A stretch of 64,000 nt of DNA, from positions 192,001 through 256,000 of the IMG/VR virus record IMGVR_UViG_3300031992_000005. One strand, written 5' to 3'. The notes under the pieces were generated by a model. It was not told the DNA's origin and ran no database searches. It saw nothing but the letters and a program-made list of their open reading frames with translations. Below are positions 1 to 64,000 of this stretch, one piece after another. This DNA comes from a virus. How positions within the stretch are numbered: the first letter of the stretch is position 1; each line of letters begins with the position of its first letter. Both the position numbers and the translations under genes were made by a program.

Positions 1-48
1 TTATATTAGTAATAATATTTTTAAACCACCTAGCAAGACATAGTTAAT

Positions 49-276
49 ATGCAAAGTCCATTTAAGTATTTTCTAAAAAAGCATAAAGAAGATATATACT
101 TTTATGTATGGGTATTGTTAACTATAGTAGATGCAATTTATTTGGCTATATCCTTGGCATTATCCATAATTGATGAAAGTAAAGGTGCTTTTTATGCGCG
201 GTGTAGTACAATATTAGCTTTTTGCGCATTTGGAATCTTTACCGTGATATTAAGTTATTTAAAAGAAAAAGGTTGA
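49..276 (+). CDS. small membrane protein (tandem paralog 1 of 2)
   Basis: 75-aa ORF with two hydrophobic segments. N-terminus MQSPFKYF..KH resembles the next ORF. Confidence 0.55.
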   Translation: MQSPFKYFLKKHKEDIYFYVWVLLTIVDAIYLAISLALSIIDESKGAFYARCSTILAFCAFGIFTVILSYLKEKG

Positions 277-280
277 AGAT

Positions 281-517
281 ATGCAAAGTTCATTTAGTTA
301 TTTCAGAAGAAAACACCTAGGTAATATCCTAGTAATTACGTGGGTACTAATAATAGTGGTAGGGTTAATTGATTTACTGGTTTTCGCAAATTGTTTGTTA
401 TTTGAGGTTGAATCTGTGTGGAAACCAGCCTTACTTTGGTTTGGGATACTGTTTGCGGCATTTATTCTAATAACAGTATTAATGATGTACTTATTTGCTA
501 CGAATCGGATAGAATAA
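281..517 (+). CDS. small membrane protein (tandem paralog 2 of 2)
   Basis: 78-aa ORF. MQSSFSYFRRKH plus two hydrophobic segments, 4 nt after the previous stop. Confidence 0.55.
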   Translation: MQSSFSYFRRKHLGNILVITWVLIIVVGLIDLLVFANCLLFEVESVWKPALLWFGILFAAFILITVLMMYLFATNRIE

Positions 518-804
518 TGACAAAAAAGTATTGGAATGATTGGAAAAGAAGAATAGGTGAAACTATAAATATACACCTATTCTGGAACCGCATAGATGGA
601 ACAATAATACGGAAAGCCAATAGTGGATTATTAGATCCAGAGGATAGAATAGTCAAGGCGACATTTCATGAAAAATCTGTTGACTTAACTATCGAACGTA
701 GCAATTATTATTATATCGGTTCACACTATCTTTCTAAAAATGAATATATTACTTTGGAAAGAGAAAAAATAGCATGTATAATTTTTAAGAAAAATGGAAA
801 ATAG
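517..804 (+). CDS. hypothetical protein
   Basis: ORF track 418..804. Start moved to ATG 517, which forms a TAATG overlap with the upstream stop (MTKKYWNDW..). Confidence 0.5.
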   Translation: MTKKYWNDWKRRIGETINIHLFWNRIDGTIIRKANSGLLDPEDRIVKATFHEKSVDLTIERSNYYYIGSHYLSKNEYITLEREKIACIIFKKNGK

Positions 805-946
805 CTGGTTATTATTAGAGAACGGTAGAGTAATAGAAGAATATCCTTCTAAGACAAAAGCTAAAAATGCTAAGTGGTGGAAGGAAAAAGAAGCCAGAGA
901 AAACTGGCTAGACCTAAGTTATGAAATTAAGCCAAAAACTGAATAA
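794..946 (+). CDS. hypothetical small protein (50 aa, not in ORF track)
   Basis: ATG 794 to TAA 944-946 (MENSWLLLENGRV..). Overlaps the upstream stop by 11 nt and fills an otherwise empty gap. Confidence 0.3.
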   Translation: MENSWLLLENGRVIEEYPSKTKAKNAKWWKEKEARENWLDLSYEIKPKTE

Positions 947-947
947 T

Positions 948-1334
948 ATGTTAACAGTTTATACTGCCGATGAATACGGTTTGTTACGATTAACTAGGAC
1001 AACCTATTCTTGGCCTGAAGAGAAAAGATCTCCTCGAGAACAGATTAATTGGATTAAGATTCGCATTAAGAATCTTAGGGGCAAAGAATCTATAAAAACT
1101 TTTAGTCCTTACATTTTGAATTATCTCAACTTAGCCCTTGAAAAGGGAGATATCAAGCCAGAAGATCTTGAGGTAATAGAAGTTATCAGATGTGATGATA
1201 GTGTCGAAGAAGTAAGCTTAAAAGTTAAAGATGATAAGGGGAGATGTTTAATAGATACTAGATCTCTATCAGATCCAATTTCTGAAATTTATCAAGAATT
1301 TAATAATCTTAGAAAAAATGAAAATCGAGTATGA
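948..1334 (+). CDS. hypothetical protein
   Basis: ORF track 921..1334. The internal ATG 948 follows the stop of the 794..946 ORF directly. Confidence 0.5.
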   Translation: MLTVYTADEYGLLRLTRTTYSWPEEKRSPREQINWIKIRIKNLRGKESIKTFSPYILNYLNLALEKGDIKPEDLEVIEVIRCDDSVEEVSLKVKDDKGRCLIDTRSLSDPISEIYQEFNNLRKNENRV

Positions 1335-1608
1335 AGATTTAAAAAAGCACATGATCGTTCATTTAAAGATTAATAATGTAAACGTGATCGTATTTTATTT
1401 AACGGCTCAGGAAATAAAAAAGAAACGTATAAATGCTGATGAAGAAGGTTTCTATGGATTTAGAGGTCTTTGGTATAAAGGTAATGGTACGAGATATTCT
1501 TCCTATGGGAAAATTTATAACTTGAGCTATTACAAGAAAGACATGGAATTAGTAAGGACAGGTATTCATGGACTGTCGAAGAAAGAATTAAGGCATATTG
1601 TCAGGTAA
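1318..1608 (+). CDS. hypothetical protein
   Basis: 96-aa ORF in a co-directional tightly packed series. Confidence 0.5.
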   Translation: MKIEYEDLKKHMIVHLKINNVNVIVFYLTAQEIKKKRINADEEGFYGFRGLWYKGNGTRYSSYGKIYNLSYYKKDMELVRTGIHGLSKKELRHIVR

Positions 1609-1972
1609 AATGAGAAATTGTACTAACTTATCCCAATCGAAGGACTTGAAGAAGTACCTTCCACTTAATAGTGCGGATATGTATTATACTCCGCCCTTAG
1701 TGAATGGATTTACAGAATACTTAGTACATCCGATAAGAAAATTACCCATTGATTGGGAAGTAGAACAAGCTATTCCGTGTTGGACTTTGACTGCTTTGAT
1801 CAACATTCTACCAAGTTCAACACTTGATATATCCGACGATCATTATTGTAGAGTTTCTACGATGAATAGGAGTTCTGAATGGCATGGTAATCCAGTTGAT
1901 GCTTGCGTAGAAATGATTAAGAGATTACATAATTTAGGATTGATGAAAAATGGGAAAGTACGTAGACGTTGA
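1598..1972 (+). CDS. hypothetical protein (paralog of 6288..6644)
   Basis: Shares SADMYY, IPCWTLTALINILPS and ..MIKRLHNLGL with 6288..6644 (SADMVY, CCAWSLPALLDILPE, ..ILKLHKLNY). Confidence 0.6.
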   Translation: MSGKMRNCTNLSQSKDLKKYLPLNSADMYYTPPLVNGFTEYLVHPIRKLPIDWEVEQAIPCWTLTALINILPSSTLDISDDHYCRVSTMNRSSEWHGNPVDACVEMIKRLHNLGLMKNGKVRRR

Positions 1973-2072
1973 TGCAGTTATTGCAGAGTTAAAGAAAAGA
2001 AAAAAGAAAAACCCCCTAAACGAAGGCGCTTTTGAGGAAGATATTAAACTTCATGAACAAAAACTACTGTAG
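1950..2072 (+). CDS. hypothetical small protein (40 aa, not in ORF track)
   Basis: MGKYVDVDAVIAELKKRKK.. resembles the N-termini of 2075..2380 and 5169..5393 (Y[IV][DE]K..L[IV].E[LI]). Stop lies 2 nt before the next ATG. Confidence 0.3.
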   Translation: MGKYVDVDAVIAELKKRKKKNPLNEGAFEEDIKLHEQKLL

Positions 2073-2074
2073 GT

Positions 2075-2380
2075 ATGGGACGACAATATATAGAAAAAAG
2101 TGAATTAGTAAAGGAGATAGAGAAAAGAATAAAAAAATTAAAGGATCTTCATTTTGATACAGTTACGGGTTATGCTGGAGAAATTTCAGGCTTAGAAAGA
2201 CTACTTTCTTTCCTCGATACTCTTGAGACGAAAGAGGTTGTGGCAGAACAGGAAGGTATATGTAATGGCATACTCAATACCATTATAGGAGATACTACTT
2301 GGCATCTTAAGATCCCACTTGATAAGGTAGGGTTAAAACACGGAGATAAAGTAAAAATATTCATAACAAAAGAAAAGTAG
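2075..2380 (+). CDS. hypothetical protein
   Basis: 101-aa ORF; N-terminus YIEKSELVKEIEKRIKKL. Confidence 0.55.
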   Translation: MGRQYIEKSELVKEIEKRIKKLKDLHFDTVTGYAGEISGLERLLSFLDTLETKEVVAEQEGICNGILNTIIGDTTWHLKIPLDKVGLKHGDKVKIFITKEK

Positions 2381-2387
2381 TTTGATT

Positions 2388-2729
2388 ATGAAAGCAAAAA
2401 TACGAAAAACAGGTGAAATAGTAGACGTAATTTGTTATGGAGGGAGTCCTAATAGGAGAAGTGATGCACTTGACTACGTGAATTATATTGATTCACGGGG
2501 TGTTGAGCATACAGAATCAAATAACTTAAATTATTATTGGGACTTTGAACCAATAGAGACTACTGATGAGTATTGGCAAGAAGTAAGAAAACGTGCTGCT
2601 ATTGCTGCTTTACAGGGTCTTTCAGCAAATCCCGATTTAGTCTATGATAACGGTGATGAGAAAGTAGACATTGTTGCAAGAGCAATGAGATACGCTGATA
2701 AACTTGTTGAGAGACTTAAAAAGAAATAA
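2388..2729 (+). CDS. hypothetical protein
   Basis: ORF track 2382..2729 begins at TTG. The first ATG is at 2388. Confidence 0.55.
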   Translation: MKAKIRKTGEIVDVICYGGSPNRRSDALDYVNYIDSRGVEHTESNNLNYYWDFEPIETTDEYWQEVRKRAAIAALQGLSANPDLVYDNGDEKVDIVARAMRYADKLVERLKKK

Positions 2730-2731
2730 TT

Positions 2732-3100
2732 ATGGCAACGATTAAGAGCAATTTACTAATTAAAATTGACAGCTTAAAAAACGCTGTAGAAAAAGAAGAT
2801 GTAGAGGTTTTAATCCACTTAATTGATGATATGGGTTTTGACAACAGAAAATCATCAATGATAGTGGATTTTGCAAAACAAATCATTATAAATTTTATAT
2901 CAGACTATATTAAGGAAAAAGATATAGAGACATTAAGAATAAGTAGAACTGGTGAGTATGGCACAAAAACATACGATACATATAGGAGATGTAAAGAAGA
3001 GCTTTTCCGAAATGGAACTAATGTGCAATGGACTTCTTTAGGTAAACTATATCAGGCGTATAAGTATATAAAGTATTGTATAAAGTATGGCAACAATTAA
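2732..3100 (+). CDS. hypothetical protein
   Basis: 122-aa ORF, 2 nt after the previous stop. Confidence 0.55.
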   Translation: MATIKSNLLIKIDSLKNAVEKEDVEVLIHLIDDMGFDNRKSSMIVDFAKQIIINFISDYIKEKDIETLRISRTGEYGTKTYDTYRRCKEELFRNGTNVQWTSLGKLYQAYKYIKYCIKYGNN

Positions 3101-3111
3101 GTCATTTGATT

Positions 3112-3360
3112 ATGGAACAAATTTTAGTGAATTTAAGTAACAGTCAAGTACAAGATATCTTAGAAGAACTTGGAATGCTTGAAGATGGCAATTGTTCTTA
3201 TACTGCGGAGGAAATATTTATAGCAGGAATGGAATATGCTATAAATAACGGATTATCGTGGTTAGATAAAAATATAGATTTTGAGCACGACTATCCATCA
3301 TCCAAAGAGGAACTAATTGAAAATTTACTTAAAGCAATGAAAGCAGAAAAAGTAGAATAA
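3112..3360 (+). CDS. hypothetical protein
   Basis: ORF track 3076..3360. ATG 3112 (MEQILVNL) avoids a 25-nt overlap. Confidence 0.5.
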   Translation: MEQILVNLSNSQVQDILEELGMLEDGNCSYTAEEIFIAGMEYAINNGLSWLDKNIDFEHDYPSSKEELIENLLKAMKAEKVE

Positions 3361-4046
3361 TGTTTATGGAAAATAAATTTAAGATTAAGAAAGGTAATTG
3401 GTATGTTTGCATAAGAAGTTTAGACGATGATTATGGAACAAGGGCATTTCGTAAAGGAGATGTGTATTACTCCACAAAGGATGAAACTCTTATGCCAGAC
3501 AATTCTAACGTTCCTACTAAATTCTCATATTGTTGCCTAGATCAGTATTTCCGTCCTTGGTCTATTAAAGATGCAAGGGAAGGTGACATACTTGCATCTA
3601 AATCAGGGAAAAGAATATTTTCGTATAGCGGAAAACTTGATTTAAAGAATAGACCTTGTGCAAATTATGGTATTTACGAAACATATGATGGATTTATTCT
3701 AACTAAATGTGCTTTTGGTAATTTCTTTACATATGAAGAAGTATATCCTGCCACTAGAGACCAACATAATTTCCTTTTGAGGAAAATGCAAGAGGCTAAT
3801 TGGTCTTGGGATATAAGTAGTAACATGAAGTTAGGCATAAATACAAGAGGGAAGGATGTAGTCATATTTTCTAATGAGACAACTCAGTCTTTTAAGCAGA
3901 ACCATACTTGGAGTGAAGAGGATGAAGAAATGTTCGACTATGCTCTTGATATGGTAGAATGGTATGGAGGTAAAAATGAAGGAAAATCAAGAGATGTATC
4001 TGATTGGATTAAATCTCTTAAGCAAAGAATAAAAGGAAATGGCTGA
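3360..4046 (+). CDS. hypothetical protein
   Basis: 228-aa ORF with a TAATG overlap to the upstream gene. Confidence 0.6.
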   Translation: MFMENKFKIKKGNWYVCIRSLDDDYGTRAFRKGDVYYSTKDETLMPDNSNVPTKFSYCCLDQYFRPWSIKDAREGDILASKSGKRIFSYSGKLDLKNRPCANYGIYETYDGFILTKCAFGNFFTYEEVYPATRDQHNFLLRKMQEANWSWDISSNMKLGINTRGKDVVIFSNETTQSFKQNHTWSEEDEEMFDYALDMVEWYGGKNEGKSRDVSDWIKSLKQRIKGNG

Positions 4047-4326
4047 AAAGATAGGTGGAAAATACAAGCAACCTTGGACTGAAGATCTTCTTGCGCAGAT
4101 AAACAACGAAGATAGTATTACCAAGCGACATCATTTAATCTCAAGGTATCTTCATCAAAGGGAACAACAGATAGAACGTATACTCGCCAATATTGAAAAC
4201 GATGATATTGACTTAACTCTTGTCGTTGAACAGTTATGGGAAGACCTAAAACTCGCCCATAAACAAATTCGACATACAATGGACAGAAGTGATTTTTATG
4301 CTAAATATTATAAATTAGATAAATAA
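4039..4326 (+). CDS. hypothetical protein
   Basis: 95-aa ORF with an 8-nt overlap. Confidence 0.55.
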   Translation: MAEKIGGKYKQPWTEDLLAQINNEDSITKRHHLISRYLHQREQQIERILANIENDDIDLTLVVEQLWEDLKLAHKQIRHTMDRSDFYAKYYKLDK

Positions 4327-4826
4327 TGGACATAAAGGAAGAGCACGTAAGCTTTGAAATAGCAAAACTCCTTAGAGAAAAGGGGTTTGATGAGCATACT
4401 GTTTGTAGATATGTTGACGACAATGGAGCAACTGAGAAATGGTATGACAATTACAGAGAAAAAGTATTACGGTTTGAGCTAAATGCAGGTGACCTAATAG
4501 AACCATCAATAGAACCTAAAGAAAAATACGAACTATATGGTGATACGATCCCTGCACCAACTCTCTATGGGGTAATGGAGTGGTTGAGAAAAAAGTATAA
4601 GCTCTTCTTAGGAGTTGGATTTGGTAATGATGATAAAGGCGAGTTTCTCTATATGGTAGATATTTATGACTTAACTGGCGAAGCTATTGAGGGTAAATAT
4701 AAACCTATTGTAGAAGCAGACGATTATCTTACTGTTAATCCGAAAACTCCAGCAGAAGCTATAGGAGAAGCATTAAAATATTTACTCAAAAAATCTGATT
4801 TATTGGAATGTTATTATAAAAAATAA
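4326..4826 (+). CDS. hypothetical protein
   Basis: 166-aa ORF with a TAATG overlap. Confidence 0.6.
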   Translation: MDIKEEHVSFEIAKLLREKGFDEHTVCRYVDDNGATEKWYDNYREKVLRFELNAGDLIEPSIEPKEKYELYGDTIPAPTLYGVMEWLRKKYKLFLGVGFGNDDKGEFLYMVDIYDLTGEAIEGKYKPIVEADDYLTVNPKTPAEAIGEALKYLLKKSDLLECYYKK

Positions 4827-4838
4827 AATAATATAGGT

Positions 4839-5126
4839 ATGGACGATAAAATTAAGCTTGATGTGGAAATTAATCCAGTCGTAACACTAAGATTACATGG
4901 TGTTAATAAATATGGTGGTATTATGGATATTAACTATAAGGACATCGAAAGGGTTAGAATTGATCGTGGTAAAACAATGATTCTGTATAAAACAGGTATT
5001 GAGGATAAACCTCTTGATGGATTTTATGTTCAAGAGTCTGTTGAAGAAGTCAATATGCTTATTGAAAAGGCAAAAGAAACTTATTCAATGGCATTAATAA
5101 GTTATAAAGCAGTCAAAATAGATTAA
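4839..5126 (+). CDS. hypothetical protein
   Basis: 95-aa ORF. Confidence 0.55.
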   Translation: MDDKIKLDVEINPVVTLRLHGVNKYGGIMDINYKDIERVRIDRGKTMILYKTGIEDKPLDGFYVQESVEEVNMLIEKAKETYSMALISYKAVKID

Positions 5127-5168
5127 TTCGATAACGTTAAGAGCAATTAAGTATTGTTTAAAAAAATT

Positions 5169-5393
5169 ATGAAACAGTATAAGTATATAGACAAAGATGC
5201 TTTAGTAGCAGAGTTAGAGAATAAGAAAAAGTACGCTCAGACTTTAGGCGATAATGCTATTAACGGAAGTATGCAGCAGTTCTATGATGGAATGAAGCAA
5301 GGTTGTGTTGATATTCTTTCTTTTGTCAATTCTCTTAAAGTAGTAAAAGTGGATTTGGATGAAGAAATTAAGCGCCTTAAAAGAACTTTATGA
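5169..5393 (+). CDS. hypothetical protein
   Basis: ORF track 5154..5393 begins at TTG. The first ATG is at 5169 (MKQYKYIDKDALVAELENKKK). Confidence 0.5.
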   Translation: MKQYKYIDKDALVAELENKKKYAQTLGDNAINGSMQQFYDGMKQGCVDILSFVNSLKVVKVDLDEEIKRLKRTL

Positions 5394-5496
5394 AACTAAA
5401 GTGTAATAAGAACAGTCGCCAAATACTTCTATGAACTTGGTCTTAGGAAATAGATCCTATTAATTCTATATTTATATAACATAAACTTATAGTATT

Positions 5497-6288
5497 ATGG
5501 ATAATTGTATAGAAGAATTAAGACAAAATTTGAAAGAATTAGAACTAAAATCAGAGTGGGAAACTTTACATGAGAAGTACTTATCAAAGAAGAAACTGTT
5601 TGAAGGTAAGTGTCTCAGCTCTCATGCACTCGCAAAGCCGCTTTATTCCTATAGTGGGAGAGAAGGGACCTATTTCTCGGCTAATCGTATAGATAAGGTC
5701 TATATTGGCCTCTCATCCTACGGCTACAGAGGCGAAGGACCTGTTATAGAAACCTTCGAGGATTTCAAGGCAATCGGTGGGCAATCCGCGATAATTGCAA
5801 AAGGCGAATGTATATCAATCCGGTTACTACCAGATAATGAGTATGAAATACAATCTAGATCCTTCAGGGAGATATTTGGCCCATCAACTTCTTTTGGTGA
5901 ATATGCACTGTCATTACAGTTATATGAATCACTCAAGGGATTGTTGCGTGGATCTTGTGACAATTTTTTCCACGTTGCTACTAAGAAGTTACAATTTGAT
6001 GTTCACCCTTGTAAGGAACAACTAGAACTATTAGAGGCACATGGGGCAAAGATGATAGACCTGGAGGATGATGAAGTGTACCTATTACATGACAAACCTT
6101 TCAGGTATGGAAGAAAATTGGTAGTGAACGAGATTTCACGGGCAATAATAAAAGATCTTTTAAGGGATGCTAGGGATAGCGACCTAAAAGATAATGGGTT
6201 CTCCGTTAAAGGTGTGTATTATCCACCAACTGGATTTTATAAGAGGATGGTAACTACATTAAGTAATGTCCTAGCAAAAATGAATTAA
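5497..6288 (+). CDS. hypothetical protein
   Basis: 263-aa ORF. Confidence 0.6.
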   Translation: MDNCIEELRQNLKELELKSEWETLHEKYLSKKKLFEGKCLSSHALAKPLYSYSGREGTYFSANRIDKVYIGLSSYGYRGEGPVIETFEDFKAIGGQSAIIAKGECISIRLLPDNEYEIQSRSFREIFGPSTSFGEYALSLQLYESLKGLLRGSCDNFFHVATKKLQFDVHPCKEQLELLEAHGAKMIDLEDDEVYLLHDKPFRYGRKLVVNEISRAIIKDLLRDARDSDLKDNGFSVKGVYYPPTGFYKRMVTTLSNVLAKMN

Positions 6289-6644
6289 TGGAAAAGAAGA
6301 AAATAATCCCAATCGCTACAAATTACGAACAGGGAAAGATCTTAGAAGAACTTATTGGCACGGATAGTGCAGATATGGTTTATATAGACTATGGATATGC
6401 AACACGACTCTTACCAAAGAATGATATTGATGCAAATTCATATCCTGTAATATGTTGTGCATGGTCATTGCCAGCATTACTTGATATATTGCCTGAGATA
6501 CAGGGTACGTCGCCTGTAGTCCATACTCATGATAATTCTATATCTTATGCAGGTAAGGATGGGTTGACTGTCGTGTCGGATTCTCTTATCAGTGCTAGTT
6601 ATGAGATTATATTAAAACTTCATAAATTAAACTATGTTGGATAA
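6288..6644 (+). CDS. hypothetical protein (paralog of 1598..1972)
   Basis: TAATG overlap. Shared motifs are listed under 1598..1972. Confidence 0.6.
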   Translation: MEKKKIIPIATNYEQGKILEELIGTDSADMVYIDYGYATRLLPKNDIDANSYPVICCAWSLPALLDILPEIQGTSPVVHTHDNSISYAGKDGLTVVSDSLISASYEIILKLHKLNYVG

Positions 6645-6972
6645 TTTAAAAATTTGGTTGAGCAGAATCTTTAGGCTTCCAGTATCAAGAAAGGCAATTC
6701 TTAATCGAGTAGTAAAATTGTATAAGGGGAAAACTGATGGATTGTGTGAAGCATTGGAGTGGTCATTGATAGATTATGGGATCTATCTTCATGCAGCTGA
6801 TGTTTTTTCTGAATTTCTTACTCAAGAGAATGCTAAGGGATTTGGTGGTATCCTTCCTGGTTTTTGGTGGCCAAGAAAAGACTGGACGTCTGGAAGATCA
6901 GAGTTCCTAGATTGGCTAATTGAACAGTACAAGAATGATAAAACAAACCTAAGAAATTATGTTCAAAGATAA
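6634..6972 (+). CDS. hypothetical protein
   Basis: 112-aa ORF. Confidence 0.55.
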   Translation: MLDNLKIWLSRIFRLPVSRKAILNRVVKLYKGKTDGLCEALEWSLIDYGIYLHAADVFSEFLTQENAKGFGGILPGFWWPRKDWTSGRSEFLDWLIEQYKNDKTNLRNYVQR

Positions 6973-7333
6973 TTGTCCTTGGGGAGCTGATGTACCAGAG
7001 GCACCCTGGAATAGAACGGATGCGCCAGAGGAGAACTTTAATGTAGCCATAACTCAAGTTTTGGTCAAGGAAACGGAGATTATGACTAATGATTATAAGT
7101 TAATACCCGGCAGCGAGAACCGAGATACTGATAATACAGATTGGAAGAATGCTTATTACAACAATGATAAGTATACTCCCCTGGATTTGATCAATAAGTT
7201 CAAGGAACTCTTAGAGGAAAATATTCCAGATAAAAAAGTTGATCGCAAGAAGCATTTTTTATACAAAAAGCTTATAAAAGAATGCGATAACTGGATAGTA
7301 AGCGATCTGAATTTTGAAAGAATAGGGGGATAA
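6959..7333 (+). CDS. hypothetical protein
   Basis: 124-aa ORF followed by a terminator. Confidence 0.55.
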   Translation: MFKDNCPWGADVPEAPWNRTDAPEENFNVAITQVLVKETEIMTNDYKLIPGSENRDTDNTDWKNAYYNNDKYTPLDLINKFKELLEENIPDKKVDRKKHFLYKKLIKECDNWIVSDLNFERIGG

Positions 7334-7351
7334 TATCTCCCTTTCTTTTTT
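7326..7351 (+). terminator. intrinsic terminator
   Basis: Hairpin GGGGGATAATATCTCCC followed by a T-rich run. Confidence 0.6.
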
Positions 7352-7384
7352 CCTCCCCAAAGAAAAAGAAATGCCTTATATATG
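7352..7384 (+). promoter_or_regulatory. recurrent phage promoter motif (class 1, ..ATGCCTTATATATG)
   Basis: CCTCCCCAAAGAAAAAGAAATGCCTTATATATG, about 58 nt upstream of ATG 7443. Confidence 0.55.
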
Positions 7385-7442
7385 TAAGAGGAGATATCGG
7401 GATGCCTATAAAAGAACCGGTTAACTTTTAAATATTTAGATT

Positions 7443-7637
7443 ATGTTAAGTAAAGAACAGCGTGAGAAATATCTAGAAATTCTTCGTAAGTGTCTGAAAG
7501 ACGAAGAAGACGAAGAAAATTCTGATATTGAGGGCAATCATAGAATTGCCGACATGGTCTTGACCGATGCTCTTTTGGCATTGGGAGAGAAAGAAATAGT
7601 ACAGGAGTGGGAAAAGCTCGAGAAATGGTATGCATGA
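7443..7637 (+). CDS. small acidic protein
   Basis: 64-aa ORF, DE-rich. Flanked by a + strand promoter motif and a + strand terminator. Confidence 0.55.
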   Translation: MLSKEQREKYLEILRKCLKDEEDEENSDIEGNHRIADMVLTDALLALGEKEIVQEWEKLEKWYA

Positions 7638-7658
7638 TCATTTCTCATTCGATTAGAA

Positions 7659-7693
7659 GAAAGGAAGCAGAGATTGTTTCCCTTTCTTTTTTT
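7659..7693 (+). terminator. intrinsic terminator (hairpin family 2)
   Basis: GAAAGGAAGCAGAGATTGTTTCCCTTTC plus T-run. The same 28-mer recurs on the - strand at 20031 and 20807. Confidence 0.65.
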
Positions 7694-7703
7694 CTTCTCA
7701 GAA

Positions 7704-7724
7704 CCGCCTAAATCCTTACTACTG
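7704..7724 (+). promoter_or_regulatory. promoter motif (class 2, ..AAATCCTTACTAnTG)
   Basis: CCGCCTAAATCCTTACTACTG ends 10 nt before the tRNA-Met 5' end. Confidence 0.5.
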
Positions 7725-7734
7725 TAATAAAGTC

Positions 7735-7810
7735 GGGCCTTTAGCTCAGTTGGTCAGTTAGCAACACGCTCATAACGTGGAGGTCGTGGGTTCAAGTCCC
7801 TCAAGGCCCA
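7735..7810 (+). tRNA. tRNA-Met (anticodon CAT; could be Ile2 if lysidine-modified)
   Basis: Acceptor GGGCCTT/AAGGCCC, D arm GCTC..AGC, anticodon stem ACACG/CGTGG with loop CTCATAA, T arm GTGGG TTCAAGT CCCTC. Confidence 0.85.
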
Positions 7811-7858
7811 CTTTATTTTTTATTTTTATAGAAACAATAACAAATTAAGAGAAAAAAA

Positions 7859-8047
7859 ATGATTACATTAACTTTCAATTTTTGGTGGATTCCAGTTATA
7901 ATTATTGTATTGTTTGGAATCATCGTATTTATTAAAGCGTATGTCAATAAGAATGATAAATTTGGTTTTGGCGCATTCTTTGGTCTCATTGTTCTCATTG
8001 GTTGTATATTATTGGCGGTTGCTATAGGAGGGTTTACGATTTGGTGA
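7859..8047 (+). CDS. small membrane protein (2 TM, holin-like size)
   Basis: 62-aa ORF with two long hydrophobic stretches. Confidence 0.5.
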   Translation: MITLTFNFWWIPVIIIVLFGIIVFIKAYVNKNDKFGFGAFFGLIVLIGCILLAVAIGGFTIW

Positions 8048-8098
8048 AGATGAAATATTTTTACAGTGATAATAAAATTATTAGTATTTTATTAAACT

Positions 8099-8506
8099 AT
8101 GAATAAAACAGAGATAGTTGAGAAAATTCAGTCAAAGGTTGATTATAAGGTCGGAGATTGGGTTGAAACATGTAATTTTCTCCCAGGCATAGTGCAGAGC
8201 ATTGACATAGGGTATGTCAAGAGAGATGACTATGTGAAAGATGTAGTTGAGATATTTTACCCTCATATGGCTTTTGACAAGAAATATAATGGGAAATATT
8301 GTGGAGGAAGTATTTGTTCCGCCGATAATTGTGGAATACATAAAATCACTTCAGAATATGCCTGTAAACTCATGGCATTGGGTTATGATAGACTTAGTAA
8401 TCTTTGGGAAAGAGCTTGTGAATATTGGAAAACTGATGATAAAAAAGCATGGAAGGATTTTGTAGAAGAAGAGTATAAAAAAGTATTTGAAAGAGCAGAC
8501 CAATAG
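8099..8506 (+). CDS. hypothetical protein
   Basis: 135-aa ORF. Confidence 0.55.
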   Translation: MNKTEIVEKIQSKVDYKVGDWVETCNFLPGIVQSIDIGYVKRDDYVKDVVEIFYPHMAFDKKYNGKYCGGSICSADNCGIHKITSEYACKLMALGYDRLSNLWERACEYWKTDDKKAWKDFVEEEYKKVFERADQ

Positions 8507-8525
8507 TGGCTCTGCTTTTTATTTT

Positions 8526-8550
8526 TCCCTTCAATGCCTTAATAATAAGA
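8526..8550 (+). promoter_or_regulatory. promoter motif (class 1 variant)
   Basis: TCCCTTCAATGCCTTAATAATAAG, about 45 nt upstream of ATG 8594. Confidence 0.45.
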
Positions 8551-8593
8551 GATAATTAAAAATAGTATTAACTTTTTAAAATCAAAAAAAAAA

Positions 8594-9001
8594 ATGAGTG
8601 ATGTTAAATTTGGTAGGCAGAAAGGAAATCCAAATGTTGATGATAAGGTAATCATCCGAACTCAAGAAGCTAGAATAAGAAGTCTTGAGGAAAAGCTCGA
8701 GGCTAGTGAAAGAAAAAATAAAACCCTACAGGATGTAATTGATAGGTATCAAGAACACGACAAAAGGCAAAAAGAGATATTCTACGAAGGAACTCTAAAA
8801 AATGCCGTTGACTTCCTATTAAAGTCAATTAAGAGTAAAGAGGAGAACTGTCGTATTATCCTAGACGAGACTAATCAAATGATTAATCTAAATAGCTCTT
8901 GCAGAGGAAAAATTCGAAGCCTGATCAACTACTTAACAAAAACCAGGCTGAAGGAAGAAACTCTTTTAGAGAAACTTCAAGCAATGCTAGAAAATTCCTA
9001 G
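8594..9001 (+). CDS. hypothetical coiled-coil protein
   Basis: 135-aa ORF rich in charged heptad-like sequence. Confidence 0.55.
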   Translation: MSDVKFGRQKGNPNVDDKVIIRTQEARIRSLEEKLEASERKNKTLQDVIDRYQEHDKRQKEIFYEGTLKNAVDFLLKSIKSKEENCRIILDETNQMINLNSSCRGKIRSLINYLTKTRLKEETLLEKLQAMLENS

Positions 9002-9023
9002 GTTTCCCTAGGGATTTTTTTTT
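8996..9023 (+). terminator. intrinsic terminator
   Basis: TCCTAGG tttc CCTAGGGA plus T9, overlapping the stop codon. Confidence 0.65.
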
Positions 9024-9029
9024 CATCTC

Positions 9030-9055
9030 AAATCCCTTTAAAATCTTATAGATAG
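9030..9055 (+). promoter_or_regulatory. promoter motif (class 1 variant)
   Basis: CAAATCCCTTTAAAATCTTATAGATAG, about 35 nt upstream of ATG 9089. Confidence 0.45.
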
Positions 9056-9088
9056 ATATAATAATTAAAAATACAAATTTCAAAGATC

Positions 9089-9709
9089 ATGAAAATTACA
9101 ATTACTAGAGCATTAGCAAAATTAACTTCTTTAAAGAAAGAGGTAAAGAAAGACATTCTCACTTATACACCTACAGCTGTTCAGCACGGTAAGATCTTAA
9201 GATCTCCTCATTCAGCTATGACAAGAGAAGTGTTTGAAGATAAGGCGAAGAGTGGTTTCCAATCACTTCATGATAAGCTTAGTTTAATCGAAAAGTTAAA
9301 CAAAGCAATTCTTATCTCAAATGCTACTACTGAAATCGAGATAGCAGGTGTTGTAATGACAGTTGAACAGGCTCTTCTTATTAAGAGGGAAGTTATTCCT
9401 TTAAAGGAAGATATGCTTAGTAGGTATAAGTCGGTCTGGACTGAAACTCGTAAATCCTATGAAGCTGCGCTTAGTGAAAATGAAGCGAAAGTAGAGAGGA
9501 TGATTAGAGATGCTGGTGATAATGACCAGAAGAAGTCCAGAATTGATGCAGAGACTTACGTAAATCAGTCTAAGGCAGTGGATATTGTTGACCCATTGAA
9601 ATTACCTGATGTGATTGAGTCTCTAGAGAAGGAAATAAATGACTTCAATCTTAACGTAGACTATGCTCTCAGCGAGAGTAATAGTACTACATTCATTGAG
9701 ATTGATTAA
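9089..9709 (+). CDS. hypothetical protein
   Basis: 206-aa ORF. Confidence 0.6.
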   Translation: MKITITRALAKLTSLKKEVKKDILTYTPTAVQHGKILRSPHSAMTREVFEDKAKSGFQSLHDKLSLIEKLNKAILISNATTEIEIAGVVMTVEQALLIKREVIPLKEDMLSRYKSVWTETRKSYEAALSENEAKVERMIRDAGDNDQKKSRIDAETYVNQSKAVDIVDPLKLPDVIESLEKEINDFNLNVDYALSESNSTTFIEID

Positions 9710-9717
9710 GTAATATA

Positions 9718-10040
9718 TTCGATGTCATATCGAAAGTGGGCAAAAATAACGCCTTCTTTTGTGTCAAGAAGTGAAATAATGATACGTTATGTAAATCGCA
9801 AACTTACATTGTTAAATCACTTCAAAGCTCAAAGGAAAAAGCTCAAAGCTCAAAGATCAAAGTTTAACTGTTCACTACAATTTAACTTGGTGGAGTTATG
9901 ACTGTCGGTAGTGAACATCAAAGCTTAAACATGAAAGATCCAAAGCTTTACAAAATCCCTGAGTTAATTCATCATGGCAACATGTAGGAGTTTTGCAGTT
10001 ATGCCTCCGCTTACTTATACAGGGCTGATATGACATTGAA
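9718..10040 (+). other. structured non-coding element (3' UTR or ncRNA) with CAAAGCT repeats
   Basis: 14-bp closing helix TTCGATGTCATATC / GATATGACATTGAA (G.U only on the + strand). Internal helices GTTCACTAC/GTAGTGAAC and ATGTAA/TTACAT. At least 7 CAAAG(CT) repeats. Confidence 0.35.
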
Positions 10041-10045
10041 TTTTG

Positions 10046-10090
10046 AAAAAAAAAAGAGGTTGAGAATAAAACTCAGCTTCTTTTTTTTTA
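10046..10090. terminator. bidirectional intrinsic terminator between convergent genes
   Basis: A-run, then 11-bp hairpin AAGAGGTTGAG aataaaa CTCAGCTTCTT, then T-run. Confidence 0.65.
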
Positions 10091-10098
10091 TTGGCTCA

Positions 10099-10605
10099 TC
10101 AAAGAGCCGCGATTTTACTCAAGAGGCGGGTTAGTTTTGAGTTATCCACCTCCTTCACTGCATAACTTCCTTGGAGGTCACACAATGCCAACTTCGCTAG
10201 ATTTTGGATTGTGCATCCCTCTGGCATATTAGCCAGCTTCTGAGCATCCTCTACGGATCTCCAGAAAAGTGGCTTGATGTGGTTTTGAATATACCACTTT
10301 ATTTCCTCAAAGTGAGGATGATCACGTGGTATAAACTGATTTAAAATCTCTCCACCCACTTTTGCGTGGTTTGGGTAAGACCAGTCCCCTTTGCCATTGC
10401 GGACTGATGTCTTAATTTTTCCAATATCATGGAGAAGGGCAACTAATTGCATGGTTTTATTGCCCTTGAATATTTTTCTTGCTGCCCGCCATACTAAGAT
10501 TGTGTGTTGGTAGGCATTTCCTTCACGGTGGTATTTTACGTGCCCACCAATACACTTTAATACTTGAAGGCGTTTGATTACCCTCCTTGTTGTGCATCTT
10601 TTCAT
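10099..10605 (-). CDS. HD-domain phosphohydrolase
   Basis: H..(QHTILVW) followed by LLHDIGK, the HD signature. Confidence 0.7.
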   Translation of the reverse strand: MKRCTTRRVIKRLQVLKCIGGHVKYHREGNAYQHTILVWRAARKIFKGNKTMQLVALLHDIGKIKTSVRNGKGDWSYPNHAKVGGEILNQFIPRDHPHFEEIKWYIQNHIKPLFWRSVEDAQKLANMPEGCTIQNLAKLALCDLQGSYAVKEVDNSKLTRLLSKIAAL

Positions 10606-10663
10606 ACACAGACTGACCTATAGCTTCAAAAGCCCCGGACGTCAGATTCCGGTAATTTATATT

Positions 10664-10692
10664 CTATTAATAAGGCATTAATAGTAGGAAGG
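10664..10692 (-). promoter_or_regulatory. promoter motif (class 1 variant)
   Basis: The - strand reads ..TAATGCCTTATTAATAG, about 60 nt upstream of start 10605. Confidence 0.45.
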
Positions 10693-10713
10693 AGAGGAAA
10701 AAAGAAGGGAGGA

Positions 10714-11043
10714 CTATGCCTCTACCTTCTCTTCTCTTGGTCCAAGCAATGAAAGCAATTCTTCATACGAAGAGCATCCCAGAATATTCTGACTAAATTC
10801 CTCAATGTTTTTTCCTTTCATGGCTAACAGTTTTACCTGTGTGCCAATTTTAATCATTTCGAGAATATCCTCAGGATCTTTGCTATTCTGCTTACTGAAA
10901 AATTTATCTCTTAGTTCTCTCGAAGTATGAGCGGCCTCTTCAGCCTCCTTCTTTAGAACATTTAACATCTCAGTCTTCATAAACATGAAGCCGAGTAGTT
11001 GTTCAAAGTTTTCGTTCATAATTTTTTGCTTTTTATTGAACAC
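10714..11043 (-). CDS. hypothetical protein
   Basis: 109-aa ORF. An alternative start is M9 (MNENFEQL). Confidence 0.5.
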   Translation of the reverse strand: MFNKKQKIMNENFEQLLGFMFMKTEMLNVLKKEAEEAAHTSRELRDKFFSKQNSKDPEDILEMIKIGTQVKLLAMKGKNIEEFSQNILGCSSYEELLSLLGPREEKVEA

Positions 11044-11055
11044 TTAGTTATTTAA

Positions 11056-11090
11056 CTCTATATATAAGGCATTTCTTTTACTTTGGGAAG
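11056..11090 (-). promoter_or_regulatory. promoter motif (class 1)
   Basis: The - strand reads CCTTCCCAAAGTAAAAGAAATGCCTTATATATAGAG. Confidence 0.5.
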
Positions 11091-11109
11091 GAAAAAAGAA
11101 AGGGAAGAA

Positions 11110-11316
11110 TTATCTTCCCCCTTCTATGAATTCATCAAAGGCCCTATCTATGTCAGCATATGTCTCGGCCTTTTCTAAGGATTCCTCTAGGCTAGATAAA
11201 TCCCAGCCAAAAAGTGCATTAGATCTTGCTTTTTCATCATCATCTTTGTCATTAACACTTTTTGAAAGTTCTATTTTTTCTTGTTTCACTAATAATATAA
11301 ATTCTATTACATTCAT
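11110..11316 (-). CDS. small acidic protein
   Basis: 68-aa ORF, D/E-rich. Confidence 0.5.
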   Translation of the reverse strand: MNVIEFILLVKQEKIELSKSVNDKDDDEKARSNALFGWDLSSLEESLEKAETYADIDRAFDEFIEGGR

Positions 11317-11344
11317 TTTTGTTTTTTTTTATTAAGTTAATAAT

Positions 11345-11367
11345 TATATATATAAGGCTTTAAGGGG
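11345..11367 (-). promoter_or_regulatory. promoter motif (class 1)
   Basis: The - strand reads CCCCTTAAAGCCTTATATATATA, about 30 nt upstream of start 11316. Confidence 0.5.
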
Positions 11368-11424
11368 AAAAACTCACTTGAGGACCCCTCTATTCTTTAC
11401 CTATGAATATAAATTTAAAGTTTA

Positions 11425-11805
11425 ATGTTGAAAAGATTATTATTTATTATACTTCTTGCATTGTTTGGGAGTTCTATATATGCTCAGAATACATACACAA
11501 AGCAATATGAACTGTCAGGGGTAGAAGAAGTTGATTCAGGAAAAATCAAAAAAGCCACTGGATGCGTTAAAGTCAAGTATAACAATGATTTTAATGTAGT
11601 GGAATTAAAGTACATAGTGAATCCAGAGTCCTACTGGCATTTGATTAAGTTGGAAGATGTTATCCTAGAATCTTCTCCTAGGTCTTTTATCTGTAAAAGA
11701 GAAGATGATATTATTTTTGAAATAAAGGAATCCGGAGACGGATATTCCTACATATTAATAAATTATAGTAAAATTAAAAACAAAAACAATGAAGCAAGTA
11801 ATTAA
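11425..11805 (+). CDS. secreted protein (signal peptide)
   Basis: MLKRLLFIILLALFGSSIYAQ has the form of an N-terminal signal sequence. Confidence 0.55.
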   Translation: MLKRLLFIILLALFGSSIYAQNTYTKQYELSGVEEVDSGKIKKATGCVKVKYNNDFNVVELKYIVNPESYWHLIKLEDVILESSPRSFICKREDDIIFEIKESGDGYSYILINYSKIKNKNNEASN

Positions 11806-12349
11806 ACCTGGTATGGAGTATATACCAGAAAGAGAAAATGTTCGTATTTTCTTAGCGGGAACAATCGACAACGGTTCTTCCGAAGATTGGCAGAAAGAGT
11901 TAACAGACGCTGTAAAAGATGATGCCCCTATTACATTCTTTAATCCTAGACGAGATAAATGGAATCCTGATGAGGGTGAAGAAGGTCTAATTAGGCAGAT
12001 CAAGTGGGAACAGTATTATCTGGATAAGGCAGATGTTATTCTACTGAACTTCGTGGGTAGTAGTAAGTCTCCAATTAGTCTATTGGAGTTGGGTATCTAT
12101 TCTCAGACTAATAAACTTATCGTTCTTTGTCCAAAAGAATACTATAGGTTTATGAATGTAAAGCTAACTTGTGAGAAATATGGTATTCCACTAGTTGAGT
12201 CTGATGATTGGGCAGATCAATTAAATGTACTCAGTCAGATTCTGGAGTTAGAAGGCCCAGCATTACTCGTTAAGCCAGAGTACCTTGAGGATTCCGTTGA
12301 GGAAGAGAATGTAGAGGAAGGAAATAATGATGAATCTGGAAAAGCTTAG
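11789..12349 (+). CDS. nucleoside 2-deoxyribosyltransferase-like protein
   Basis: RIFLAGTI..DWQ, ..NPRR..W, ADVILLNF, SPISLLELG and KLIVLCP match the layout of that fold family. Acidic C-tail. Confidence 0.5.
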   Translation: MKQVIKPGMEYIPERENVRIFLAGTIDNGSSEDWQKELTDAVKDDAPITFFNPRRDKWNPDEGEEGLIRQIKWEQYYLDKADVILLNFVGSSKSPISLLELGIYSQTNKLIVLCPKEYYRFMNVKLTCEKYGIPLVESDDWADQLNVLSQILELEGPALLVKPEYLEDSVEEENVEEGNNDESGKA

Positions 12350-12941
12350 CCTATACCTTAGATCTTGTTTCGCAGGTATATGTATAAGTTTAGGTTGTAT
12401 AATATATCTTAAAGTTGGTGGAGTTATTGGGGCCTGTCTATTCTCGATAGGCCTCATCTCCGTCGTAAGATATGAACTCGACTTATACACTGGTAAAGCT
12501 GGATTTATCAATCTCTTAGGCTTACCTGATTATGCTTACCTAGGAAGAGTTCTTTTGGGCAATATTATAGGATGCCTAATAGTAGGACTCTTATGTAGAT
12601 TTGCATTACCTGACTTGATCGAACCTGCTCAACATATCATTGAGACTAGGGTAACAAAAGGTCCATTAGCAAATGGAATACTTGGAATTGGTTGTGGCAT
12701 GTTAATGACAACCGCAGTATTATTTGCTAAGGCGGATGATGATTATGTACCACTTCTCTTTGCGGTTCCAGTATTTATCTTATCTGGGTTTGTACACTCC
12801 ATCGCAGATTCATGTTACTTCGTAATATCTGGAGGACTTCATTTCTTTACTTATGTATTGAATTACCTCTTTATAGTAATCGGAAATTTTATCGGATGCA
12901 ATGTGTACAGATTTTCTAAAAAGCCTGATGAAATCAATTAA
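12327..12941 (+). CDS. integral membrane protein, formate/nitrite-transporter (FNT)-like
   Basis: Multi-TM protein. CFAGICISLG...FSIGLISVV..ELDLYTGK and GFVHSIADSCYF resemble the FNT signatures (..eLFTGn.., ..EHsiANm..). Confidence 0.45.
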   Translation: MMNLEKLSLYLRSCFAGICISLGCIIYLKVGGVIGACLFSIGLISVVRYELDLYTGKAGFINLLGLPDYAYLGRVLLGNIIGCLIVGLLCRFALPDLIEPAQHIIETRVTKGPLANGILGIGCGMLMTTAVLFAKADDDYVPLLFAVPVFILSGFVHSIADSCYFVISGGLHFFTYVLNYLFIVIGNFIGCNVYRFSKKPDEIN

Positions 12942-13200
12942 ACGTTTTCTGAGATTAGGCCCAATTGAAGATTATCCAAAGAAAGTGAAAAACCTTAAGC
13001 CTGGAGATGTAGTATTTGGACTAGATGATGGAACATTCTTAGGCACAAGAACTAGGGTTAAAACAATTAGCAGTGATGGTGGAATTTTTAAAGTTTCATT
13101 TGAAAATGATAGTCATAGCTTCTCCGTTGATATTCCAAAAATCTCGGGGAATAGACTAGCATATACATCACAAGAACAGCTTAATAATTATTACAAGTAA
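12928..13200 (+). CDS. hypothetical protein
   Basis: ORF track 12901..13200. ATG 12928 shortens the overlap, but the start is uncertain. Confidence 0.45.
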   Translation: MKSIKRFLRLGPIEDYPKKVKNLKPGDVVFGLDDGTFLGTRTRVKTISSDGGIFKVSFENDSHSFSVDIPKISGNRLAYTSQEQLNNYYK

Positions 13201-13201
13201 T

Positions 13202-13312
13202 ATGATTTATCTTATCATTGGTTTAGTAGTTGGCTTCTTCTTAGGCCAGCGTTTTTCAGATGTATCTATTAAAGATATTTATCTAAAGATAAAAGAAAAA
13301 ATTAAGAAATAA
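13202..13312 (+). CDS. hypothetical small TM protein (36 aa, not in ORF track)
   Basis: MIYLIIGLVVGFFLGQRF... Starts 1 nt after the upstream stop and ends in a TAATG overlap with the next gene. Confidence 0.35.
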   Translation: MIYLIIGLVVGFFLGQRFSDVSIKDIYLKIKEKIKK

Positions 13313-13716
13313 TGACAGTAGAAGAAATTCTCAGGCTCGAATCGTTATTAGAAAAACGAGGCTATGTAAAATCCTCAAGTAAAGGGCTTAGATTAACTAA
13401 TGAAGACCATTACTGGTATAAAGGGTTTGGAAGAAAAAATAATCCTTATGAAGAAGGAAGAGCACAATACCAAGTGTTCTTTGCCATATGGGATTTTGAG
13501 AAATATCAGAGGGATGCGGGTTGGAGTTATCAAGTTTATGTGGAAGTAAGTAGGACTGTCTCTGAACTTGTTAAAATAGTCCTGACATCTATTGATAGTA
13601 GTTCTACTATTGAAGAAGTAGAACAAATGGCCGAGAAATTCTTTAAGTTCGTGGATGAGAATTTTTCTATAGGACAAGAATGGATATTAATTAAAAATAA
13701 TAAGAGTAATCCTTGA
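13312..13716 (+). CDS. hypothetical protein
   Basis: 134-aa ORF followed by a terminator. Confidence 0.55.
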   Translation: MTVEEILRLESLLEKRGYVKSSSKGLRLTNEDHYWYKGFGRKNNPYEEGRAQYQVFFAIWDFEKYQRDAGWSYQVYVEVSRTVSELVKIVLTSIDSSSTIEEVEQMAEKFFKFVDENFSIGQEWILIKNNKSNP

Positions 13717-13745
13717 TTTATTCAAGGGTTACCCTTTCTTTTTCA
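13711..13745 (+). terminator. intrinsic terminator
   Basis: CCTTGA tttatt TCAAGG followed by T-rich sequence. Confidence 0.5.
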
Positions 13746-13747
13746 TT

Positions 13748-15004
13748 ATGGAAGAATATATAAAATATTTTGAAACTCAAGAAGAGTATGATGAGTATGT
13801 AACAAGTGGAAATATGAAAAACCCCAATGTATCTTATTGTGAAGATGTTAAGGATGTGCATTATAATCCTTGGACTTGGGCTGATGAATATTTTACAACA
13901 GTTGCATTGGAGAATGGCACGATAACGTTAAACGTACCAGGACATATAGATACACATAATATTTCGTATGTTTCTTATTCAATAAATGGTGGAGCATCAT
14001 GGGTTGACACTGTTGATGTAAATGACTTTGTGGAAGAAACCCCAATAACTATCAATGTTTCTAAGGGTGATGCAATTTTGTGGAAATGTGGAAGTAAGTA
14101 TTATGAAATTCCAAGTGGACTTGGTGGGTGCTTTTTCTCATCTACGTGTAATTTTAACGTAATGGGAAATATAATGTCATTGGCATGTGGTGACAACTTT
14201 AAGGGAGCAAATAGAGGTTCAGAATTTAGCAACTTATTTAAAGATGTTAATGGGAACAAAGAGTGCCTTTTGGTAGATGCATCAAATCTTATCTTTCCAG
14301 CAGTATCTATTGGCTGTAAATCAATGTTTAGTGGCTGTACGAGCTTAGTAAAAGCTCCAAAACTTCCCGCTACTACATTATTGTACTACCAATGTTATTA
14401 TAGTATGTTCCAAGGTTGTACTTCATTAACTACCGCTCCTGAACTTCCTGCTACAACATTAGTTAGTGATTGTTATAGTAGTATGTTCTCTAATTGTACA
14501 AGTTTAACTACCGCCCCTGAGCTTCCCGCTACTACGTTGGCAGACCACTGCTATAGTAGCATGTTCAGTGGTTGTATCTCATTAACTACTGCACCTGAAC
14601 TTCCTGCTACAACGTTGGCAGATTATTGTTATAGCGGTATGTTCAAAGGTTGTACTTCATTAATTGCTGCACCTGAGCTTCCTGCAACGACATTAAGTAG
14701 TAGCTGCTATAGCTGTTATCAGAGTATGTTCGAAGGTTGTACAAGTTTAACAACTGCTCCTGAGCTCCCTATAATAAATCTTAATTCTAGTTATGGTTGT
14801 TATTGGAGAATGTTCTATGGTTGTACAAGTCTTAATTATATTAAAGCGATGTTCACAACAGAACCTTCTTCAGCATATACAAGAGATTGGGTTGATGGTG
14901 TTTCTGCAAATGGTACATTTGTGAAAAATGCAAATGCAACATGGGATGTAAGTGGAACTAATGGTATTCCGACCGGTTGGACAGTAGAAACAGTGACAGT
15001 ATAA
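13748..15004 (+). CDS. BspA-type leucine-rich-repeat protein
   Basis: Seven tandem units CYSSMF.GCTSLTTAPELPATTL.., the LRR_5/BspA-like pattern F.gCtsL...p.lp. Confidence 0.65.
   Translation: MEEYIKYFETQEEYDEYVTSGNMKNPNVSYCEDVKDVHYNPWTWADEYFTTVALENGTITLNVPGHIDTHNISYVSYSINGGASWVDTVDVNDFVEETPITINVSKGDAILWKCGSKYYEIPSGLGGCFFSSTCNFNVMGNIMSLACGDNFKGANRGSEFSNLFKDVNGNKECLLVDASNLIFPAVSIGCKSMFSGCTSLVKAPKLPATTLLYYQCYYSMFQGCTSLTTAPELPATTLVSDCYSSMFSNCTSLTTAPELPATTLADHCYSSMFSGCISLTTAPELPATTLADYCYSGMFKGCTSLIAAPELPATTLSSSCYSCYQSMFEGCTSLTTAPELPIINLNSSYGCYWRMFYGCTSLNYIKAMFTTEPSSAYTRDWVDGVSANGTFVKNANATWDVSGTNGIPTGWTVETVTV
14315..14854 (+). repeat. 7 tandem coding repeats (about 66-81 nt each) inside the LRR gene
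   Basis: Recurring TGTACNAGTTTAACTACCGCNCCTGARCTTCCNGCTACNAC at the DNA level. Confidence 0.8.
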
Positions 15005-15009
15005 ATTTA

Positions 15010-15044
15010 GGGGAAGACTAGTAATAGTCTTCTCCGTTCTTTTT
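15010..15044 (+). terminator. intrinsic terminator
   Basis: GGGGAAGACTA gtaa TAGTCTTCTCC followed by a T-run. Confidence 0.65.
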
Positions 15045-15064
15045 CCTTTAAATCCTTACATGTG
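15043..15064 (+). promoter_or_regulatory. promoter motif (class 2-like)
   Basis: TTCCTTTAAATCCTTACATGTG, about 30 nt upstream of ATG 15093. Confidence 0.45.
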
Positions 15065-15092
15065 TATTATTATAAATAAAATTTTAAATATT

Positions 15093-16082
15093 ATGGAAAA
15101 AGCAGTAAAAGAAAAGAAAGGATCTGTAGTAAATGACATGTTAAACATGTGTGTTATCTATGCTTCAGATTTTGTAGAAAGAATGAATGCGGCTTCAACT
15201 CAGTCAAAGAAAGCTGAGCTCCTGAACAAAGTAGGTTTTGTAAATACTATTGAGTCCGTTAAGTACAAGGAGATGAGTGCGCTCTTTAAGAGAGCAGAAG
15301 GTTTTTACAAAATTCTCAATCCGATTATTGAGGGTAATTCCCAGGCTTTTTTCGTACCAGCGCAAGGTTTCTTAGAGGTATTGAAGAAATATGACCTTGT
15401 ATGTGGTACATTCAAGCAATATAAGGGCGATGTTCCCCTAGAGAACTTGGAAATAATTAATGATATTCAAGATAAGTACATTAGGAATTACTACCGCTAT
15501 GACTTCTACGGCCTTGATTATCGGACTGATATGGTAAGTGAGATTCGTCCGCACATCAGTCTCAGTAGTAGATGTAGTAGCGCTGATCGGGATTACCTGG
15601 AGAGCTACTTTGTAGATAAAGATTACTGTGAGCTGGATATCATGAAGGATCTCAATCGATTCCCATTCCTGGGTATGATAGATGATTTTGACGATGACGC
15701 AATTGAACGTAAGATTAGGACGCACCTCTTCAAGAAGACTGCAAATGTATTTCAGCGCATATTTAACATATCCAGTTTCTTTGAGAAGAATGCTACTATT
15801 AGAACTACAACTATGACAGAAACAAAGGATAACCTGTTTATCTGTGCGCCAAGAGTGGATATGGTACCTAATATCATAGAAGTAAAGGCTAACGTTGAAC
15901 TGGAAGTGGTGAAGGATCCACTTATTGTATCTCTTGTCAAGACTAATGATATCAAGGGAGTCGTAGTTCATACTGGTTGGGGTATGGAAATCAATACAGA
16001 TGAGATGACCAGAATGAAAGATGCAACTGGAAATTTCATGAGAACTTTCAAGGACTTCGAAAAAAGGTTTTGTATTAAATAA
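15093..16082 (+). CDS. hypothetical protein (tandem paralog A1)
   Basis: ORF track 15060..16082. ATG 15093 lies downstream of the promoter motif. Shares FF.P.Q.F...LK.Y.L.CGTF..YKGD.PLE.L, L.ICAP and VHTGWGME.N with 16091..17041. Confidence 0.6.
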   Translation: MEKAVKEKKGSVVNDMLNMCVIYASDFVERMNAASTQSKKAELLNKVGFVNTIESVKYKEMSALFKRAEGFYKILNPIIEGNSQAFFVPAQGFLEVLKKYDLVCGTFKQYKGDVPLENLEIINDIQDKYIRNYYRYDFYGLDYRTDMVSEIRPHISLSSRCSSADRDYLESYFVDKDYCELDIMKDLNRFPFLGMIDDFDDDAIERKIRTHLFKKTANVFQRIFNISSFFEKNATIRTTTMTETKDNLFICAPRVDMVPNIIEVKANVELEVVKDPLIVSLVKTNDIKGVVVHTGWGMEINTDEMTRMKDATGNFMRTFKDFEKRFCIK

Positions 16083-16090
16083 TTAGTGTT

Positions 16091-17041
16091 ATGGGATATT
16101 TTAGTAAACTGATCAAGAGAGCTCCCACAATGGATGTGGCAGATAGCCTCTTGGTTAAGAGTGACAAGATGTTACTCGGATTAGTGGAGCAGATGAGAGA
16201 ACTGGTTCTCCAGGCGGAGAAAGTAAAGCTTATCCGTGAACTAGGTTTTACTAACTCAGAAGAATCCAGTAAAGTAAAGAAAGTAATAAATCTACTTGAA
16301 GAGATTGAAGAAACCTATAATATTCTGAAATCCCTGACGGATAAAAATGATGACACATTCTTTATTCCATTTCAGGTTTTCAAGGATATCCTGAAAGAAT
16401 ACAACCTTTTCTGCGGAACTTTTGACAAGTACAAAGGAGACATTCCACTAGAGAGCTTGAGGACTATTAAGAAAGTCAAGGATAATATGGATAAAACGAG
16501 CCCATATATCCCGGCTCGAATTGATGTATGTGATAGAATTGATATAATTATTCGTACATTCTATTCATACCAACAAAGTCCAATTACTGACGAGATTAAT
16601 CAGGCATTCTTAAATGGTAGACTTTCATCTATCCTAATGGATTTTCTCAGATTACCATTATCAGATCATAATCTTCCACAAGTTTATGCCAATATACAGA
16701 GATTTATTTCTGAAACGGCCTATGCTCATAATCTATATCCAGTTAATATGCACCAAACTATCAATATCAATAAGAAGAATGTCGAAAATCTTCTTATCTG
16801 TGCACCCGCTGATAAAATGAATACAATGGTGGAGAAAATAACATTCGACGTAAAAGAGGTTAAGCCAATAACAAAGGACCCACTGATAATATCAATTACT
16901 AGATCTTCTTCGGGGGTCATTGTTCATACCGGTTGGGGTATGGAAATGAACTTAGATGTTGTAAAAAGTTATCAGGAATCAACTAAGAGGTTCTTAGAAA
17001 AAGCAGAGCCTTTTATGGAGGGAATGAAACAAATCGTATGA
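16091..17041 (+). CDS. hypothetical protein (tandem paralog A2)
   Basis: See 15093..16082. Confidence 0.6.
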   Translation: MGYFSKLIKRAPTMDVADSLLVKSDKMLLGLVEQMRELVLQAEKVKLIRELGFTNSEESSKVKKVINLLEEIEETYNILKSLTDKNDDTFFIPFQVFKDILKEYNLFCGTFDKYKGDIPLESLRTIKKVKDNMDKTSPYIPARIDVCDRIDIIIRTFYSYQQSPITDEINQAFLNGRLSSILMDFLRLPLSDHNLPQVYANIQRFISETAYAHNLYPVNMHQTININKKNVENLLICAPADKMNTMVEKITFDVKEVKPITKDPLIISITRSSSGVIVHTGWGMEMNLDVVKSYQESTKRFLEKAEPFMEGMKQIV

Positions 17042-17457
17042 AACAATTTCTTGTAAAAAAGCCAATTAAGACGTTTAAGATCGTTAAGCTGTTAAAGGAT
17101 AATACATTTGTTCCTTACTTCTTTAGCGATTCTATGAACTACAAACTTGGCGAGTTGTATGAAAAAGACGACTTTTCATTCGAGAAAAAAGACGCCTACT
17201 TTTCATATGACATGAAGAAAAGAGGTTTTTGGATAACAGATACTAAAATCATTACGTTTGAATTACTATTAGGCTTTATCCCAAATCTGTTTACAATATT
17301 TACGTATAGGAAGCATCCTGGCTCATTTGACCTTGCTATTCTGGAGTGTGAAATCCCAGAGGGATCTTATGCTACAAATATAGGGCAGGGGAAAATAGCT
17401 AGTAATAAGTTAAGAGTTAAGCACATAATGTATGTGTTGGACTGGGAAATCTTCTGA
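17038..17457 (+). CDS. hypothetical protein (tandem paralog B1)
   Basis: KPIKTFKIVKLLKDNTFVPYF and ..LECEIPEGS are mirrored in the next ORF. ATGA overlap. Confidence 0.55.
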   Translation: MKQFLVKKPIKTFKIVKLLKDNTFVPYFFSDSMNYKLGELYEKDDFSFEKKDAYFSYDMKKRGFWITDTKIITFELLLGFIPNLFTIFTYRKHPGSFDLAILECEIPEGSYATNIGQGKIASNKLRVKHIMYVLDWEIF

Positions 17458-17941
17458 TAGAAAATTTGCGTTTAAACCAGTAGTGACTTTTAAACTAGTG
17501 GTATTAAAAGCAAGCGGATTATTTTCCCCAATGTACGCTCTGTCTAACTTCTTCTATTACAAAGGAAGACGATGTGATAGGGTTGAGTTAGTAGAGGAAC
17601 CATCAGAACTATTTCAAGGGCTAATTGATATACATAAAGGATATCATTCTTATTCTCAGGATAAAGTAAGATTTTCTGCAAATAAGCTAAAAATTATAAC
17701 CAGCATAGATATACTTAATGCTGATAATAAACTGATCGATAAGATAATAACCTATATGGATATCAATGGTGAAATACGAGAAATGTGTAACAAGGAAGTA
17801 CTAGTATTCTTAAGATGTACTGTACCACAAGGATCACCCTATTACGAAAATTCTGATGGAGAAATAGTAAGCGAATTCTTGGATATAGAGGAAAGTTGGA
17901 CTGTAAATGAACTTATGAAATATCATGACTCCAGAAACTAG
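17432..17941 (+). CDS. hypothetical protein (tandem paralog B2)
   Basis: KPVVTFKLVVLKASGLFSPMY and ..LRCTVPQGS. Confidence 0.5.
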   Translation: MCWTGKSSDRKFAFKPVVTFKLVVLKASGLFSPMYALSNFFYYKGRRCDRVELVEEPSELFQGLIDIHKGYHSYSQDKVRFSANKLKIITSIDILNADNKLIDKIITYMDINGEIREMCNKEVLVFLRCTVPQGSPYYENSDGEIVSEFLDIEESWTVNELMKYHDSRN

Positions 17942-18419
17942 ATATAAAAGTGATAGAGAGAAATATCTGAAAAAAGAAGAATTAGGTTATTCAACTATAG
18001 ATGTTGAATTTGGGCCTAATTATAACATATATACTTTGAATTTTAAGGATAATATTGTCGTAAATCTTTGGATCTCATTAGATGATGATACTGAACCAGA
18101 TGATGAAGCCATAGCATCTTTTGAGAAGAATGGAGTCCTAATGAGAATCCTCCCAGTGAGGTTGAAAATTCTATCTTCATTCCTAAAAGAGAATACAACA
18201 ACGCTCAAAGAATATATTAAGCCGCAAATAAAAGAAAAGATTGAAGTAAAAACTAACATCCTATCAAAGGAGGGAGAAGAACCGGAGCCTAATTCAGGAC
18301 AAGAAGAACTTCCTCTCCCAGAACCTAAGAAGGTTTATCACAAACCAAAGATGAAGGTAAAAAAAGATACTGGCTTCATTGGACTAGTAAGAAATCTTTG
18401 GAAAGCATGGATAGGATAA
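17925..18419 (+). CDS. hypothetical protein
   Basis: 164-aa ORF. Confidence 0.5.
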   Translation: MTPETRYKSDREKYLKKEELGYSTIDVEFGPNYNIYTLNFKDNIVVNLWISLDDDTEPDDEAIASFEKNGVLMRILPVRLKILSSFLKENTTTLKEYIKPQIKEKIEVKTNILSKEGEEPEPNSGQEELPLPEPKKVYHKPKMKVKKDTGFIGLVRNLWKAWIG

Positions 18420-18437
18420 AAAAGAAAGGGAACCCCA

Positions 18438-19028
18438 TTAAGAGGGGCTCTCTTTTTTTATTGTTCCCGTCCACCTACCTTTGGCGGTAGTGCCAGGAGT
18501 TAAGATGTCGATTCTCCTAATCCATCTGGGATTCATTCTATCATGGATGGTATATGTTCCATCCACGGAGCCAGTACCTGTTAAGGTAATTCGGTCTCCA
18601 TACTTAAAATGTTCCAGAAGATCAGGGGAGATTGCAATCCACTTTTCCTTCCCGGTTTTTATCTTACTACCATCGGCCGTAATAGATGGTGTACTATCAC
18701 ACTGCGACCGAACTGGATTATACCTAGTTACGGTCACCCTAATTTCCTTTACCTGTCGTATGGGTACAGGCCTAGGGGTTTCTTTGAGCCTCAATGCGTC
18801 CTCACGACGCTGCTGAAGCTCCTTCTCATAATCATCTAGATCGACATTGTACAAGACTGTGTCGACCCTAAGGTCATAATGCTCCTCCTCATACTCCCGG
18901 AGCAAGTGGGAGCGGTGCTGTTCCTTTGCCGCACCGAACAGAAAGTATAATACTACCCCTAAAAAGAAGTAGAGTATTATCTTACCTATGTAGTCAATGA
19001 CCACAGGGTTGTTAATAGGATTTTTCAT
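18438..19028 (-). CDS. membrane-anchored 3D-domain protein (lytic transglycosylase-like; candidate lysin)
   Basis: N-terminal TM segment. C-terminus VTVTRYNPVRSQCDSTPSITADGSKI..WIAISPDLL..GDRI.L.G..DG.YTIHDRMNPR..IDIL follows the 3D-domain pattern. Confidence 0.65.
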   Translation of the reverse strand: MKNPINNPVVIDYIGKIILYFFLGVVLYFLFGAAKEQHRSHLLREYEEEHYDLRVDTVLYNVDLDDYEKELQQRREDALRLKETPRPVPIRQVKEIRVTVTRYNPVRSQCDSTPSITADGSKIKTGKEKWIAISPDLLEHFKYGDRITLTGTGSVDGTYTIHDRMNPRWIRRIDILTPGTTAKGRWTGTIKKESPS

Positions 19029-19068
19029 AATTCTTAATTTTTTTTTCGTTAGACATTTTCTTTATAAA

Positions 19069-19093
19069 CTCTATATATAAGGCATTAATGGGG
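19069..19093 (-). promoter_or_regulatory. promoter motif (class 1)
   Basis: The - strand reads CCCCATTAATGCCTTATATATAGAG, about 40 nt upstream of start 19028. Confidence 0.55.
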
Positions 19094-19099
19094 AGAACA

Positions 19100-19131
19100 A
19101 AAAAAAACACAGCGTTTACTGTGTTTTTTGA
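19100..19131. terminator. intrinsic terminator
   Basis: A-run, hairpin ACACAG cgttta CTGTGT, then T-run. Confidence 0.6.
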
Positions 19132-19150
19132 AAAGCTTCAACAGTTCCTC

Positions 19151-19447
19151 TTATAAATCTCCAGCTTTTACGAGCTGTTCGAGGAACGACTGAAGGTCGT
19201 CCTTCTTCAAAGGATTTCCGGCCATATCAAAAAGGCCGTATCCCCCGACGTTAACCTTCTTGCCACCTACGATATAGTCGCAAGAAGCAACTATGTCACT
19301 TAAGTAAGCCTTATGGTTGTCGACGTATTCTAACGCCTTATACCTTACGTCAACAACCATTCCGGCGAATTTACCGGAAGTTGGGATCATCTCAATAATG
19401 TGATAGACCCGAGATCCATCATCATGCTTTGAAAATAAGTATTCCAT
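19151..19447 (-). CDS. hypothetical protein
   Basis: 98-aa ORF in its own promoter/terminator cassette. Confidence 0.55.
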   Translation of the reverse strand: MEYLFSKHDDGSRVYHIIEMIPTSGKFAGMVVDVRYKALEYVDNHKAYLSDIVASCDYIVGGKKVNVGGYGLFDMAGNPLKKDDLQSFLEQLVKAGDL

Positions 19448-19480
19448 AATCTTTTTTTTAAATTAAACATTAATTAATTA

Positions 19481-19514
19481 TCTCATAAATAAGGCATTGA
19501 TTATTCTTTGGGGA
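19481..19514 (-). promoter_or_regulatory. promoter motif (class 1)
   Basis: The - strand reads CCCCAAAGAATAATCAATGCCTTATTTATGAGA. Confidence 0.5.
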
Positions 19515-19531
19515 AGAAAAAAGGGGAGGCC

Positions 19532-19843
19532 TTAGACCTCCTCCTCTTTAAACTCGTTTATTACACTTAACAGAGTATCCTCGGTTTCCTTTACCAAGGA
19601 TACTATGAAATTTTTCGCTTCTTTGTCATTTTCGACTTCTCTTTCTGAAATTTTTAAAACCTCTATCAGATATCTTAACTCATTACATTGAAAAACAAGA
19701 TTAAGCATCAATAGAGATACTATATCTTTTTCACTTGCCTCATTTGCCGCTAACCACTTTTGAATCTCCTCTGCAGTCCCTTTGCATCTAACTCCAAGGT
19801 CTTTGGCCCTGAGTGCTAAATTTTTTAATACTTTTGTTTCCAT
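19532..19843 (-). CDS. hypothetical protein
   Basis: 103-aa ORF. Confidence 0.55.
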   Translation of the reverse strand: METKVLKNLALRAKDLGVRCKGTAEEIQKWLAANEASEKDIVSLLMLNLVFQCNELRYLIEVLKISEREVENDKEAKNFIVSLVKETEDTLLSVINEFKEEEV

Positions 19844-19867
19844 CTTTTTTGTTTTTTATAAATTAAA

Positions 19868-19908
19868 CCTATATATAAGGCAATAACGACATTGATTAAC
19901 ATTTGGGG
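19868..19908 (-). promoter_or_regulatory. promoter motif (class 1)
   Basis: The - strand reads CCCCAAATGTTAATCAATGTCGTTATTGCCTTATATATAGG. Confidence 0.5.
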
Positions 19909-19920
19909 AAGAAAAAAAAA

Positions 19921-19994
19921 TAATCCGAGAGGGATTCGAACCCTCGACCCCAACATTAAAAGTGTTGTGCTCTGGCCAACTGAGCTATCGAATT
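19921..19994 (-). tRNA. tRNA-Lys (anticodon TTT)
   Basis: Acceptor AATTCGA/TCGGATT, D arm GCTC AGTTGGCCA GAGC, anticodon stem CAACA/TGTTG with loop CTTTTAA, T arm GAGGG TTCGAAT CCCTC. Followed directly by a T-run. Confidence 0.85.
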
Positions 19995-19998
19995 ATAT

Positions 19999-20021
19999 CT
20001 CATATATAAGGTTTTGAAGGG
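19999..20021 (-). promoter_or_regulatory. promoter motif (class 1) for tRNA-Lys
   Basis: The - strand reads CCCTTCAAAACCTTATATATGAG and ends about 4-6 nt before the tRNA 5' end. Confidence 0.55.
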
Positions 20022-20058
20022 AAAGAAAAAGAAAGGGAAACAATCTCTGCTTCCTTTC
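20022..20058 (-). terminator. intrinsic terminator (hairpin family 2)
   Basis: The - strand reads GAAAGGAAGCAGAGATTGTTTCCCTTTC followed by T-rich sequence. Confidence 0.6.
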
Positions 20059-20085
20059 TTTTCTTATCCTAGTTCTCTCTCAGAC

Positions 20086-20592
20086 CTAAAACAATCGTTC
20101 GAGAACTTGTTGGAATTGAAGTTCATTACCTGTTTGCCACTTGTCTTGGCAAAGATGTAACTGAACCTCGCCCCACTTGGAGGCAAACGTTATCACTTCC
20201 CCTTCTTTTCTCCCTTCGAATAATTCTATTGGGAGATAGCTTGGGAATCTATAATTATCTCGGAGAGCAAGCCACTCTCCTACTGCTGTGCTTTTTCGTG
20301 GCACAAAGGCATCAATACCCTCTTTTGCCCAATCGGACAATGTGCCAATACCTAAGTTACATGACTCGCAGTGGACCCTAACCAGTCCCTTAGAGTCCTT
20401 GAACTCCTTGATTCCGGAATTATTTGCATAAGCATCTAGAATCTCGGAATAACGATCACTGTTCTTCTCTGAAATAGTATCAGTATCGATGCCAAGAACG
20501 ATCGATACGTTACCTTCCAAAACTTGTTCCATACTTGTCTCCATATTCAAATACACTAAATACGTGTCGTGCGCAACATCTAAATTAAACAT
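20086..20592 (-). CDS. hypothetical protein
   Basis: 168-aa ORF. ATG lies only 6 nt after CCTTATATATAG, so the mRNA is leaderless or an internal Met is the start. Confidence 0.55.
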   Translation of the reverse strand: MFNLDVAHDTYLVYLNMETSMEQVLEGNVSIVLGIDTDTISEKNSDRYSEILDAYANNSGIKEFKDSKGLVRVHCESCNLGIGTLSDWAKEGIDAFVPRKSTAVGEWLALRDNYRFPSYLPIELFEGRKEGEVITFASKWGEVQLHLCQDKWQTGNELQFQQVLERLF

Positions 20593-20594
20593 TA

Positions 20595-20627
20595 CTCTAT
20601 ATATAAGGCATTAGTTAACATTTGGGG
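20595..20627 (-). promoter_or_regulatory. promoter motif (class 1)
   Basis: The - strand reads CCCCAAATGTTAACTAATGCCTTATATATAGAG. Confidence 0.5.
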
Positions 20628-20640
20628 AAGAAAAAAAAAA

Positions 20641-20761
20641 TAATTCGAGAGGGAATCGAACCCCCGACCTCCCCGATATATTAGCTTTATATACCTGGTG
20701 TTCTACCTCAGAAAACCTAAACATAAGATCTAATCGTAGATTTTCTCTGAACTATCGAATT
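20641..20761 (-). ncRNA. aberrant tRNA-like RNA (121 nt) with D-loop hairpin insertion and doubled anticodon arm
   Basis: Perfect acceptor AATTCGA/TCGAATT, D stem GTTC/GAAC, T arm GGGGG TTCGATT CCCTC. A 37-nt hairpin (AGAAAATCTA..TAGGTTTTCT) sits in the D loop. The anticodon arm is about 10 bp with loop AAAGCTA. Confidence 0.5.
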
Positions 20762-20762
20762 A

Positions 20763-20787
20763 TTCTTATATATAAGGCTTTGAAGGG
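20763..20787 (-). promoter_or_regulatory. promoter motif (class 1) for the tRNA-like RNA
   Basis: The - strand reads CCCTTCAAAGCCTTATATATAAGAA and ends 1-3 nt before the acceptor 5' end. Confidence 0.5.
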
Positions 20788-20796
20788 TTATATGGA

Positions 20797-20834
20797 AGAA
20801 AAAAAAGAAAGGGAAACAATTTCTGCTTCCTTTC
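20797..20834 (-). terminator. intrinsic terminator (hairpin family 2)
   Basis: The - strand reads GAAAGGAAGCAGAAATTGTTTCCCTTTC followed by a T-run. Confidence 0.6.
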
Positions 20835-20856
20835 TTTTTATGTTGTTTTAGAAGGG

Positions 20857-21066
20857 TTATTTCCTTCTGATAATGTACCCCTTCTTTTCGAGGTAGTCAA
20901 CCTCGCTCTCCAGAATGGTATATTCGTCACCCTTATTCGTGGTGAGAGTATAAGAGAAAACGCCTTTTGGGTCTCTTACACATTTGTAAAAATCTTCAGG
21001 ATTTAACATTACCGTTGTTGGCGATACTACTGCTTTTTGATCCCAAATTTTAATTTCAACTAACAT
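20857..21066 (-). CDS. hypothetical protein
   Basis: 69-aa ORF in its own cassette. Confidence 0.55.
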   Translation of the reverse strand: MLVEIKIWDQKAVVSPTTVMLNPEDFYKCVRDPKGVFSYTLTTNKGDEYTILESEVDYLEKKGYIIRRK

Positions 21067-21106
21067 AATTTTCTTAATTTTATTAAATTTAACATCATAT
21101 TAATTA

Positions 21107-21142
21107 TCTCTATATATATAAGGCACTAATATGGTTTTGGGG
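21107..21142 (-). promoter_or_regulatory. promoter motif (class 1)
   Basis: The - strand reads CCCCAAAACCATATTAGTGCCTTATATATATAGAGA. Confidence 0.5.
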
Positions 21143-21146
21143 AAGG

Positions 21147-21177
21147 AAAAAAAGATCCACCTTCACAGGCAGATCCT
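21147..21177 (-). terminator. intrinsic terminator (hairpin family 1)
   Basis: The - strand reads GGATCTGCCTGTGAAGGTGGATC followed by T7, downstream of tRNA-Arg. Confidence 0.6.
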
Positions 21178-21211
21178 TTCATAATTCTCGAAAAATTCAA
21201 CAATACATATG

Positions 21212-21285
21212 TGATCCGGAAGAGATTCGGACTCTTGACCTACAGTTTAGAAGACTGTTGCTCTATCCAGCTGAGCTACCGGACC
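21212..21285 (-). tRNA. tRNA-Arg (anticodon TCT)
   Basis: Acceptor GGTCCGG/CCGGATC, D arm GCTC AGCTGGATA GAGC, anticodon stem ACAGT/ACTGT with loop CTTCTAA, T arm AAGAG TCCGAAT CTCTT. Confidence 0.8.
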
Positions 21286-21291
21286 ATTATA

Positions 21292-21315
21292 CTCTATTTA
21301 TAAGATTTTAAGGGG
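21292..21315 (-). promoter_or_regulatory. promoter motif (class 1) for tRNA-Arg
   Basis: The - strand reads CCCCTTAAAATCTTATAAATAGAG and ends 6 nt before the tRNA 5' end. Confidence 0.55.
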
Positions 21316-21366
21316 ATTTGAGATGAAAAAAAAAAAGAAGTGGCCATTACCACCCCTTTACTATGT

Positions 21367-21819
21367 TTATGCGAACAGGCATATTAAGCTCGCAACAAAG
21401 TAGACTATATGGCAAACTACGTTAGTCGCAAACGCAGCTTCATCGTTATCCTTTGAAGCTTTTTGCCATCTTCGCCACGAAACAATGCTTAATACCAAGA
21501 GAAATATTCCAATTACTATTCCCAAAATATCTGTGTATAATAATTTCCAGATTACTATACCGATGGCAACTCTTCCTAGGTGTGTATTTGAAATTCTCTG
21601 AGCTGAACCCTCAATCGCTCTAAGGCATTCATTAACAGCTATGCCTATCTGCTTGCCAATGTTTGCCCACTTATCGGCGGATTCACTACTCTTCTGGAAG
21701 TTAATCTTTTCTCTTGTTTCACTAGGCAGCTGATTCCACTGCTCTTCTGTTAATACTCTGTCTGCTTGAACATTTAGTCCAAAAAACAGAACACTAAATA
21801 AAAATAATAATCTCTTCAT
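21367..21819 (-). CDS. membrane protein with signal peptide
   Basis: MKRLLFLFSVLFFGLNVQA plus C-terminal TM segments. Confidence 0.6.
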   Translation of the reverse strand: MKRLLFLFSVLFFGLNVQADRVLTEEQWNQLPSETREKINFQKSSESADKWANIGKQIGIAVNECLRAIEGSAQRISNTHLGRVAIGIVIWKLLYTDILGIVIGIFLLVLSIVSWRRWQKASKDNDEAAFATNVVCHIVYFVASLICLFA

Positions 21820-21844
21820 AATTGTTGTTTTTAAGTTAATATTA

Positions 21845-21868
21845 ATATATTAGTAAGGATTTTGGGGG
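21845..21868 (-). promoter_or_regulatory. promoter motif (class 2)
   Basis: The - strand reads CCCCCAAAATCCTTACTAATATAT. Confidence 0.5.
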
Positions 21869-21926
21869 ATAAAAAAGAAAGAGGTATAGACCTCTGTTCT
21901 TTCTGTACTTTGAAAAGTCAGTTTGA

Positions 21927-22205
21927 CTATGAAACACCAAAGAAAGATACCTCTCTTGTGTTTCCTAAGAATACCTCAGTAAATACTGGCTTTTCGTTAG
22001 CAAATTGTTTGGGCGTGCCTGCCCACAGTATTTTTTCCCCTTCGAAAAGGTAAGGGGCAACCTGATTCTTAGTACCTGCTAGTGCAGATACATAAAAACC
22101 TCCCTCATAGTCAGGGGATTGAATTACACAAAATCCTTTCCCCTCGTTGAATAAGTTGGCTTTCGCCAAAATCTGTAAACTAGTAACTTCCATGACTCTC
22201 ATCAA
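21927..22205 (-). CDS. hypothetical protein
   Basis: 92-aa ORF preceded by a promoter motif. Confidence 0.5.
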   Translation of the reverse strand: MMRVMEVTSLQILAKANLFNEGKGFCVIQSPDYEGGFYVSALAGTKNQVAPYLFEGEKILWAGTPKQFANEKPVFTEVFLGNTREVSFFGVS

Positions 22206-22232
22206 TTTAAGTTAAACAAATGAATTATCTAT

Positions 22233-22263
22233 CTCATATATAAGGCATTTCTTTTACTTCGGG
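22233..22263 (-). promoter_or_regulatory. promoter motif (class 1)
   Basis: The - strand reads CCCGAAGTAAAAGAAATGCCTTATATATGAG. Confidence 0.5.
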
Positions 22264-22267
22264 AAGG

Positions 22268-22369
22268 AAAAAAAATCCATAGCTAGGTAAGACACATTCT
22301 GTCGTTTAGTTGGCTGAGCGGGTTATGTGAATTACTAAGAATCACCGCAAGCATCTTATCTGCTATGGA
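22268..22369 (-). ncRNA. structured small RNA co-transcribed downstream of tRNA-Leu
   Basis: 8-bp closing helix TCCATAGC/GCTATGGA encloses about 78 relatively GC-rich nt and is followed by T8. Starts 6 nt after the tRNA-Leu 3' end. Confidence 0.4.
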
Positions 22370-22375
22370 CTATAG

Positions 22376-22458
22376 TGCGCCTGACAGGACTCGAACCTGC
22401 ACGTCACCGAGACACTTGATCCTAAGTCAAGCTTGGCTACCAATTACAACACAGGCGC
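22376..22458 (-). tRNA. tRNA-Leu (anticodon TAG), long variable arm
   Basis: Acceptor GCGCCTG/CAGGCGC, anticodon stem CTTGA/TCAAG with loop CTTAGGA, variable arm TGTCTCGGTGACGTG, T arm CAGG TTCGAGT CCTG. Confidence 0.8.
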
Positions 22459-22467
22459 ACATAATAT

Positions 22468-22488
22468 ACATTAGTAAGGTTTTTGGAC
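22468..22488 (-). promoter_or_regulatory. promoter motif (class 2) for tRNA-Leu
   Basis: The - strand reads GTCCAAAAACCTTACTAATGT. The CCTTACTAATG core ends about 12 nt before the tRNA 5' end. Confidence 0.5.
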
Positions 22489-22513
22489 TTCCTCAGCTTC
22501 CTTTTCCTTATTT

Positions 22514-23920
22514 ATGAAAAATATTAACATTATGGTATATATATTAACTTGTGAAGAAAGACGTTATTGTTACATTGGATTTGACAATAATGAACAAACA
22601 ATAGAGCAAATCTTGGAGGTGTTTGTGAAATATAATCCAAGTATAGAAGAATATCTTGTCTTAGATGAAGCTAATGAGGAGGATGCATTATCATTGAGTC
22701 TGTTATTTAAAGACCAGGAACATTGCCCGGGTTGGTACAAGTCTGAAAAAATTCTAGAGTTCCTAGGGAAATATGATAGACTGGATCTACTTAGAAAAGA
22801 ATTACCCCATACGAAAGCTAACCTAAGTCCCCAAGATATTGATCAGGGCATGGTTAATTCAATAATGGAATTTTGTGAAGTAAATTCGCAAGAAGACTTA
22901 GTCATATCTATGGTAAATCAAGGAATAGCTACGGGAGATTCATTTAAGTTATTCCTGTCCCATGATTTTCCAGAAAAAGATCAGTTAATTTATGAGTTTT
23001 GGGAAGGTAGGAAAGGAAAGTGGAGTGCAGATGATATTATTACTTACAGTAAGATAAAAGACCTGGTAAAGGGCATAAGTAGTAAAGCTGAACTTTATAA
23101 GTACTTATGTACTATCGATCTTCCTTTCATTGGACTCTTAGAAAAAGACGGGTTATATGAAGCTAAAGTAGTAGTTACTCTTGGAAAAAGAAGAGTAAGG
23201 GGGAATCCAGATCCTGAATATGACTATGAACTTCGTCAAATAGATCAAGTGGCATTGGAAGAGGAGATAAGAAATTCTTTCAAGCTATGGTCTTGCTATA
23301 CAAATCAGGAAATAGAAAACATTTTTTGTGGAATAAAAAGGAGATTAGAAATATCACCTAAGATTCATCTTAATATTAATAAGTATTTCTCTTTTGAGAA
23401 TACTAAAGTAAGAAGACCAGGGACGAGACATTTCCAATCCGCAAAGATACTGTGTGATTGGCTTGGTGATGAACCTAATGCAGAGTCCAGTTTTAAAAAA
23501 GAGCTTTTTAAACTCTTTCCTATTGGGGATAAAATGCCAGTAACTGTGGCAAGAAATAGGTTAAACTATCTCTATAGTAAAGTACAAGGATTTACAAAAA
23601 CTGCAAAAGCAACTGACCTTAGTAGATGGTTTGTGGTTAAATATTGTTGGGTTGATAAGCTCTATAGGGGCGTAGAGATAAAAGCTAAATTGGGAGATCC
23701 TAGTCCACAAAATTTTATTGATATACTAAAACCTCTTGTCCTAGAGAAGTTTAAGTATCAAACTAAAGCAAGTACTGCATCTATAATGGTGTTCCTGGAC
23801 CAATTGTTTCAAGGTTGTGGGTATTGGAGAAAGCCAAAAATAAAGTATATAAAATATTGGTATCCAAATTCAAAGAAATGTATGGTCCTAGGAAAACCTG
23901 GATATAAATTCAATAAATAA
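22514..23920 (+). CDS. hypothetical protein
   Basis: 468-aa ORF on a + strand island. CCTTATTTATG overlaps the start codon, so the real start may be M7 at 22532. Confidence 0.6.
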   Translation: MKNINIMVYILTCEERRYCYIGFDNNEQTIEQILEVFVKYNPSIEEYLVLDEANEEDALSLSLLFKDQEHCPGWYKSEKILEFLGKYDRLDLLRKELPHTKANLSPQDIDQGMVNSIMEFCEVNSQEDLVISMVNQGIATGDSFKLFLSHDFPEKDQLIYEFWEGRKGKWSADDIITYSKIKDLVKGISSKAELYKYLCTIDLPFIGLLEKDGLYEAKVVVTLGKRRVRGNPDPEYDYELRQIDQVALEEEIRNSFKLWSCYTNQEIENIFCGIKRRLEISPKIHLNINKYFSFENTKVRRPGTRHFQSAKILCDWLGDEPNAESSFKKELFKLFPIGDKMPVTVARNRLNYLYSKVQGFTKTAKATDLSRWFVVKYCWVDKLYRGVEIKAKLGDPSPQNFIDILKPLVLEKFKYQTKASTASIMVFLDQLFQGCGYWRKPKIKYIKYWYPNSKKCMVLGKPGYKFNK

Positions 23921-23963
23921 AAAAAAGTGAGCAAATCCTTTTGGGACTAGCTCACTCTCTCTT

Positions 23964-24242
23964 TCATTGGAAGGATTGAATTATTCTCTCTTTCACTTCA
24001 TCAAAAAGAGAATAAATTAATTCTATTGGTTGGTTTCTTAACCTTTCCTTTTCCCCCGTTGGTATGGTTCTGTAATAAACTATATCAGATTCTAATACCA
24101 ACTCGTGGTGTGAGTCTTCTTTCAGTGGAAAGATTTCCATCTCCCCCTTCTTCATCCACTTCCCGATAAAGTGGCATCTTGAAAACTTATTGTTACATAA
24201 AGATGCCAAATCTTTTAAGAATTGTTCCTTGTCTAGTTTCAT
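23964..24242 (-). CDS. hypothetical protein
   Basis: 92-aa ORF. Confidence 0.55.
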   Translation of the reverse strand: MKLDKEQFLKDLASLCNNKFSRCHFIGKWMKKGEMEIFPLKEDSHHELVLESDIVYYRTIPTGEKERLRNQPIELIYSLFDEVKERIIQSFQ

Positions 24243-24269
24243 ATTTAATCATTTTTTTTTATTGTTAAA

Positions 24270-24295
24270 CTTATATATATAAGGCATTAATAGGG
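24270..24295 (-). promoter_or_regulatory. promoter motif (class 1)
   Basis: The - strand reads CCCTATTAATGCCTTATATATATAAG. Confidence 0.55.
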
Positions 24296-24301
24296 AAGGA
24301 T

Positions 24302-24336
24302 AAAAAAAAGTAGACCAACCGCCGTTAGTCTACTAT
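24302..24336 (-). terminator. intrinsic terminator
   Basis: The - strand reads GTAGAC taacggcggttg GTCTAC followed by T8. Confidence 0.6.
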
Positions 24337-24351
24337 AATACGAATTCTTGT

Positions 24352-24861
24352 TTACTTAATGATAAGTCCGCCCTCTTCTTTCCAAACATTCCTGAAATTT
24401 TCTGTCTTCCTCAAAGACTTAATGAGCTCTTTGAACTCTCTTAGGTTACGGTTCTTAATCTTGACACTGATAGCGGTGTCACTGGACTTTCCCCAAATGT
24501 TTTCAGAGGAAAAGTATTGACGATCTTTTGGATCAGCTAGAACTTCATCAAGCTCCTTCTCACGAAAACAGCTTCCGATAGTATCAGCTACAATGTCACG
24601 TGCAGATACCTCCTTTGCCGTGTCATAACCCGAACCAAGGAGAACATCAATCAACCTCTTTTGTGCCTCCTGACTTCTAACCAAGATATAAATCTCAGAT
24701 ACTCTACCATTGAGCGAAGTCTGAAAAAGGTCATTCAAGTCTTCCGTCAGACATTCCTCTTCACAAGAATAGTTTAAGTACGGATATACCTCAATAATCC
24801 CGAACTCTTTCGCTTCATTTTCTTTTGAAGCCTCAATCTTTACATAATACTCGTCGTTCAT
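24352..24861 (-). CDS. hypothetical protein
   Basis: 169-aa ORF. Confidence 0.6.
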   Translation of the reverse strand: MNDEYYVKIEASKENEAKEFGIIEVYPYLNYSCEEECLTEDLNDLFQTSLNGRVSEIYILVRSQEAQKRLIDVLLGSGYDTAKEVSARDIVADTIGSCFREKELDEVLADPKDRQYFSSENIWGKSSDTAISVKIKNRNLREFKELIKSLRKTENFRNVWKEEGGLIIK

Positions 24862-24886
24862 AGAATTAAAAAAATTAAATATTATT

Positions 24887-24914
24887 TACAATACAAAAGT
24901 AAGGCATTGAGGGG
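24887..24914 (-). promoter_or_regulatory. promoter motif (class 1 variant)
   Basis: The - strand reads CCCCTCAATGCCTTACTTTTGTATTGTA. Confidence 0.45.
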
Positions 24915-24940
24915 AGAAAAAAAATACCCCTTCAGAAAGG

Positions 24941-25031
24941 GGATAATGCCTTATATATGTAATTTATATTATCTTTCATACATGTTTACTAAAGGGGATC
25001 GTCCGTGATGGATATATCCCCTCATTTTTTT
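24941..25031 (+). ncRNA. ORF-less promoter-to-terminator unit (sRNA candidate)
   Basis: GGATAATGCCTTATATATG, then 34 nt AT-rich, then hairpin GGGGATCGTCCGTGATGGATATATCCCC, then T-run. Confidence 0.45.
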
Positions 25032-25035
25032 GTTC

Positions 25036-25145
25036 AAAAAAAATAGGATCGAGATATACATATTACTATGTATAACCCTGACTGACTATTCTTTTTGAGA
25101 TTTATTATACTCTATATATATCTATTTATAAGGCATTAAGGGGAG
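25036..25145 (-). ncRNA. ORF-less promoter-to-terminator unit (sRNA candidate)
   Basis: The - strand reads CCCCTTAATGCCTTATAAATAGA, then about 50 nt, then TATACAT agtaat ATGTATA hairpin and T8. The hairpin differs from family 1. Confidence 0.35.
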
Positions 25146-25166
25146 AAAAAATACCGCCCCAGAAAG

Positions 25167-25262
25167 AGAAAAATGCCTTATATATAGAAACAGACGCATA
25201 ATAATTTAATTTCATAATAATAACTAGGGGATCGGTTCGTGATGAATAGATCCTTTTTTTTT
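25167..25262 (+). ncRNA. ORF-less promoter-to-terminator unit (sRNA candidate)
   Basis: AGAAAAATGCCTTATATATAG, then 39 nt, then GGGGATCGGTTCGTGATGAATAGATCC, then T9. Confidence 0.45.
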
Positions 25263-25265
25263 CAT

Positions 25266-25368
25266 ATCCCTTTAATGCTTTATATATGATCATAAAAAAT
25301 ATTTTTTTAAGTTTGAAAATAATGATTGGAGGATCAGTCCGGGATGGATAGATCCTCTTTTTTTTTTT
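25266..25368 (+). ncRNA. ORF-less promoter-to-terminator unit (sRNA candidate)
   Basis: ATCCCTTTAATGCTTTATATATG, then 39 nt, then GGAGGATCAGTCCGGGATGGATAGATCCTC, then T11. Confidence 0.45.
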
Positions 25369-25371
25369 GTT

Positions 25372-25405
25372 CAAAAAAAATCCCCCGACACGGGGATTCC
25401 TTTTT
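25372..25405. terminator. bidirectional intrinsic terminator
   Basis: A8, hairpin ATCCCC gaca(c) GGGGAT, then T5. Confidence 0.6.
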
Positions 25406-25655
25406 ATACACTTACGTTGAAGCCTAGGATATATTTATAAAATAAATCAGAGATCCTTTCATATATGCTTGGCTTTCCTGTGTAAAATTTTAATACTGAT
25501 CTTCCACTCTTAGTTAGTTTCCATGTTTCACCACTTGGAGAAACTGAAACGCTAATGTAGCCAAGCCTTAGTAATTCATCTACGTCTACTAAGCTTTCAA
25601 TGTCCTTCAATAGGCCTTTAGTTGAACTTAAAGCGTCTTTTAAATTTTTATTCAT
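25404..25655 (-). CDS. hypothetical protein (possible winged-helix)
   Basis: 83-aa ORF. Confidence 0.55.
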   Translation of the reverse strand: MNKNLKDALSSTKGLLKDIESLVDVDELLRLGYISVSVSPSGETWKLTKSGRSVLKFYTGKPSIYERISDLFYKYILGFNVSV

Positions 25656-25674
25656 AATTGTTAGGTGTTGTGTT

Positions 25675-25700
25675 TATATACTCTTAAGGTATTAAGAGGG
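25675..25700 (-). promoter_or_regulatory. promoter motif (class 1 variant)
   Basis: The - strand reads CCCTCTTAATACCTTAAGAGTATATA. Confidence 0.45.
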
Positions 25701-25702
25701 AA

Positions 25703-25871
25703 GAAAAAAAAAGAGAGGGGAACCCGTTTTAGAGAGTTGACTGATCGTCTGTGCGTCTGTGGGTTCCCCGGAGTGCAGCTGAGCCCGTCCTTTCGATCAT
25801 CGGCGGGGTCCGATCTGCTGCAATTTTCTAAAATCTAATTCCTTTATGTTCATATATAAGGATTTAAGGGG
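25703..25871 (-). ncRNA. GC-rich structured ncRNA candidate (about 135 nt transcript)
   Basis: The - strand reads CCCCTTAAATCCTTATATATG promoter, then GCAGC..ATCGG acccc(g) CCGAT..GCTGC nested helices. A 9-bp helix GGGGAACCC/GGGTTCCCC and T9 close it. GC-rich relative to the AT-rich flanks. Confidence 0.5.
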
Positions 25872-25885
25872 ATTTCAGATTCTTC

Positions 25886-25987
25886 AAAAAAAAGAGAGGA
25901 TCTATCCGTCTCGGACCAATCCTCTAAAAATTATTTAACCTAAATATGATTGTTATGAATGTTTTACATATATAAGAGTTTAAGGGG
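25886..25987 (-). ncRNA. ORF-less promoter-to-terminator unit (sRNA candidate)
   Basis: The - strand reads CCCCTTAAACTCTTATATATG, then about 41 nt, then AGAGGATTGGTCCGAGACGGATAGATCCTCT, then T8. Confidence 0.45.
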
Positions 25988-25989
25988 AT

Positions 25990-26096
25990 AAAAAAAAGAG
26001 GATGACCTATCACAGGCGACCCTCTTCTTCAATAACAAAAATTTAAATCTTTAAATCTATGGATATAATATACAACATATATAAGGGTTTAAAGGG
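25990..26096 (-). ncRNA. ORF-less promoter-to-terminator unit (sRNA candidate)
   Basis: The - strand reads CCCTTTAAACCCTTATATATG, then about 50 nt, then AGAGGGTCGCCTGTGATAGGTCATCCTCT, then T8. Confidence 0.45.
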
Positions 26097-26098
26097 AT

Positions 26099-26202
26099 AA
26101 AAAAAAGAGGAGATCTATCCATCTCGGACTGATCTCCACCTGACATCTGAATATACATCATACTAAAATGAGAGTATTACACGTTAATAAGGAATTAAGG
26201 GG
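26099..26202 (-). ncRNA. ORF-less promoter-to-terminator unit (sRNA candidate)
   Basis: The - strand reads CCCCTTAATTCCTTATTAACGTG, then about 42 nt, then GGAGATCAGTCCGAGATGGATAGATCTCC, then T-run. Confidence 0.45.
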
Positions 26203-26204
26203 AT

Positions 26205-26298
26205 AAAAAAAAAGAGAATCTATCCATCTCGGACTGATCCTCTAATAAGAAACATTCTATTAATTCTTAAACTTTTACATATATAAGAATTTAAGGGG
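26205..26298 (-). ncRNA. ORF-less promoter-to-terminator unit (sRNA candidate)
   Basis: The - strand reads CCCCTTAAATTCTTATATATG, then about 34 nt, then AGAGGATCAGTCCGAGATGGATAGATTCTCT, then T9. Confidence 0.45.
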
Positions 26299-26301
26299 AT
26301 G

Positions 26302-26390
26302 AAAAAAAAAAAGAGAATCTATCCATCACGAACTGATCCTCTTCAGAGTAAAATAAACATTACACGTACATATATAAGGCATTTAAGGGG
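26302..26390 (-). ncRNA. ORF-less promoter-to-terminator unit (sRNA candidate)
   Basis: The - strand reads CCCCTTAAATGCCTTATATATG, then about 26 nt, then AGAGGATCAGTTCGTGATGGATAGATTCTCT, then T11. Confidence 0.45.
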
Positions 26391-26393
26391 TAT

Positions 26394-26493
26394 AAAAAAA
26401 ATGACCGACTCATCACGAGCCAGCCATTGAATAATTTTTGAACTTTTTTTACCCAAGAAAAATAAGTACTTTCATTTATAAGAATTTAAAGGG
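26394..26493 (-). ncRNA. ORF-less promoter-to-terminator unit (sRNA candidate)
   Basis: The - strand reads CCCTTTAAATTCTTATAAATG, then about 45 nt, then AUGGCUGGCUC GUGAU GAGUCGGUCAU. That helix has 11 bp with three G.U pairs, so it is valid only on the - strand. T-run follows. Confidence 0.45.
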
Positions 26494-26497
26494 ATTT

Positions 26498-26533
26498 GAG
26501 AAAATAGACCAGCCCCACATTAAAGGCTGGCCC
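26498..26533 (-). terminator. terminator downstream of the polymerase last exon
   Basis: The - strand reads GGCCAGCC tttaatgtgg GGCTGGTC followed by T-rich sequence. Confidence 0.5.
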
Positions 26534-26545
26534 ACAGAATTAATA

Positions 26546-26935
26546 TTATAGTCGGTGAAACCTAACGGTCACCTTTGATACATCCATCGATATAGAACAA
26601 CCATTTTCTAAGATTGTTCTGTAATATGGATCTTCAATCATCTTCTTTTCTGATACTAGCTCTTCCCTAGTCTTATCACATTCACACCTGATACTAGGGG
26701 AATTCATTAATTTGTCATAAATTAATATAAGATTACTAGCAGGACCAGAAAATTCTATCGTATTTTTGTCTATCTGCGTTAATGGACATGCAGATTCATA
26801 TCCATATCCACACAAAAGATCAAACAGTAACTTTATCTTTGGCCCAATAGTTGCACAATAATCCGTATATTTTTCATCATAATATGCCCTAATATCAAAT
26901 ATGTGATCTATTGGAATAAGATTAGTATTAGAATC
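26546..26935 (-). CDS. DNA polymerase, family A (PolA) - exon 4
   Basis: Begins GAT TCT (DSNTN..). Joined to exon 3 it gives ..IITVH|DSNTN, which is motif C (vHDe). In-frame to TAA at 26546-26548. Confidence 0.7.
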   Translation of the reverse strand, partial: DSNTNLIPIDHIFDIRAYYDEKYTDYCATIGPKIKLLFDLLCGYGYESACPLTQIDKNTIEFSGPASNLILIYDKLMNSPSIRCECDKTREELVSEKKMIEDPYYRTILENGCSISMDVSKVTVRFHRL

Positions 26936-27237
26936 CGTTCTCTTCACATAAATTCGCTACATTTATGCCGGGCAATGCCACAGCTAATCATCTCTGATTA
27001 GACGAGACTATATCTTCAGTAAATAATTACTGCCTACTTTTTCGAACACCCATCGCTTGTGCTCTACTCTACTCACTTCTTCAGGTTTCCCCTATGCTTT
27101 CGATAGTCGTTGAATAAGTTTATAACTTACTGCTGATTGACTCTATTCATTGGATTTTTACTTCTATTCGATAGTACCAATGACCTAACAAGTTGTTCCA
27201 GCAATTAAGTAGGTTTATAGTGCACCATAAACTAACA
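26936..27237 (-). mobile_element. group I intron 3 (302 nt, ORF-less)
   Basis: The - strand carries P AATTGCTGGAA (27196-27206), Q AATCAGCAG (27130-27138), R TTCAACGACTATCG (27101-27114) and S AAGATATAGTCT (27005-27016). The 5' exon ends in U and the intron ends in G. Confidence 0.75.
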
Positions 27238-27637
27238 ATGCACTGTAATAATAGGTTGTAATGGTTGCTTCCAACCATCTTTAATTGATGACCTAATATT
27301 ATTAAAGAATCCACTAGCCATAATTGTACTAGTTCCTCCTTGAATAGGTAAATTTACACCTAATCTTTTGATTCTGGCAATTATATTTTGCGCTTCTTTT
27401 TGATCTTTTGCTTTTGGCAAATATTCATAATACTCCCTTAACCTTAATTTGTCTCCTAACATGGTATTAATGTAACCATCATGATCTAATGGATACTGAC
27501 CCTGAGACTCCACATATTCCCTGAGCTTTGGAAAAGACTTATATAAACTCTGGATAATATTCTCAGCTTCTTCAACAGAACTATCTAGTCGAGCTGCTAA
27601 GGAATTTTTCCCTAAGCCGTACAATACACCCAAGAAT
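27238..27637 (-). CDS. DNA polymerase, family A - exon 3
   Basis: FLGVLYGLGKNSLAARL (motif B, K..NFG..YG), NLPIQGGTS, ends ..ITVH. Confidence 0.75.
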
Positions 27638-27932
27638 CATTACTACTCATAATTTCTTATGAGATTAGACTATATCATTATCCGATTATTCGGATAGGTT
27701 GCACTTCGGAATAGAGAATTTCACTCTAAACCTACTCCTCGGTTAAAATTATTTTAACGTCATAGGATAGTCGTTACACTTTCTTAGACTAATCTAAGCT
27801 TAGCACGGTATTGGCATATCTTATTATTAAGACTTAGCTTTCCACCGTTAGCACTAATAAATTAGTACACCCTAGATTTCTAGGTTCACAACCTTTTCAT
27901 TAACTAATTACTTAGTTATGCCACATCTATCT
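27638..27932 (-). mobile_element. group I intron 2 (295 nt, ORF-less)
   Basis: The - strand carries P AACGGTGGAAAG (27838-27849), Q CCAATACCGTGC (27803-27814), R GTAACGACTATCC (27765-27777) and S GATATAGTCT (27667-27676). P1 guide GTGG pairs with exon CCAU. The intron ends ..GTAATG. Confidence 0.75.
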
Positions 27933-28146
27933 ATGGTCTTGAATTTCTTTCTATAAGTCTTTTGTTCTTTTTTACTAAGGTTATTCCAACCTTCTTCACC
28001 TAAATATAGTTTCGAACTATATATGTATATGTCTTCTCCAGCGTTGAACTTACTTATTAGATCAGGATCCAAAGACGCGTCAATTTTGTTATCCTTAGAA
28101 CTTTTTATTTCTAAGTTCAATTGATTCTTAATTCTCAATTGTTCAG
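27933..28146 (-). CDS. DNA polymerase, family A - exon 2
   Basis: Starts CT GAA CAA TTG AGA. With exon 1 this gives ..YFDINSEQLRI (motif A, DYSQIELR-like), then GEDIYIYSS (DIH..TA) and RKKFKTI. Confidence 0.7.
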
Positions 28147-28414
28147 CATATATTTTCACCCTATTAGATAGGGTGGGGAACACTCGTGGTAGGATTATTC
28201 TATTCGTCACCTACTATGCGTTACACTACTAGGATACCTTTAATATTATCTTAGTTAGCACGGTATTGGCATCTCAGCTTTCACCGTTTTTGCTCCCTGT
28301 ACCCCGTAATATTACTATTACGGTGGGCAATTTTTTACCCCGCGCTCTTACAGATTGTTACCCTATAGGCTTTTTATCCTATAGTTCTATGGATTCATTT
28401 TATCCATAGCTCGG
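28147..28414 (-). mobile_element. intron-like unit A (268 nt), third element stacked at the motif-A site
   Basis: Starts CCGAGC, ends GAAAATATATG. P/Q-like block AAAACGGTGAAAGC..CCAATACCGTGCTAAC is identical to unit B and related to intron 2. I found no clear P1 guide. Confidence 0.5.
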
Positions 28415-28615
28415 CATATATTTTCATCCTAGATAACTAGGATGACGGACACTCGTGGAGAGATTATATTTATTCACTCTCTATGCTCTACACTACTTAC
28501 TTAACCTTTCGCAATTTAAATAAGTTAGCACGGTATTGGCATCTCAGCTTTCACCGTTTTTGCCCGTTTATTATCACTTACATTACTATAAGTGACGGCT
28601 AAATTTTAACCTCGG
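28415..28615 (-). mobile_element. intron-like unit B (201 nt), second element stacked at the motif-A site
   Basis: Starts CCGAGGTTAA, ends GAAAATATATG. GGTTAA could pair with exon-1 TTAACU once intron 1a is removed. Same P/Q-like block as unit A. Confidence 0.5.
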
Positions 28616-30154
28616 CACTACTACATTGTGTTCAGGAGGCACGTTACATCTCCCGGTTCTCACTTAGCTAAAACTAAGATGAACTCCTACATATCTCTAT
28701 GCAGATCAGACTATATCTTAATCTCATTTCTGAGATTCTTACCGTTTCCACTTAACGATTTCAAGTGTACTCCCATTACTGGGATAGTCGTTGGGGTTTA
28801 AGAATTTAATCAGTTAGTCGGGCTGATTTTCTTTTATTTTTTGAATAAGGACATTACTGTCTGTAATTACTTCAGTGAAATATCCATATTTTTCGTAAAT
28901 TTTTATTTCATTAGTGAAATATAATAATGGTATATTATTTTTCTTAGCATAATCGTACTTCAGATGATCCCTTTTTATAGCAATTTCTGAATAACGTTTA
29001 TCGTTAGGATCAAAATGTTGACACCCATGATACTCTACTAAGATATTATATTCTGGTAAATAAAAGTCAAACCTAAGATGTGATATATTCTTTAAATCTG
29101 GGTAAGTTTTCTCAGATGTAAATTCAATATTATTTCCCGTAAATAGGTCTGCCAAAAATAGTTCCCCATTAGAGTTAATGAGCGGGAATATGCTATCTTT
29201 ATCATCATCAGATAATAATAAGAACCTATAATAGCAATTACGAAATCTTCTATAAAAATCCTTCCTAGATAGGATATTATTGTCAGCAATAAATACCTTA
29301 AAATCTTCTACCGTATTAATATTAGAGTAATCTCTATTATTGTTTGGTAATAGACTTTCTTTCTCCTCTTTAGATAAGAGTCTACTAAATCTGCAATATA
29401 CTTGCTCAAATCTACGACAAAGATCTATTCTGGAGGTTATATTATTTTCTTGAATAAATGAACGAAAATCCTCATATGTATTTATATACGAATAATCTTT
29501 TAGCATACTAGGGAGAATTCTATTTTGATCTTCACTACTCAATTTAATAAACTTATTATATCCTCCTCGAAATCTTTTTTGAAAATCATAACGGCCTACA
29601 ATTTCGTATGTTTTAATGAATTTCCTAAAATCATCCTCAGTATTCAAAGTAGAGTAATCTGCCTTTTTTATAGTTCCTTTATAAGGTAAAATAGTTTCTT
29701 GCTCTTCCTTTGATAGAAAGTTTAAGAACCTAAGATAAGCCCCAGGATATTCAGTATGTAATGTTTTTCGAGAGTGAATATTATTAGTTTTAATAAACCT
29801 TTTAAAGTCGTTTGCAGTATTGAGATTAGAATAATTACCTAAGTTCGAAGGCAGTAATTTTTCTTGTTCATCATTACTTAATTTCTTGAAGCAATTATAA
29901 ACCTTTCTATACTCCTCTCTCAGCCTAGACCTCTTCTCAATACCATTATCTTTTATAAATTTTTTTATTTCCTCATAATCCATTTTTTTTTTAAATTTTA
30001 ATTTTTTTCGTTCTTCTTAAACCTGCTGATTAACTCTATTCCCTAGATTGTTACTGCCGTGACTAAATCGGCTAGTACTAGAGACCTAACAAGTCTTTCC
30101 AGCATTTAGTAAGTTTGTTTTTCATAAGGTCACCCTTATGTGACACTAGTTTCT
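28616..30154 (-). mobile_element. group I intron 1a (1539 nt) carrying a homing-endonuclease ORF
   Basis: The - strand carries P AAATGCTGGAAAG (30095-30107), Q AATCAGCAGG (30022-30031), then the ORF, then R AACGACTATCC (28782-28792) and S AAGATATAGTCT (28708-28719). Follows exon-1 U30155 and ends in G28616. Confidence 0.7.
28814..29983 (-). CDS. intron-encoded homing endonuclease (PD-(D/E)XK / Vsr-DUF559-like nuclease with 5 N-terminal repeats)
   Basis: Five repeats of about 55 aa ([DN]YS.[LI]NT..DF..FI..N.I.SR....R[FY]...Y..F..LS..E[QK]..[IL]LP). C-terminus HLRFDFYLPEYNILVEYHGCQHF. Sits between Q and R of the intron. Confidence 0.65.
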   Translation of the reverse strand: MDYEEIKKFIKDNGIEKRSRLREEYRKVYNCFKKLSNDEQEKLLPSNLGNYSNLNTANDFKRFIKTNNIHSRKTLHTEYPGAYLRFLNFLSKEEQETILPYKGTIKKADYSTLNTEDDFRKFIKTYEIVGRYDFQKRFRGGYNKFIKLSSEDQNRILPSMLKDYSYINTYEDFRSFIQENNITSRIDLCRRFEQVYCRFSRLLSKEEKESLLPNNNRDYSNINTVEDFKVFIADNNILSRKDFYRRFRNCYYRFLLLSDDDKDSIFPLINSNGELFLADLFTGNNIEFTSEKTYPDLKNISHLRFDFYLPEYNILVEYHGCQHFDPNDKRYSEIAIKRDHLKYDYAKKNNIPLLYFTNEIKIYEKYGYFTEVITDSNVLIQKIKENQPD

Positions 30155-32828
30155 AGTTAATGTCAAAATATGTTAGTAATTGGTCATCCCCACCATATAT
30201 GATATTTCCATTTTTGTTCCGAATTGGAGCAGGAATTAAGCAATTTTTGACAGGGCTATGTGAGGGAATCGTATGAAAACTTGATGACCAGCGTTTACTT
30301 GATTTTTTGAGTACTTCGTATGGAGTAAAATTCTTCTTTACTGCTCCTGGTTCATCCGGATCTGCATCTCTAATTGGAATATGATGCTCATCTTCAATTA
30401 CCCATTTTGCCCTCTTATTAAACATTCCATCTGGACCTACATACACACTTAACATTTTCGCATGTTTCTTATATATGAGGTAGTTGAGTGTGAATTTTCT
30501 CATAAAGTAGAAATCATTACTGAGATCTACCTCAGGATCAAATGGGCTTTCATAATTTAAGTAATCACCCTGATACTCTGGAAAAAGTTGTGTTTGTGTG
30601 TTAAATCCAAGAAAATCTGTCCAAATTTCCTTTACTTTATCTGCGGTTTGATATAAAACTGTCTCTACACCTTTCACACTAACTTTTTTTCCAAGTTTAG
30701 GGCTACCATAAAATTCGAATGCTAGGTCAAATACTTTCTTCGGGTATAATGGGCTTTCGTATTCGCCATTACTGTCATAATACTTTTTCCATTCATCTAA
30801 CATTTCTTGATAACCTTCATCTATATCAGTAATACCTCTACTTGAATAGAATTTTGTTGTCTCAGGTAACTGCTGGATACTTTCTGACATGGCAGCTAAG
30901 AAAGCAGTTTTTCCTTTAAGTCCAGGAATGATAGGATTAACCATCATATCATATACGATTTTATCATTCTGTTCTGGACTAAGACACATGAAATAATTAT
31001 CAGATAGAAACTTAGAATACTCCAAGAGATCCATTTTCTTACCAAAGATATATATTTTCTCTGGGATATTATGAATATCCTTAAGCTGTTTTTTATTTAT
31101 TTTTTCCAGCTCAGTATATATCTTTCGATAATACATGTATTTCTCAAGTTCTATATGCTTCTTATTAATCTTTCCCTCTGAATCAAATTTAAGACTATCA
31201 ATTCCGAAGAGATGTATTGTTTTTTCTGCCAGGACCCCTAAGAATTTCTTTTTCCTAATAATACCTTCGTCGATCTTACCCTTTAACTTAACTTCGCTTG
31301 CAGCTTGTCTAACAAAATCTACGAATTTTTCTCCAAAGTCCTGTCCATATTTCATAACAAGTCCTCCCTCATTTAATCCAGTTTCTGTTGAATCTAGGTA
31401 ATCGAGATTACTTGTTAAGATATATTTTAAGATTTCAATTATATTACCTTGAAAAAAGTTTCCTTCTTCCAATAGTTTTACAGCAATTGGCTTATATCTC
31501 TTTATATTAGTAGCCAAGGATTGATGTTTTTGCATCTTTATCCAACAAAGAGCTCTAGTTGCCCAAGTACTAGACCAAGCCATCATCTCCTTACAATACT
31601 TTTCAAATCTAAGTCTGAATGGCTCATCTATATAGTGGCCATGTGACATAAGTCTTGCGCCAAGTCTCAGGTTATCTAAGAAAACGTTGAAACACTCTTC
31701 TGTATACTCAGACTTTTTCTTAAGATAAATCATAAGAGTATAGAATGAGTCAAGGCAGCAATACTTTCCTAAGATTTCACTTGGGATAGGCATGAATTGA
31801 TTTCCCCAATACTCTAAGATCAGTTCCTTAAATTCATCTTCATATCCAGGATATCTCTTACAAATTTCTCCCCATTCAGGAGTATTTGTAAAGTTTTCTG
31901 GGGTTACTTTTAATTCTAGGTGAATGTCCTTCTTAAGTTTACCAACTTCCTCCAATAGCATGTGTTCAATTAAGTCACTAAGTCTATCGAAGTCAGAATC
32001 CCAAACTTTCACACCAAGTACTCTTTGAGCAGTCCATTTGAGAGAGTAGTTCTTCTCATGTAATCCATCTAGTACATTAACGACGGATGCATCTGATAGT
32101 TCATATAAGTCAACTCCCATTATTCTATGACTAACCTGATACTCGAATTGTAGGTTATAAGTCCAGATATGTTTCATTCTCTTAGATAGAAATTTTGCCA
32201 GTTTATCTAAGACTGCCCTATACCCTTCACTAGACTCTCCTACTTCATGTCTCAAGTCCGTTAAGCTAATAAAAGCCGCTTCTTTTGCTGTAGATATTGC
32301 AAAACCTGATACAAAGAACACTTTCTCCATTGGCATTCCACTAGTTTCATAGTCAAATCCAAAGTCAGTGTCCAATGGTAATGAGTCTACGTAATCAAGG
32401 AACCTCAATGCATCAGTCACAGTGTGAATTACGCACCACTTGAAATCATGGTAATCAACCTCTCTTGTAAAACTTGGACTTATAAAGTCTTCTAAGAGAC
32501 CTGGAATCAATGCCTGTTGTACATCTACTGCACATCTAACATAAGCTCCGCCTTCTAAGGATACTCTATAAATTCTGGAACAATCGAAGTAATTTTCACC
32601 ACGAATACCAAAGTGATACCTTTCTCTCAGGTAACTGAAGGCTTTAGCGCCAATTAATAATGCACCATCCCCTTCACCAAGTGCAAGAAGATCATTTCTT
32701 TGTTCTTCGTCCATCTTCTCTAGAAGTTCTAGAGGATAGACTCCACAACTTAGTTTTAATCCATATAATCCCACATAATCGTGGCATTCTTCTGAACTAA
32801 CTAAAACTATCCTTTTATTCATAATCAC
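30155..32828 (-). CDS. DNA polymerase, family A - exon 1 (3'-5' exonuclease plus N-terminal polymerase part)
   Basis: 891-aa ORF with FGFDYETSG (ExoI), NLQFEYQ (ExoII) and YCCLDSFY (ExoIII). Ends ..LLTYFDIN at the start of motif A. T30155 of the in-frame TAG is taken as the last exon nt. Confidence 0.75.
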
Positions 32829-32840
32829 TAAAATTTATAT

Positions 32841-32863
32841 TACAATAGTAAGGATTTTCGGGC
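32841..32863 (-). promoter_or_regulatory. promoter motif (class 2) for the polymerase
   Basis: The - strand reads GCCCGAAAATCCTTACTATTGTA. Confidence 0.5.
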
Positions 32864-33132
32864 AATATATCTGAGAAAATATTGTTTCTTTTTCTATCCC
32901 CCAAACGCCTTACTCAAGTAAGCCGTGTTTAAATACACGATTTTAATCATACACTTTCATAAGAAAAATTAGAGAACATGAAGAGAAGTTTAATAAAAAA
33001 TTCTAAGATGGTATGAATATAGTAAAATATCATGCGATCTTAGTCAACAGTCCACCATACCCCGGAACTAAATAGAGAGGGGTTGTATGGTGTAGGAAAT
33101 TGTGACTAAGAACTTTTTGTTTAATTTAATTA

Positions 33133-33675
33133 ATGTTATTAAGTACAATATTAGCAACAGGTCTGAAGATATTAGTTACTGTAGCTGCAGGAACTGCGAT
33201 TGTTCTTGGAATTCGATATATTTTCAAAGAAGACGAAGAACAACAATCTCCGGACCAAGAAAAAACAAAAGAAGAAGAAGGTGGTCCGACCATTATCACC
33301 GATGGTTGGGGAAACAGTTATTCCTTAGGTGAAAAGAAATCATCCCACAAAGAGACTAAAGCTCAGAAAGTTATTCAAACTCTTCAGATGGGAAGATCAG
33401 TGATCGATAATGTTATCCAGATTGGTAATGGATTAGCAACAATGTTTAATTCGATCGACGCTATTTTTGGTATGGGAAATGGTAATGGATATGTCAATCC
33501 CTATGTACCAATGAGCGAATCATGGCAAGGAACTCAAGCAAAAGAAAGTGGTTGGTTCATTAACAGTATGGGAGAAAAAATTCCCTTGAACAAACCAATT
33601 CCTACGCAATGTTCCGATGGTAGGGTGCGTTATATGATATACACTGCACCTAATATAGTACATTTCATGAATTAA
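33133..33675 (+). CDS. membrane-anchored protein
   Basis: 180-aa ORF with an N-terminal TM segment (LKILVTVAAGTAIVLGIRYIF). Confidence 0.55.
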   Translation: MLLSTILATGLKILVTVAAGTAIVLGIRYIFKEDEEQQSPDQEKTKEEEGGPTIITDGWGNSYSLGEKKSSHKETKAQKVIQTLQMGRSVIDNVIQIGNGLATMFNSIDAIFGMGNGNGYVNPYVPMSESWQGTQAKESGWFINSMGEKIPLNKPIPTQCSDGRVRYMIYTAPNIVHFMN

Positions 33676-33824
33676 TAAAATGAAGTGGAGTGTGCCATGA
33701 ATAGTAGTTAACTATTGGGTAACTTAGTGTAATTCTTCTTATTAGAAAGATACATGAATTTAATAATGTACTTAAAAAACAGGTGTTTGTTTTGTGTCAC
33801 CTGTTTTACGTAGAAAGTTGTAAA

Positions 33825-34247
33825 ATGATATATTTATTTGGAACAGGGTCCTGGGATGGAACTAGGAAAGCCCTGAAAATAGGTTATAGTGAAACTCAAT
33901 TAGAAAGAGAAATAGCCTATGACCTTCATAATCCATTAGGTAAATTCTTAGCCTGGAGAGAAGGTGATAGAGTATTAGAGCTCAAACTTCACTTATGCTT
34001 AATGGATTATAAAGAGGATTTCCGGGACGAATGGTTCTTCAATGAAGATAAAGTCTTGGAAATTTTTTCTTGGTCCATAGATAAGATAGACTCTTGGTTA
34101 TGGGAAAATAGAGGTAGAATATTTCTAGAGAAACTAAGTAATCCTAATACATTAAAGGGAAAGATATTGAAAGAGCTAATGGACAAGTTTAGTCCTTCTA
34201 AACCCTTACAGGTAGATGAAAATTTATTAAATGATTTTGATTTATGA
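33825..34247 (+). CDS. T5orf172 / GIY-YIG-like domain protein
   Basis: MIYLFGTG..ALKIGYSE...E..LH.....DEWF follows the T5orf172 pattern. Start moved from GTG 33783 to ATG 33825. Confidence 0.5.
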   Translation: MIYLFGTGSWDGTRKALKIGYSETQLEREIAYDLHNPLGKFLAWREGDRVLELKLHLCLMDYKEDFRDEWFFNEDKVLEIFSWSIDKIDSWLWENRGRIFLEKLSNPNTLKGKILKELMDKFSPSKPLQVDENLLNDFDL

Positions 34248-34894
34248 AAATACCGTATAGTCTAAACTTAGATAATAAAAGTATTAGAAAAATTTGGTTT
34301 ATGTCTGACCTTCACTTAGGTCATAAGAACATAATTAAGTTAGGAAATCGTCCGTTTCAGAATATAGAAGAAATGGATGGTTTTATTCAGGAAAAACTGG
34401 CAGAAACCATAGAACCGGGGGATGTGGTATTTAACTTAGGTGACTTTTTCTGGAAATATACATTACCAGAAGCTGAGTCTGTACTAAAGTTAATGAAACC
34501 TCTTAAGTCTTACATGATAGCGGGGAATCATGATTCTCATGAATTATTACAAGGATTGAGGAGATATTTCAACGTTATTGCTGACAGATTAGAGGTAACT
34601 GTTATATATCAATCTGAGAAGTATTACTTGGTTATGGATCATTTTCCGCATCTTTCGTGGAATCATAAATCTAGGGGTGCATTCATGATTCATGGCCATT
34701 GTCACGGAAATATAGATAGTTTTAATCGTGATTCCATTGGAGATCTAAGGATTGATGTGGGATATGATGGAGAGCTGGCCAAGAAGACTGGATCATTTCT
34801 CATTGATTTCGAGACGATCTTAGGGGAAATGAAAAATAAAGTGGGACAACAAAGTTTCAAGGATTATGTTCAAAATAATAGTAAAACAATATGA
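34244..34894 (+). CDS. calcineurin-like metallophosphoesterase
   Basis: SDLHLGH, GDFF, GNHD and HGHCHG motifs in canonical order. Confidence 0.75.
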   Translation: MKIPYSLNLDNKSIRKIWFMSDLHLGHKNIIKLGNRPFQNIEEMDGFIQEKLAETIEPGDVVFNLGDFFWKYTLPEAESVLKLMKPLKSYMIAGNHDSHELLQGLRRYFNVIADRLEVTVIYQSEKYYLVMDHFPHLSWNHKSRGAFMIHGHCHGNIDSFNRDSIGDLRIDVGYDGELAKKTGSFLIDFETILGEMKNKVGQQSFKDYVQNNSKTI

Positions 34895-35730
34895 AATCTA
34901 GGGAAGAACTTATTTCAGTATTTGAAGATACTAAAACTAGTATCATTGCAGGAGGTTATAAAGATCCTACAGGGCGTTGGCATGAAATACCTGATCCAGT
35001 AGCATCTATATTTTATAACACAGTATCGAAATTGAGCAAGGATGATTGCCCAGTTTTCCCAGAAACAATTATAAAAGTTGTTAATGAGGATACGTTCAAT
35101 GTAGCTGAAAAGCTTCCTGGATGTGCTGTATTGAATATGGCATCCTTCAGTTTTCCAGGTGGTGGAGTAACTAATGGGGCAAGAGCTCAAGAGGAAGAGC
35201 TTTGTAGGCGGAGTAACCTAACAAAATCCCTATATGCATTTGATCACCGAATGGCAGATGTTTATGGTCCGCCTTATGGGAATAGTACGTATCCAATCCC
35301 TATGTTTGGTGGAATATACTCAACTGGTATAACTGTTTTTAAGAGTGCTGTTTCTTATAATGGACTAATTAATCCATTCCAGTGTGACGTAATTACCGTT
35401 CCTGGACTAAAGAAACCAGTACTGGATCGAAAAACAGGAGAACTTCAGCCAAAGGATGTCATAGCATTAAAGGGAAAAATAAGAGCCATATTCAGAATGG
35501 CTATCTTAGGAAAAAATGAATCCCTTGTATTAGGGGCTCTTGGATGTGGTGCATATGGAAATCCACCTAGCCATGTAGCTAGACTATTCAAAGAAGTATT
35601 GGGTGAAGATGAGTTCGTTCATTCTTTCTCTAAGATATACTTTGCTATCCTAGAAGATACAAATAGTAGAAAAAATATTGAAGGTGGAAACCTTAAACCT
35701 TTTAAAAAAGTATTTGAAAATGGAAACTAA
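34891..35730 (+). CDS. bacterial-type poly(ADP-ribose) glycohydrolase (DUF2263/TIGR02452 macrodomain)
   Basis: PGGGVTNGARAQEEELCRRSNL matches the GGG-x6-8-QEE PARG signature. GALGCGAYGNPP matches the diphosphate-binding loop. Confidence 0.75.
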   Translation: MKSREELISVFEDTKTSIIAGGYKDPTGRWHEIPDPVASIFYNTVSKLSKDDCPVFPETIIKVVNEDTFNVAEKLPGCAVLNMASFSFPGGGVTNGARAQEEELCRRSNLTKSLYAFDHRMADVYGPPYGNSTYPIPMFGGIYSTGITVFKSAVSYNGLINPFQCDVITVPGLKKPVLDRKTGELQPKDVIALKGKIRAIFRMAILGKNESLVLGALGCGAYGNPPSHVARLFKEVLGEDEFVHSFSKIYFAILEDTNSRKNIEGGNLKPFKKVFENGN

Positions 35731-36304
35731 AAATCGATGCACTAGAGAAGAGGGAACCGGAAAAGTAATTTGGATTTCCCCAGAAATTGCAGTAGTTGGT
35801 GTTATTATTGCTGAGAGCAAAGACAACTCGGGCAATAGAGTTTATCACTATCTTGTAGAAAAACGAGGACAAGGAGCTCCTGATTTTAATGGAAAGTATT
35901 GTTTTCCTTGTGGTTATTATGATTATTCAGACCATTACCTTAAAGTCGGTGCTGCAAGGGAAGTTTACGAAGAAACTGGAATAAAAGTGGATCCAGGGGA
36001 ATTTCATTTCGCCGGAATAAATGACGGAATGTATACCAATAAGGGTCACATTACAGCCAGGTTCGTAACTAAAGTGAACTGTAGTCCTGAGGAATTGCTG
36101 AAAATGGCGGACATTGATTCCGTCAGTAGAGGCGGCGAAGAAGGAGAATCTTCACAAATACTCGTAGTAACTTATGATTGGATAAAGGAACATCGTGAAG
36201 AGTTCTGTTTCGATCATGATAAGTTAGCCGATACTATCGAGAAACATTCCTTGGATATATTTCAGAATAGTTTCTACAAAGATAACTATGACGAAGAACA
36301 TTAA
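35720..36304 (+). CDS. Nudix hydrolase
   Basis: Nudix box G-x5-D-x7-AREVYEETGI. Start moved to ATG 35720, giving an 11-nt overlap with PARG. Confidence 0.7.
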   Translation: METKNRCTREEGTGKVIWISPEIAVVGVIIAESKDNSGNRVYHYLVEKRGQGAPDFNGKYCFPCGYYDYSDHYLKVGAAREVYEETGIKVDPGEFHFAGINDGMYTNKGHITARFVTKVNCSPEELLKMADIDSVSRGGEEGESSQILVVTYDWIKEHREEFCFDHDKLADTIEKHSLDIFQNSFYKDNYDEEH

Positions 36305-36371
36305 GTAAAAAAAAAGAGAGAAGCCATTACGACTTCTTTCTTTTTCTTTTTTTTTCCGCTCTAATTACTAG

Positions 36372-37772
36372 CTATTTTTCCCAACTCTGGATTTCACCCG
36401 AGTATTGATCCTTGAAATACGGTACCGGATCGTAGAAGTTTACGAACTTATCTACGTTGTCCGTTATGTACTTAATTGTTGGATCCTTAGGATTCATCCA
36501 GTCGAATTGACTATCTAGTACTTTTCCTTCTTCATCTAAGTAAGATAGAAGGATTGCGTATAGGATCATTGAGCTATACGTATAGTTAAAAACTATCTCG
36601 TATATCGCAAAATCCCTTTTCTCCGAAGTATGCTTTTCTTCAAACGTTAAGTTTTTTCCCCAAAGGTTGAGAAAACTCTTAATCCCCCTAATATCAGATA
36701 CTACCTTTACTCTGGAAGTAATCTTCTTAGGGTCATACCTCTCAAGGACTTGAACTGCCCTTTCTACGTTATTAACGCAAATTAGCCCATTTCGTCCTAT
36801 TTCGAATATTTTTTCTTTACGTAGGAGAGTCTGATATTCGACTCTAGAGTTGATCTTTTTCACTCTAGACTCAAGAATCTTAGCTCTCAGCGTAGTCAGG
36901 AAGACATCCGCATCTAGCTTTCCTCTATCTTGAAGAGTTTTTGCTGTGAGCCATAGTACGTATTTTTCCTCATCACTGTACGAGATCTCCTTCTCTGGAG
37001 TAGTTGTAGTCACTTCTGCAATTACTGGAGGAGTTACTCTCGGTCTTTCTACGATGGCATTGTTCTTGTCTACCGGCAAGTCAATACCAAAGCGTGTCTT
37101 GACAAATTCTACCCACTTCAGATAGATTGCCTTTATTTCTTCATTACTACCATCAATGGTCAAATAACGACCATCCTCTGGAATATTTATATAATTCCAC
37201 TTAACAGGAAGGCCAGTTACGCTACTGACGGTATTCGAAAAGCGTTCTGCACGCTTAATCGATAGAGTACATCCACTGACACCTTCTTGCCGTGTCATTG
37301 TGTAGTACTCATTTGACCTAATTGCAGTTACTTTTCTCCTGACGAAGAAATTTAGAATCTTGCCTATCAACCGGGCACTTGCCACTTTCATGTTAGGTGC
37401 CACAATAGTCTTCTTTGTCCCTGCAACTTTCTTCACTTGTTGTTTCTTTGCTCCCTTCTTAATCTTGAATCGATAACAGAGAGCATCATCGATTGCCTTC
37501 GCTGCATCCTCCACTGTAATGGAAGAATCTACGAAAACAACTTTAAAATCCCTGTTTCCTACATCCTCCCGCTTAAATACTGGCGAGAGAATGTCAAAAA
37601 ACCGACCAATTTTCTTAGGCAAACTAGTCGAGTCTGCCTTCTCATCGATTGCTTTAAAAACCTTAGTTAGGTCACTCTTCGTGAGAGTTTGGCCATTACT
37701 AAGTTTTCCAGCTATCTCAGAGCCTATTAAGTAATAATAGGCCCTTGATTCTTCATTTTTCTTTCTTGGCAT
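36372..37772 (-). CDS. hypothetical protein
   Basis: 466-aa ORF, one of two - strand genes inside the + block. Confidence 0.6.
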   Translation of the reverse strand: MPRKKNEESRAYYYLIGSEIAGKLSNGQTLTKSDLTKVFKAIDEKADSTSLPKKIGRFFDILSPVFKREDVGNRDFKVVFVDSSITVEDAAKAIDDALCYRFKIKKGAKKQQVKKVAGTKKTIVAPNMKVASARLIGKILNFFVRRKVTAIRSNEYYTMTRQEGVSGCTLSIKRAERFSNTVSSVTGLPVKWNYINIPEDGRYLTIDGSNEEIKAIYLKWVEFVKTRFGIDLPVDKNNAIVERPRVTPPVIAEVTTTTPEKEISYSDEEKYVLWLTAKTLQDRGKLDADVFLTTLRAKILESRVKKINSRVEYQTLLRKEKIFEIGRNGLICVNNVERAVQVLERYDPKKITSRVKVVSDIRGIKSFLNLWGKNLTFEEKHTSEKRDFAIYEIVFNYTYSSMILYAILLSYLDEEGKVLDSQFDWMNPKDPTIKYITDNVDKFVNFYDPVPYFKDQYSGEIQSWEK

Positions 37773-37849
37773 AATAGCTTAAAAATTTAAAAGACCCCAG
37801 AATAACATTGATTGTGATACTCTAAGGTCTTGGTTGTGTTAAATATTAA

Positions 37850-38275
37850 TTAGTTACTCTGTTTATTCCTAAGATAGCTAACTTCACGCTGAAGTCTTTC
37901 GTTTTCAGCAGTAAGTTTTCCCATTTGATAGGAATTGTTTGCCGAATCACGCTTATACCCTTGGTTTTCGTAATTCAGGTTCTCATTGATTCCCACTTGT
38001 TTCATTGCAGATGCAAAAAGTCTGTCATTAGCCTCACAAAGGCTGTCATTAGCATCCCTATACTCGTTAATGCTTGAGCGAAGTTGTGAGGTTTCTTCTT
38101 TTAGTCTTTTTATTCTCTTGTTTGCTCGTGCTTTTCCAATACCAACACCGGTAAGGAATACTGTAGCTAAGGCAATCGCCTTTGTAGTTCTAGGGTTTTT
38201 CTCTATAAACCTTCCGGCCTTATCCAGAAATCCCTCTTTCTTTTTTTCATTTTTTTCCTGTTCTTCCATTTTCAT
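37850..38275 (-). CDS. membrane-anchored coiled-coil protein
   Basis: 141-aa ORF with TM segment AIALATVFLTGVGIG followed by a heptad-rich tail. Confidence 0.55.
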   Translation of the reverse strand: MKMEEQEKNEKKKEGFLDKAGRFIEKNPRTTKAIALATVFLTGVGIGKARANKRIKRLKEETSQLRSSINEYRDANDSLCEANDRLFASAMKQVGINENLNYENQGYKRDSANNSYQMGKLTAENERLQREVSYLRNKQSN

Positions 38276-38309
38276 TCAATTTGTTGTTAATAAAAAATTC
38301 GTTAATAAT

Positions 38310-38337
38310 CTCTATATATTTATAAGGCTTTGAAAGG
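38310..38337 (-). promoter_or_regulatory. promoter motif (class 1)
   Basis: The - strand reads CCTTTCAAAGCCTTATAAATATATAGAG. Confidence 0.5.
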
Positions 38338-38411
38338 ATGATTTAAATTGAGAAAAATCAGATTTAAAAGCATTAAAGCCATATAACTGTACTTAATATA
38401 AATTTCAAGAT

Positions 38412-39308
38412 ATGAAACAATTGGATAGTTATGTAGAAATCTGGGATCAAGGTCCTGGAATAGAAGGCATTAAAAAGCAAATAGAAAAAGTGGGTCGAAT
38501 CTGTTATAAGTCGGAATCGAGTATAACAGAGGATTCTGCTGAAAAATTTGTAGAAAGACTGGGTAATGCAGGTCACTTAAAAGCATTTGAACAGGGAACT
38601 GTTTACCTAACATTTCCTAGGGGAACAACCTTTGATGAGACTCCAAAATCCCCTGAATTATATCTATTCTATTTCTTTAATAGATACTCCAAATGCCATA
38701 CAAGCAAAGATGACGATAATTATTATGTAACAACTAATTATCGAGTCTTAGTGGATAATGATAGAGTAGGGGACTTGAAGTACTTGACAGAGCCTAGTAA
38801 GAATCATGAGCTTCGTATTTGTGCTCATTTTATATGTGATCGTGGAGTTTCTGCTGAAGCTAATAGACATACTATGAACTCTGCTATGGAAACCTCCACT
38901 AGGTATTGCAACTACAGCTTGAATAAGTTTGGTAACGAGATTAGTGTCATTCAATCGGATGACATTGACTTGAGTAAAGCTAATTACGATGGAAAAGATT
39001 TCTTCAGAATGTGTGAAGATGTCAGATTCAGCTCTTCTAAGTGGAATGAAGTAGATCTTTGGATGTTTGGTAACCTAGCTACTGAGTTTTCTTACATGGA
39101 ATTACTAAAACGTGGCTGGAAACCTCAACAGGCTAGAAGGGTTTTACCATTGGATCTAAAAACAGAAGTATGTCATTCAGCATTTATATCAGACTGGATT
39201 CATTTCTTTGAATTAAGATCTGCACCAGATGCTCATCCTGATATGAAAAAATTAAGCGATCAACTAAAGAAACTTTTTATAGAAAGAGGCTATATAGAGC
39301 ATGAATAA
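38412..39308 (+). CDS. thyX: flavin-dependent thymidylate synthase (ThyX-like)
   Basis: ANRHTMNSAMETSTRY resembles the ThyX motif RHR..S....S.RY. FFELRSAPDAHPDM lies near the C-terminus. Confidence 0.65.
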   Translation: MKQLDSYVEIWDQGPGIEGIKKQIEKVGRICYKSESSITEDSAEKFVERLGNAGHLKAFEQGTVYLTFPRGTTFDETPKSPELYLFYFFNRYSKCHTSKDDDNYYVTTNYRVLVDNDRVGDLKYLTEPSKNHELRICAHFICDRGVSAEANRHTMNSAMETSTRYCNYSLNKFGNEISVIQSDDIDLSKANYDGKDFFRMCEDVRFSSSKWNEVDLWMFGNLATEFSYMELLKRGWKPQQARRVLPLDLKTEVCHSAFISDWIHFFELRSAPDAHPDMKKLSDQLKKLFIERGYIEHE

Positions 39309-40269
39309 ATGTCCATTATGTAATGCTGTTTTTGCTGATTCGGAAGACCTAGAAAGACACTTATTAGAGGAACATTTTCTTACTATGCAGTCTTTCTATG
39401 AAATGTTACCTATTGAACAAGATAAGGGAAGAGTTCCTATTTCGTATATAGAAAACGATGGATTCTTCTTACCAGACTGGGACAATATCAAAAATAAATA
39501 TGAGAAGGTACAGTCTATTAATATGGTTCAGTCAGCGATAAAGGATTACTACAATAAGGTTAGTACTGATAGGTATCTTCAGATGTATTTAATCAATGAT
39601 ATCTACTTTGAAAGTACATTAAGCCATAAGTATTCAGAGTTTAAGGATATACTAAAGCAAATACAGAGAAAATATAGGTATGATAGGAATAAGATTTGGT
39701 TCTTAGACTGGATACCTGGATTTCCTAGGTTAATAAGTGAAGACAATCTTGATGGCATTAAGGTTGTTTTGATTGATGACTTGTATAAGGTAGTCAGTGA
39801 TCAAGAAACCCTATCATTAAATAATTATTCTGTTAAGTTCCCAGAGATTATACCCTATGATAGAAGATATCACAGTAAATATAATCTCTTGAACTTAAAC
39901 GGAGATCCTAGAACTGCTAAGAGATTACGGTTAAAAAATGAAATGGATGACTGTATAAAGTTCTATAATAATAGTGATTCTTCTGCAAGATCGTTATTTA
40001 GAATCCAAGTGAATGATGATATTATAGAGCCCAACAGTTTAACTGATCAAGACTTAACCGTTCTGAAGCTATTGCTATTAAGAAATAAAACATTCATGAA
40101 ATTAATTACCTCCATGATTGATGAAATTTCAAAAAATGCAAAAGTTCTCAGTGATTCTGTATTTCTTAAAAATACCATCCTAGTTAATCCAGGGAATCAG
40201 GCAAAAATAAATATTTCTTGGTTACCTAATAAAGAAAAGGAAAATTATATTAATATATCTATCTTATGA
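39301..40269 (+). CDS. protein with N-terminal classical C2H2 zinc finger
   Basis: CPLCNAVFADSEDLERHLLEEH has the form C-x2-C-x12-H-x4-H. Confidence 0.55.
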   Translation: MNKCPLCNAVFADSEDLERHLLEEHFLTMQSFYEMLPIEQDKGRVPISYIENDGFFLPDWDNIKNKYEKVQSINMVQSAIKDYYNKVSTDRYLQMYLINDIYFESTLSHKYSEFKDILKQIQRKYRYDRNKIWFLDWIPGFPRLISEDNLDGIKVVLIDDLYKVVSDQETLSLNNYSVKFPEIIPYDRRYHSKYNLLNLNGDPRTAKRLRLKNEMDDCIKFYNNSDSSARSLFRIQVNDDIIEPNSLTDQDLTVLKLLLLRNKTFMKLITSMIDEISKNAKVLSDSVFLKNTILVNPGNQAKINISWLPNKEKENYINISIL

Positions 40270-41477
40270 ACGAAAACAATTTTAAAATTCAAGGAGTAGG
40301 ACTAGATACTAGTACAATTGACTATAATCCTGGCTCTTACTCAGGGAACTATGACTACTTTTATACGAGTATTTCAGCCAATAATGATTATCTCTTAAAA
40401 GATATGATTGATGAGGATACTCCAGTAATAGTAGGAGTAGATTTTCTAGAATCTTTAGAGAATGTATTAGGGGATCATCTTAAAGCAATTGGTAGGAAAA
40501 AGGCGGATCTTATTCTCTTCTCAGGTAACATCAAATTCGATCAAGCCCCAGAGACTATGCCAGAGAGCCTATTCGAAAGTAATCTCGTAGGTCACTGTGG
40601 AATACAGAGTCCAGTTTCAGTAGATCAGGTCAAAGAGCTTAGGGAGAAATATAAAATAGAATATATTTGTATTCCTCTTTGTCCTATGGAATTTGATCCT
40701 GATATAATTGAATATGCTGAACAAGAGAAGATGCACCTGATTGTTACTAATCCTTTTGGTGGATATCTCAGTGCTGCCAGAAATATTGTTTCATTTTCCG
40801 TACCTTATCTGCTATCATTTGCAGCAACTTACGGAAACATAGTTCTAGTAAGTGGAAGAGATCTAGTAAAAGCAGAGACATCAAGGGATTTCCTGAATTC
40901 CCTGATAGGACTTCCAAGTAATCCTGGTTTTAGATTAACAAAGGCTGTAAATAGGGAAGTCAAGGAAATAAAAAAGGCAATATTCACGTCTGTAAAAATA
41001 GACGATTATGTTGTTCCTTATGATAGTCCAGAGAATATCATAGATCAAGAGAATTTTGGATTTGGATTCGGAAAATATATTCAATCTCTCCCAGAGTCTA
41101 TTGATTTTATCAAGGACATCGAATCTGCGGATGATATTGATAGAGAAGAATCTACTGTAGCAGAGGAAATTAACCATTTCTTAAGAGTAGTTCATTATCC
41201 TATTGATGGATCATTAGATGTCCAATTTGCTGTTGCTAGGTATAAAATCATAGAATATCTAGACCAGAAATTTCCCGACTATAAAAAGGAGTTTGCTAAA
41301 ATCGGAAATAGGGTATTAATGGTATCCTTGACTAGTCCTGTTAAGATTACTGGACATTTCCTATGGAAGAAAGTAGCTATGGAAGAGACTACAATGTACT
41401 ATATGATCCTTCCACTGGAGGGAAAAGATCGTATAATCTTCCGGGAAGTAGAAGAAACGCAGTCTACGGAGGATTAA
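40266..41477 (+). CDS. hypothetical protein (N-terminal half weakly aldo/keto-reductase-like)
   Basis: GIQSPVSVDQVKEL..YICIPLCPMEFD..IIEYAEQEKMHLIVTNPFGG resembles the AKR layout (GvSn..eql..Q.e.n....l..a...gi.v.a.sPlg.G). The resemblance is weak. Confidence 0.5.
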   Translation: MNENNFKIQGVGLDTSTIDYNPGSYSGNYDYFYTSISANNDYLLKDMIDEDTPVIVGVDFLESLENVLGDHLKAIGRKKADLILFSGNIKFDQAPETMPESLFESNLVGHCGIQSPVSVDQVKELREKYKIEYICIPLCPMEFDPDIIEYAEQEKMHLIVTNPFGGYLSAARNIVSFSVPYLLSFAATYGNIVLVSGRDLVKAETSRDFLNSLIGLPSNPGFRLTKAVNREVKEIKKAIFTSVKIDDYVVPYDSPENIIDQENFGFGFGKYIQSLPESIDFIKDIESADDIDREESTVAEEINHFLRVVHYPIDGSLDVQFAVARYKIIEYLDQKFPDYKKEFAKIGNRVLMVSLTSPVKITGHFLWKKVAMEETTMYYMILPLEGKDRIIFREVEETQSTED

Positions 41478-41490
41478 ATCCTTACAAATG
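41471..41490 (+). promoter_or_regulatory. promoter motif (class 2)
   Basis: GGATTAAATCCTTACAAATG, with a degenerate second copy GGATTAAATCCACCTAATATAAAT. Confidence 0.45.
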
Positions 41491-41546
41491 GATTAAATCC
41501 ACCTAATATAAATTTCAAATGTTTAATAAATTAAAAAGAATTTAGT

Positions 41547-42035
41547 ATGAGAATCTACAACGGAAAAAACTCATTATTAAACTTACCTCTAATTAACAAC
41601 ATTAGATTAGAGATTCATGGTAACACTGTTAGCCGTGAGTTCCTTCCAACAGTAGCTTTTATAAAGCTTCTTGTGGAAAATCTTACTCCAAAGGACATTG
41701 CTATTATCGTATCGGGTCCATTTGAGATTAACATGTGTGCAAACGTATCTGCAAGTGAACCATTCATCGTTAGCTCACTTGATGAAGCCTTAAGAAGATT
41801 CAATGTTGGTAAGACAGAGGAGGAACCTAAAGTAGAAGAAAAGCCAGTCGAAGAGCCTACACCTCAGTCTGAACCAGAACCTGTTCCTGAAGTAAAGGAA
41901 GAGGAACCCAGTACTGAGAAAGAAGAGGTTAAAGAAGAGCCTGCTGCTGAAGAAGCTCCAGCAGAAACTCCTGAACCAGTAAAGGCTCCTAAGAAGCGCA
42001 AGATCTCAAAGCCTAAGGCAAACGAAGAAGTTTAA
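41547..42035 (+). CDS. hypothetical protein with PE-rich acidic tail
   Basis: 162-aa ORF with low-complexity C-terminus EEPKVEEKPVEEPTPQSEPEP.. followed by a basic patch KKRKISKPK. Confidence 0.55.
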   Translation: MRIYNGKNSLLNLPLINNIRLEIHGNTVSREFLPTVAFIKLLVENLTPKDIAIIVSGPFEINMCANVSASEPFIVSSLDEALRRFNVGKTEEEPKVEEKPVEEPTPQSEPEPVPEVKEEEPSTEKEEVKEEPAAEEAPAETPEPVKAPKKRKISKPKANEEV

Positions 42036-42050
42036 TAATAATTTACTAAA

Positions 42051-42090
42051 CAGGAATCTCTGAGAGTAATTCTTAGAGATTCCACTTTTC
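42051..42090 (+). terminator. intrinsic terminator
   Basis: GGAATCTCTGAGA gtaat TCTTAGAGATTCC followed by T-rich sequence. Confidence 0.55.
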
Positions 42091-42099
42091 TTTACAACA

Positions 42100-43059
42100 A
42101 TGGAATATAAAGAGCAAATAAAAAAGAATGGCCAAAGATTAATTTTCTGCGATTTCAAAGAATTATTGACAGAGGCCTATAATGTAAATACTATAGAAGA
42201 AGTAGAACCATTTGCTAATGACAATGGAGAATATATAATTCATTGCCCATTTTGTAGAGAAGAAGGGCATACTAAACATAAACTATACATAAAGAAAGAC
42301 TTAACAGTAGGCCATTGTTTTGTATGTACCCGAACGTATATTAATGTAACTACAGATATTAACCTAAAAGTTGATGTTCCAGATACATTAACAGATTTTT
42401 GTCTAGGACAGGGTTCATTTAAATTAGTACCATTAACTGATCAAGAATGGACTGTAGATAAATTCGAATATGAATTTGATGACTATAGCGAAAAAGGTAT
42501 TGATTACTTAATAAAGAGAAATCAATTCTTATCAGAATTATATAAATTCTTAGACTTTAAATTTTGGAATGATAATGTAGTAATACCATTCAAATATCAT
42601 GGTGAGGTATTCTACTATCAAATAAGATTTAGGAATCCTGGTGCTAAGATTAAATATTTCCTTCCGCCTATTGATAAGAAACCTCCTTACATAATTGAGA
42701 GAGATGAAGAATTCAGACATAAGATTGTAATAGTAGAGGGAATATTTGATGCAATCGCAGCACTTATACAGTGTCCTGAATATACGCCAGTTGCAGTCCT
42801 AGGGTCTAGTATATCAGATTATCAGCTGGATTTCATAAGAGATTATAGCGGATACATTGACGATATAAGGATCTGGATGGATGAAACAAAAATCTCCTTA
42901 AAGATAGCAGAGAAGGTTAAATCTGTTATCGATTATGCGCCAATTAGAATAATTAAATCTTATGGTCCTGATCCTGAAGAGGTTCTGGCAGAAAGATTAA
43001 GAAGAAATTTGCCTATACAATGGATATATGCTAAAGATAACACACAACCTGGACAATAA
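42100..43059 (+). CDS. DNA primase (zinc-ribbon plus TOPRIM)
   Basis: HCPFCREEGHTKH..GHCFVC zinc ribbon. TOPRIM IVIVEGIFDAIA and ..IWMDETK. Confidence 0.7.
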   Translation: MEYKEQIKKNGQRLIFCDFKELLTEAYNVNTIEEVEPFANDNGEYIIHCPFCREEGHTKHKLYIKKDLTVGHCFVCTRTYINVTTDINLKVDVPDTLTDFCLGQGSFKLVPLTDQEWTVDKFEYEFDDYSEKGIDYLIKRNQFLSELYKFLDFKFWNDNVVIPFKYHGEVFYYQIRFRNPGAKIKYFLPPIDKKPPYIIERDEEFRHKIVIVEGIFDAIAALIQCPEYTPVAVLGSSISDYQLDFIRDYSGYIDDIRIWMDETKISLKIAEKVKSVIDYAPIRIIKSYGPDPEEVLAERLRRNLPIQWIYAKDNTQPGQ

Positions 43060-44542
43060 TACCCTGGTTGTTCAAACAGATGATCCCAATGATCATCTTT
43101 TTCTGGAAACTAAATTTTCGGAATATAAATATCGTCCCTGGACTAAAGACTGGGGACCTACTACTACTACAATTAAAATATATAATCCTGGAAGACATTC
43201 AGTAAAAGGAGGATTATATAGATATGAACTTGGCCTGGGTTGGGCAGCTTATCTTCTTGGAGTCTTTAAAGATAAGTTAAGCGCTGATAATTATAATTAT
43301 ATTATTGATAATATAATTAGATCAGATTCTTCTCCAAGATATCCCTTTCCTGAGCTAAGAGATTATCAGAACGATGACGTTCTATTTCTACTCAAGTATA
43401 GAATAGGACTCATGACTGTTAATACTGGATATGGAAAAACACAGACCATTGCAACTCTAACAAACTATGCTAAGAATGTACTAGGAAAAAAGGTATTAAT
43501 TGTCTGCCCTGGTAATAAGGCAAGGGATGAGATAGTTAAGAGATGTAAGTCCGTGTTTGGGTTAAACGTATCTAGTAAAGAAAAAGACGTAAACGGAGAG
43601 CTTGATTGTATAATAACTTCTGGTCTAAGCAATTCGGGGAGAACAAAAGATGGAAATAAGAGTGATTCTTTTAAGAAGACTCTAGCCTCATATGATTGGG
43701 TATTAGCCGATGAGGTTGAATATACAATAAATGCAGGAGGAGAATTCATTTATAGGAACTGTGTTAATGCAGAGAGATTTTATGGTTTTTCTGGAACTGC
43801 AGATAAAACTATGGCAGAGGCTATATCATTTAGCAACGGACTAAGTGATGTAGTCGTTAGAAACAAAGACTTAATAAAATATTTTGGTCCATCTTTAATT
43901 TATAGAATGCCCCTGAATATAGATCTTAGTTTTGTCCGAGTAAAATCAAAATCTATGGATGACCTATCTCTAGATTTTGAAAAAATAGATAAAAGTTCTA
44001 ATGTTTACCTCGAAATGATGAATCAAATCTGGACAGATCCAGGTATTTGTAATTCTATTGTTAATATTGTAAAACATTATCCTCTATGTTTTATTCCAAT
44101 TAATAACCTAGTAAATATCCTTAATCTTTGGATAGAAAAGTATTTTATAGGTACTTTTAAAATACTCTTAGTATGCGGAGAAGGTTATGTGTACTATGAC
44201 TTAGATGGAAATAAGACAGTATTAACTTTAGAGCAAGCCTGTGACTATATTAAGTCTAACAAAGTAGATGTTATTCCAAGTACTAGTAGCGGATATCGAG
44301 CATTAGATCTTCCAAAGTTGGAGAATATATGCCTCTTTGCTGGAAAATTAGCTGGAGTTACACTTCAATCTATTGGTAGGTGTGCTAGAGGTAAACATAT
44401 GAATATTATCACCCTAGAGGGATATTCTGAAAGAAAAATTCCAGTTTATACCAAAGGTGTAAAAGAAAGGAATGACTTGATTAAAAACTATTATCAATAC
44501 TGTAATATGACAGAGGAGGTAATAGAGGAGTGTAACCTATAA
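43028..44542 (+). CDS. SF2 DEAD/DEAH-type helicase
   Basis: LRDYQ, Walker A TGYGKTQT, Walker B LADEVE, motif III SGTA, motif VI QSIGRCARG. Confidence 0.7.
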   Translation: MLKITHNLDNNTLVVQTDDPNDHLFLETKFSEYKYRPWTKDWGPTTTTIKIYNPGRHSVKGGLYRYELGLGWAAYLLGVFKDKLSADNYNYIIDNIIRSDSSPRYPFPELRDYQNDDVLFLLKYRIGLMTVNTGYGKTQTIATLTNYAKNVLGKKVLIVCPGNKARDEIVKRCKSVFGLNVSSKEKDVNGELDCIITSGLSNSGRTKDGNKSDSFKKTLASYDWVLADEVEYTINAGGEFIYRNCVNAERFYGFSGTADKTMAEAISFSNGLSDVVVRNKDLIKYFGPSLIYRMPLNIDLSFVRVKSKSMDDLSLDFEKIDKSSNVYLEMMNQIWTDPGICNSIVNIVKHYPLCFIPINNLVNILNLWIEKYFIGTFKILLVCGEGYVYYDLDGNKTVLTLEQACDYIKSNKVDVIPSTSSGYRALDLPKLENICLFAGKLAGVTLQSIGRCARGKHMNIITLEGYSERKIPVYTKGVKERNDLIKNYYQYCNMTEEVIEECNL

Positions 44543-44597
44543 AAACAGAGATGGGGAGGGTTTATTACTTTATTAGTGTAATATAAATGGACGGTAT

Positions 44598-46034
44598 ATG
44601 TACGAGAACCAGAGTTACTTTGATTTAGTACTGAGTTTCTTTAATCAGTATATTTTTCAAGACGCTAAGAGTAACATAAATGAGCTAAAAACGTTCTTTA
44701 CTTATGAGGCATCTACTAGTGGAAACGCATTCATAGCACTATTATTAGACGCTATTAAGAATAATACCCTAAGTAACATAGATATTCCTATGTTTGAAAG
44801 TATTATGCTGCGAACTGGTAAGACGCCAGAAGAAAGTAAAGTAATTATGGATAAGATCCGCAGGTATAAGTTCTTCACTAAAGAGCAGATAGAACCTGCT
44901 AGAGAGCTTATGAGGGATCTAGTGGCTCAAGTTTATATAAGGAAAGCTAGACATCTTTACGAATCTTCTCCTTCCGGTTACTTAAACTATCTTAAACAAG
45001 TAGAATTTAAAACTTCTGGAGAAGACTACTTAAATTCAGTACCCTTTAATAGGGTGGACATGAATACTATAGTGGCTGACATGGATACAGCCAAACTTAC
45101 ATCTTCATATGATTTTATCAATCGATGCTTTACTGAAGAAGCTTATAAAGATGGAGATATTATAGTAATTAGTGCTCCTCCAAGTGTTGGTAAGTCGTTG
45201 ATAGCCGAAACTGAGGCCTTACATATGGTGTTAGAGCATAAGGTCCCAGTACACGCCTTGGTAATGGGTGACCTAGATATGTCTGCCCTAATTCTAAGAT
45301 TTGCTAGTATCTATTCTGGTAGACCTTTTAGCGAGGCAAGAAAAGATATAGTGAATATTTATAGGAGAATGTGTAACGACATTGGAGACCTACTAGATAT
45401 AACAATTGCTCCGGCAGGTGTAATTACAGCAAAGGACTATGTTCAGTATATCATAAACAGTCCTAAACATTATAAGGCTTGTTTCATCGATTATGACGAA
45501 AACTTTGCAATAGATTATACCGGAGGTGGTGGAGGAATGTACTCAGAATTCTCGAGTATCTATAATGAATTTACGAAATTGAAAGATAAGGGTATTTTAA
45601 CTGAAGTATTATGTCAGCCTAAAGTATATACTTGGGCAAGTGATAGTGAAACAATCGAACTAGGTGACTTAGGTACCAGTTCAAGAAAGGGTCATATTGC
45701 AGACGTAGTTATTACAGTTAAGAAGTTACCTAGAAGTCTAAATGGCTTATGTACCTTTAATCTGTGTAAAAATCGACATGGTATTGCAACAAAAATATAT
45801 ACCATAAGATTGAATAATGGTAGATTTATAGAGATACCAAGAGCATTATTTCAAGAGATCGCAAGTTATCAAGACTATAGAAACTATACCGAAGGTGAAA
45901 TACAAAGGATGGCTAGTAGCTATGAAATTCAGAATAGGCAACTACAGTCAGATATCGATAAAAGAACTAAAGGGTTTACTCCTAGTGGTCCTATGATAAA
46001 AAATACAGAAATGCCTTGGGGGAAAAATCCTTAA
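44598..46034 (+). CDS. DnaB/gp4-like replicative helicase (RecA-fold)
   Basis: Walker A SAPPSVGKS, Walker B ACFIDYDE, CKNRHG arginine-finger region. Confidence 0.65.
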   Translation: MYENQSYFDLVLSFFNQYIFQDAKSNINELKTFFTYEASTSGNAFIALLLDAIKNNTLSNIDIPMFESIMLRTGKTPEESKVIMDKIRRYKFFTKEQIEPARELMRDLVAQVYIRKARHLYESSPSGYLNYLKQVEFKTSGEDYLNSVPFNRVDMNTIVADMDTAKLTSSYDFINRCFTEEAYKDGDIIVISAPPSVGKSLIAETEALHMVLEHKVPVHALVMGDLDMSALILRFASIYSGRPFSEARKDIVNIYRRMCNDIGDLLDITIAPAGVITAKDYVQYIINSPKHYKACFIDYDENFAIDYTGGGGGMYSEFSSIYNEFTKLKDKGILTEVLCQPKVYTWASDSETIELGDLGTSSRKGHIADVVITVKKLPRSLNGLCTFNLCKNRHGIATKIYTIRLNNGRFIEIPRALFQEIASYQDYRNYTEGEIQRMASSYEIQNRQLQSDIDKRTKGFTPSGPMIKNTEMPWGKNP

Positions 46035-46041
46035 CACTTCA

Positions 46042-46836
46042 ATGGAAATACAGTTAATCGTAAAAATAAAAGAGGGCTTTGTTAGTACAAATGCTCTCTA
46101 TAATGCAAGAGTAACTTATGCAGGTGGACATCCTAGAGCACAAGTTTATAAAAATCCTAAAGCTGTTCGGGTTGAGTCTATAATTAGAGATCAACTCAGA
46201 GCAGTTGATTTTACAGAATACTTAGACTGGCTAAGGAATACTAAGCAATTTAAGATACTCTTTCAATTCATTCTTAAAAGTGGAGTAAAAAGAAAAGACA
46301 CTAGTAATTATATCAAGAACTTAGAAGATATCTGGACTAGATTTGTAAGAGAAGATCTTGGTATAGATAATTATGACGATAGTAAACATCTTGAAGTACA
46401 TGCATATAAATCTTTAATTCCAGGTTTAAAAGAAGAAATAGCCTGTATTCAAATTGTTGAATCTACTGCAAGTCTCAGATTCGATAAAATCGTAAAGCCA
46501 GAACAGGTTGTATTTCATTTCCCTAAGGGAGATCTGGAGACAAAAGATTTTGAGAAAACAATGAAAGACTTGGGACTTAAGTATGAATTTCAAGATTCAG
46601 TGAAAAAGTTGAAGGAGCCTAATGCAGACGTATTTATAGTATCTAATCCAGGTGTAAAAGATACTATAGATATTATTGACCACATTTATAGCTATAAGGA
46701 TTCTAGATTTACATATGTTATTACAGACTCTACTGAGCTAAAAGATAGATTAGACGCCTTTAAGTCAGCTACAGTGAGAGCAGTAGATCTAGAGGATTGG
46801 AATAATAAGTTAATGCAAATACTTCAAGTAACTTAA
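46042..46836 (+). CDS. RusA-like resolvase domain protein with C-terminal extension
   Basis: VSTNALYNARV.. and RKDTSNYIKNLEDIW resemble the RusA pattern D.(D/S)N..K...D. The call is tentative. Confidence 0.4.
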   Translation: MEIQLIVKIKEGFVSTNALYNARVTYAGGHPRAQVYKNPKAVRVESIIRDQLRAVDFTEYLDWLRNTKQFKILFQFILKSGVKRKDTSNYIKNLEDIWTRFVREDLGIDNYDDSKHLEVHAYKSLIPGLKEEIACIQIVESTASLRFDKIVKPEQVVFHFPKGDLETKDFEKTMKDLGLKYEFQDSVKKLKEPNADVFIVSNPGVKDTIDIIDHIYSYKDSRFTYVITDSTELKDRLDAFKSATVRAVDLEDWNNKLMQILQVT

Positions 46837-47261
46837 TGAGAACAGACGCAATAACTTCAGTAGATCATATAACAATTACTCCAGTAGGTTTTCGAGTTAA
46901 GTTAATGAACTTTGACCGAATTAACAAATTATTACCCAAATTAGATTGTATCACATATGACCTAGTTGGATTCGAAGTGGCTCATGGATTTACCCGAGTA
47001 TTTCCAACTTTCATTAACTTAAGCTTTGAAAATTTAAATGAAAGTGAAACTTATTATATAAATAAGTTTAATAGAATTAGTGGTAAGTTTGATCTTCAGG
47101 TAATTAGCAAGGAAACGGAGTATAATTTTTGTGGTTGTAGTTGTGGAAAAATACAGAGCATATCAGTAGCTGATGAACATATTCCTCTATTAAATGTGAA
47201 TATTTCATTTTCATATGGCTATTATAGGATAAATTATTATAAAACTATACAATATGAATAG
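46836..47261 (+). CDS. hypothetical protein
   Basis: 141-aa ORF with a TAATG overlap. Confidence 0.55.
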   Translation: MRTDAITSVDHITITPVGFRVKLMNFDRINKLLPKLDCITYDLVGFEVAHGFTRVFPTFINLSFENLNESETYYINKFNRISGKFDLQVISKETEYNFCGCSCGKIQSISVADEHIPLLNVNISFSYGYYRINYYKTIQYE

Positions 47262-47562
47262 TAAGGTATTTGATTTTAGAAAAAAATTATTAGAATATTC
47301 TGAAAAAGCTAATAAAATTTCATTAGAAACTCCCTCAGGGGGTGATGTATGTACTACATTAGTGCATAACTTGGTGGATGAATTTGGAACTATTCAGAAT
47401 AAGAATAAACCATTTTCATTCAAGTTGGAAAAAGTAGGAGATGAAGTAATGTTTTCCTACGGAGAAAATCCTCCTGCTAAAGTTAGTGAGGTTAATAGTA
47501 AACCTATCCTACAAACATTGGGTACTTTTAAGGATATTCTTGAATTTTCAGGCGGACAATAG
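47254..47562 (+). CDS. hypothetical protein
   Basis: 102-aa ORF. The stop codon lies inside the terminator loop. Confidence 0.55.
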   Translation: MNSKVFDFRKKLLEYSEKANKISLETPSGGDVCTTLVHNLVDEFGTIQNKNKPFSFKLEKVGDEVMFSYGENPPAKVSEVNSKPILQTLGTFKDILEFSGGQ

Positions 47563-47575
47563 GTCCGCCTTTTTC
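47551..47575 (+). terminator. intrinsic terminator
   Basis: GGCGGAC aatag GTCCGCC followed by T5. CCTTATCTTTG follows, just before ATG 47587. Confidence 0.65.
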
Positions 47576-47586
47576 CTTATCTTTGT

Positions 47587-48126
47587 ATGAACAAATTACT
47601 TATATCAAGAGAATATCATAACAGTGCAATGGAAATAAATTTGGCACTAGACACATTATCAGTGCCTAAAATTGTTTTATATAAGTTAGATAAGTATTCA
47701 CGTACCGTCAAGTGGTGGAAGTTAGATAGTTGGTTAAATTGGAATTATTATCCGGAACATATAGATTTTGTAACAATAGATAATATATTTTTAACCATAG
47801 GTTATTTTAGCATGTATGAATGTAAGTACATGCCTATAAAAAAACTAACCGATAGAACTTCACTGCACTTGGCATATGCTTGTAGTAAAGAAGTAAAAAA
47901 TATAACAATTTATTATCAAAGCATGTATGAAACCTATCTAAAATTAAATAGCTTAGATAATCACCATGTGACTGTATTTAATACTAAAAAAGATCTTATT
48001 AATTTTCTGAGTGAGTTCTATAAATACATAAGGGCGGATGATGAATGCCTATATAATTTCATGTTAAATCTATTCCGAGCTAATCACCTGATAAATGAAA
48101 CTGTACCAAGAATACCGATAAAATGA
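47587..48126 (+). CDS. tandem paralog family, member 1 of 12
   Basis: 179 aa, divergent. Core DNIFLTIGY and C-terminus LNLFRANHLI sit at the family positions. Confidence 0.55.
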   Translation: MNKLLISREYHNSAMEINLALDTLSVPKIVLYKLDKYSRTVKWWKLDSWLNWNYYPEHIDFVTIDNIFLTIGYFSMYECKYMPIKKLTDRTSLHLAYACSKEVKNITIYYQSMYETYLKLNSLDNHHVTVFNTKKDLINFLSEFYKYIRADDECLYNFMLNLFRANHLINETVPRIPIK

Positions 48127-48620
48127 AAAGTGACATTAAAGGAAGATTAGTATTACTCATTACTGAACGCAAACAAGAACTTGATTTTAAATACTGCAGT
48201 GTATGGGTAACTATAGAGAACTTAGTTCTTTCTAATTCAGGTAGTTACATATTTAATGCAGGCAAAAAAGATTATCCAGCTAGAATTGAAATACCAACCA
48301 CAAATGCAGATAAGTATCAGGTAGATCCCCTAAATCTATTAAATATAGGAAGCAACTTAGGATATCACCTGGGGTGGATTTCATTACCACAGTTTAAGTG
48401 TTTTTCTAGATGGAATGCAAAAAAGTGGTCAGCCAATCCTAGGATACGAGACTATAGCTTATGTTTCGCAAGAATTCCTTGGGGAAGTAGAAAATACTAT
48501 ATTTATGAATTAACTGGGGATGAATTAGCTCAGCTTTTCAAAAATTATATTAATACGATGGATAGCTATGCTATTCGAAACATATTAACGGAAATATTGA
48601 AGTATAATAAAGTAATATGA
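48123..48620 (+). CDS. tandem paralog family, member 2 of 12
   Basis: 165 aa with an ATGA overlap. Weak family match (LLNIGSNLGY; C-terminus EILKYNKVI). Confidence 0.5.
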   Translation: MKSDIKGRLVLLITERKQELDFKYCSVWVTIENLVLSNSGSYIFNAGKKDYPARIEIPTTNADKYQVDPLNLLNIGSNLGYHLGWISLPQFKCFSRWNAKKWSANPRIRDYSLCFARIPWGSRKYYIYELTGDELAQLFKNYINTMDSYAIRNILTEILKYNKVI

Positions 48621-49153
48621 ATACTGAATTAATCGTCTATAAAGATTACACTTCTACTAATAACTTTATTTATTTTATAAATTTCAATAAATTCAAAATC
48701 CCGATTGATCTATTAGATAACTCTCATTTGTGGGGAAACAGAATAATTATATCATCCTCTACAGCAATAGGTAAGCAGGTATTATCGGATAACTATCATA
48801 GATTGTACTTGGAAGAGTTTCCAGATATTGCCTTTTGCTTAGGCCAAAGTCCCAGTAATTTTAAGCACATGACTAAACGACAGTTGCATCTTAAGTTTCT
48901 GGGGAATCCTCGTTTTCTTGCTTCAACAAGCCAAGTATTCTATCGAAATTTTAAATGGAAATATTCGACAGGTGCACCTTGGGATTTATCAAGGAGTAGT
49001 ATATTCTTGTTTCAATCTTTACCATTAGATAAATGGTTCGTAGGTAAAATAATTTATGATTACCTATTCCGCGTTAAATTGCGTAATTGCACTCTTCCAG
49101 AAGATCTTAAAATCGCAGAACGCATATTTAACCTGAATGAGTGTTATGAATAG
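48617..49153 (+). CDS. tandem paralog family, member 3 of 12
   Basis: 178 aa with an ATGA overlap. N-terminus ELIVYKDY..FKIPIDLL; C-terminus AERIFNLNECYE. Confidence 0.55.
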   Translation: MNTELIVYKDYTSTNNFIYFINFNKFKIPIDLLDNSHLWGNRIIISSSTAIGKQVLSDNYHRLYLEEFPDIAFCLGQSPSNFKHMTKRQLHLKFLGNPRFLASTSQVFYRNFKWKYSTGAPWDLSRSSIFLFQSLPLDKWFVGKIIYDYLFRVKLRNCTLPEDLKIAERIFNLNECYE

Positions 49154-49580
49154 TGTTGAATTGACTCTATTTAAGAGATATGACGAAACTCATATGATTA
49201 TATATTTCCTAAAATTCGGGAAAATTACTTTACCTAATATCTCAAACCCTGTACGTGAAGTTTACTTAGACATTGGATTTGAATATTACAGGACTAAACA
49301 TGTTACATTAAGATATCTTCTGAACAACTTAGATTCGATCGTATATCGCTTTTCATTACCTAAGTTCAGGGGATACAATCAGGTAATCAGAAAGTTTAAA
49401 GTCTATAAAGACCCATTCCAAGTTATTTACTTAAAGGGGAAAGCTCTGGATAATGTATTAGAAAATTATCTTCAAGTAATCGATGATTGTTTAGAATATA
49501 CTAGTGTGAAAGAATATTCATTAATCAGGGACATTATCGTATGTAATCGAACCAATGATACAAGAACTATATATTATTAA
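49137..49580 (+). CDS. tandem paralog family, member 4 of 12
   Basis: 147 aa with a 17-nt overlap. Core EVYLDIGFEYY. Confidence 0.5.
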   Translation: MSVMNSVELTLFKRYDETHMIIYFLKFGKITLPNISNPVREVYLDIGFEYYRTKHVTLRYLLNNLDSIVYRFSLPKFRGYNQVIRKFKVYKDPFQVIYLKGKALDNVLENYLQVIDDCLEYTSVKEYSLIRDIIVCNRTNDTRTIYY

Positions 49581-50010
49581 TCTATTCGCAGTTAGAGATT
49601 TATACATGCACTATAAACGCTTATTGATTCCAAAATTATTTATATCTGCAGAAAAAAACGGTAGCTATAGAATTGGGGGTTATAAAAAAGATGACACATC
49701 TTCACTATTGGAAGTGAAAGACGTATATCTATATATGGGTTTTCATTTCTATGAAAATGATAAGGAAACCCAAACTATGAAATTCCTATCCCCTAGGAAA
49801 GTAAAAAACCTAATTTTTACATACCGTCCGGGTGCTGGGATTGGTAGATTTTATAAGAGTTTATTACCTACACCAACATATAGGTATTATCAAAAGACTG
49901 AATTAACGCCAGATCAGCTAGTTTATCTTAACCATATATATGTTCAAAATACAGCAAACGGTATCAGAGAAAAATTTCAGGAAATATTTAAACTGAATAA
50001 TATATGGTAG
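49555..50010 (+). CDS. tandem paralog family, member 5 of 12
   Basis: 151 aa. DVYLYMGFHFY, ELTPDQLVYL, C-terminus QEIFKLNNIW. Confidence 0.6.
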   Translation: MIQELYIINLFAVRDLYMHYKRLLIPKLFISAEKNGSYRIGGYKKDDTSSLLEVKDVYLYMGFHFYENDKETQTMKFLSPRKVKNLIFTYRPGAGIGRFYKSLLPTPTYRYYQKTELTPDQLVYLNHIYVQNTANGIREKFQEIFKLNNIW

Positions 50011-50483
50011 AACTATGTATTTTTAAGGGAAGTGTATTCCGGAGTTTCCTAGATATATACTTATATTTCTCTGAATTAAAAATTCCTGAGGTTTTTTTAT
50101 CTAGTACAGCTAAGAAAGTAGAAATTTTATCCGAATCCTCTACTAATTCTGATGAGATACTAACCTTCAATAATCTTTACCTGAGAATAGGTTATGTATA
50201 TAGTTCACAGGAAAGAATAAAGTCAATAACTTATAATTATTTTAAGAAAAAAATGTTAGGTAATCTATCACATGCAGTAGCAACAGAACTACTCTATGAT
50301 ATTCCTAGAACACCTTATTCATTTCCATTTCAGAGAATACAGATACCAGATGAATTGGTAGGTAGTATATTGAAACTTCATATTGAGCAGCTCTACTCCT
50401 TAGATATGTCAGAATACACTAGTGTATATAAAAAATCCGTTCATAGATGTGAGGAAATATTTAAACTGAATGATATATGGTAG
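50004..50483 (+). CDS. tandem paralog family, member 6 of 12
   Basis: 159 aa. MVELCIFKG.., ELKIPEVF, NLYLRIGY, C-terminus EEIFKLNDIW. Confidence 0.65.
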   Translation: MVELCIFKGSVFRSFLDIYLYFSELKIPEVFLSSTAKKVEILSESSTNSDEILTFNNLYLRIGYVYSSQERIKSITYNYFKKKMLGNLSHAVATELLYDIPRTPYSFPFQRIQIPDELVGSILKLHIEQLYSLDMSEYTSVYKKSVHRCEEIFKLNDIW

Positions 50484-50959
50484 AACTATGTATCTTTAAG
50501 GGACATTCAAACTTTTTTCCAGCTCTTATGTTAGATATATATTTACATTTCTCTGAATTAAAAATTCCTAAGGTTTTTATATATAGTACATATGAGAAAG
50601 TAGTAATTTTATCTGACTCCTCTACTAATTCTAATGATGAGATACTAACCTTTAATAATCTTTACTTGAAGATAGGTCATATATCTAGTTCACAAGAAAG
50701 ATTTAAACAAATGACCTACAATTACTTTAAGAAAAAGATGTTAGGTAATCTATTATACGCTATGGCAACAGAACTTTACCGTGATATTCCAAAAGAACTC
50801 TTCTTATTTCAGGAAATACAGATACCAGGTGAATTGGTAGGTAGTATATTGAAACACTACATCGAGCACTTTTATTCTACGGAGAGCGTACTTGGTGATA
50901 TATATATTAAATTCACCCGTATATATGAAGAGATATTTAAACTGAATAATATATGGTAG
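50477..50959 (+). CDS. tandem paralog family, member 7 of 12
   Basis: 160 aa. MVELCIFKG.., ELKIPKVF, NLYLKIGH, C-terminus EEIFKLNNIW. Confidence 0.65.
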   Translation: MVELCIFKGHSNFFPALMLDIYLHFSELKIPKVFIYSTYEKVVILSDSSTNSNDEILTFNNLYLKIGHISSSQERFKQMTYNYFKKKMLGNLLYAMATELYRDIPKELFLFQEIQIPGELVGSILKHYIEHFYSTESVLGDIYIKFTRIYEEIFKLNNIW

Positions 50960-51447
50960 AACTATGTATAAATAAAACAGGTGTAGATATATTCCCAGTC
51001 CGTTGGCATCAGCTAGATATATATTTATGTTTTTCTGAAATAAAAATTCCCAGGATTTTTATTTCTAGTATGGAGAAGACCGTAGAAATTTCACCAGAAT
51101 CTCCTACTCATTTTAACGATGACATATTAATCTTCAACAATATTTATTTGAAAATAGGTTATATATATAGTTTACGAGAAAGAGTGAAACTAGTGACTTA
51201 CAATTACCTTAAGAAAAAGATGTTGGATGATATGTCATCGTTGATGGCAAAAGAACTGCGCTATAATTTCCCAGAAACATCCTATTCTTTTCAGAGAATA
51301 CGACTACTAGATAAAGAAATAGAAAGTATATTGAAACATCACATCGAGTATCTTTACGCTATGAAGAACGTACTTGGTTATCTATATACTAGATATGTTT
51401 GTAGATATGAAGAAATATTCGAACTAAATGGATTATTATGCAAGTAG
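50953..51447 (+). CDS. tandem paralog family, member 8 of 12
   Basis: 164 aa. MVELCINK.., EIKIPRIF, NIYLKIGY, C-terminus EEIFELNGLL. Confidence 0.65.
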   Translation: MVELCINKTGVDIFPVRWHQLDIYLCFSEIKIPRIFISSMEKTVEISPESPTHFNDDILIFNNIYLKIGYIYSLRERVKLVTYNYLKKKMLDDMSSLMAKELRYNFPETSYSFQRIRLLDKEIESILKHHIEYLYAMKNVLGYLYTRYVCRYEEIFELNGLLCK

Positions 51448-51893
51448 AGTTGCGTACGTATTTGGAAGAATATAGTACCCATGTTTATTTAAGATTTCCC
51501 ACATTCAAGTTATACCATCGTTACGTTATTGAGCACAACGACGGATATCATATAGCACAAAACTCGGTGGTGTGGAGAAACCATATAATAGTAGAACAAA
51601 ATTTATATCTATTTCTAGGTGTAAAACCGTATCACGACTATAGACCAATTAAATTACAAACACGAAGACAAGTATATAATATGTTGGGACAAATATTTCA
51701 GCCTGGATTTGTTGGTCTTAGAAAAAATAATGATCACTTAGAAAAGGATTACTTTGTAAAAATAACCCTACCTGAAGAAAAAAGAAATGAAGTAGTGAAA
51801 TCACTAGTACAGAATCTTGTGCGTAATAATATTAATACTACTGCTATAGAGCAATTTAAGGAATTGCTTAAATTAAATGGTATACTTATATGA
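51438..51893 (+). CDS. tandem paralog family, member 9 of 12
   Basis: 151 aa. NLYLFLGV; C-terminus KELLKLNGILI. Confidence 0.6.
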   Translation: MQVELRTYLEEYSTHVYLRFPTFKLYHRYVIEHNDGYHIAQNSVVWRNHIIVEQNLYLFLGVKPYHDYRPIKLQTRRQVYNMLGQIFQPGFVGLRKNNDHLEKDYFVKITLPEEKRNEVVKSLVQNLVRNNINTTAIEQFKELLKLNGILI

Positions 51894-52384
51894 AAGAAGA
51901 TATTGTAGCTAAGTTAGTTATATCTAAAGGAACTTTTTCATACTGTTTAGCAGTTAATGATATAATCGTCCCAAAAGGATGTTTTGGTAATATGCTATTC
52001 TGTGTTTATAATGATGATGAAGAAAGATTCCGTAGTCTCTCTCCCGAGTTCTCAGGGAAATTACAAGGAACAGCCCATTTACGCCTGGGAACTATAAAAG
52101 AGAGATGTAAGTATATAACTAAACGGTCATTATTTAATATAATAAAGACCTCTCCATATATACACTCCCGTTTCTTTGTTAGTAATATGCAGGTAGCAAG
52201 TTTTCAAACTATATCACTAACTGAAACTGAATTATTAGACTTAGGTTCAATTCTTTTGGGGAAAATGAGAAACCATGTTACAGAGTATTATACTCCGAAT
52301 TATGAAGCTATATTTATAGCAAACGGGATATTTAAGAAAGAAGTATTTACTCCAATAACACCATATTGGAATTATGGCAGCTAG
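51890..52384 (+). CDS. tandem paralog family, member 10 of 12
   Basis: 164 aa with an ATGA overlap. HLRLGT, SLTETELLDLG, EAIFIANGIF. Confidence 0.6.
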   Translation: MKEDIVAKLVISKGTFSYCLAVNDIIVPKGCFGNMLFCVYNDDEERFRSLSPEFSGKLQGTAHLRLGTIKERCKYITKRSLFNIIKTSPYIHSRFFVSNMQVASFQTISLTETELLDLGSILLGKMRNHVTEYYTPNYEAIFIANGIFKKEVFTPITPYWNYGS

Positions 52385-52865
52385 GTTAGTGTTGATTAGG
52401 TATATTGAAGATGCTATTGACTATTACCTAATGTTAGATAAAATAACTATTCCTAATTCAGCTTTAGCGACATCCGGTATTAACTTAGTTGGTTCAAATG
52501 AAGAATGGTACCTATATTTAAAAGATAATGCAGTCAATGAAATACGGAAAACGACTACTGTATTTCTTTGTCGAAGTTATAGAAATATATATAAATATAC
52601 TACTAAACGCCTTTTTTATAAGTGGCTTAGAACGACTGGCTTATATAACATAAACTCAGAACCAATATTCTATGCTCACCTAAATCATTACCAGGAAGAG
52701 ATCTTTCAATCAATCCCCCTAACAAAAACAGAACTAGAAACAATCGGAACCCTGTTTTTGGAAAGACTTTTAGATAAAACTAGGTGTTACTATACCTCGG
52801 AATTTAATGAACGAAAAGAAAAGTATGAAATACTTTTTAAAGCAAATGGGATGTATAAAAAATGA
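52374..52865 (+). CDS. tandem paralog family, member 11 of 12
   Basis: 163 aa. IPLTKTELETIG; YEILFKANGMYKK. Confidence 0.6.
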   Translation: MAARLVLIRYIEDAIDYYLMLDKITIPNSALATSGINLVGSNEEWYLYLKDNAVNEIRKTTTVFLCRSYRNIYKYTTKRLFYKWLRTTGLYNINSEPIFYAHLNHYQEEIFQSIPLTKTELETIGTLFLERLLDKTRCYYTSEFNERKEKYEILFKANGMYKK

Positions 52866-53359
52866 GCGCTACTTTATTTATAGTTAAACATCCGGGTCCT
52901 CGCTCCATCTTTAATTATATTATACTGTTTGATGAAATCATTATACCAGAGGATGAGCTGGTCCGGGAGTGTATCATGATTTATGATAAACAGAATGACG
53001 CATATAAATGGCTAGCTGAGGAAACTCGTCCAGGAAAATATAAGGGAAATATTGCATTAAATATAGGTCGTGGACCAAGTAGAACTAAATTTCTGACTAA
53101 AAATATAGTTTTTAATTGGTTAAAGACTAGCAATCAGCTTAATAATTTTCCAAGATTCCTGATCAGATTAGATAAGGATTTTTGTTATTCATGGGAATAT
53201 ATATTTCAAACTATACCTTTGACAGGGGATGATCTTATTAAGATCGGAACTCGCCTTATTGATTATCCTCCTTACGAAGATATTAATAGGTATCGTTCTA
53301 CAGAATCATATAGAATTCTTTTCTCAGCAAACGGTTTATTTCCTCCCATAAATCCCTAA
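52862..53359 (+). CDS. tandem paralog family, member 12 of 12
   Basis: 165 aa with an ATGA overlap. IALNIGRG, IPLTGDDLIKIG, YRILFSANGLF. Confidence 0.6.
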   Translation: MSATLFIVKHPGPRSIFNYIILFDEIIIPEDELVRECIMIYDKQNDAYKWLAEETRPGKYKGNIALNIGRGPSRTKFLTKNIVFNWLKTSNQLNNFPRFLIRLDKDFCYSWEYIFQTIPLTGDDLIKIGTRLIDYPPYEDINRYRSTESYRILFSANGLFPPINP

Positions 53360-53365
53360 TTCCTT

Positions 53366-55597
53366 ATGAATGTGTGTAAAATTAATGATAAAATGACAAA
53401 AAAGGAAAAAGTTATCAAATTATCGAGAGCCTTAGAACAACTTAAACAAGAGTTCGTAGGACTCGATTCTATTATTGATGAAATAGGAAAAAGTATTTCA
53501 ATCTGGTATATCACACCAGAACTCCTAACAAGACCTGCAGTTGTATCTCTTTGGGGAATGACAGGTACAGGAAAAAGCAGTGTGGTTAGGAGATTGATAG
53601 AGATACTAGATCTGAGGGGAACTTCTGCATTTCTCGATTGTGGAGAATACCTAGCTGAAGGAAAGAATATGGCTTCAGACCTATGTGATATGCTTAGCAT
53701 CTCAGAAGAATCTCTAGACTCTAAGGTAGATATACCAACGGATACCATAATAGCACTTGATGAATTTCAGTATGCTAGAACACTAAATGAAGCCGGAGAA
53801 GAGGTAACTAAAGCAACTCTCCGACCAATTTGGAGTTTGATTGATACTGGAATAATTTCAATCAATGAGTATTATTCTTGGGGATTCTCTAATGCTTCTG
53901 CCTTTATAGATGATTTTTCTATGTTTGTAAAAATGAAACCTGATGCAAAGATAGAGAAGAATTGTCTTACACAAAAAGAAGATGTAAGAATTCTGCTTGA
54001 GACATTAGGCCTTATCTACTATAATAATAGATACCTACAAACTATAAAGGACGGAACAGCTAACTCTGAGGTAGCGAAGTTAATCGAGGGTATGGATCTC
54101 GAAGAGGAAAAGCCTATATCATCTATGGAAGATGAACTCCTGGGCAATAACAATGCAGATAAGGATGATCCGTATCGGCCAATAAATGTTCTCTTAGATG
54201 AACATATTAGGTCTATTATCAAGAGACTCACAAACTGTAAGAGAACAGATCTTGCAAAAGAATTACTGACTTGTAGTTTTACTGCTGAAGAGTATCTTGA
54301 AAAACTTCAAGCAATAAAGAAATTAATATCAGTTCCTAGAGAGCTTAATCTTAGTAAGTCATTAATATTTATTATCGGAAACTTGGATGAAGCTTTTGGA
54401 ATTCAGGGAAAAACAAATCCTGACTTTGATGCTGATGTTTTTAATGAAATAACTAATGAAGTCAGTATTCAAGATATAAAATCTGCACTGAAGGATAGAT
54501 TTAGAGCAGAACAAATTGCTAGACTTGGCAATAATCTCATTAAATACCCAACACTACGAAGAGAGCATTTCCAGATCATTATTGAAAGAGAAGTGAACAG
54601 ACTGGTTAATGAATTTATGAGAATATCTCCAGGAATGATAAATTCAATAGAGATTGATCAAAAATTCTACGAACTTCTCTATTCAGAGGGTGTTTATCCT
54701 GTTCAGGGAGTTAGACCTGTATTTACAACAATAAATTCAATGATAACTCCAATCTTCAGTACAATCTTAATTGAAAAAGAAGATGAAGAAAAGGATATAA
54801 CAATAAGTGTTAAAGAAGATTTGTTTAATGTAGATAAGGTAACTATCTCCGTTAAGTTCTCTGGGAAACAGGATAGGGTTGTAGAATTTCCTTTAGCCTT
54901 ACAATTAGGATCACTTAGAAATCCTAAGAATAGAAATACTAGATTTGCAGCAGGTATCCACGAAGCAGGTCATGCAGTAGTATTCTCTTATCTAACAGGA
55001 GAACTACCTAAAGTGATTAACGCCATCTCCGTAGATGGTGGAGGATTCTGTACAACATATAGGAAAGATAAGGTTAGAAATAGAGAAGATGTGGACAATG
55101 ATGTAATGATAAGTATGGCTGGATTCTTGTCTGAATCACACTTCTTTAGCCAAAGTAAAATCCTATTAGGTAGTAAGTCTGATATTAATCAGTATTGGGA
55201 TTATTTCAAGACTGCTGTAGGGAAATGTGGATACTTCGAACCTGTACCATTTACCTTATATGAAGCTGATTCTTCTAGTGAGATACCGGATGGTGGTTTT
55301 GATATTACAAAGACACATGTACGATATTTTAATGGCCATGAAACTACTAGTGAATTATTGACAGTAGAACAAGCCATGATTAGAAGAATACAGGATCTAC
55401 AGAGAGATACTGAAGCCATAATAGCAAAAGAGGAAAGACTTATTAAGGAAGTTGGTATTAGATTAGGTGAAAAGGGAATTATTAGACCCGATGAATTCCT
55501 AAGCTTAGTGAAGGAATTTGGAGTAGGGATAGATATTTCAACAAAAAAGAAAGAAATGTCTAATAACTACTACGAAAATAAATTGAAAGGTCTATGA
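53366..55597 (+). CDS. soluble AAA+ ATPase fused to M41 (FtsH-like) zinc metalloprotease
   Basis: Walker A WGMTGTGKSS and Walker B IIALDEFQ. C-terminus AAGIHEAGHAVVF (HExxH), ..MAGFLSE.., GSKSDINQ, as in the FtsH protease domain. No hydrophobic N-terminal segments. Confidence 0.7.
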   Translation: MNVCKINDKMTKKEKVIKLSRALEQLKQEFVGLDSIIDEIGKSISIWYITPELLTRPAVVSLWGMTGTGKSSVVRRLIEILDLRGTSAFLDCGEYLAEGKNMASDLCDMLSISEESLDSKVDIPTDTIIALDEFQYARTLNEAGEEVTKATLRPIWSLIDTGIISINEYYSWGFSNASAFIDDFSMFVKMKPDAKIEKNCLTQKEDVRILLETLGLIYYNNRYLQTIKDGTANSEVAKLIEGMDLEEEKPISSMEDELLGNNNADKDDPYRPINVLLDEHIRSIIKRLTNCKRTDLAKELLTCSFTAEEYLEKLQAIKKLISVPRELNLSKSLIFIIGNLDEAFGIQGKTNPDFDADVFNEITNEVSIQDIKSALKDRFRAEQIARLGNNLIKYPTLRREHFQIIIEREVNRLVNEFMRISPGMINSIEIDQKFYELLYSEGVYPVQGVRPVFTTINSMITPIFSTILIEKEDEEKDITISVKEDLFNVDKVTISVKFSGKQDRVVEFPLALQLGSLRNPKNRNTRFAAGIHEAGHAVVFSYLTGELPKVINAISVDGGGFCTTYRKDKVRNREDVDNDVMISMAGFLSESHFFSQSKILLGSKSDINQYWDYFKTAVGKCGYFEPVPFTLYEADSSSEIPDGGFDITKTHVRYFNGHETTSELLTVEQAMIRRIQDLQRDTEAIIAKEERLIKEVGIRLGEKGIIRPDEFLSLVKEFGVGIDISTKKKEMSNNYYENKLKGL

Positions 55598-55604
55598 AAA
55601 TCTC

Positions 55605-55736
55605 AAAAGGCCTTAAAACCTTATATGTAGAGAAGCAAAACAAAAGATAATTTCCCGCTCTCTATATATTCAACGAGAGCTCCCTAAAATAAAGAATGAG
55701 TTTACAATACATTAGGGAGCTTTCTCTTTTTTTTTT
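55605..55736 (+). ncRNA. ORF-less promoter-to-terminator unit, long form (about 105 nt transcript)
   Basis: AAAAGGCCTTAAAACCTTATATGTAG, then helices GCTCTC/GAGAGC and GAGCTCCCTA/TAGGGAGCT, then T10. Confidence 0.45.
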
Positions 55737-55738
55737 CT

Positions 55739-55842
55739 AAAAACCCCTTAATGCCTTATATATGATTAGTAAACGCTTTATGACAAAACAACATCAGTCA
55801 ATAGGAGATCACCTGTGATAGGCATATCTCCTATTTTTTTTT
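55739..55842 (+). ncRNA. ORF-less promoter-to-terminator unit (sRNA candidate)
   Basis: AACCCCTTAATGCCTTATATATG, then 39 nt, then GGAGATCACCTGTGATAGGCATATCTCC, then T9. Confidence 0.45.
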
Positions 55843-55943
55843 CATCCCCTTAATGCCTTATATATGTAAATTTTCCATATTAAAATTGTTATTTGTTAAT
55901 AGGGAAGGGATCGGTCCGTGAGGGATAGATCCCTAATTTTTTT
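55843..55943 (+). ncRNA. ORF-less promoter-to-terminator unit (sRNA candidate)
   Basis: CATCCCCTTAATGCCTTATATATG, then 41 nt, then GGGATCGGTCCGTGAGGGATAGATCCC, then T-run. Confidence 0.45.
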
Positions 55944-56046
55944 ATCCCTTTAAACCCTTATATATATAAGATACTCATAATAGATTTGTTTAAGGTTAAA
56001 AATTTTTTGGAGGATCGCCTGTGATAGGTATATCCTCTTTTTTTTT
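55944..56046 (+). ncRNA. ORF-less promoter-to-terminator unit (sRNA candidate)
   Basis: ATCCCTTTAAACCCTTATATATATAAG, then about 38 nt, then GGAGGATCGCCTGTGATAGGTATATCCTC, then T9. Confidence 0.45.
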
Positions 56047-56143
56047 ATACCCCTTAAATGCCTTATATATGTTAATAAATCAGTTATTTTTATTATATTA
56101 GTTAAACAAGGGGTCAGTCCGTGATGGATAGACCCTTTTTTTT
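56047..56143 (+). ncRNA. ORF-less promoter-to-terminator unit (sRNA candidate)
   Basis: ATACCCCTTAAATGCCTTATATATG, then 38 nt, then GGGGTCAGTCCGTGATGGATAGACCC, then T8. Confidence 0.45.
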
Positions 56144-56234
56144 ATTCCTCTTAAATCCTTATTAAGGAATACTCTCATTTTTAAGTTTAGTTATTAGGGG
56201 ATTAGTCCGGGATGGATAGATCTCCTATTTTTTT
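56144..56234 (+). ncRNA. ORF-less promoter-to-terminator unit (sRNA candidate)
   Basis: ATTCCTCTTAAATCCTTATTAAGG, then about 29 nt, then GGGGATTAGTCCGGGATGGATAGATCTCC, then T7. Confidence 0.4.
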
Positions 56235-56316
56235 ATTCACTATGTCACATGTTAGTAATTTAGTTTGACGAGAGAGGTCAGAGTCTGAGATAGATATAGG
56301 CCTCTTATTTTTTTTT
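56235..56316 (+). ncRNA. degenerate unit (hairpin plus T-run, no clear promoter motif)
   Basis: AGAGGTCAGAGTCTGAGATAGATATAGGCCTCT followed by T9. Confidence 0.3.
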
Positions 56317-56428
56317 GGTTTTTACTATATAAGTATCAGTAGTATCCTATTTCCATAAAAATATTAGGTAAATGCGAATAATTCCCGATAAATAGACAGT
56401 TCTAGACAATAGAAGTATAATGAAATTA

Positions 56429-56463
56429 GCTTTTTGCCAAAAAAGCCGTTGAGAGATCTCTAG
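56429..56463. repeat. inverted repeat, left arm (about 35 bp)
   Basis: GCTTTTTGCCAAAAAAGCCGTTGAGAGATCTCTAG. The reverse complement recurs at 57048..57083 with about 4 mismatches. Confidence 0.8.
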
Positions 56464-56640
56464 AAAATATATATTATATGTTTTAAGATTTTTAGCCAAA
56501 AAAATAATATAAAATTGGAAAATTCTATTGAATATTTAATAGAATTAACCATAGAAATATTATAAAATTTCTATATTTTTTATTTTTCAAAAATCGATAG
56601 CCATAAAAATATATTAAAAATATTATAAAAATTATAATAT
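56464..56640 (+). repeat. direct repeat copy 1 (about 175 bp, AT-rich, 3 iterons)
   Basis: ..ATATATTATATGTTTTAAGATTTTTAGCCAAAAAAATAA.., ..AACCATAGAAATAT.., ..AAAATCGATAGCCATAAAAATAT.. are collinear with copy 2. Confidence 0.7.
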
Positions 56641-56653
56641 AAGCATTCCATAG

Positions 56654-56827
56654 GGATCTCTCCTTTCAGTCAAGATCCACTCCAGCTAAAGCTGGGGAGT
56701 ACTAATTGAAAGAGATTAGAATTTCTTCAAGTTCTTAGAGAGAAAAAATATATAATATCTTCTCTTAGTAATTCCCAGGAATCCCAAAGGGATTTCTGAA
56801 CTGGATGCCGACTGAAAGGAGGTATCC
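56654..56827 (+). other. central structured element between the direct repeats
   Basis: Closing helix GGATCTCTCCTTTCAGTC / GACTGAAAGGAGGTATCC. Internal hairpins CTCCAGC taaa GCTGGGG and GAATCCC aaa GGGATTT. Higher GC than the flanks. Confidence 0.45.
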
Positions 56828-56867
56828 GTTGTATGTATGATATATTTAATATAAAATCAATAAAAGC

Positions 56868-57047
56868 TAAAAATATATTATATATAGTTTTAAGATTTTT
56901 AGCCATAAGAATGAATAGGAATTGAAGAAATTTACCGTATATTTGTATATTTCAGCCATAGAAATAAATAGAAATTACTATGTTTTTTATATCTTAAAAA
57001 ATCGATAGCCATAAAAATAAATAGATTTTATTAATAGTTTTCAATAT
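56868..57047 (+). repeat. direct repeat copy 2 (about 180 bp, AT-rich, 3 iterons)
   Basis: ..ATATATTATATATAGTTTTAAGATTTTTAGCCATAAGAATGA.., ..CAGCCATAGAAATAA.., ..AAAATCGATAGCCATAAAAATAA... Confidence 0.7.
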
Positions 57048-57083
57048 CTCCAGAGATCTCTGAACGGCTTTTTTTCAAAAAGC
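57048..57083. repeat. inverted repeat, right arm
   Basis: CTCCAGAGATCTCTGAACGGCTTTTTTTCAAAAAGC. Confidence 0.8.
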
Positions 57084-57155
57084 AGTATTTTTGGAGTTCA
57101 TGGGAAGTATATCCCTTAATTATATAATACTTCAATAAAAATTAATTTAATAGTT

Positions 57156-59264
57156 ATGAAAATCGAAACATTAGTAGTTCCAAAAGGAATTAGATTTCTC
57201 AGTGATTGGAAAGATTATGGTTTAGAAAAATTTCCATTCAAGCATATTTTAAATAAAACAATTACAGGTTGTGGATTTACAGAATACTGTATTCACTGTA
57301 ACCTTAATATTATTCTCTGTTCTCCAAGAAAAATTCTATTAGAGAATAAAGAAGATCAAAATAGTAATTTAGTTTTTTATGCTAGAAATTTATATGAACC
57401 TATAACAAATTATGAACAAGATCTAACAAAAGAAGTAAAAAGATTAGGTTCTATAAATGGAAACTATAATTTCGAAACAGAAGAGAAAAAGAAAGAGAGG
57501 CTAGAGAAAGAAAAGAAACTTAAAGAAAAGAGAGAAGCTGCAGTATTACAATTAAAAGAATCTGTAGTAAACTATTGGAGATCTTGTCAAGAAACTCCTT
57601 TCAATGAAGCCAAACCTTGTAAGATATTGGTAACATATGATTCCTTCAGACATGTCAAGGAAGCCTTAGGAGAAGATATAGAAAAATTCTACATTGTAGT
57701 TGACGAAATGCAGTCAATTTTGGTTGACTCACGCTTCAAGTCAGACTCTGAAGTAGAGTTCGTGAAAAGAACCGAAGACCTAGAAAAGGTTTGTTTTGTT
57801 TCAGCTACGCCAGTTATGGAAAAATATCTAGATATGCTAGATGAATTCAAAGATCTTCCTTATTATAGATTAGACTGGCAGTTAGAACAACCCGATAGGG
57901 TAGTTCATCCTAAAATTAATATTGGATACTTAGGTTATGGCGGGTCTATTCAAGCAGAGATAAAGAAATTAATTAACAAATATAGATCTGATAAGGGACC
58001 CGTTTATAGAAAAGTTGACCCAATAACAGGAGAAATAAAAGAGATAAAGTCTAGGGAAGTGGTTATTTATGTAAATTCTGTGAAAGATATATGTAAAGCC
58101 ATTAAGCAAAATAAACTGACCTTAGATGAATGTAACGTACTTGTAGCTAAGACAGATAAAAATGATAAAGACCTACGAAAAGTATTTAAAATAAGAAAGA
58201 AAAAGAATATTGATTTTTGTTGTATAGGTAAAGTTCCCGGTAAAAATGATCCCAGAAAAATGTTTACATTCTGTACTAGAACTGTATACCTTGGTGCAGA
58301 TTTTTACTCAGATAATGCTCAGACGTTTGTATTTAGTAACGCTAACATAGATTCCCTAAGTGTAGATATTTCTATGGATTTACCACAAATCTTAGGCAGA
58401 CAAAGATTAGATGAAAATCCGTGGAAAAGAGAAGCCACTGTATTTATCACTCTAAAATTAGGTAGATTAACTAAAGAAATGTTTGAGAAGACCTTAGAGC
58501 AAAAAATAAAAACAACGAAGTATTATTTGAAGCTTTATAACATGTCTTCCCAAGAACTAGGTGAGGAGGAAAAATTTATAAGACTCATTAAAGTAAATAT
58601 AAAAGCTTTATATTATTCACAAGACTATGTTTCCATAGATAATCATTCCGGTAAATCACCTAAACTGGCATTTAATAACTTAGTATTAATTTCTGATATG
58701 AGAGCTTTTGAAGTTCAACAAATGAATTATGCTAATAGGTTTACAGTATTCTCTGAACTAAATCAGCAAAATTTTTCAGTAATATTAAATAACGATAAGG
58801 TCAGAGATTTATTATCCGGTTATCAAAAGCTAACTGTATTTGAAGATAGAATGAAGTTTCTTTATGAAGTACTAGAGAAAAATAAAGATAATAAAGAATT
58901 ATCAAAGTCTCTTGTAGAATCTTTTCCAACCGAACTTCAAGGTTATTTTAATGTCCTTAGCATGAAAGAAATTAGGTCAACTTCCTTTAGAAAAAATAGA
59001 TTAGAAACTATTATTAAGAACAAATTAGCTATCAAAGATGCAGAACGACTAGTAAAAAAATTAGATGAAAACTTTGTTATAGGTAAATTTTATACGAAGG
59101 CTATAGCAAGAGAAATTCTTGGGAAAATATTCGATGAGATTGGATATAAGAAAAAAGCAAGGGCATCAATGCTAAGTGAGTGGTATAATATAAAATACAC
59201 GACTCAATATGATAGCAATTCAAAGACATCTGTTTCAGGAATTTTAATCATTTCTAAGCTTTAA
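57156..59264 (+). CDS. SF2 helicase-like protein with degenerate Walker A
   Basis: 702 aa. ITGCGFTEY sits where GxGKT is expected. YIVVDEMQS is DExQ-like and CFVSATP is motif III-like. Confidence 0.45.
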   Translation: MKIETLVVPKGIRFLSDWKDYGLEKFPFKHILNKTITGCGFTEYCIHCNLNIILCSPRKILLENKEDQNSNLVFYARNLYEPITNYEQDLTKEVKRLGSINGNYNFETEEKKKERLEKEKKLKEKREAAVLQLKESVVNYWRSCQETPFNEAKPCKILVTYDSFRHVKEALGEDIEKFYIVVDEMQSILVDSRFKSDSEVEFVKRTEDLEKVCFVSATPVMEKYLDMLDEFKDLPYYRLDWQLEQPDRVVHPKINIGYLGYGGSIQAEIKKLINKYRSDKGPVYRKVDPITGEIKEIKSREVVIYVNSVKDICKAIKQNKLTLDECNVLVAKTDKNDKDLRKVFKIRKKKNIDFCCIGKVPGKNDPRKMFTFCTRTVYLGADFYSDNAQTFVFSNANIDSLSVDISMDLPQILGRQRLDENPWKREATVFITLKLGRLTKEMFEKTLEQKIKTTKYYLKLYNMSSQELGEEEKFIRLIKVNIKALYYSQDYVSIDNHSGKSPKLAFNNLVLISDMRAFEVQQMNYANRFTVFSELNQQNFSVILNNDKVRDLLSGYQKLTVFEDRMKFLYEVLEKNKDNKELSKSLVESFPTELQGYFNVLSMKEIRSTSFRKNRLETIIKNKLAIKDAERLVKKLDENFVIGKFYTKAIAREILGKIFDEIGYKKKARASMLSEWYNIKYTTQYDSNSKTSVSGILIISKL

Positions 59265-59265
59265 A

Positions 59266-59294
59266 GTAACCCCCTAAGTGGGGTTACATTTTTT
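59266..59294 (+). terminator. intrinsic terminator
   Basis: GTAACCCC ctaagt GGGGTTAC followed by T6. Confidence 0.7.
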
Positions 59295-59346
59295 GTCGCA
59301 AAAGCCAACATTTTTAACGGAATGGGTTATCAAAAGGACAACATAA

Positions 59347-59368
59347 CTATACGAATGCCTTATTAATG
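59347..59368 (+). promoter_or_regulatory. promoter motif (class 1 variant) with about 295-nt leader
   Basis: CTATACGAATGCCTTATTAATG. The downstream leader contains the helix GTCCAATGCAGTAAT (59428-59442) / ATTACTGTATTGGCC (59491-59505). Confidence 0.4.
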
Positions 59369-59662
59369 AATAACAAGAGTTTATTTTCGTTTGGCGACTT
59401 AAACTTTATATAGATTTTCAGGGGAGTGTCCAATGCAGTAATTTTTTGTGGCATTATCGTTGAGGTTGGTTACCGCAAGATTTCCCGACTATTACTGTAT
59501 TGGCCTCTTTTGCCTGAACTAAATAAGATCAATTATATGATATTATTCCGAACTTCGACAATTTTATAGAAAATTCAGATATAAAACTGGAGTAATTGCG
59601 TCCATAGAAAATAACTCAATAGTAGATAAGCATTTATTGTGATAATTTAACAGATACTTCAT

Positions 59663-60145
59663 ATGTTTATACTTAGAATAAAAGAATTTACCTTTCGTGA
59701 AAATATGGATGAAGTTATACAATTGACTCCTAAGATTAAATTAGTAAAGAGCAGTATAGGGAGACTAGGCAAAATATTACGATACATTCCTTCTATTAGA
59801 CGAGATCAGGATGCCTTTGTTAATTATGACATCTTCTATTCGGGAAGAGAAAAGTCCATTGGTTTTATTCAGGTAGTAGATAATGGTAATCTTGAACTAA
59901 ATGTTGTACATATGGCCGTAGATGAAGATTTCCGTGGTCAAGGTATTGCTACTAAAATAATGGAAACTATCATAGCTTTTGGGAAAAAGTTAGGATATAA
60001 ATGTATCACTTTAGAGGCTGCAGATAATTCACCGGATGGAATCCATATTTATAGAAAATTAGGATTTAAAGACTTAGGTCACGTAGTATTAAAGGATGAT
60101 TTCCTTTGGGGCGGAGGTTATACAAAAATGAAATTAGACTTATGA
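59663..60145 (+). CDS. GNAT-family N-acetyltransferase
   Basis: VDEDFRGQGIATKIME is motif A (R/Q-x-x-G-x-G/A). YRKLGF follows downstream. Confidence 0.7.
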   Translation: MFILRIKEFTFRENMDEVIQLTPKIKLVKSSIGRLGKILRYIPSIRRDQDAFVNYDIFYSGREKSIGFIQVVDNGNLELNVVHMAVDEDFRGQGIATKIMETIIAFGKKLGYKCITLEAADNSPDGIHIYRKLGFKDLGHVVLKDDFLWGGGYTKMKLDL

Positions 60146-60273
60146 TAATCAAAAGAAAAAAGAAAACAACTGTAGACAAACACAGCTTAAGACAGGAGCA
60201 ATATGAGGAAAAGAAGGCTCCTGGTTTTCTTTCAACCTCAGAAACTAAGACAGTTACCTCACATTGGCCATGA
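60142..60273 (+). CDS. hypothetical small basic protein (43 aa, not in ORF track)
   Basis: ATGA overlaps at both ends, with the GNAT stop and with the next gene's ATG 60270 (MIIKRKKKTTVDKH..). Confidence 0.35.
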   Translation: MIIKRKKKTTVDKHSLRQEQYEEKKAPGFLSTSETKTVTSHWP

Positions 60274-61355
60274 TAATTCTAAGACAGAAAGAATATACTA
60301 GAGCTGAAAGAGAGGCACTAAAAGAGCTTTTACTTAAGACAAGAGGTTTTCAAAGATTACCTAACGGTGCTAAGATGACTGCTAGAGATGTAAACAGGTT
60401 TAATTATTTAGCAACAAGCGCACAACTTTGGACTAAAGGATATAAACCTGAATTAATTAAACTCAAGGGCCCAATTAAAAATGCAAAAACTTTTTTAGAA
60501 CATGCAGATCTAGGTAAATCTTCTAAGGAACTGGAACATGTAGTTAATAAATATTCTAATAAGAGAGCACTTGCCAGATGGCAAAGACTTATGAGGCGAA
60601 AAACTGAGTCTGAAAGAATAGAAAAAATGGTTCCTCTAAAAAAGATGAGAAAGGTAGAAAATTATGTTTCTGCAGATGCAAACGATTGTGCTAAATATGC
60701 GTCGTCAAAAATTAATATAAAAAGAGGGGAAGGTAATTTAATGTCATCTTTAGCAAAAGATGCTAAGAAGTATAATATTCCTATTATCCATTCCAAAGAT
60801 GGTGCAGGATATAGTTATCATCAACCGTTAAAAAAGACACGTAAGAGCGGGGTAGATAGTAAAGTTATTGAAAGTGCTTTTATATCAGATTCTAAAAAAG
60901 GATTTTCTAAAAAACAGGCCAAAAAATTAAAGTCTTTGGCGATAAATAATAATATTGAGGGTGCTATTGTTTTAGGGAGATCAGCCGGTCCTGGAACACT
61001 TGCACATGAGCTTGGACATCATATAACTGAGTATTTTATTCCTTCAGGTCGAAATTTAAGTCTAATAGAAGATGTTACAGATAAGTCAGCACGTACTATG
61101 GCTCGTAGACTAAAAAGGGGTGACCTTGACATAGTTAGATTAAATAGAAAATCTAAAAAAATCGGGAATGCACTCAATAATGTAGCTAATGAAAATAGTG
61201 CCACTTCTTATGGCTTAGCCAGATTAAAGAAACATGGTGCTACTCCAGAACAATTAGAAGAGTTTAGAAAAATGTTAGGTTCTAACGGAGCTTTAGGAAG
61301 TTACATAAATATTAATAGGGCAGACGTTTTTAAAACGTACGGTTCTAAGATATGA
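60270..61355 (+). CDS. HExxH zinc-metalloprotease-motif protein
   Basis: GPGTLAHELGHHITE. The ORF track start 60264 is TTG and the first ATG is 60270. Confidence 0.5.
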   Translation: MIILRQKEYTRAEREALKELLLKTRGFQRLPNGAKMTARDVNRFNYLATSAQLWTKGYKPELIKLKGPIKNAKTFLEHADLGKSSKELEHVVNKYSNKRALARWQRLMRRKTESERIEKMVPLKKMRKVENYVSADANDCAKYASSKINIKRGEGNLMSSLAKDAKKYNIPIIHSKDGAGYSYHQPLKKTRKSGVDSKVIESAFISDSKKGFSKKQAKKLKSLAINNNIEGAIVLGRSAGPGTLAHELGHHITEYFIPSGRNLSLIEDVTDKSARTMARRLKRGDLDIVRLNRKSKKIGNALNNVANENSATSYGLARLKKHGATPEQLEEFRKMLGSNGALGSYININRADVFKTYGSKI

Positions 61356-61396
61356 TTATATCAATATAAAAGAATATATTTGATTTAAATTTACAT

Positions 61397-62101
61397 ATGG
61401 ACACGATTAATCCTTTTTCAGACCCAGAGTTTAAGAAACAAATTTTGGAGTCATCACTAGGGAATGATGTGTCACCTGATAATTACGAGATTATAGAGGA
61501 CAATTCTGACACTAGTAAACAAGACTTAAAGTCCATGATATCAGGGGCACCAAAGTTACCTAGGTCAGCAAAGAATATCATTCTTGATGCTAGTGCTATA
61601 GCCAAGAATGAAAAAGAACAGAAGGTAAAAGAAATGGAGTTGGCTTTAAATCAAGTACTAACTTCATATAATAAAGAGTATGGTTTATCACTAAACTTAA
61701 ATTTGAGTGACTTAAGTAAGTCGCTTATTGATGTATCTGATCCAAAGAGAAGGAGAATCCTAGAGCTTTACGTATCAGAACTTTATTCTAGTGTTAGACC
61801 TCTTTTATACCTTCACCTGATACAGAAGTTATACGTGGCTATGGATTATATTCTTGATCCAGAGAGATTGCTTGGTAGTCAAGATCTAACCACGGCAGAT
61901 ATGTTTCTTGTAGTAGAGAAGCTTATGTCTTATATTGAGCAAATATCTCAACTTCAGGATGAAGTTACCATAAAGGGTGCCGACTTGGAGTTAAAGAAAA
62001 TAGCTGATGAAAATAAAGACATAGATTTCAATAGCTCTGAATCTAAAGAAACTATTGATAACTTTATGAAGCTCTTTAATAGAGAATCAGGTATTCAGTA
62101 G
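61397..62101 (+). CDS. hypothetical protein
   Basis: 234-aa ORF. Confidence 0.55.
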   Translation: MDTINPFSDPEFKKQILESSLGNDVSPDNYEIIEDNSDTSKQDLKSMISGAPKLPRSAKNIILDASAIAKNEKEQKVKEMELALNQVLTSYNKEYGLSLNLNLSDLSKSLIDVSDPKRRRILELYVSELYSSVRPLLYLHLIQKLYVAMDYILDPERLLGSQDLTTADMFLVVEKLMSYIEQISQLQDEVTIKGADLELKKIADENKDIDFNSSESKETIDNFMKLFNRESGIQ

Positions 62102-62200
62102 GATGTGACTGAAGCGCAATATAACCCTACAAGAGAATTGAAATAAGATTCTTGCTATTCGATTAGGTTGTAGGGCCTAATTTATATAAAGTTTGAGTTT

Positions 62201-63907
62201 ATGAAAAAAAGCGAAGGATTTTTTCAAAAGATTTTTGGTTCCTATTCTATAGGTAACTCGAGAATGCCACTTAGAAGTAATATTTTCAAAGGAAACGGTT
62301 ACTCTCAGATAGGTGGTACGGGAAGATGGGGAAAGAATAGTATGAATAGACAGAGTCCTTTATTAGGTAACTCTAGCCCATCCAACCTTATCTCGGGTTA
62401 TTATGATAGAATAGATGAACTAAGGGGATATCAATTGTTGGATATTGTAAAACTAGCAACCAACTTTTTCTCAGATTACATAGTAAATTTCTTAGAGGAT
62501 AGTGGTTCTAAGGTAGTTACTATTTATTCAGAGGACGGTTCAACAGTTGATGAGGTAAAAACAGAAAGAATAAATGAGATCTTAACGAAAGATCTCAGAA
62601 TTTTTGATTATATTAAGGACCATGTTAAAGATATGGTCTTTTATGGGCAATATACAAGCTTAATTTGTAGGTCAAAGGACGAACTAGGACACACAAAGTT
62701 TAGATTTGAAGAGCTTAGTGATCCTGTATCTGTCATTTCTAAGAAAAAGAGAAACTCGGAAGGTGGTATTGATGAAACTTTCTTAGCTAGGGGTGAAGAT
62801 GGTAAGGTTTACGAAATTAATAAAAATGATGCCTTTACCTTAGGCAACATTAATCTTCGTCTTATCAATGACATGGAAGAAGGTTATAAAACTAAGAATA
62901 AAGAAAATCCAAAACCATCTTTCGGTAAGGTAGCGTCTGGAGAATCTGCATTGGATAAAATTAGGAAAACTTGTTCTTATTCTACAAGTGAACCCTTATT
63001 CTATTCCATGATTCTTAAAGTAAAGGAGTTGATTATTAAGGAACTCCTAGTTTCCTTAATTTCTCTTAGAGACCTTTCCAGCGTTCAGATTTTCTTACTA
63101 CAGTTCGATAAGAGTACTCCTATCGAAACTGCTAACGAACTTTGTGCTAGAACTACTAAGTTAGCGAATAATACAAATGAATTAGCTTCGTTCTTGACTA
63201 GTAACTTTGACGTTATTAGCTTCTTAGAGAATGTAATGTCTCAGTCCGCTAAGTTCGTTCCTGATTATAACTCTACTCTCGGCAATAAGAATAGTATGCT
63301 TCCATTAGATAAATTATCAGATAAAATTTTGGAAGTAATGCAAACAATTGATACCTGTAGAGCTAATGTTCTTAGTCCACTAGGTATTCCTAGTTCTATC
63401 CTAGATTCGACCAGTGGTAGTAAATGGACTATCTTACAGCAGTCAGAAAGAGCTAATAGTAGAGTTAGTGGATATATTGGCGGAGTAAAAGAATCTGTTC
63501 TGAACTTAGTATTAATCTTATACAATATTTTGTATGGAAAGGATCTTGATCCTAATCTCGTAAAGCTTCACGTATCAGAGAAGACCAGCGTAGAATACAA
63601 TAATCAGATTAATCAATCTGAGTCTATTGGTGGTCTTTTGACAGGTATTACAGGTGTTATTACAAACTCTCTACAGACACTCGAGGGAGCTGCTCCGCTT
63701 ATCGATACTAAGGCTTTCTTAAACTATATTCGTGGCTTGATTAAAGATATCGACCCAGACACAGAAGCACTAATTACGGATCAAACTGTAGAGGCTTATG
63801 CAGCATTCATGCAGTCTAAAGTAGCAGCTGCTGCAGAGAATCAGGGTATCGACCCAAGTACATTCATGAATATTCTTCAGGGAGATCAATCAGATAAAAT
63901 GATGTAA
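62201..63907 (+). CDS. hypothetical large protein (possibly virion-module, e.g. portal; unverified)
   Basis: 568-aa ORF. I recognised no motif. The suggestion rests only on size and position after the replication module. Confidence 0.5.
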   Translation: MKKSEGFFQKIFGSYSIGNSRMPLRSNIFKGNGYSQIGGTGRWGKNSMNRQSPLLGNSSPSNLISGYYDRIDELRGYQLLDIVKLATNFFSDYIVNFLEDSGSKVVTIYSEDGSTVDEVKTERINEILTKDLRIFDYIKDHVKDMVFYGQYTSLICRSKDELGHTKFRFEELSDPVSVISKKKRNSEGGIDETFLARGEDGKVYEINKNDAFTLGNINLRLINDMEEGYKTKNKENPKPSFGKVASGESALDKIRKTCSYSTSEPLFYSMILKVKELIIKELLVSLISLRDLSSVQIFLLQFDKSTPIETANELCARTTKLANNTNELASFLTSNFDVISFLENVMSQSAKFVPDYNSTLGNKNSMLPLDKLSDKILEVMQTIDTCRANVLSPLGIPSSILDSTSGSKWTILQQSERANSRVSGYIGGVKESVLNLVLILYNILYGKDLDPNLVKLHVSEKTSVEYNNQINQSESIGGLLTGITGVITNSLQTLEGAAPLIDTKAFLNYIRGLIKDIDPDTEALITDQTVEAYAAFMQSKVAAAAENQGIDPSTFMNILQGDQSDKMM

Positions 63908-63908
63908 T

Positions 63909-64000
63909 ATGGAAGAGAAAAAAGATAAAAAAGTATCGCTTCTCGATAAAGACGATCTGGCTAAATCAGGTATAGTTGCAGGTAGTAGTGCTGCGGCTGT
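63909..64000 (+). CDS. hypothetical protein (5' partial, runs off the window)
   Basis: ATG 63909, 1 nt after the upstream TAA (MEEKKDKKVSLLDKDDLAKSG..). Confidence 0.45.
   Translation, partial: MEEKKDKKVSLLDKDDLAKSGIVAGSSAAA

Follow-up and report, generated by a model that had tools for sequence, protein, structure and literature searches.

A 64,000-nucleotide stretch of DNA from a huge rumen phage (hereafter the window) contained a single family of small, soluble alpha/beta proteins, most of them basic, that had expanded in tandem long ago. Its twelve open reading frames (ORFs) of 147-179 amino acids (aa) on the + strand filled positions 47587-53359 directly upstream of the gene for a soluble AAA+/M41 protease. 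As judged from profile comparisons, the array family probably descends from a single-copy gene of the nearest huge-phage clades, where it immediately precedes the gene for the same AAA+/M41 protease. On the basis of gene position and evolutionary pattern, we tentatively read the array as a diversified panel of protease partners, most likely specificity factors, a reading to which we assign somewhat less than an even chance.

The twelve overlapping ORFs listed in a preliminary description of the window were all present (Table 1). Their successive junctions overlapped by 4, 4, 17, 26, 7, 7, 7, 10, 4, 11, and 4 nt, and a gap of 6 nt separated the m12 stop codon from the 743-aa protease ORF. The upstream terminator of the same description was also recovered, as a strong hairpin with an 8-bp stem (6 GC pairs) and a T-run that overlaps the stop codon of a 102-aa ORF and lies 16 nt ahead of the m1 ATG. 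This terminator cuts the block off from the genes before it; a promoter for the block was not identified. The 3' boundary of the operon was marked by stacked units, each composed of a conserved promoter-like motif, a hairpin, and a T-run. The block comes after a replication module (ThyX, helicases, and DnaB), and no virion or head genes were found near it.

Table 1. Positions and properties of the array genes and flanking features, counted from the first nucleotide of the window.
Feature	Coordinates	Strand	Remarks
Intrinsic-terminator-like hairpin (AGGCGGAC-AATAG-GTCCGCCT + T-run)	47550..47570	+	5' edge of block
m1, 179 aa	47587..48126	+	Divergent; leave-one-out HMM E 4e-4; L080 ortholog 86% identical, dN/dS 0.17
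m2, 165 aa	48123..48620	+	Most divergent; leave-one-out E 0.035 vs best decoy 0.075; ortholog dN/dS 0.23
m3, 178 aa	48617..49153	+	Leave-one-out E 3e-9; dN/dS 0.32
m4, 147 aa	49137..49580	+	Leave-one-out E 3e-11; dN/dS 0.33
m5, 151 aa	49555..50010	+	Leave-one-out E 4e-10; dN/dS 0.30
m6, 159 aa	50004..50483	+	Recent triplet; 66% identical to m7; no counterpart in 11-copy sister phages
m7, 160 aa	50477..50959	+	Recent triplet; AF2 pLDDT 86, pTM 0.82
m8, 164 aa	50953..51447	+	Recent triplet; 50-52% identical to m6/m7; dN/dS 0.26
m9, 151 aa	51438..51893	+	Leave-one-out E 8e-5
m10, 164 aa	51890..52384	+	Ranks 2nd of 1694 with upstream-family HMM
m11, 163 aa	52374..52865	+	BLASTP subcluster m10-m12; leave-one-out E <= 4e-4
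m12, 165 aa	52862..53359	+	AF2 pLDDT 81, pTM 0.80
Soluble AAA+/M41 protease, 743 aa	53366..55597	+	Clp/Hsp100-D2-like AAA+ fused to FtsH/YME1-type M41 domain
Stacked ~100-nt units	55611..56240	+	Operon 3' boundary

The proposal that the ORFs form a single paralogous family was examined by leave-one-out HMM searches against a background of 130 window ORFs and 600 shuffled decoys. Eleven of the twelve held-out members were recovered with E <= 4e-4, whereas m2 was a marginal member by sequence, its place, size, and coupling nevertheless agreeing with the family; no further members were found among all 130 window ORFs. BLASTP resolved subclusters comprising m5-m8, m10-m12 (E 1e-11 to 1e-14), and m3/m4/m7, and the identities within m6-m8 bear out the earlier view that these are the youngest copies. 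The expansion came about through stepwise duplication and unequal crossing-over: the farther apart two array copies lay, the less similar they were (Mantel p 0.0065), the m5-m8 junction sequences were identical to one another, and a sister phage carried 11 copies rather than 12, with two genes of the m6-m8 type in the sister L080 compared to three here. Array copies were 10-30% identical, and the array is old and stable, unlike a transient amplification.

Comparison of 11 ortholog pairs with L080 revealed dN/dS values of 0.17-0.48 at amino-acid identities of 61-88%, compared to a dN/dS of 0.06 and 96% identity for the protease of the same phage pair. Each array copy is thus under purifying selection, although it evolves several-fold faster than the neighboring genes, with amino-acid change (dN) ~4-15 times that of the protease. 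The reading frames were intact across several independently assembled sister phages, as expected for real genes. No region and no site class of the array genes had a dN/dS above 1, giving no signal of positive selection or of an arms race, and the one-to-one retention of copies between sister phages implies non-redundant roles.

The earlier statement that the family contains no known domain was upheld by all searches. When 1.84 billion proteins were searched exhaustively with HMMER, 10 matches were returned, each a one-to-one ortholog within this phage lineage. Zero matches were obtained against Pfam, NCBIfam, and PDB sequences, a PHROG search of eight members gave no match, and PADLOC yielded two single-member matches at chance level (E 0.008 and 0.03). 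AF2 models of m7 and m12 were confident and had a common topology, but Foldseek comparison of both models with the PDB identified no neighbor (best E 0.58-0.7, TM <= 0.27), and a BFVD search with one of the two likewise gave none. The conserved termini of the proteins consist of an N-terminal strand and a C-terminal E-x-I-F-x-x-N motif, the latter located within a predicted packed helix rather than in a free tail. Outside its lineage, the family therefore has no detectable relative or fold neighbor except the probable single-copy upstream homolog.

The protease possesses Walker A (GMTGTGKS, residues 64-71), Walker B (IIALDE, 128-133), and HEAGH (532-536) motifs. Its M41 domain is fused to an ATPase, as in FtsH and YME1, which identifies it as an ATP-dependent zinc protease. 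The family profile matched the M41 domains of FtsH and YME1 (E 1e-9 to 1e-11), whereas the single-sequence Pfam M41 score of 26.2 was under the gathering score of 29.9. The ATPase half matched the D2 modules of ClpC, ClpB, ClpE, and Hsp104 along with ClpB_D2-small, with profile positions 353-471 corresponding to ClpC/ClpB D2 (E 6.5e-10) and positions 11-134 to ClpE; the match to PF00004 (classical AAA) was under threshold (E 0.005). A classical FtsH AAA module was ruled out by this Clp/Hsp100 D2 type and its ClpB D2-small domain. The AAA+ module begins near residue 15 and contains an extra ~150-200 residues (~135-330) that had no match among solved Clp/FtsH chains. Neither a transmembrane segment nor an N-terminal anchor was found (maximum Kyte-Doolittle 19-residue score of 1.42). 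The protein thus differs from FtsH in its lack of membrane anchors, its ATPase, and its additional residues. Its preliminary description as a soluble AAA+/FtsH-like protease was correct in regard to solubility, the AAA+/M41 architecture, and HEAGH, but not in regard to the ATPase; because the likeness to FtsH is limited to the protease domain, "FtsH-like" is imprecise. A tblastn search of 50,697 deposited phage genomes with the protease gave no match; "FtsH-like" proteins have been reported from the jumbo phages MIJ3 and PA5oct (PMC6892783).

In the nearest huge-phage protease clades, a single-copy gene encoding 152-199 aa is situated directly upstream of the protease gene on the same strand and overlaps or almost abuts it. 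These upstream ORFs (from L086, L169, L167, L087, L001, and L088) constitute a genuine family, matching one another with E 1e-4 to 1e-8; the encoded protein has 156 aa in L086 and L087 and 199 aa in L088. When the array HMM was run over 599 families, nearest-clade upstream ORFs ranked 2nd, 4th, and 7th (p 0.004), and the L169 ORF, tested prospectively, scored 12.7 bits (E 0.004). Alignment of the array (A3) to the upstream family (A7) by hhalign gave a probability of 74% (E 2.7e-5), under the usual 90-95% bar, over 76 in-register columns that cover the N-terminal two-thirds only and keep an invariant Lys. By comparison, among 155 other flanking families used as controls, the median probability was 0.12% and the 95th percentile 0.72%. 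The scores of column-shuffled controls were 9.4 ± 1.7 vs 30.7 observed. The probability was 22% with the 12-sequence array alignment (A1), single-seed jackhmmer found nothing, and the reciprocal HMM showed weak enrichment with shuffled decoys reaching equal scores. Within the array, the aligned N terminus of m9 (VYLRFPTFKL) was nearest to the single-copy family.

The single-copy gene is a fast-evolving gene beside a slow one, with 82% identity vs 98.4% for its protease. The proteases of the clades with the probable homolog are ~50-54% identical to each other, and the remaining gene neighborhood of the protease is fluid. In the near clades L085 and L168, no copy was detectable at distances up to 4-8 kb from the protease, and in all more distant clades the genes upstream of the protease were unrelated in sequence. 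The partner is therefore not demonstrably universal, and the protease can evidently work without a recognizable one. The single-copy occurrence in the nearest clades suggests that the link to the protease predates the array. The preliminary description had counted it against such a link if the family occurred elsewhere both unexpanded and apart from the protease; an unexpanded form does occur, but this probable homolog also adjoins the protease, and its identical upstream position strengthens the link rather than refuting it.

The results suggest increased support for the array as a panel of adaptors or other partners of the protease. One conserved face of each small protein might dock on the unfoldase, e.g., at the extra 135-330 segment, and its variable loops would engage targets that can change, presumably proteins of the host. 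The partner gene would have been amplified in the array lineage, after which the copies diverged, and the resulting panel could widen or partition the targets that are fed to, or shielded from, the single conserved unfoldase-protease. One read-through polycistronic message probably encodes both the array and the protease, with coupling by termination-reinitiation.

The main rival, which we consider a substantial but less likely alternative, is that the array is a panel acting independently of the protease in host interaction or counter-defense. The twelve diversified proteins would then bind or inhibit host factors that vary, much like T-even internal proteins (Ips) or other rapidly evolving accessory genes, and would adjoin the protease solely because the two share an early/middle operon. 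Proteins that evolve rapidly yet under constraint, copies kept one-to-one between sister phages, dynamic copy number, restriction to one lineage, and fluid synteny elsewhere around the protease are all consistent with such a panel. Precedents include T4 Ip1-3, each of which blocks a different GmrSD so that one phage holds several diversified specific binders (PMC12373910), and tandem amplification of T4 tifA under toxIN pressure, an experimentally shown expansion by recombination under host pressure (PMC9391042). The probable homolog, however, stays beside the protease across clades while its surroundings reshuffle, a position that is hard to account for without a functional tie. The lack of a match in the PADLOC defense library and of any site class with dN/dS above 1 also weighs against this panel, as does the pI of the proteins (mostly 8.5-9.5), which rules out acidic DNA mimics.

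It appears improbable that the array proteins are instead clients or regulators of the protease, whether as substrates whose degradation is timed to set a developmental clock, as competitive decoys, or as inhibitors that restrain the protease. Phage inhibitors of host AAA+ proteases are known (lambda CIII for FtsH and T4 PinA for Lon), the tight coupling and positional conservation would fit equally well, and the conserved termini could serve as recognition tags, but the placement of the C-terminal motif inside a packed helix in the models does not favor such a tag. Slow co-evolution with the slow protease would be expected in this case, in contrast to the much faster change observed, and the rationale for twelve non-redundant inhibitors or decoys of one enzyme is not obvious. 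The chance is slim that the array proteins have a structural or other unrelated role, e.g., as paralogs belonging to the virion or inner body or as accessory factors of replication, with a spurious resemblance to the upstream family. Paralogous families of head and inner-body proteins are known from jumbo phages, the block follows replication genes, and the homology probability is under 95%; yet neither PHROG nor BFVD provided a match, virion genes are not close by, and the homology signal was highly specific vs the 155 controls and was prospectively confirmed. Non-functional ORFs, either chance frames or decaying duplicates, would be consistent with the absence of database homologs beyond the lineage, but this possibility is effectively refuted by the constraint on 11 of 11 ortholog pairs, the intact frames in several sister phages, and the confident and concordant structure predictions.

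For the proposed partner panel, the working analogy is to ClpS, SspB, MecA, and RssB, small soluble proteins that act as adaptors by binding to an unfoldase, whose substrates they select or modulate. The gene for the single-copy homolog adjoins that for its protease much as clpS adjoins clpA. The array has no sequence or fold similarity to these adaptors of AAA+ proteases, and none of the four is known to occur as a 12-copy diversified tandem array. A model for keeping many diverged copies is offered by the T-even Ips, which resemble the array proteins in being small, diversified, non-redundant, and clustered in one phage, each Ip being specific for a different host-factor variant (PMC12373910). 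The Ips differ in that they share an N-terminal capsid-targeting signal, are packaged and injected, and do not form a set of paralogs in which a single fold is conserved over the full length. An assignment of the array to the T-even Ips was rejected, given the lack of PHROG matches for the eight members searched and of head genes nearby. Compared with the tifA case, the array is an old and stable arrangement of diverged copies rather than a transient amplification.

Poxviruses and giant viruses possess multigene adaptor families (ankyrin/F-box-like and BTB-Kelch) and gene "accordions", tandem and diverging expansions believed to steer a degradation machine toward a variety of host targets. The folds of these adaptors are unrelated to that of the array, and they operate through the ubiquitin system of the host, whereas the array phage would supply its own unfoldase-protease. 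As a speculative and less likely extension of the partner-panel reading, this group of huge phages might encode a retargetable, self-contained system for protein degradation, in which a conserved soluble Clp-like/M41 unfoldase-protease is combined with a fast-evolving small specificity subunit of previously unseen fold, here in 11-12 versions aimed at different host proteins. If this is true, the targets could include defense or housekeeping factors of the host, and prokaryotic viruses would then have a counterpart to the adaptor families with which eukaryotic viruses redirect ubiquitin ligases.

The twelve tandem small ORFs (m1 to m12, numbered in order) overlap one another by 4, 4, 17, 26, 7, 7, 7, 10, 4, 11, and 4 nt in order, and 6 nt separate the stop codon of m12 from the 743-aa protease ORF. 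The coordinates, the overlaps of 4-26 nt, and the preceding hairpin all confirmed the preliminary description of a translationally coupled block lying between a terminator and a protease gene, and its first observation of array plus protease was upheld throughout. We found no terminator comparable to this hairpin inside the block, and the next terminators were stacked 3' of the protease gene. No promoter was found for the block; the motif CCTTAANNCCTTATATAT is absent from the + strand of 26.4-55.6 kb, and sigma-70-like matches were not above chance. Contig ends that might have been read as transcript ends were rejected as such and are regarded as assembly breaks because they coincide with the m6-m8 repeat and with repeat units downstream. 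The surrounding region (G+C ∼33%, four tRNA genes) encodes ThyX, two helicases, a DnaB-like helicase, a DNA polymerase, and an HNH endonuclease, and it is a very divergent phage replication region. Its source is a huge phage, since contigs of up to 354 kb carry the identical 743-aa protein and relatives lie on IMG/VR viral contigs of 200-430 kb; record names point to cattle rumen assemblies as the origin.

Coordinates of the array, the protease gene, and other features (positions in the window unless a locus is named)
Feature	Position	Strand	Description
Array m1-m12	47587-53359	+	twelve ORFs, 147-179 aa
Terminator-like hairpin	47550-47570		8-bp GC-rich stem and T-run, 16 nt 5' of the first array ATG
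Protease	53366-55597	+	743 aa, AAA+/M41
Antisense ORF	53356-53748	-	130 aa
CCTTAANNCCTTATATAT cluster	55611-56240	+
CCTTAANNCCTTATATAT cluster	25124-26387	-
CCTTAANNCCTTATATAT single sites	11348, 19073, 19871, 20002, 20768, 21296, 24275	-
AT-rich stretch	56440-57090		non-coding
Direct repeats (∼407-nt)	56480-56625 vs 56887-57033
Long inverted repeat	56432-56464/57049-57081
Long inverted repeat	56654-56685/56796-56827
Gene after the repeats	57156-59264		702 aa
HNH/homing-endonuclease-like gene	28814-29983	-
DNA polymerase	30153-32828	-	divergent
Tandem paralog pair	15060-16082, 16091-17041		340 and 316 aa
Two short ORFs	49-517
Protease of locus L010	12474-14674	+	followed by four small ORFs
Upstream ORF of locus L086	7544-8014
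Upstream ORF of locus L087	6428-6898
Upstream ORF of locus L088	1503-2102
Upstream ORF of locus L167	2457-2930
ClpB-like gene of locus L168 (contig SRR16767932_27494)	1-419	-	909 aa, full-length, two-ring

BLASTP grouped the array members into m5-m8 (m6 and m7 66% identical, m8 about 50%), m10-m12 (25-28% identical, E 1e-11 to 1e-14), and a further linked set of m3, m4, and m7. When profiles built from eleven members were searched against all window ORFs and 600 shuffled decoys, 11 of the 12 held-out members were recovered at E ≤ 4e-4 and m2 was marginal (E 0.035, compared to 0.075 for the best decoy), consistent with the proposal of a single paralogous family; no further member was present among the window ORFs. 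Similarity between members drops with distance along the array (Mantel p = 0.0065), and near-identical sequences occur at the junctions m5/m6, m6/m7, and m7/m8; these are signatures of stepwise tandem duplication. A sister phage (L002) with 98% identical DNA carries the same twelve genes and the protease, and three others (L079, L080, and L081; 81-87% identical) carry eleven, their alignment differing by one unit where the m6-m8 triplet is represented by two genes. The array proteins are aromatic-rich, have no transmembrane segment, and have pI values mostly of 8.5-9.5 (6.2-7.6 for m6-m8). Apart from the array, the window has just one sizeable tandem pair of paralogs, whose proteins are 30% identical (E 2e-36); two short ORFs match this pair weakly (E 8e-6).

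Selection was assessed by comparing the window with L080. Eleven array ortholog pairs (61-88% amino-acid identity) gave dN/dS values of 0.17-0.48, from which we conclude that the ORFs are translated and constrained. The protease was 96.4% identical with a dN/dS of 0.06, the 102-aa gene upstream of the array was 95% identical with a dN/dS of 0.10, and array dN was about 4-15 times that of the protease. When sites were pooled by fold region, the core strands and helices were the most constrained (dN/dS 0.12-0.3) and the loops the least (up to about 0.8, with a maximum of 0.81 in one loop). The pairwise test suggested in the preliminary description thus revealed constraint, and in no region did the pooled value exceed 1 as a sign of positive selection. 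Values of dS varied about 4-fold, from 0.22 (m8) to 0.95 (m11), with 0.30 for the protease, and this spread hints that single cassettes may be exchanged between phage lineages by recombination or gene conversion. Judged from these comparisons, purifying selection acts on every array copy, and sequence change is far faster in the family than in the adjoining protease. The possibility that the ORFs are non-coding or decaying was excluded by the dN/dS values together with the confident models of m12 and m7. The array is an orphan family of small proteins whose tandem expansion is old, stable, and translationally coupled.

The absence of a recognisable domain held in every search undertaken. Array members gave nothing above chance against Pfam, PHROGs, NCBIfam, and PADLOC, the family profile matched no PDB sequence, and neither megablast of the 9-kb block nor tblastn of m12 yielded a match in 50,697 deposited phage genomes. 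An exhaustive HMMER search of 1.84 billion cluster representatives with the family profile returned ten proteins, each a one-to-one ortholog of one window member (61-97% identical). AlphaFold2 modeling from shallow paralog-plus-ortholog alignments gave pLDDT 81 and pTM 0.80 for m12, and pLDDT 86 and pTM 0.82 for m7. Both models have the same order of elements, starting with a long N-terminal β-hairpin and three strands, followed by a helix that begins at an invariant Lys, two strands, and two C-terminal helices. Foldseek identified no neighbour for m12 (PDB and BFVD) or m7 (PDB), the best E values being 0.58, 0.7, and 0.048 with TM ≤ 0.27. Neither the family nor its predicted fold resembles anything described, and the two concordant models without a PDB neighbour suggest that the fold would be new whatever the function of the protein.

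The 743-aa protein possesses Walker A (GMTGTGKS), Walker B (IIALDE), and HEAGH motifs and lacks a hydrophobic anchor. A profile built from 28 family members matched FtsH/YME1 protease domains over about residues 500-710. At residues 11-134 and 333-471, its matches were to the D2 ATPase and D2-small domains of ClpC, ClpB, ClpE, and Hsp104. Because of these matches and the missing anchor, the sequence identifies the enzyme as a soluble Clp-D2-like unfoldase fused to an M41 protease, unlike typical FtsH, with which it has the M41 domain in common. The earlier label of a soluble AAA+/FtsH-like protease therefore stands for the soluble M41 portion and not for the ATPase, which is of the Clp/Hsp100 D2 type. 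Residues ∼135-330, situated between Walker B and the sensor-1 region, include a segment of about 150-200 residues for which the PDB profile search matched no solved Clp or FtsH chain; this probably represents an inserted domain, at which partners or substrates may dock. The antisense ORF at the start of the gene has apparent homologs in 30 loci and is almost certainly a shadow ORF rather than a gene, since the strand opposite it encodes the best-conserved, N-terminal part of the protease. A single-sequence locus search with the protease found nothing, so an alignment-based search was needed, and tblastn of the protease against the 50,697 deposited genomes was also negative. At least 975 relatives were identified, many on contigs of 200-430 kb, and across a large group of uncultured huge phages the AAA+/M41 protease is a conserved core gene. 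Cultured jumbo phages encode FtsH-like proteins that were described with no role assigned (PMC6892783). One relative, L168, encodes a ClpB-like protein about 3.6 kb from its own AAA+/M41 protease, so some huge phages of the group have more than one Hsp100-type machine.

The array HMM gave no significant match to any ORF lying up to 7-10 kb from the protease in 73 viral and 80 metagenomic loci. The flanking genes vary between clades, and a look for paralog arrays next to the protease elsewhere gave none; the five small ORFs around the protease of the main gut clade were rejected as an array for lack of mutual paralogy. This negative result is weak because array dN is about 4-15 times that of the protease, and at 40% protease identity such rapid change would leave an array ortholog unrecognisable by sequence. 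When 599 ORF families from 155 loci were ranked by the array HMM, positions 2, 4, and 7 went to ORFs that directly precede the protease in the nearest clades (42-43% protease identity), three of the 22 upstream families thus falling in the top ten (p = 0.004). A joint alignment preserved the invariant Lys and K-x-x-T-x-[RKN]-x-[ILV], and both groups share an N-terminal hairpin signature (LFIQFPTIKA in the L086 upstream ORF, VYLRFPTFKL in m9) and a [YW]-E-[ED]-I-[FC]..N motif. Three further near relatives served as a prospective test: the upstream ORF of L169 scored 12.7 bits (E 0.004 at family-level database size), that of L167 scored 4.9 bits, and L168 has no small ORF upstream of its protease. 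The upstream ORFs form a genuine family (L086 with L087, E 7e-5; L087 with L088, 5e-8; L167 with L169, 6e-5), present in exactly one copy at each locus and overlapping the protease start by 13-14 nt in L086 and L169 or lying 40-67 nt away in the others.

Profile comparison by hhalign of a 28-sequence array alignment with the upstream family gave 74% probability (E 2.7e-5, 76 in-register columns), and a 12-sequence array alignment gave 22%. Our own profile-profile run gave 34%, with a score of 30.7 compared to 9.4 ± 1.7 in column-shuffled controls. For the array profile against 155 other flanking-gene families, the probability had a median of 0.12% (95th percentile 0.72%), and the sole outliers were sub-clusters of the upstream family. 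The reciprocal HMM search showed weak enrichment only, and jackhmmer from the single seeds L086, L001, and m9 did not link the families, a test that was underpowered because m9 fails to find its own paralogs. A first candidate profile including L104 was dropped (poor alignment, 6% probability). Taken together, we consider it likely that the two families are homologous, and the array probably descends from a single-copy gene that holds its protease-adjacent place while synteny reshuffles. The search for copy number and linkage thus located a probable single-copy relative in the nearest clades and no detectable copy near the protease in the near clades L085 and L168 or in any distant clade. By sequence, the upstream gene also evolves fast: L087 and L001 share 82% identity in it and 98.4% in the protease, and where protease identity is 50-54%, its own identity is 23-30% or the gene is not detectable. 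In L010, the protease is followed by four same-strand ORFs of 140, 133, 178, and 220 aa. Of the non-upstream ORFs, the 133-aa one gives the array HMM its best match (12.0 bits; hhalign 6.7-9%), and it may be a very distant array relative, located downstream of the protease instead of upstream.

Other features of the window were also noted. The motif CCTTAANNCCTTATATAT occurs 19 times compared to 0.18 expected. Copies immediately precede tRNA-Lys, tRNA-Arg, and several ORFs in the same orientation, and in its two clusters the motif recurs in ∼100-nt units, each time followed after about 50 nt by a hairpin and T-run. From this arrangement it looks like a phage-specific promoter for arrays of very short transcription units, which possibly encode small RNAs; Rfam gave no match over 45-58 kb. 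An AT-rich stretch with direct and long inverted repeats separates the protease operon from the next gene, which also adjoins the protease in L005 and was found in 10 other protease loci. The endonuclease-like gene adjoins the DNA polymerase gene, an arrangement typical for mobile endonucleases in large phages.

Because a small gene stays beside a slow enzyme gene yet itself changes fast, we tentatively read the array as a specificity partner (adaptor-like) of the protease, and we give this slightly less than an even chance. The quick-changing small protein would be a subunit of the protease facing a variable outside partner, and the twelve copies would partition or widen the set of targets. 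The adaptor panel envisaged in the preliminary description is partly supported: it gains a protease link from the probable single-copy counterpart, and the distant clades, L085, and L168, which have no detectable copy, count against it. The main rival is a panel of host-interaction proteins that would act independently of the protease. Such a panel would account for the diversification as well as the adaptor reading does, and it has analogies in T4 Ip1-3, which block one distinct GmrSD apiece (PMC12373910), and in tifA, which undergoes tandem amplification (PMC9391042); however, it fails to account for the conserved protease adjacency. Less likely, the array proteins are substrates, decoys, or inhibitors of the protease, or have roles unrelated to it. 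Lineage-specific expansion of accessory genes is a familiar phenomenon in large viruses. In the papers searched, we found no report of a fast-evolving small gene paired with a huge-phage Clp-like/M41 protease, or of its amplification to 11-12 copies.

The array family illustrates how rapidly partner genes drop below sequence detection. Together with the upstream gene, it offers an experimental handle on the protease, as the putative partners can be expressed and used in pull-downs for targets. If the specificity-partner reading is true, this would be the first case of a phage encoding a degradation machine whose specificity subunits can be exchanged, and a new route by which phage host range or counter-defence evolves.

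Follow-up and report, generated by a model that had tools for sequence, protein, structure and literature searches.

Bacteroidota are a dominant phylum of the gut, and their small-RNA biology is only recently being worked out. To our knowledge, few phage-encoded regulatory RNAs have been described, and almost none come from phages of Bacteroidota. RNA anti-CRISPRs (Racr) and ToxI arrays are phage-borne arrays of short structured RNAs; a ToxI-type (type III) antitoxin consists of tandem identical repeats of ~36 nt beside a ToxN/AbiQ-type toxin gene. The 3'ETS-leuZ of E. coli is an sRNA released from a tRNA transcript, and the species 1 and 2 RNAs of T4 are small stable RNAs in a phage tRNA cluster. 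The boxB elements of lambda and P22 are hairpins with a GNRA-like pentaloop that are bound by N protein. The -7 box of the sigma-ABfr promoter is TAnnTTTG. The closest described systems are FopS and GibS of Bacteroides thetaiotaomicron (RF04319 and RF04182), which are ~65-70 nt long, belong to a multi-copy family with 14 copies, and consist of an AU-rich single-stranded 5' region with an anti-start-codon seed followed by a terminator hairpin (PMC11697453). FopS blocks translation of susC and is bound by RbpB at its 5' part rather than at the hairpin (PMC11697453). PeSL (promoter-early stem-loop) elements of T4-type phages are composite terminator-promoter motifs repeated in plastic regions (PMC2839356, PMC4122927).

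Seven tandem units downstream of an FtsH-like gene

The window analyzed here is a stretch of 64,000 nt (positions 192,001 to 256,000 of IMG/VR record IMGVR_UViG_3300031992_000005) from the ~350-kb genome of an uncultured gut jumbo phage. Window positions 55605-56316 on the plus strand hold seven head-to-tail units of 82-147 nt each (array B, units B0 to B6), whose borders were set by cutting the region at T-runs. The ORF of an FtsH-like protease ends at 55597 and the array starts at 55605, so that array B begins 8 nt past this ORF, as an earlier note on the sequence had stated for the gene it called AAA-M41. The other neighbor is an ORF of 702 aa that matched nothing in Pfam or PHROG. The description of the seven plus-strand units as ORF-less was borne out: no ORF of at least 27 aa lies inside array B, and the only plus-strand ORFs measure 22 and 26 aa and cross unit borders. 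Five of the seven units, B1 to B5, have a canonical layout of a 21-nt promoter, an AU-rich, unstructured segment of 29-42 nt, a conserved hairpin, and a U-run; the promoter and hairpin strings quoted earlier for these five units are exact.

The first unit, B0 (55605-55736), has a deviant promoter-like element, GCCTTAAAACCTTATATGTAG (55610..55630), which matches the promoter pattern with 3 mismatches. Its transcript body of ~106 nt (55631..55736) is predicted to fold with a long 3' hairpin, GAGCTCCCTAA...TTAGGGAGCTT, followed by a U10 run. The fold has an energy of -23.6 kcal/mol (z -3.3) and agrees with the earlier account of a longer structured RNA of ~105 nt.

Hairpin scores were obtained with R1, a covariance model of the array hairpin from whose training set B6 was left out. 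In B1 (55744-55842), the promoter CCCCTTAATGCCTTATATATG (55744..55764, exact pattern match) is followed by a 39-nt AU-rich variable segment (55765..55803), which is mostly unpaired in the fold except for one weak 4-bp helix, and by a type 2 hairpin (inner stem CCU/AGG, loop GUGAU) with its U-run (55804..55842, 38.5 bits). Unit B2 (55846-55943) comprises an exact promoter match (55846..55866), a 40-nt variable segment with UUUUCCAU (55867..55906, from T-run splitting and folding), and the hairpin GGGAUC-G-GUCC-GUGAG-GGAU-A-GAUCCC with U-run (55907..55943, 51.7 bits). Unit B3 (55946-56046) has a promoter with 1 mismatch (55946..55966), the 42-nt variable segment CUCAUAAUAGAUUUGUUUAAGGUUAAAAA (55967..56008), which of all array B segments comes nearest to the FopS 5' consensus (p=0.015), and a type 2 hairpin with U-run (56009..56046, 48.7 bits). 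The promoter of B4 (56050-56143), CCCCTTAAATGCCTTATATATG (56050..56071), matches the pattern and precedes a 38-nt variable segment (56072..56109, likewise from T-run splitting and folding) and the hairpin with U-run (56110..56143, 54.5 bits). Unit B5 (56147-56234) starts with the variant promoter CCTCTTAAATCCTTATTAAGG (56147..56167, 3 mismatches), which is also found in the paralog A4 and in another phage contig (L227), and continues with a 29-nt variable segment (56168..56196) and a hairpin with U-run (56197..56234, 53.9 bits). The first 14 nt of this segment, AAUACUCUCAUUUU, are common to A4, and the two paralogs share only the promoter, these 14 nt, and the hairpin.

The last unit, B6 (56235-56316), has a divergent hairpin, GAGAGGUC..UCUGAGAUAGA..GGCCUCU, with a U9 run and an R1 score of 30.3 bits. 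The claim that this unit had lost its promoter is broadly right: no promoter match within 3 mismatches was found, but TTCACTATG in B6 still weakly resembles the CCTTACTA(A/C)TG promoters of tRNA-Met and tRNA-Leu. In the folds of B1 to B6, the 5' part is mostly open and the hairpin lies at the 3' end.

Further arrays of the same type were found. Array A (25704..26560, minus strand) comprises units A1 to A6 of the array B type and A7, a promoter-driven GC-rich RNA of ~147 nt; the earlier note had correctly recognized an array of the same architecture and opposite orientation at 25.9-26.5 kb. Array C (24900..25368, plus strand), which was absent from that note, contains three units and is convergent with array A. 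A fourth array ~2 kb left of the window start (L161) contains four more units with hairpins of at least 30 bits, which brings the total to at least 19 units per genome (15 in the window arrays and 4 in the fourth array). The proposed symmetry of two arrays running outward has to be abandoned, since there are at least four arrays and array C runs towards array A.

Promoter and unit junctions

The promoter consensus, CCCYTTAAAnnCTTATATATG, is specific to this phage clade. The pattern has 27 matches in the window compared to 3.7 expected (maximum of 9 in 100 shuffles). The motif ends 5-10 nt before the tRNA-Lys and tRNA-Arg genes, which would place the transcription start at most ~5 nt after ...TATATATG; in related phages the promoter sits 25-45 nt ahead of ORFs. 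Within the arrays, the next promoter lies within 0-10 nt of each U-run, so each unit junction is a terminator-plus-promoter composite. From these sequence features we infer the promoter function, the transcription start, and termination at the U-run. A reading as an archaeal promoter (BRE/TATA look) was rejected because the motif ends just 5-10 nt before the tRNA 5' ends. A literature search revealed no description of the promoter string or of such phage arrays.

A conserved hairpin

The hairpin is composed of a variable outer stem, an A/A mismatch, an inner stem G-U/U-A/C-G/C-G, and a GNGAN loop, and it is followed by seven to ten U residues, as in intrinsic terminators. Its core pattern has 9 matches in the window compared to 0.01 expected. 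In an alignment of 35 copies, 93.1% of the cells are paired, compared to 73.6% in shuffles, and double (compensatory) changes occur at 10 of the 11 hairpin pairs, a score reached by none of 500 shuffles. Of 31 distinct rows, 30 have the G-U pair, and this near invariance fixes the plus strand as the transcribed strand in array B. Judged from the alignment, the hairpin is a genuine RNA structure and is strand specific. A GC-containing hairpin directly followed by a U-run was found in all units, with the pairing backed by covariation, and the array hairpins are predicted intrinsic terminators. A C/D-box or K-turn reading was rejected, as the strands are incompatible with a K-turn.

At a threshold of 30 bits, R1 has 15 matches in the window, all of which lie in the three arrays behind ORF-less segments of at most 48 nt; the terminators behind ORFs in the window all score below 19 bits. 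The sequence of the inner stem and loop is conserved across phages with ~40% protein identity. Outside ORF-less units, the hairpin occurs in the 3' trailer of tRNA-Arg in the window (21143..21181, minus strand; 22.8 bits, E 0.008), in tRNA trailers of L161 and L227, and at the end of a 28-aa ORF in another phage (L159/L163). A reading of the L159 copy as an independent FopS-like sRNA was rejected, since the last part of this ORF runs into its "5' part". A 14-base degenerate hairpin pattern gave more than 118 single matches in IMG/VR, apparently by chance, and a stricter pattern that included the U-run was informative.

Variable segments, strain variant, and relatives

The variable segments have a mean length of 36.6 +/- 6.2 nt (range, 27-48 nt). 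The trinucleotide CAU is more frequent in them than AUG (20 versus 12), and U outnumbers A (312 versus 256), whereas upstream of phage ORF starts the bias is the opposite, with A exceeding T. Part of the likeness of the 5' ends across phages (UAAAA...) is also found at mRNA starts and may reflect a promoter-proximal preference rather than a seed. A seed scan of IMG/VR with TTATATATGNAAAAYATTC gave relevant matches only in L169 and L172; the other matches had no promoter upstream box.

A strain variant (L153) keeps array B with one unit swapped. Its B0 counterpart retains the 3' hairpin and has an altered 5' hairpin. The variable segment of B1 is identical in the variant, as are the 5' 36 nt of that of B2. 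In its third unit, the B3 variable segment is replaced by a C1-like segment, which represents an exchange between arrays. The hairpin of B4 shows a compensatory change from G-C to A-U, B5 differs by one substitution at the 3' end of the variable segment, and B6 is 100% identical. The 5' parts of B1, B2, B4, B5, and B6 are thus kept, and the changes lie beside or inside stems.

Synteny in related genomes, which the earlier note had proposed as a check, is seen at the strain level in L153 and fails beyond it. In three relatives whose FtsH-like protein has ~40% identity, no array adjoins the gene and ordinary genes lie directly downstream. At the corresponding place, a relative with ~50% amino-acid identity carries two promoter-driven units of ~240 nt. 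The nearest FtsH-like homolog shows only 44% identity, and a peptide-pattern scan of IMG/VR for this protein confirmed no relative. Among cultured relatives (GenBank phages, blastn and tblastn), nothing was found for the array region or the FtsH-like protein, and the helicase gave only matches of 25-29% identity. Related hairpin units, single or paired, with the shared promoter were found in at least eight other jumbo-phage contigs (95-400 kb). R1 matches were obtained in L169, L175, L180, L176, L193, L227, and L228; the units of L172 and L201 fall below R1 significance and were recognized by eye. With a tRNA promoter, a covarying hairpin, and retention in the strain variant and in distant relatives, the units give the impression of small, autonomous transcription units rather than of decay products, in agreement with the earlier view that random decay is not the cause.

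Similarity to FopS and search for targets

A Shine-Dalgarno-like 4-mer was found at 4 of 63 ORFs, compared to a background of 11%. Because the phage genome is devoid of Shine-Dalgarno sites, its host is probably a member of the Bacteroidota. The same hairpin is present in a Bacteroidaceae MAG.

At gathering thresholds, Rfam detected only four tRNAs in the window, the same number as ARAGORN, and lax E-values yielded sub-threshold matches only. Those that recurred across units were to the Bacteroides sRNAs FopS and GibS. Full-length matches to FopS (RF04319, positions 1-71) were obtained for B4 (23.1 bits, the top of the array), B3 (17.8 bits), and B2 (16.8 bits), and with a gathering cut-off of 56 bits even the best of them falls outside the family by score. 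Alignment to the FopS 5' consensus beat shuffles in 3 of 24 segments (D2, p=0.001; B3, p=0.015; L156, p=0.024). Array B lacks the R1' seed of FopS (GUGUUUUUCAUAGUAUUAG..., as given in PMC11697453 and its supplement), and partial similarity was seen only in D2 and B3. In folds and lengths, B1 to B6 have the FopS architecture, i.e., a single-stranded 5' stretch and one Rho-independent terminator hairpin within ~65-70 nt.

RNAduplex analysis against 86 start regions revealed no general enrichment, and shuffled seeds did equally well. Sliding windows over both window strands and a total of 20 kb of extensions had a single outcome, the pairing of A6 from array A with the translation start region (49101..49160, plus strand) of the ORF at 49137-49580. 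The predicted duplex (-27.6 kcal/mol, z -7.5) spans the start codon and is the best non-self site for A6 on both window strands. A6 is the one unit for which the window offers a credible, though tentative, target. Its 10-nt match to the start of the FtsH-like gene was rejected as within chance. For the array B units, no outlier complementary site was found in ~85 kb of phage sequence, the best non-self z values of -4.3 to -5.9 being at noise level.

Candidate small-RNA genes

The earlier note had offered no function for the units. It is fairly likely that they are functional sRNA genes. The best reading is a multi-copy phage sRNA family that is built like FopS/GibS but lies outside that family. 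In its full form, this explanation regards the array as a cluster of paralogous stand-alone genes for trans-acting antisense sRNAs of ~65-85 nt (~70 nt) of a jumbo phage, and we consider its chances to be about even. Transcripts would start at most ~5 nt past TATATATG and stop at the U-run. The single-stranded 5' part would be the variable functional part and would pair with host or phage mRNAs in their AU-rich translation-initiation regions. Such pairing would block translation initiation, as GibS and FopS do in Bacteroides, whose mRNAs are without Shine-Dalgarno sites. The 3' hairpin would provide termination, stability, and probably a protein handle, and recombination at the conserved promoter and hairpin would shuffle variable parts between arrays. 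This model is weakest in its antisense mechanism and its targets.

A bolder extension, which we regard as speculative and improbable, is a modular sRNA cassette system in a clade of gut jumbo phages, with a handle and exchangeable guides that reprogram host translation. The conserved 3' hairpin would be the handle for a host or phage protein, and an exchangeable 5' guide of ~35 nt would be driven by a strong phage promoter and moved between arrays through recombination in the conserved flanking parts. Together, the ~20 guides of a genome would reprogram translation in the Bacteroidota host. They may imitate FopS-type sRNAs of the host and shut down SusC-like outer-membrane transporters, which serve in nutrient uptake and as phage receptors; the result would be host takeover or superinfection exclusion.

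If the sRNA explanation is true, at least 19 sRNA genes per genome across a clade of 95- to 400-kb gut phages would rank with the largest families of non-coding RNAs in phages. Should the 5' parts be seeds, the arrays would represent a readable list of what the phage silences and would tie jumbo phages concretely to gene regulation in the host. Related phages, whose proteins are almost all ORFans, can be annotated with the promoter, the terminator hairpin, and the R1 model.

Alternative explanations

The main rival, which we consider unlikely, is that the units are PeSL-like terminator-promoter cassettes that serve as insulators and recombination hot spots, with 30-45 nt of filler and the RNA as a by-product. 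All unit junctions are terminator-plus-promoter composites, and the 18-26 kb region is full of such junctions, consisting of monocistronic units around tRNAs and small ORFs. Stacked terminators would stop read-through at the end of a long gene block, which is where arrays A and B are located, and the exchange that made the third unit of L153 equal to C1 is what PeSL shuffling predicts (PMC2839356, PMC4122927). However, recombination deletes between cassettes, and the presence of 19 cassettes with non-homologous spacers of 36.6 +/- 6.2 nt is left unexplained, as are the U-over-A bias and the conserved 5' ends of these spacers. The special hairpin is missing from the ORF-flanking junctions in the window (all below 19 bits), and the conservation of its inner stem and loop exceeds the needs of termination.

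Alternatively, the hairpin itself could be the active part, a boxB-like protein handle that acts as a decoy titrating a host or phage RNA-binding protein, for example an RbpB-like RRM protein, or forms a bank of terminators whose read-through is controlled by a hairpin-binding factor, with the 5' segments being minor; we hold this to be distinctly unlikely. The pattern of conservation fits such a role, with loop positions G, G, and A invariant and an A conserved after the near-invariant G-U pair while the outer stem varies freely, and one inner module recurs on different outer stems in unrelated contexts. Titration would suit the high copy number, the target searches for array B came out empty, and the loop consensus of the FopS terminator in Rfam is likewise GuGaa, FopS being bound by RbpB (PMC11697453). 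The contact of RbpB is with the FopS 5' part, however, and not with the hairpin (PMC11697453). No candidate binding protein was found, and a Pfam scan of 50 of the 77 window ORFs of at least 100 aa detected no RNA-binding domain. A decoy needs no variable 5' segment of constrained length of its own, and a promoter before every terminator makes little sense for a read-through gate.

That the units are relics, i.e., transcription units left with promoter, leader or trailer, and terminator after deletion of a tRNA or ORF, is very unlikely. The tRNA-Arg of the window and tRNAs of L161 and L227 do carry a 33-44 nt trailer followed by the same kind of hairpin, and mRNA leaders from the array promoter are likewise 25-45 nt long and AU-rich. 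Against this origin stand the 19 tight tandem copies, kept in the strain variant and found in distant relatives, the compensatory evolution of the hairpins, and a base composition opposite to that of leaders; in addition, neither ARAGORN nor the Rfam tRNA model (RF00005) detected a tRNA in the arrays. We find it barely credible that the arrays are a repeat-RNA or CRISPR-like system, be it a mini-CRISPR, Racr repeats, or an antitoxin array of the ToxI type. Conserved and variable stretches alternate every ~100 nt, but the likeness is superficial: each unit is equipped with a promoter and a terminator, the stems of the "repeats" are not identical copies but differ with covariation, the variable lengths of 27-48 nt are unlike constant spacers, none of the adjacent genes is a cas, toxN, or abi gene, and Rfam gave no CRISPR-DR or ToxI match.

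Comparison with known systems

The arrays differ from Racr and ToxI in their ~100-nt period, their variable content, and the absence of identical repeats and of an associated cas or toxin gene. The array hairpin resembles boxB in its short stem, GNRA-like pentaloop, and invariant G and A positions. It differs in an extra base 3' of the GNGA tetraloop, and no N-like protein was identified; because a U-run follows, it is to be regarded as a terminator and not as part of a nut site. With tRNA-derived sRNAs, the arrays share the promoter common to tRNAs, a position adjoining the tRNA region, and the hairpin-terminated tRNA trailers (tRNA-Arg, L161, L227), but a tRNA is missing from most units, which are driven by a promoter of their own, and the copy number is far higher.

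As in PeSLs, the stem-loop is directly followed by a promoter, the element is repeated in a plastic region, and modules are exchanged (L153). PeSLs flank ORFs and have short, degenerate stem-loops, whereas the array cassettes enclose ORF-less segments of ~37 nt rather than cargo ORFs, and their hairpin is long, conserved in sequence within the phage clade, and at 30 bits or more never found behind window ORFs.

FopS and GibS are dispersed on the chromosome, while the array units stand in tight tandem on a phage and have a two-tier stem with a conserved inner module. The promoter appears to be a phage-clade motif and not of the canonical sigma-ABfr type; its TATATATG end has no more than a likeness to the -7 box of that type. 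The array units resemble FopS and GibS in size, in the AU-rich 5' part, in the single terminator hairpin with its loop (GuGaa/GUGAU), in the occurrence as multi-copy paralogs, and, given the probable host, in the setting of a phylum without Shine-Dalgarno sites.

Organization of array B

Analysis of the region downstream of the FtsH-like ORF (743 amino acids; weak Peptidase_M41 match and PHROG match to an ATP-dependent protease), which ends at 55597, revealed seven abutting units on the + strand at 55605-56316 (array B, units B0 to B6), each with a T-run at its end. Units B1 to B5 consist of a promoter (21 to 22 nt), an AU-rich segment (29 to 42 nt), a hairpin (26 to 29 nt), and U7 to U9. B0 has a deviant promoter followed by a body of about 106 nt with a long hairpin, and B6 has a divergent hairpin and lacks a recognizable promoter. 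No ORF of 27 amino acids or more was found within the array. The promoter pattern was matched 27 times in the window (3.7 expected) and the hairpin core nine times (0.01 expected). With this layout and counts far above expectation, array B is real, nonrandom, and ORF-less, and the seven-unit array described in the earlier note stands as written.

Promoter motif

The distance from the end of the promoter motif to the tRNA gene is 5 nt for tRNA-Lys and 9 nt for tRNA-Arg; the variant CCTTACTA(A/C)TG is found at tRNA-Met and tRNA-Leu. Each of these four tRNA genes (19920-22458 and 7735-7811) has its own promoter copy, ending 5 to 10 nt upstream. Because the motif ends so shortly before tRNA genes, initiation is predicted within a few nucleotides after ...TATATATG. 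An archaeal TATA box reading was ruled out by initiation so close behind the motif. The promoter end resembles the Bacteroidota -7 box, TAnnTTTG. The same motif was detected in related jumbo-phage contigs from IMG/VR, 25 to 45 nt upstream of ORFs and also upstream of tRNAs, and is predicted to be a clade-wide promoter.

A strand-specific hairpin, the predicted terminator

A covariance model of the terminator hairpin (R1) was built from 26 hairpins including their U-runs. R1 detected 15 copies of at least 30 bits in the window, all of them inside three arrays and two absent from the training set. A weaker copy (22.8 bits) was found in the tRNA-Arg trailer, and all remaining terminator-like sites in the window scored below 19 bits. 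Covariation was counted in an alignment of 35 copies, some from the window and some from elsewhere, that had been fitted to the model, which favors the structure: standard pairs filled 93.1% of the cells versus 73.6% in shuffles, 10 of 11 pairs had changes on both sides, and the covariation score was reached by none of 500 shuffles. The best slid register was 54% paired. Covariation of the outer stem is obvious in the raw sequences too.

The outer stem varies freely, and the inner module is nearly fixed, with a G-U pair (30 of 31 distinct rows) followed by U-A, C-G, and C-G. In a hairpin variant (type 2), these three pairs are replaced by compensated C-G, C-G, and U-A. The loop is G-N-G-A-N, with G, G, and A invariant. 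On the opposite strand, G-U would read as C-A, which identifies the promoter strand as the one that yields the RNA. These results demonstrate a strand-specific hairpin of terminator type that is supported by covariation and whose conserved inner module accompanies units lacking an ORF.

The tRNA-Arg gene is followed by a 33-nt trailer and the R1-like hairpin, and the two may therefore form a tRNA-sRNA dicistron. In all R1 hairpins, the 3' half, UGGAUAGA(U/G)C (e.g., 56116-56133), is the string of the D-arm 3' half of the phage tRNA-Arg (21211-21285), CUGGAUAGAGC. In a Bacteroidaceae metagenome-assembled genome (MAG) contig, L152, the entire hairpin (GCUCAG...GGAUAGAGC) resembles a D-arm carrying an 8-nt insert. 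This likeness of sequence could be due to chance, common origin, or mimicry.

Further arrays in the same phage

Array A (26560-25704, - strand) comprises six units and a GC-rich 147-nt RNA, A7. Array C (24900-25368, + strand), overlooked in the earlier note, comprises three units of the same type (C1 to C3) and is convergent with array A; an 83-amino-acid ORF (25655 to about 25404, - strand) and a bidirectional terminator lie between them. Array D, with four units, lies at locus L161 (3144-3560, - strand), about 2 kb beyond the left edge of the window; L161 overlaps that edge at about 96% amino acid identity. The array directly follows a tRNA-like 3' end (no ARAGORN call) and a subthreshold Rfam group I intron match (L161 3619-3898; 40.7 bits; cutoff, 50; E, 4e-7), and its first unit, next to the tRNA-like end, has no promoter of its own. 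No further unit was found within 10 kb right of the window. The phage thus has at least four arrays, array B among them. Since array C runs toward array A, the outward, symmetric transcription of two arrays proposed previously is untenable.

A7 (25704-25850, - strand) is promoter driven and forms two helices followed by a U-run in a genome with a GC content of 33%. It had no Rfam match, and its fold z-score was only -1.9.

Variable 5' segments and predicted targets

In 19 units, the variable part measured 27 to 48 nt (mean, 36.6; standard deviation, 6.2), with a G+C content of about 18%, more U than A (312 versus 256), and more CAU than AUG (20 versus 12); the phage 5' leaders, in contrast, have more A than T. 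In minimum free energy folds it was mostly open, with short weak helices in five of six small units. Paralogs are alike at their 5' ends and not beyond: A4 and B5 share AAUACUCUCAUUUU, and A2 and D2 share the 5' end GUAAUGUUUAUUUU and differ in the remainder. L153 is a strain variant that differs by a few percent, a divergence insufficient for a proper rate test. It retains the 5' parts of B1, B2, B4, B5, and B6 unchanged. The differences are concentrated in the stems and at the end of the variable part that adjoins the hairpin, and among them is a compensatory G-C to A-U change in B4; B3 is exchanged for the C1 variable part joined to a type 2 hairpin. The array is conserved at the strain level, and the unit type is conserved across the phage clade.

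In duplex predictions with 86 translation start regions from the window, the real 5' parts performed no better than shuffled ones, with the exception of A6. Its best nonself site, with both strands scanned, was the start codon region of ORF 49137-49580 (-27.6 kcal/mol; z, -7.5). Best-site z values of most other units were -4.3 to -5.9, and C2 reached -6.7 at a site antisense to coding sequence. Array B units had no outlier complementary site in the window and 20 kb of flanking genome; any targets would lie in the host or in the remaining 75% or so of the phage genome. ORF 49137, the sole target predicted for the array sRNAs, belongs to a run of twelve back-to-back ORFs (47587-53359, + strand; 147 to 179 amino acids; no Pfam match), at least eight of which fall into two paralog groups (20 to 66% identity).

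Relatives and host

The genome is that of an uncultured jumbo phage. Contigs of 185 kb and 354 kb encode the identical FtsH-like protein; the nearest other homologs, with at most 44% identity, come from contigs no longer than about 430 kb, and GenBank phages gave no useful match. Three homolog loci carry no array downstream of the gene. In a 254-kb relative (about 50% amino acid identity), two promoter-driven units of about 240 nt occupy the position syntenic with array B, and no R1 hairpin was found. Beyond the strain level, the synteny of arrays considered in the earlier note was not borne out.

Similar units, single or paired, occur elsewhere in related jumbo-phage contigs (95 to 400 kb), with the promoter, a 30- to 50-nt AU-rich segment, a hairpin with an A-GUCY-GNGAN-RGAU module, and a U-run. 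R1 detected them in L169 (two in tandem), L175 (two), L180, L176/L188-L190, L193/L195, and L228, and in L227, where a tRNA trailer hairpin precedes a unit with its own promoter. Those in L172 (14.3 bits) and L201 (18.6 bits) are below R1 significance and were recognized by eye. The exact inner module is also present at the end of a 28-amino-acid ORF in a 66-kb phage (L159/L163), in phage-like contigs with tRNAs (L155 and L162), and once in L152. The unit type is a trait of the clade; its expansion into arrays is peculiar to this phage.

Another near-identical ORF-less unit of about 80 nt, located between two promoter copies (GAAAAAGGAAUUUCAAUUCUUUUUUAAUUCUUACAAAUGUAUGUAAGAAAAAAA...), occurs in many jumbo-phage contigs of 50 to 400 kb (L167, L168, L170, L178, L181, L183, L184, L191, L192, L197-L200, L202, and L204). 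Its hairpin is unlike R1, and it may be another conserved small RNA of the clade.

The host is likely a member of the Bacteroidota. A Shine-Dalgarno-like 4-mer precedes only 4 of 63 ORFs (background, 11%), leaders are A/T rich, one ORF has a BspA-type LRR domain, and the R1-type hairpin is present in a Bacteroidaceae MAG (L152, from roe deer cecum). "Jug" phages, which relatives of the window phage match in the two traits of size and habitat, have Bacteroides or Phocaeicola as predicted hosts and relatives in ruminants (PMC12880540).

In L152, the single R1-type hairpin has a strong abiF RNA motif (58.5 bits; cutoff, 37) as its neighbor on the other strand, about 150 nt away (sites 3373-3413, -, and 3564-3600, +).

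Other features of the window

Behind array B lies an 840-nt noncoding stretch (56316-57156) with a direct duplication of about 160 nt at a spacing of 407 nt (56480-56640 and 56887-57040) and a 33-nt long-range inverted repeat (56432-56464 with 57049-57081). Its structured core (56654-56827) gave a full-length, subthreshold match to Rfam RT-14 RNA (29.1 bits; cutoff, 48.1). The 702-amino-acid ORF that follows had no Pfam or PHROG match. A family A DNA polymerase gene is apparently in pieces within 26546-32828 on the - strand (30153-32828, 27232-27633, and possibly 26546-26947), with an HNH homing-endonuclease ORF (28814-29983) between them; this arrangement would fit a gene interrupted by an intron or intein, a situation reported for Jug phages. 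Auxiliary genes encode a formate/nitrite transporter family protein (12327-12941, +), a nucleoside 2-deoxyribosyltransferase-like protein (11789-12349, +), and an HD-domain protein (10099-10605, -).

Comparison with known cassettes and RNAs

The units have roughly an even chance of being an sRNA gene family. They would be expressed as sRNAs of 65 to 85 nt, whose 5' parts would act as antisense seeds at translation start regions in a Bacteroidota host. Unlikely, by comparison, are cassettes without RNA function that resemble the promoter-early stem-loops (PeSLs) by which T4-type phages shuffle modules (PMC2839356, PMC4122927). In PeSLs, a terminator is directly followed by a promoter, as at the junctions of the phage units, and the unit swap in L153 fits modular shuffling. 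However, PeSLs flank ORFs, unlike the cassettes here, and recombination between them removes the intervening DNA, so it would not give rise to successive cassettes that are separated by different spacers of about 37 nt. Next in order, and improbable, is a hairpin serving as a protein handle, decoy, or regulated terminator. Relics are very improbable, and a CRISPR-like or ToxI-like system is hardly credible.

As to the sRNA reading, Rfam searches at a lax threshold returned the Bacteroides sRNAs FopS and GibS as the matches recurring across units, all far below the cutoffs and in the score range of unrelated families. Full-length FopS matches scored 23.1 bits for B4, the highest value inside array B, 17.8 bits for B3, and 16.8 bits for B2. 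FopS RNAs (65 to 70 nt; 14 copies per genome) carry a 5' seed that is single stranded and end in a terminator hairpin with the consensus loop GuGaa, and they block translation of susC-type mRNA by start codon pairing, which is counteracted by RbpB (PMC11697453). The phage units have this build in common with FopS, but its seed is absent from them save for partial similarity in D2 and B3. They are not members of the FopS family, but FopS is their best functional model. As sRNA genes, the units would represent a new sRNA family, phage borne and unusual in its tandem organization of autonomous genes.
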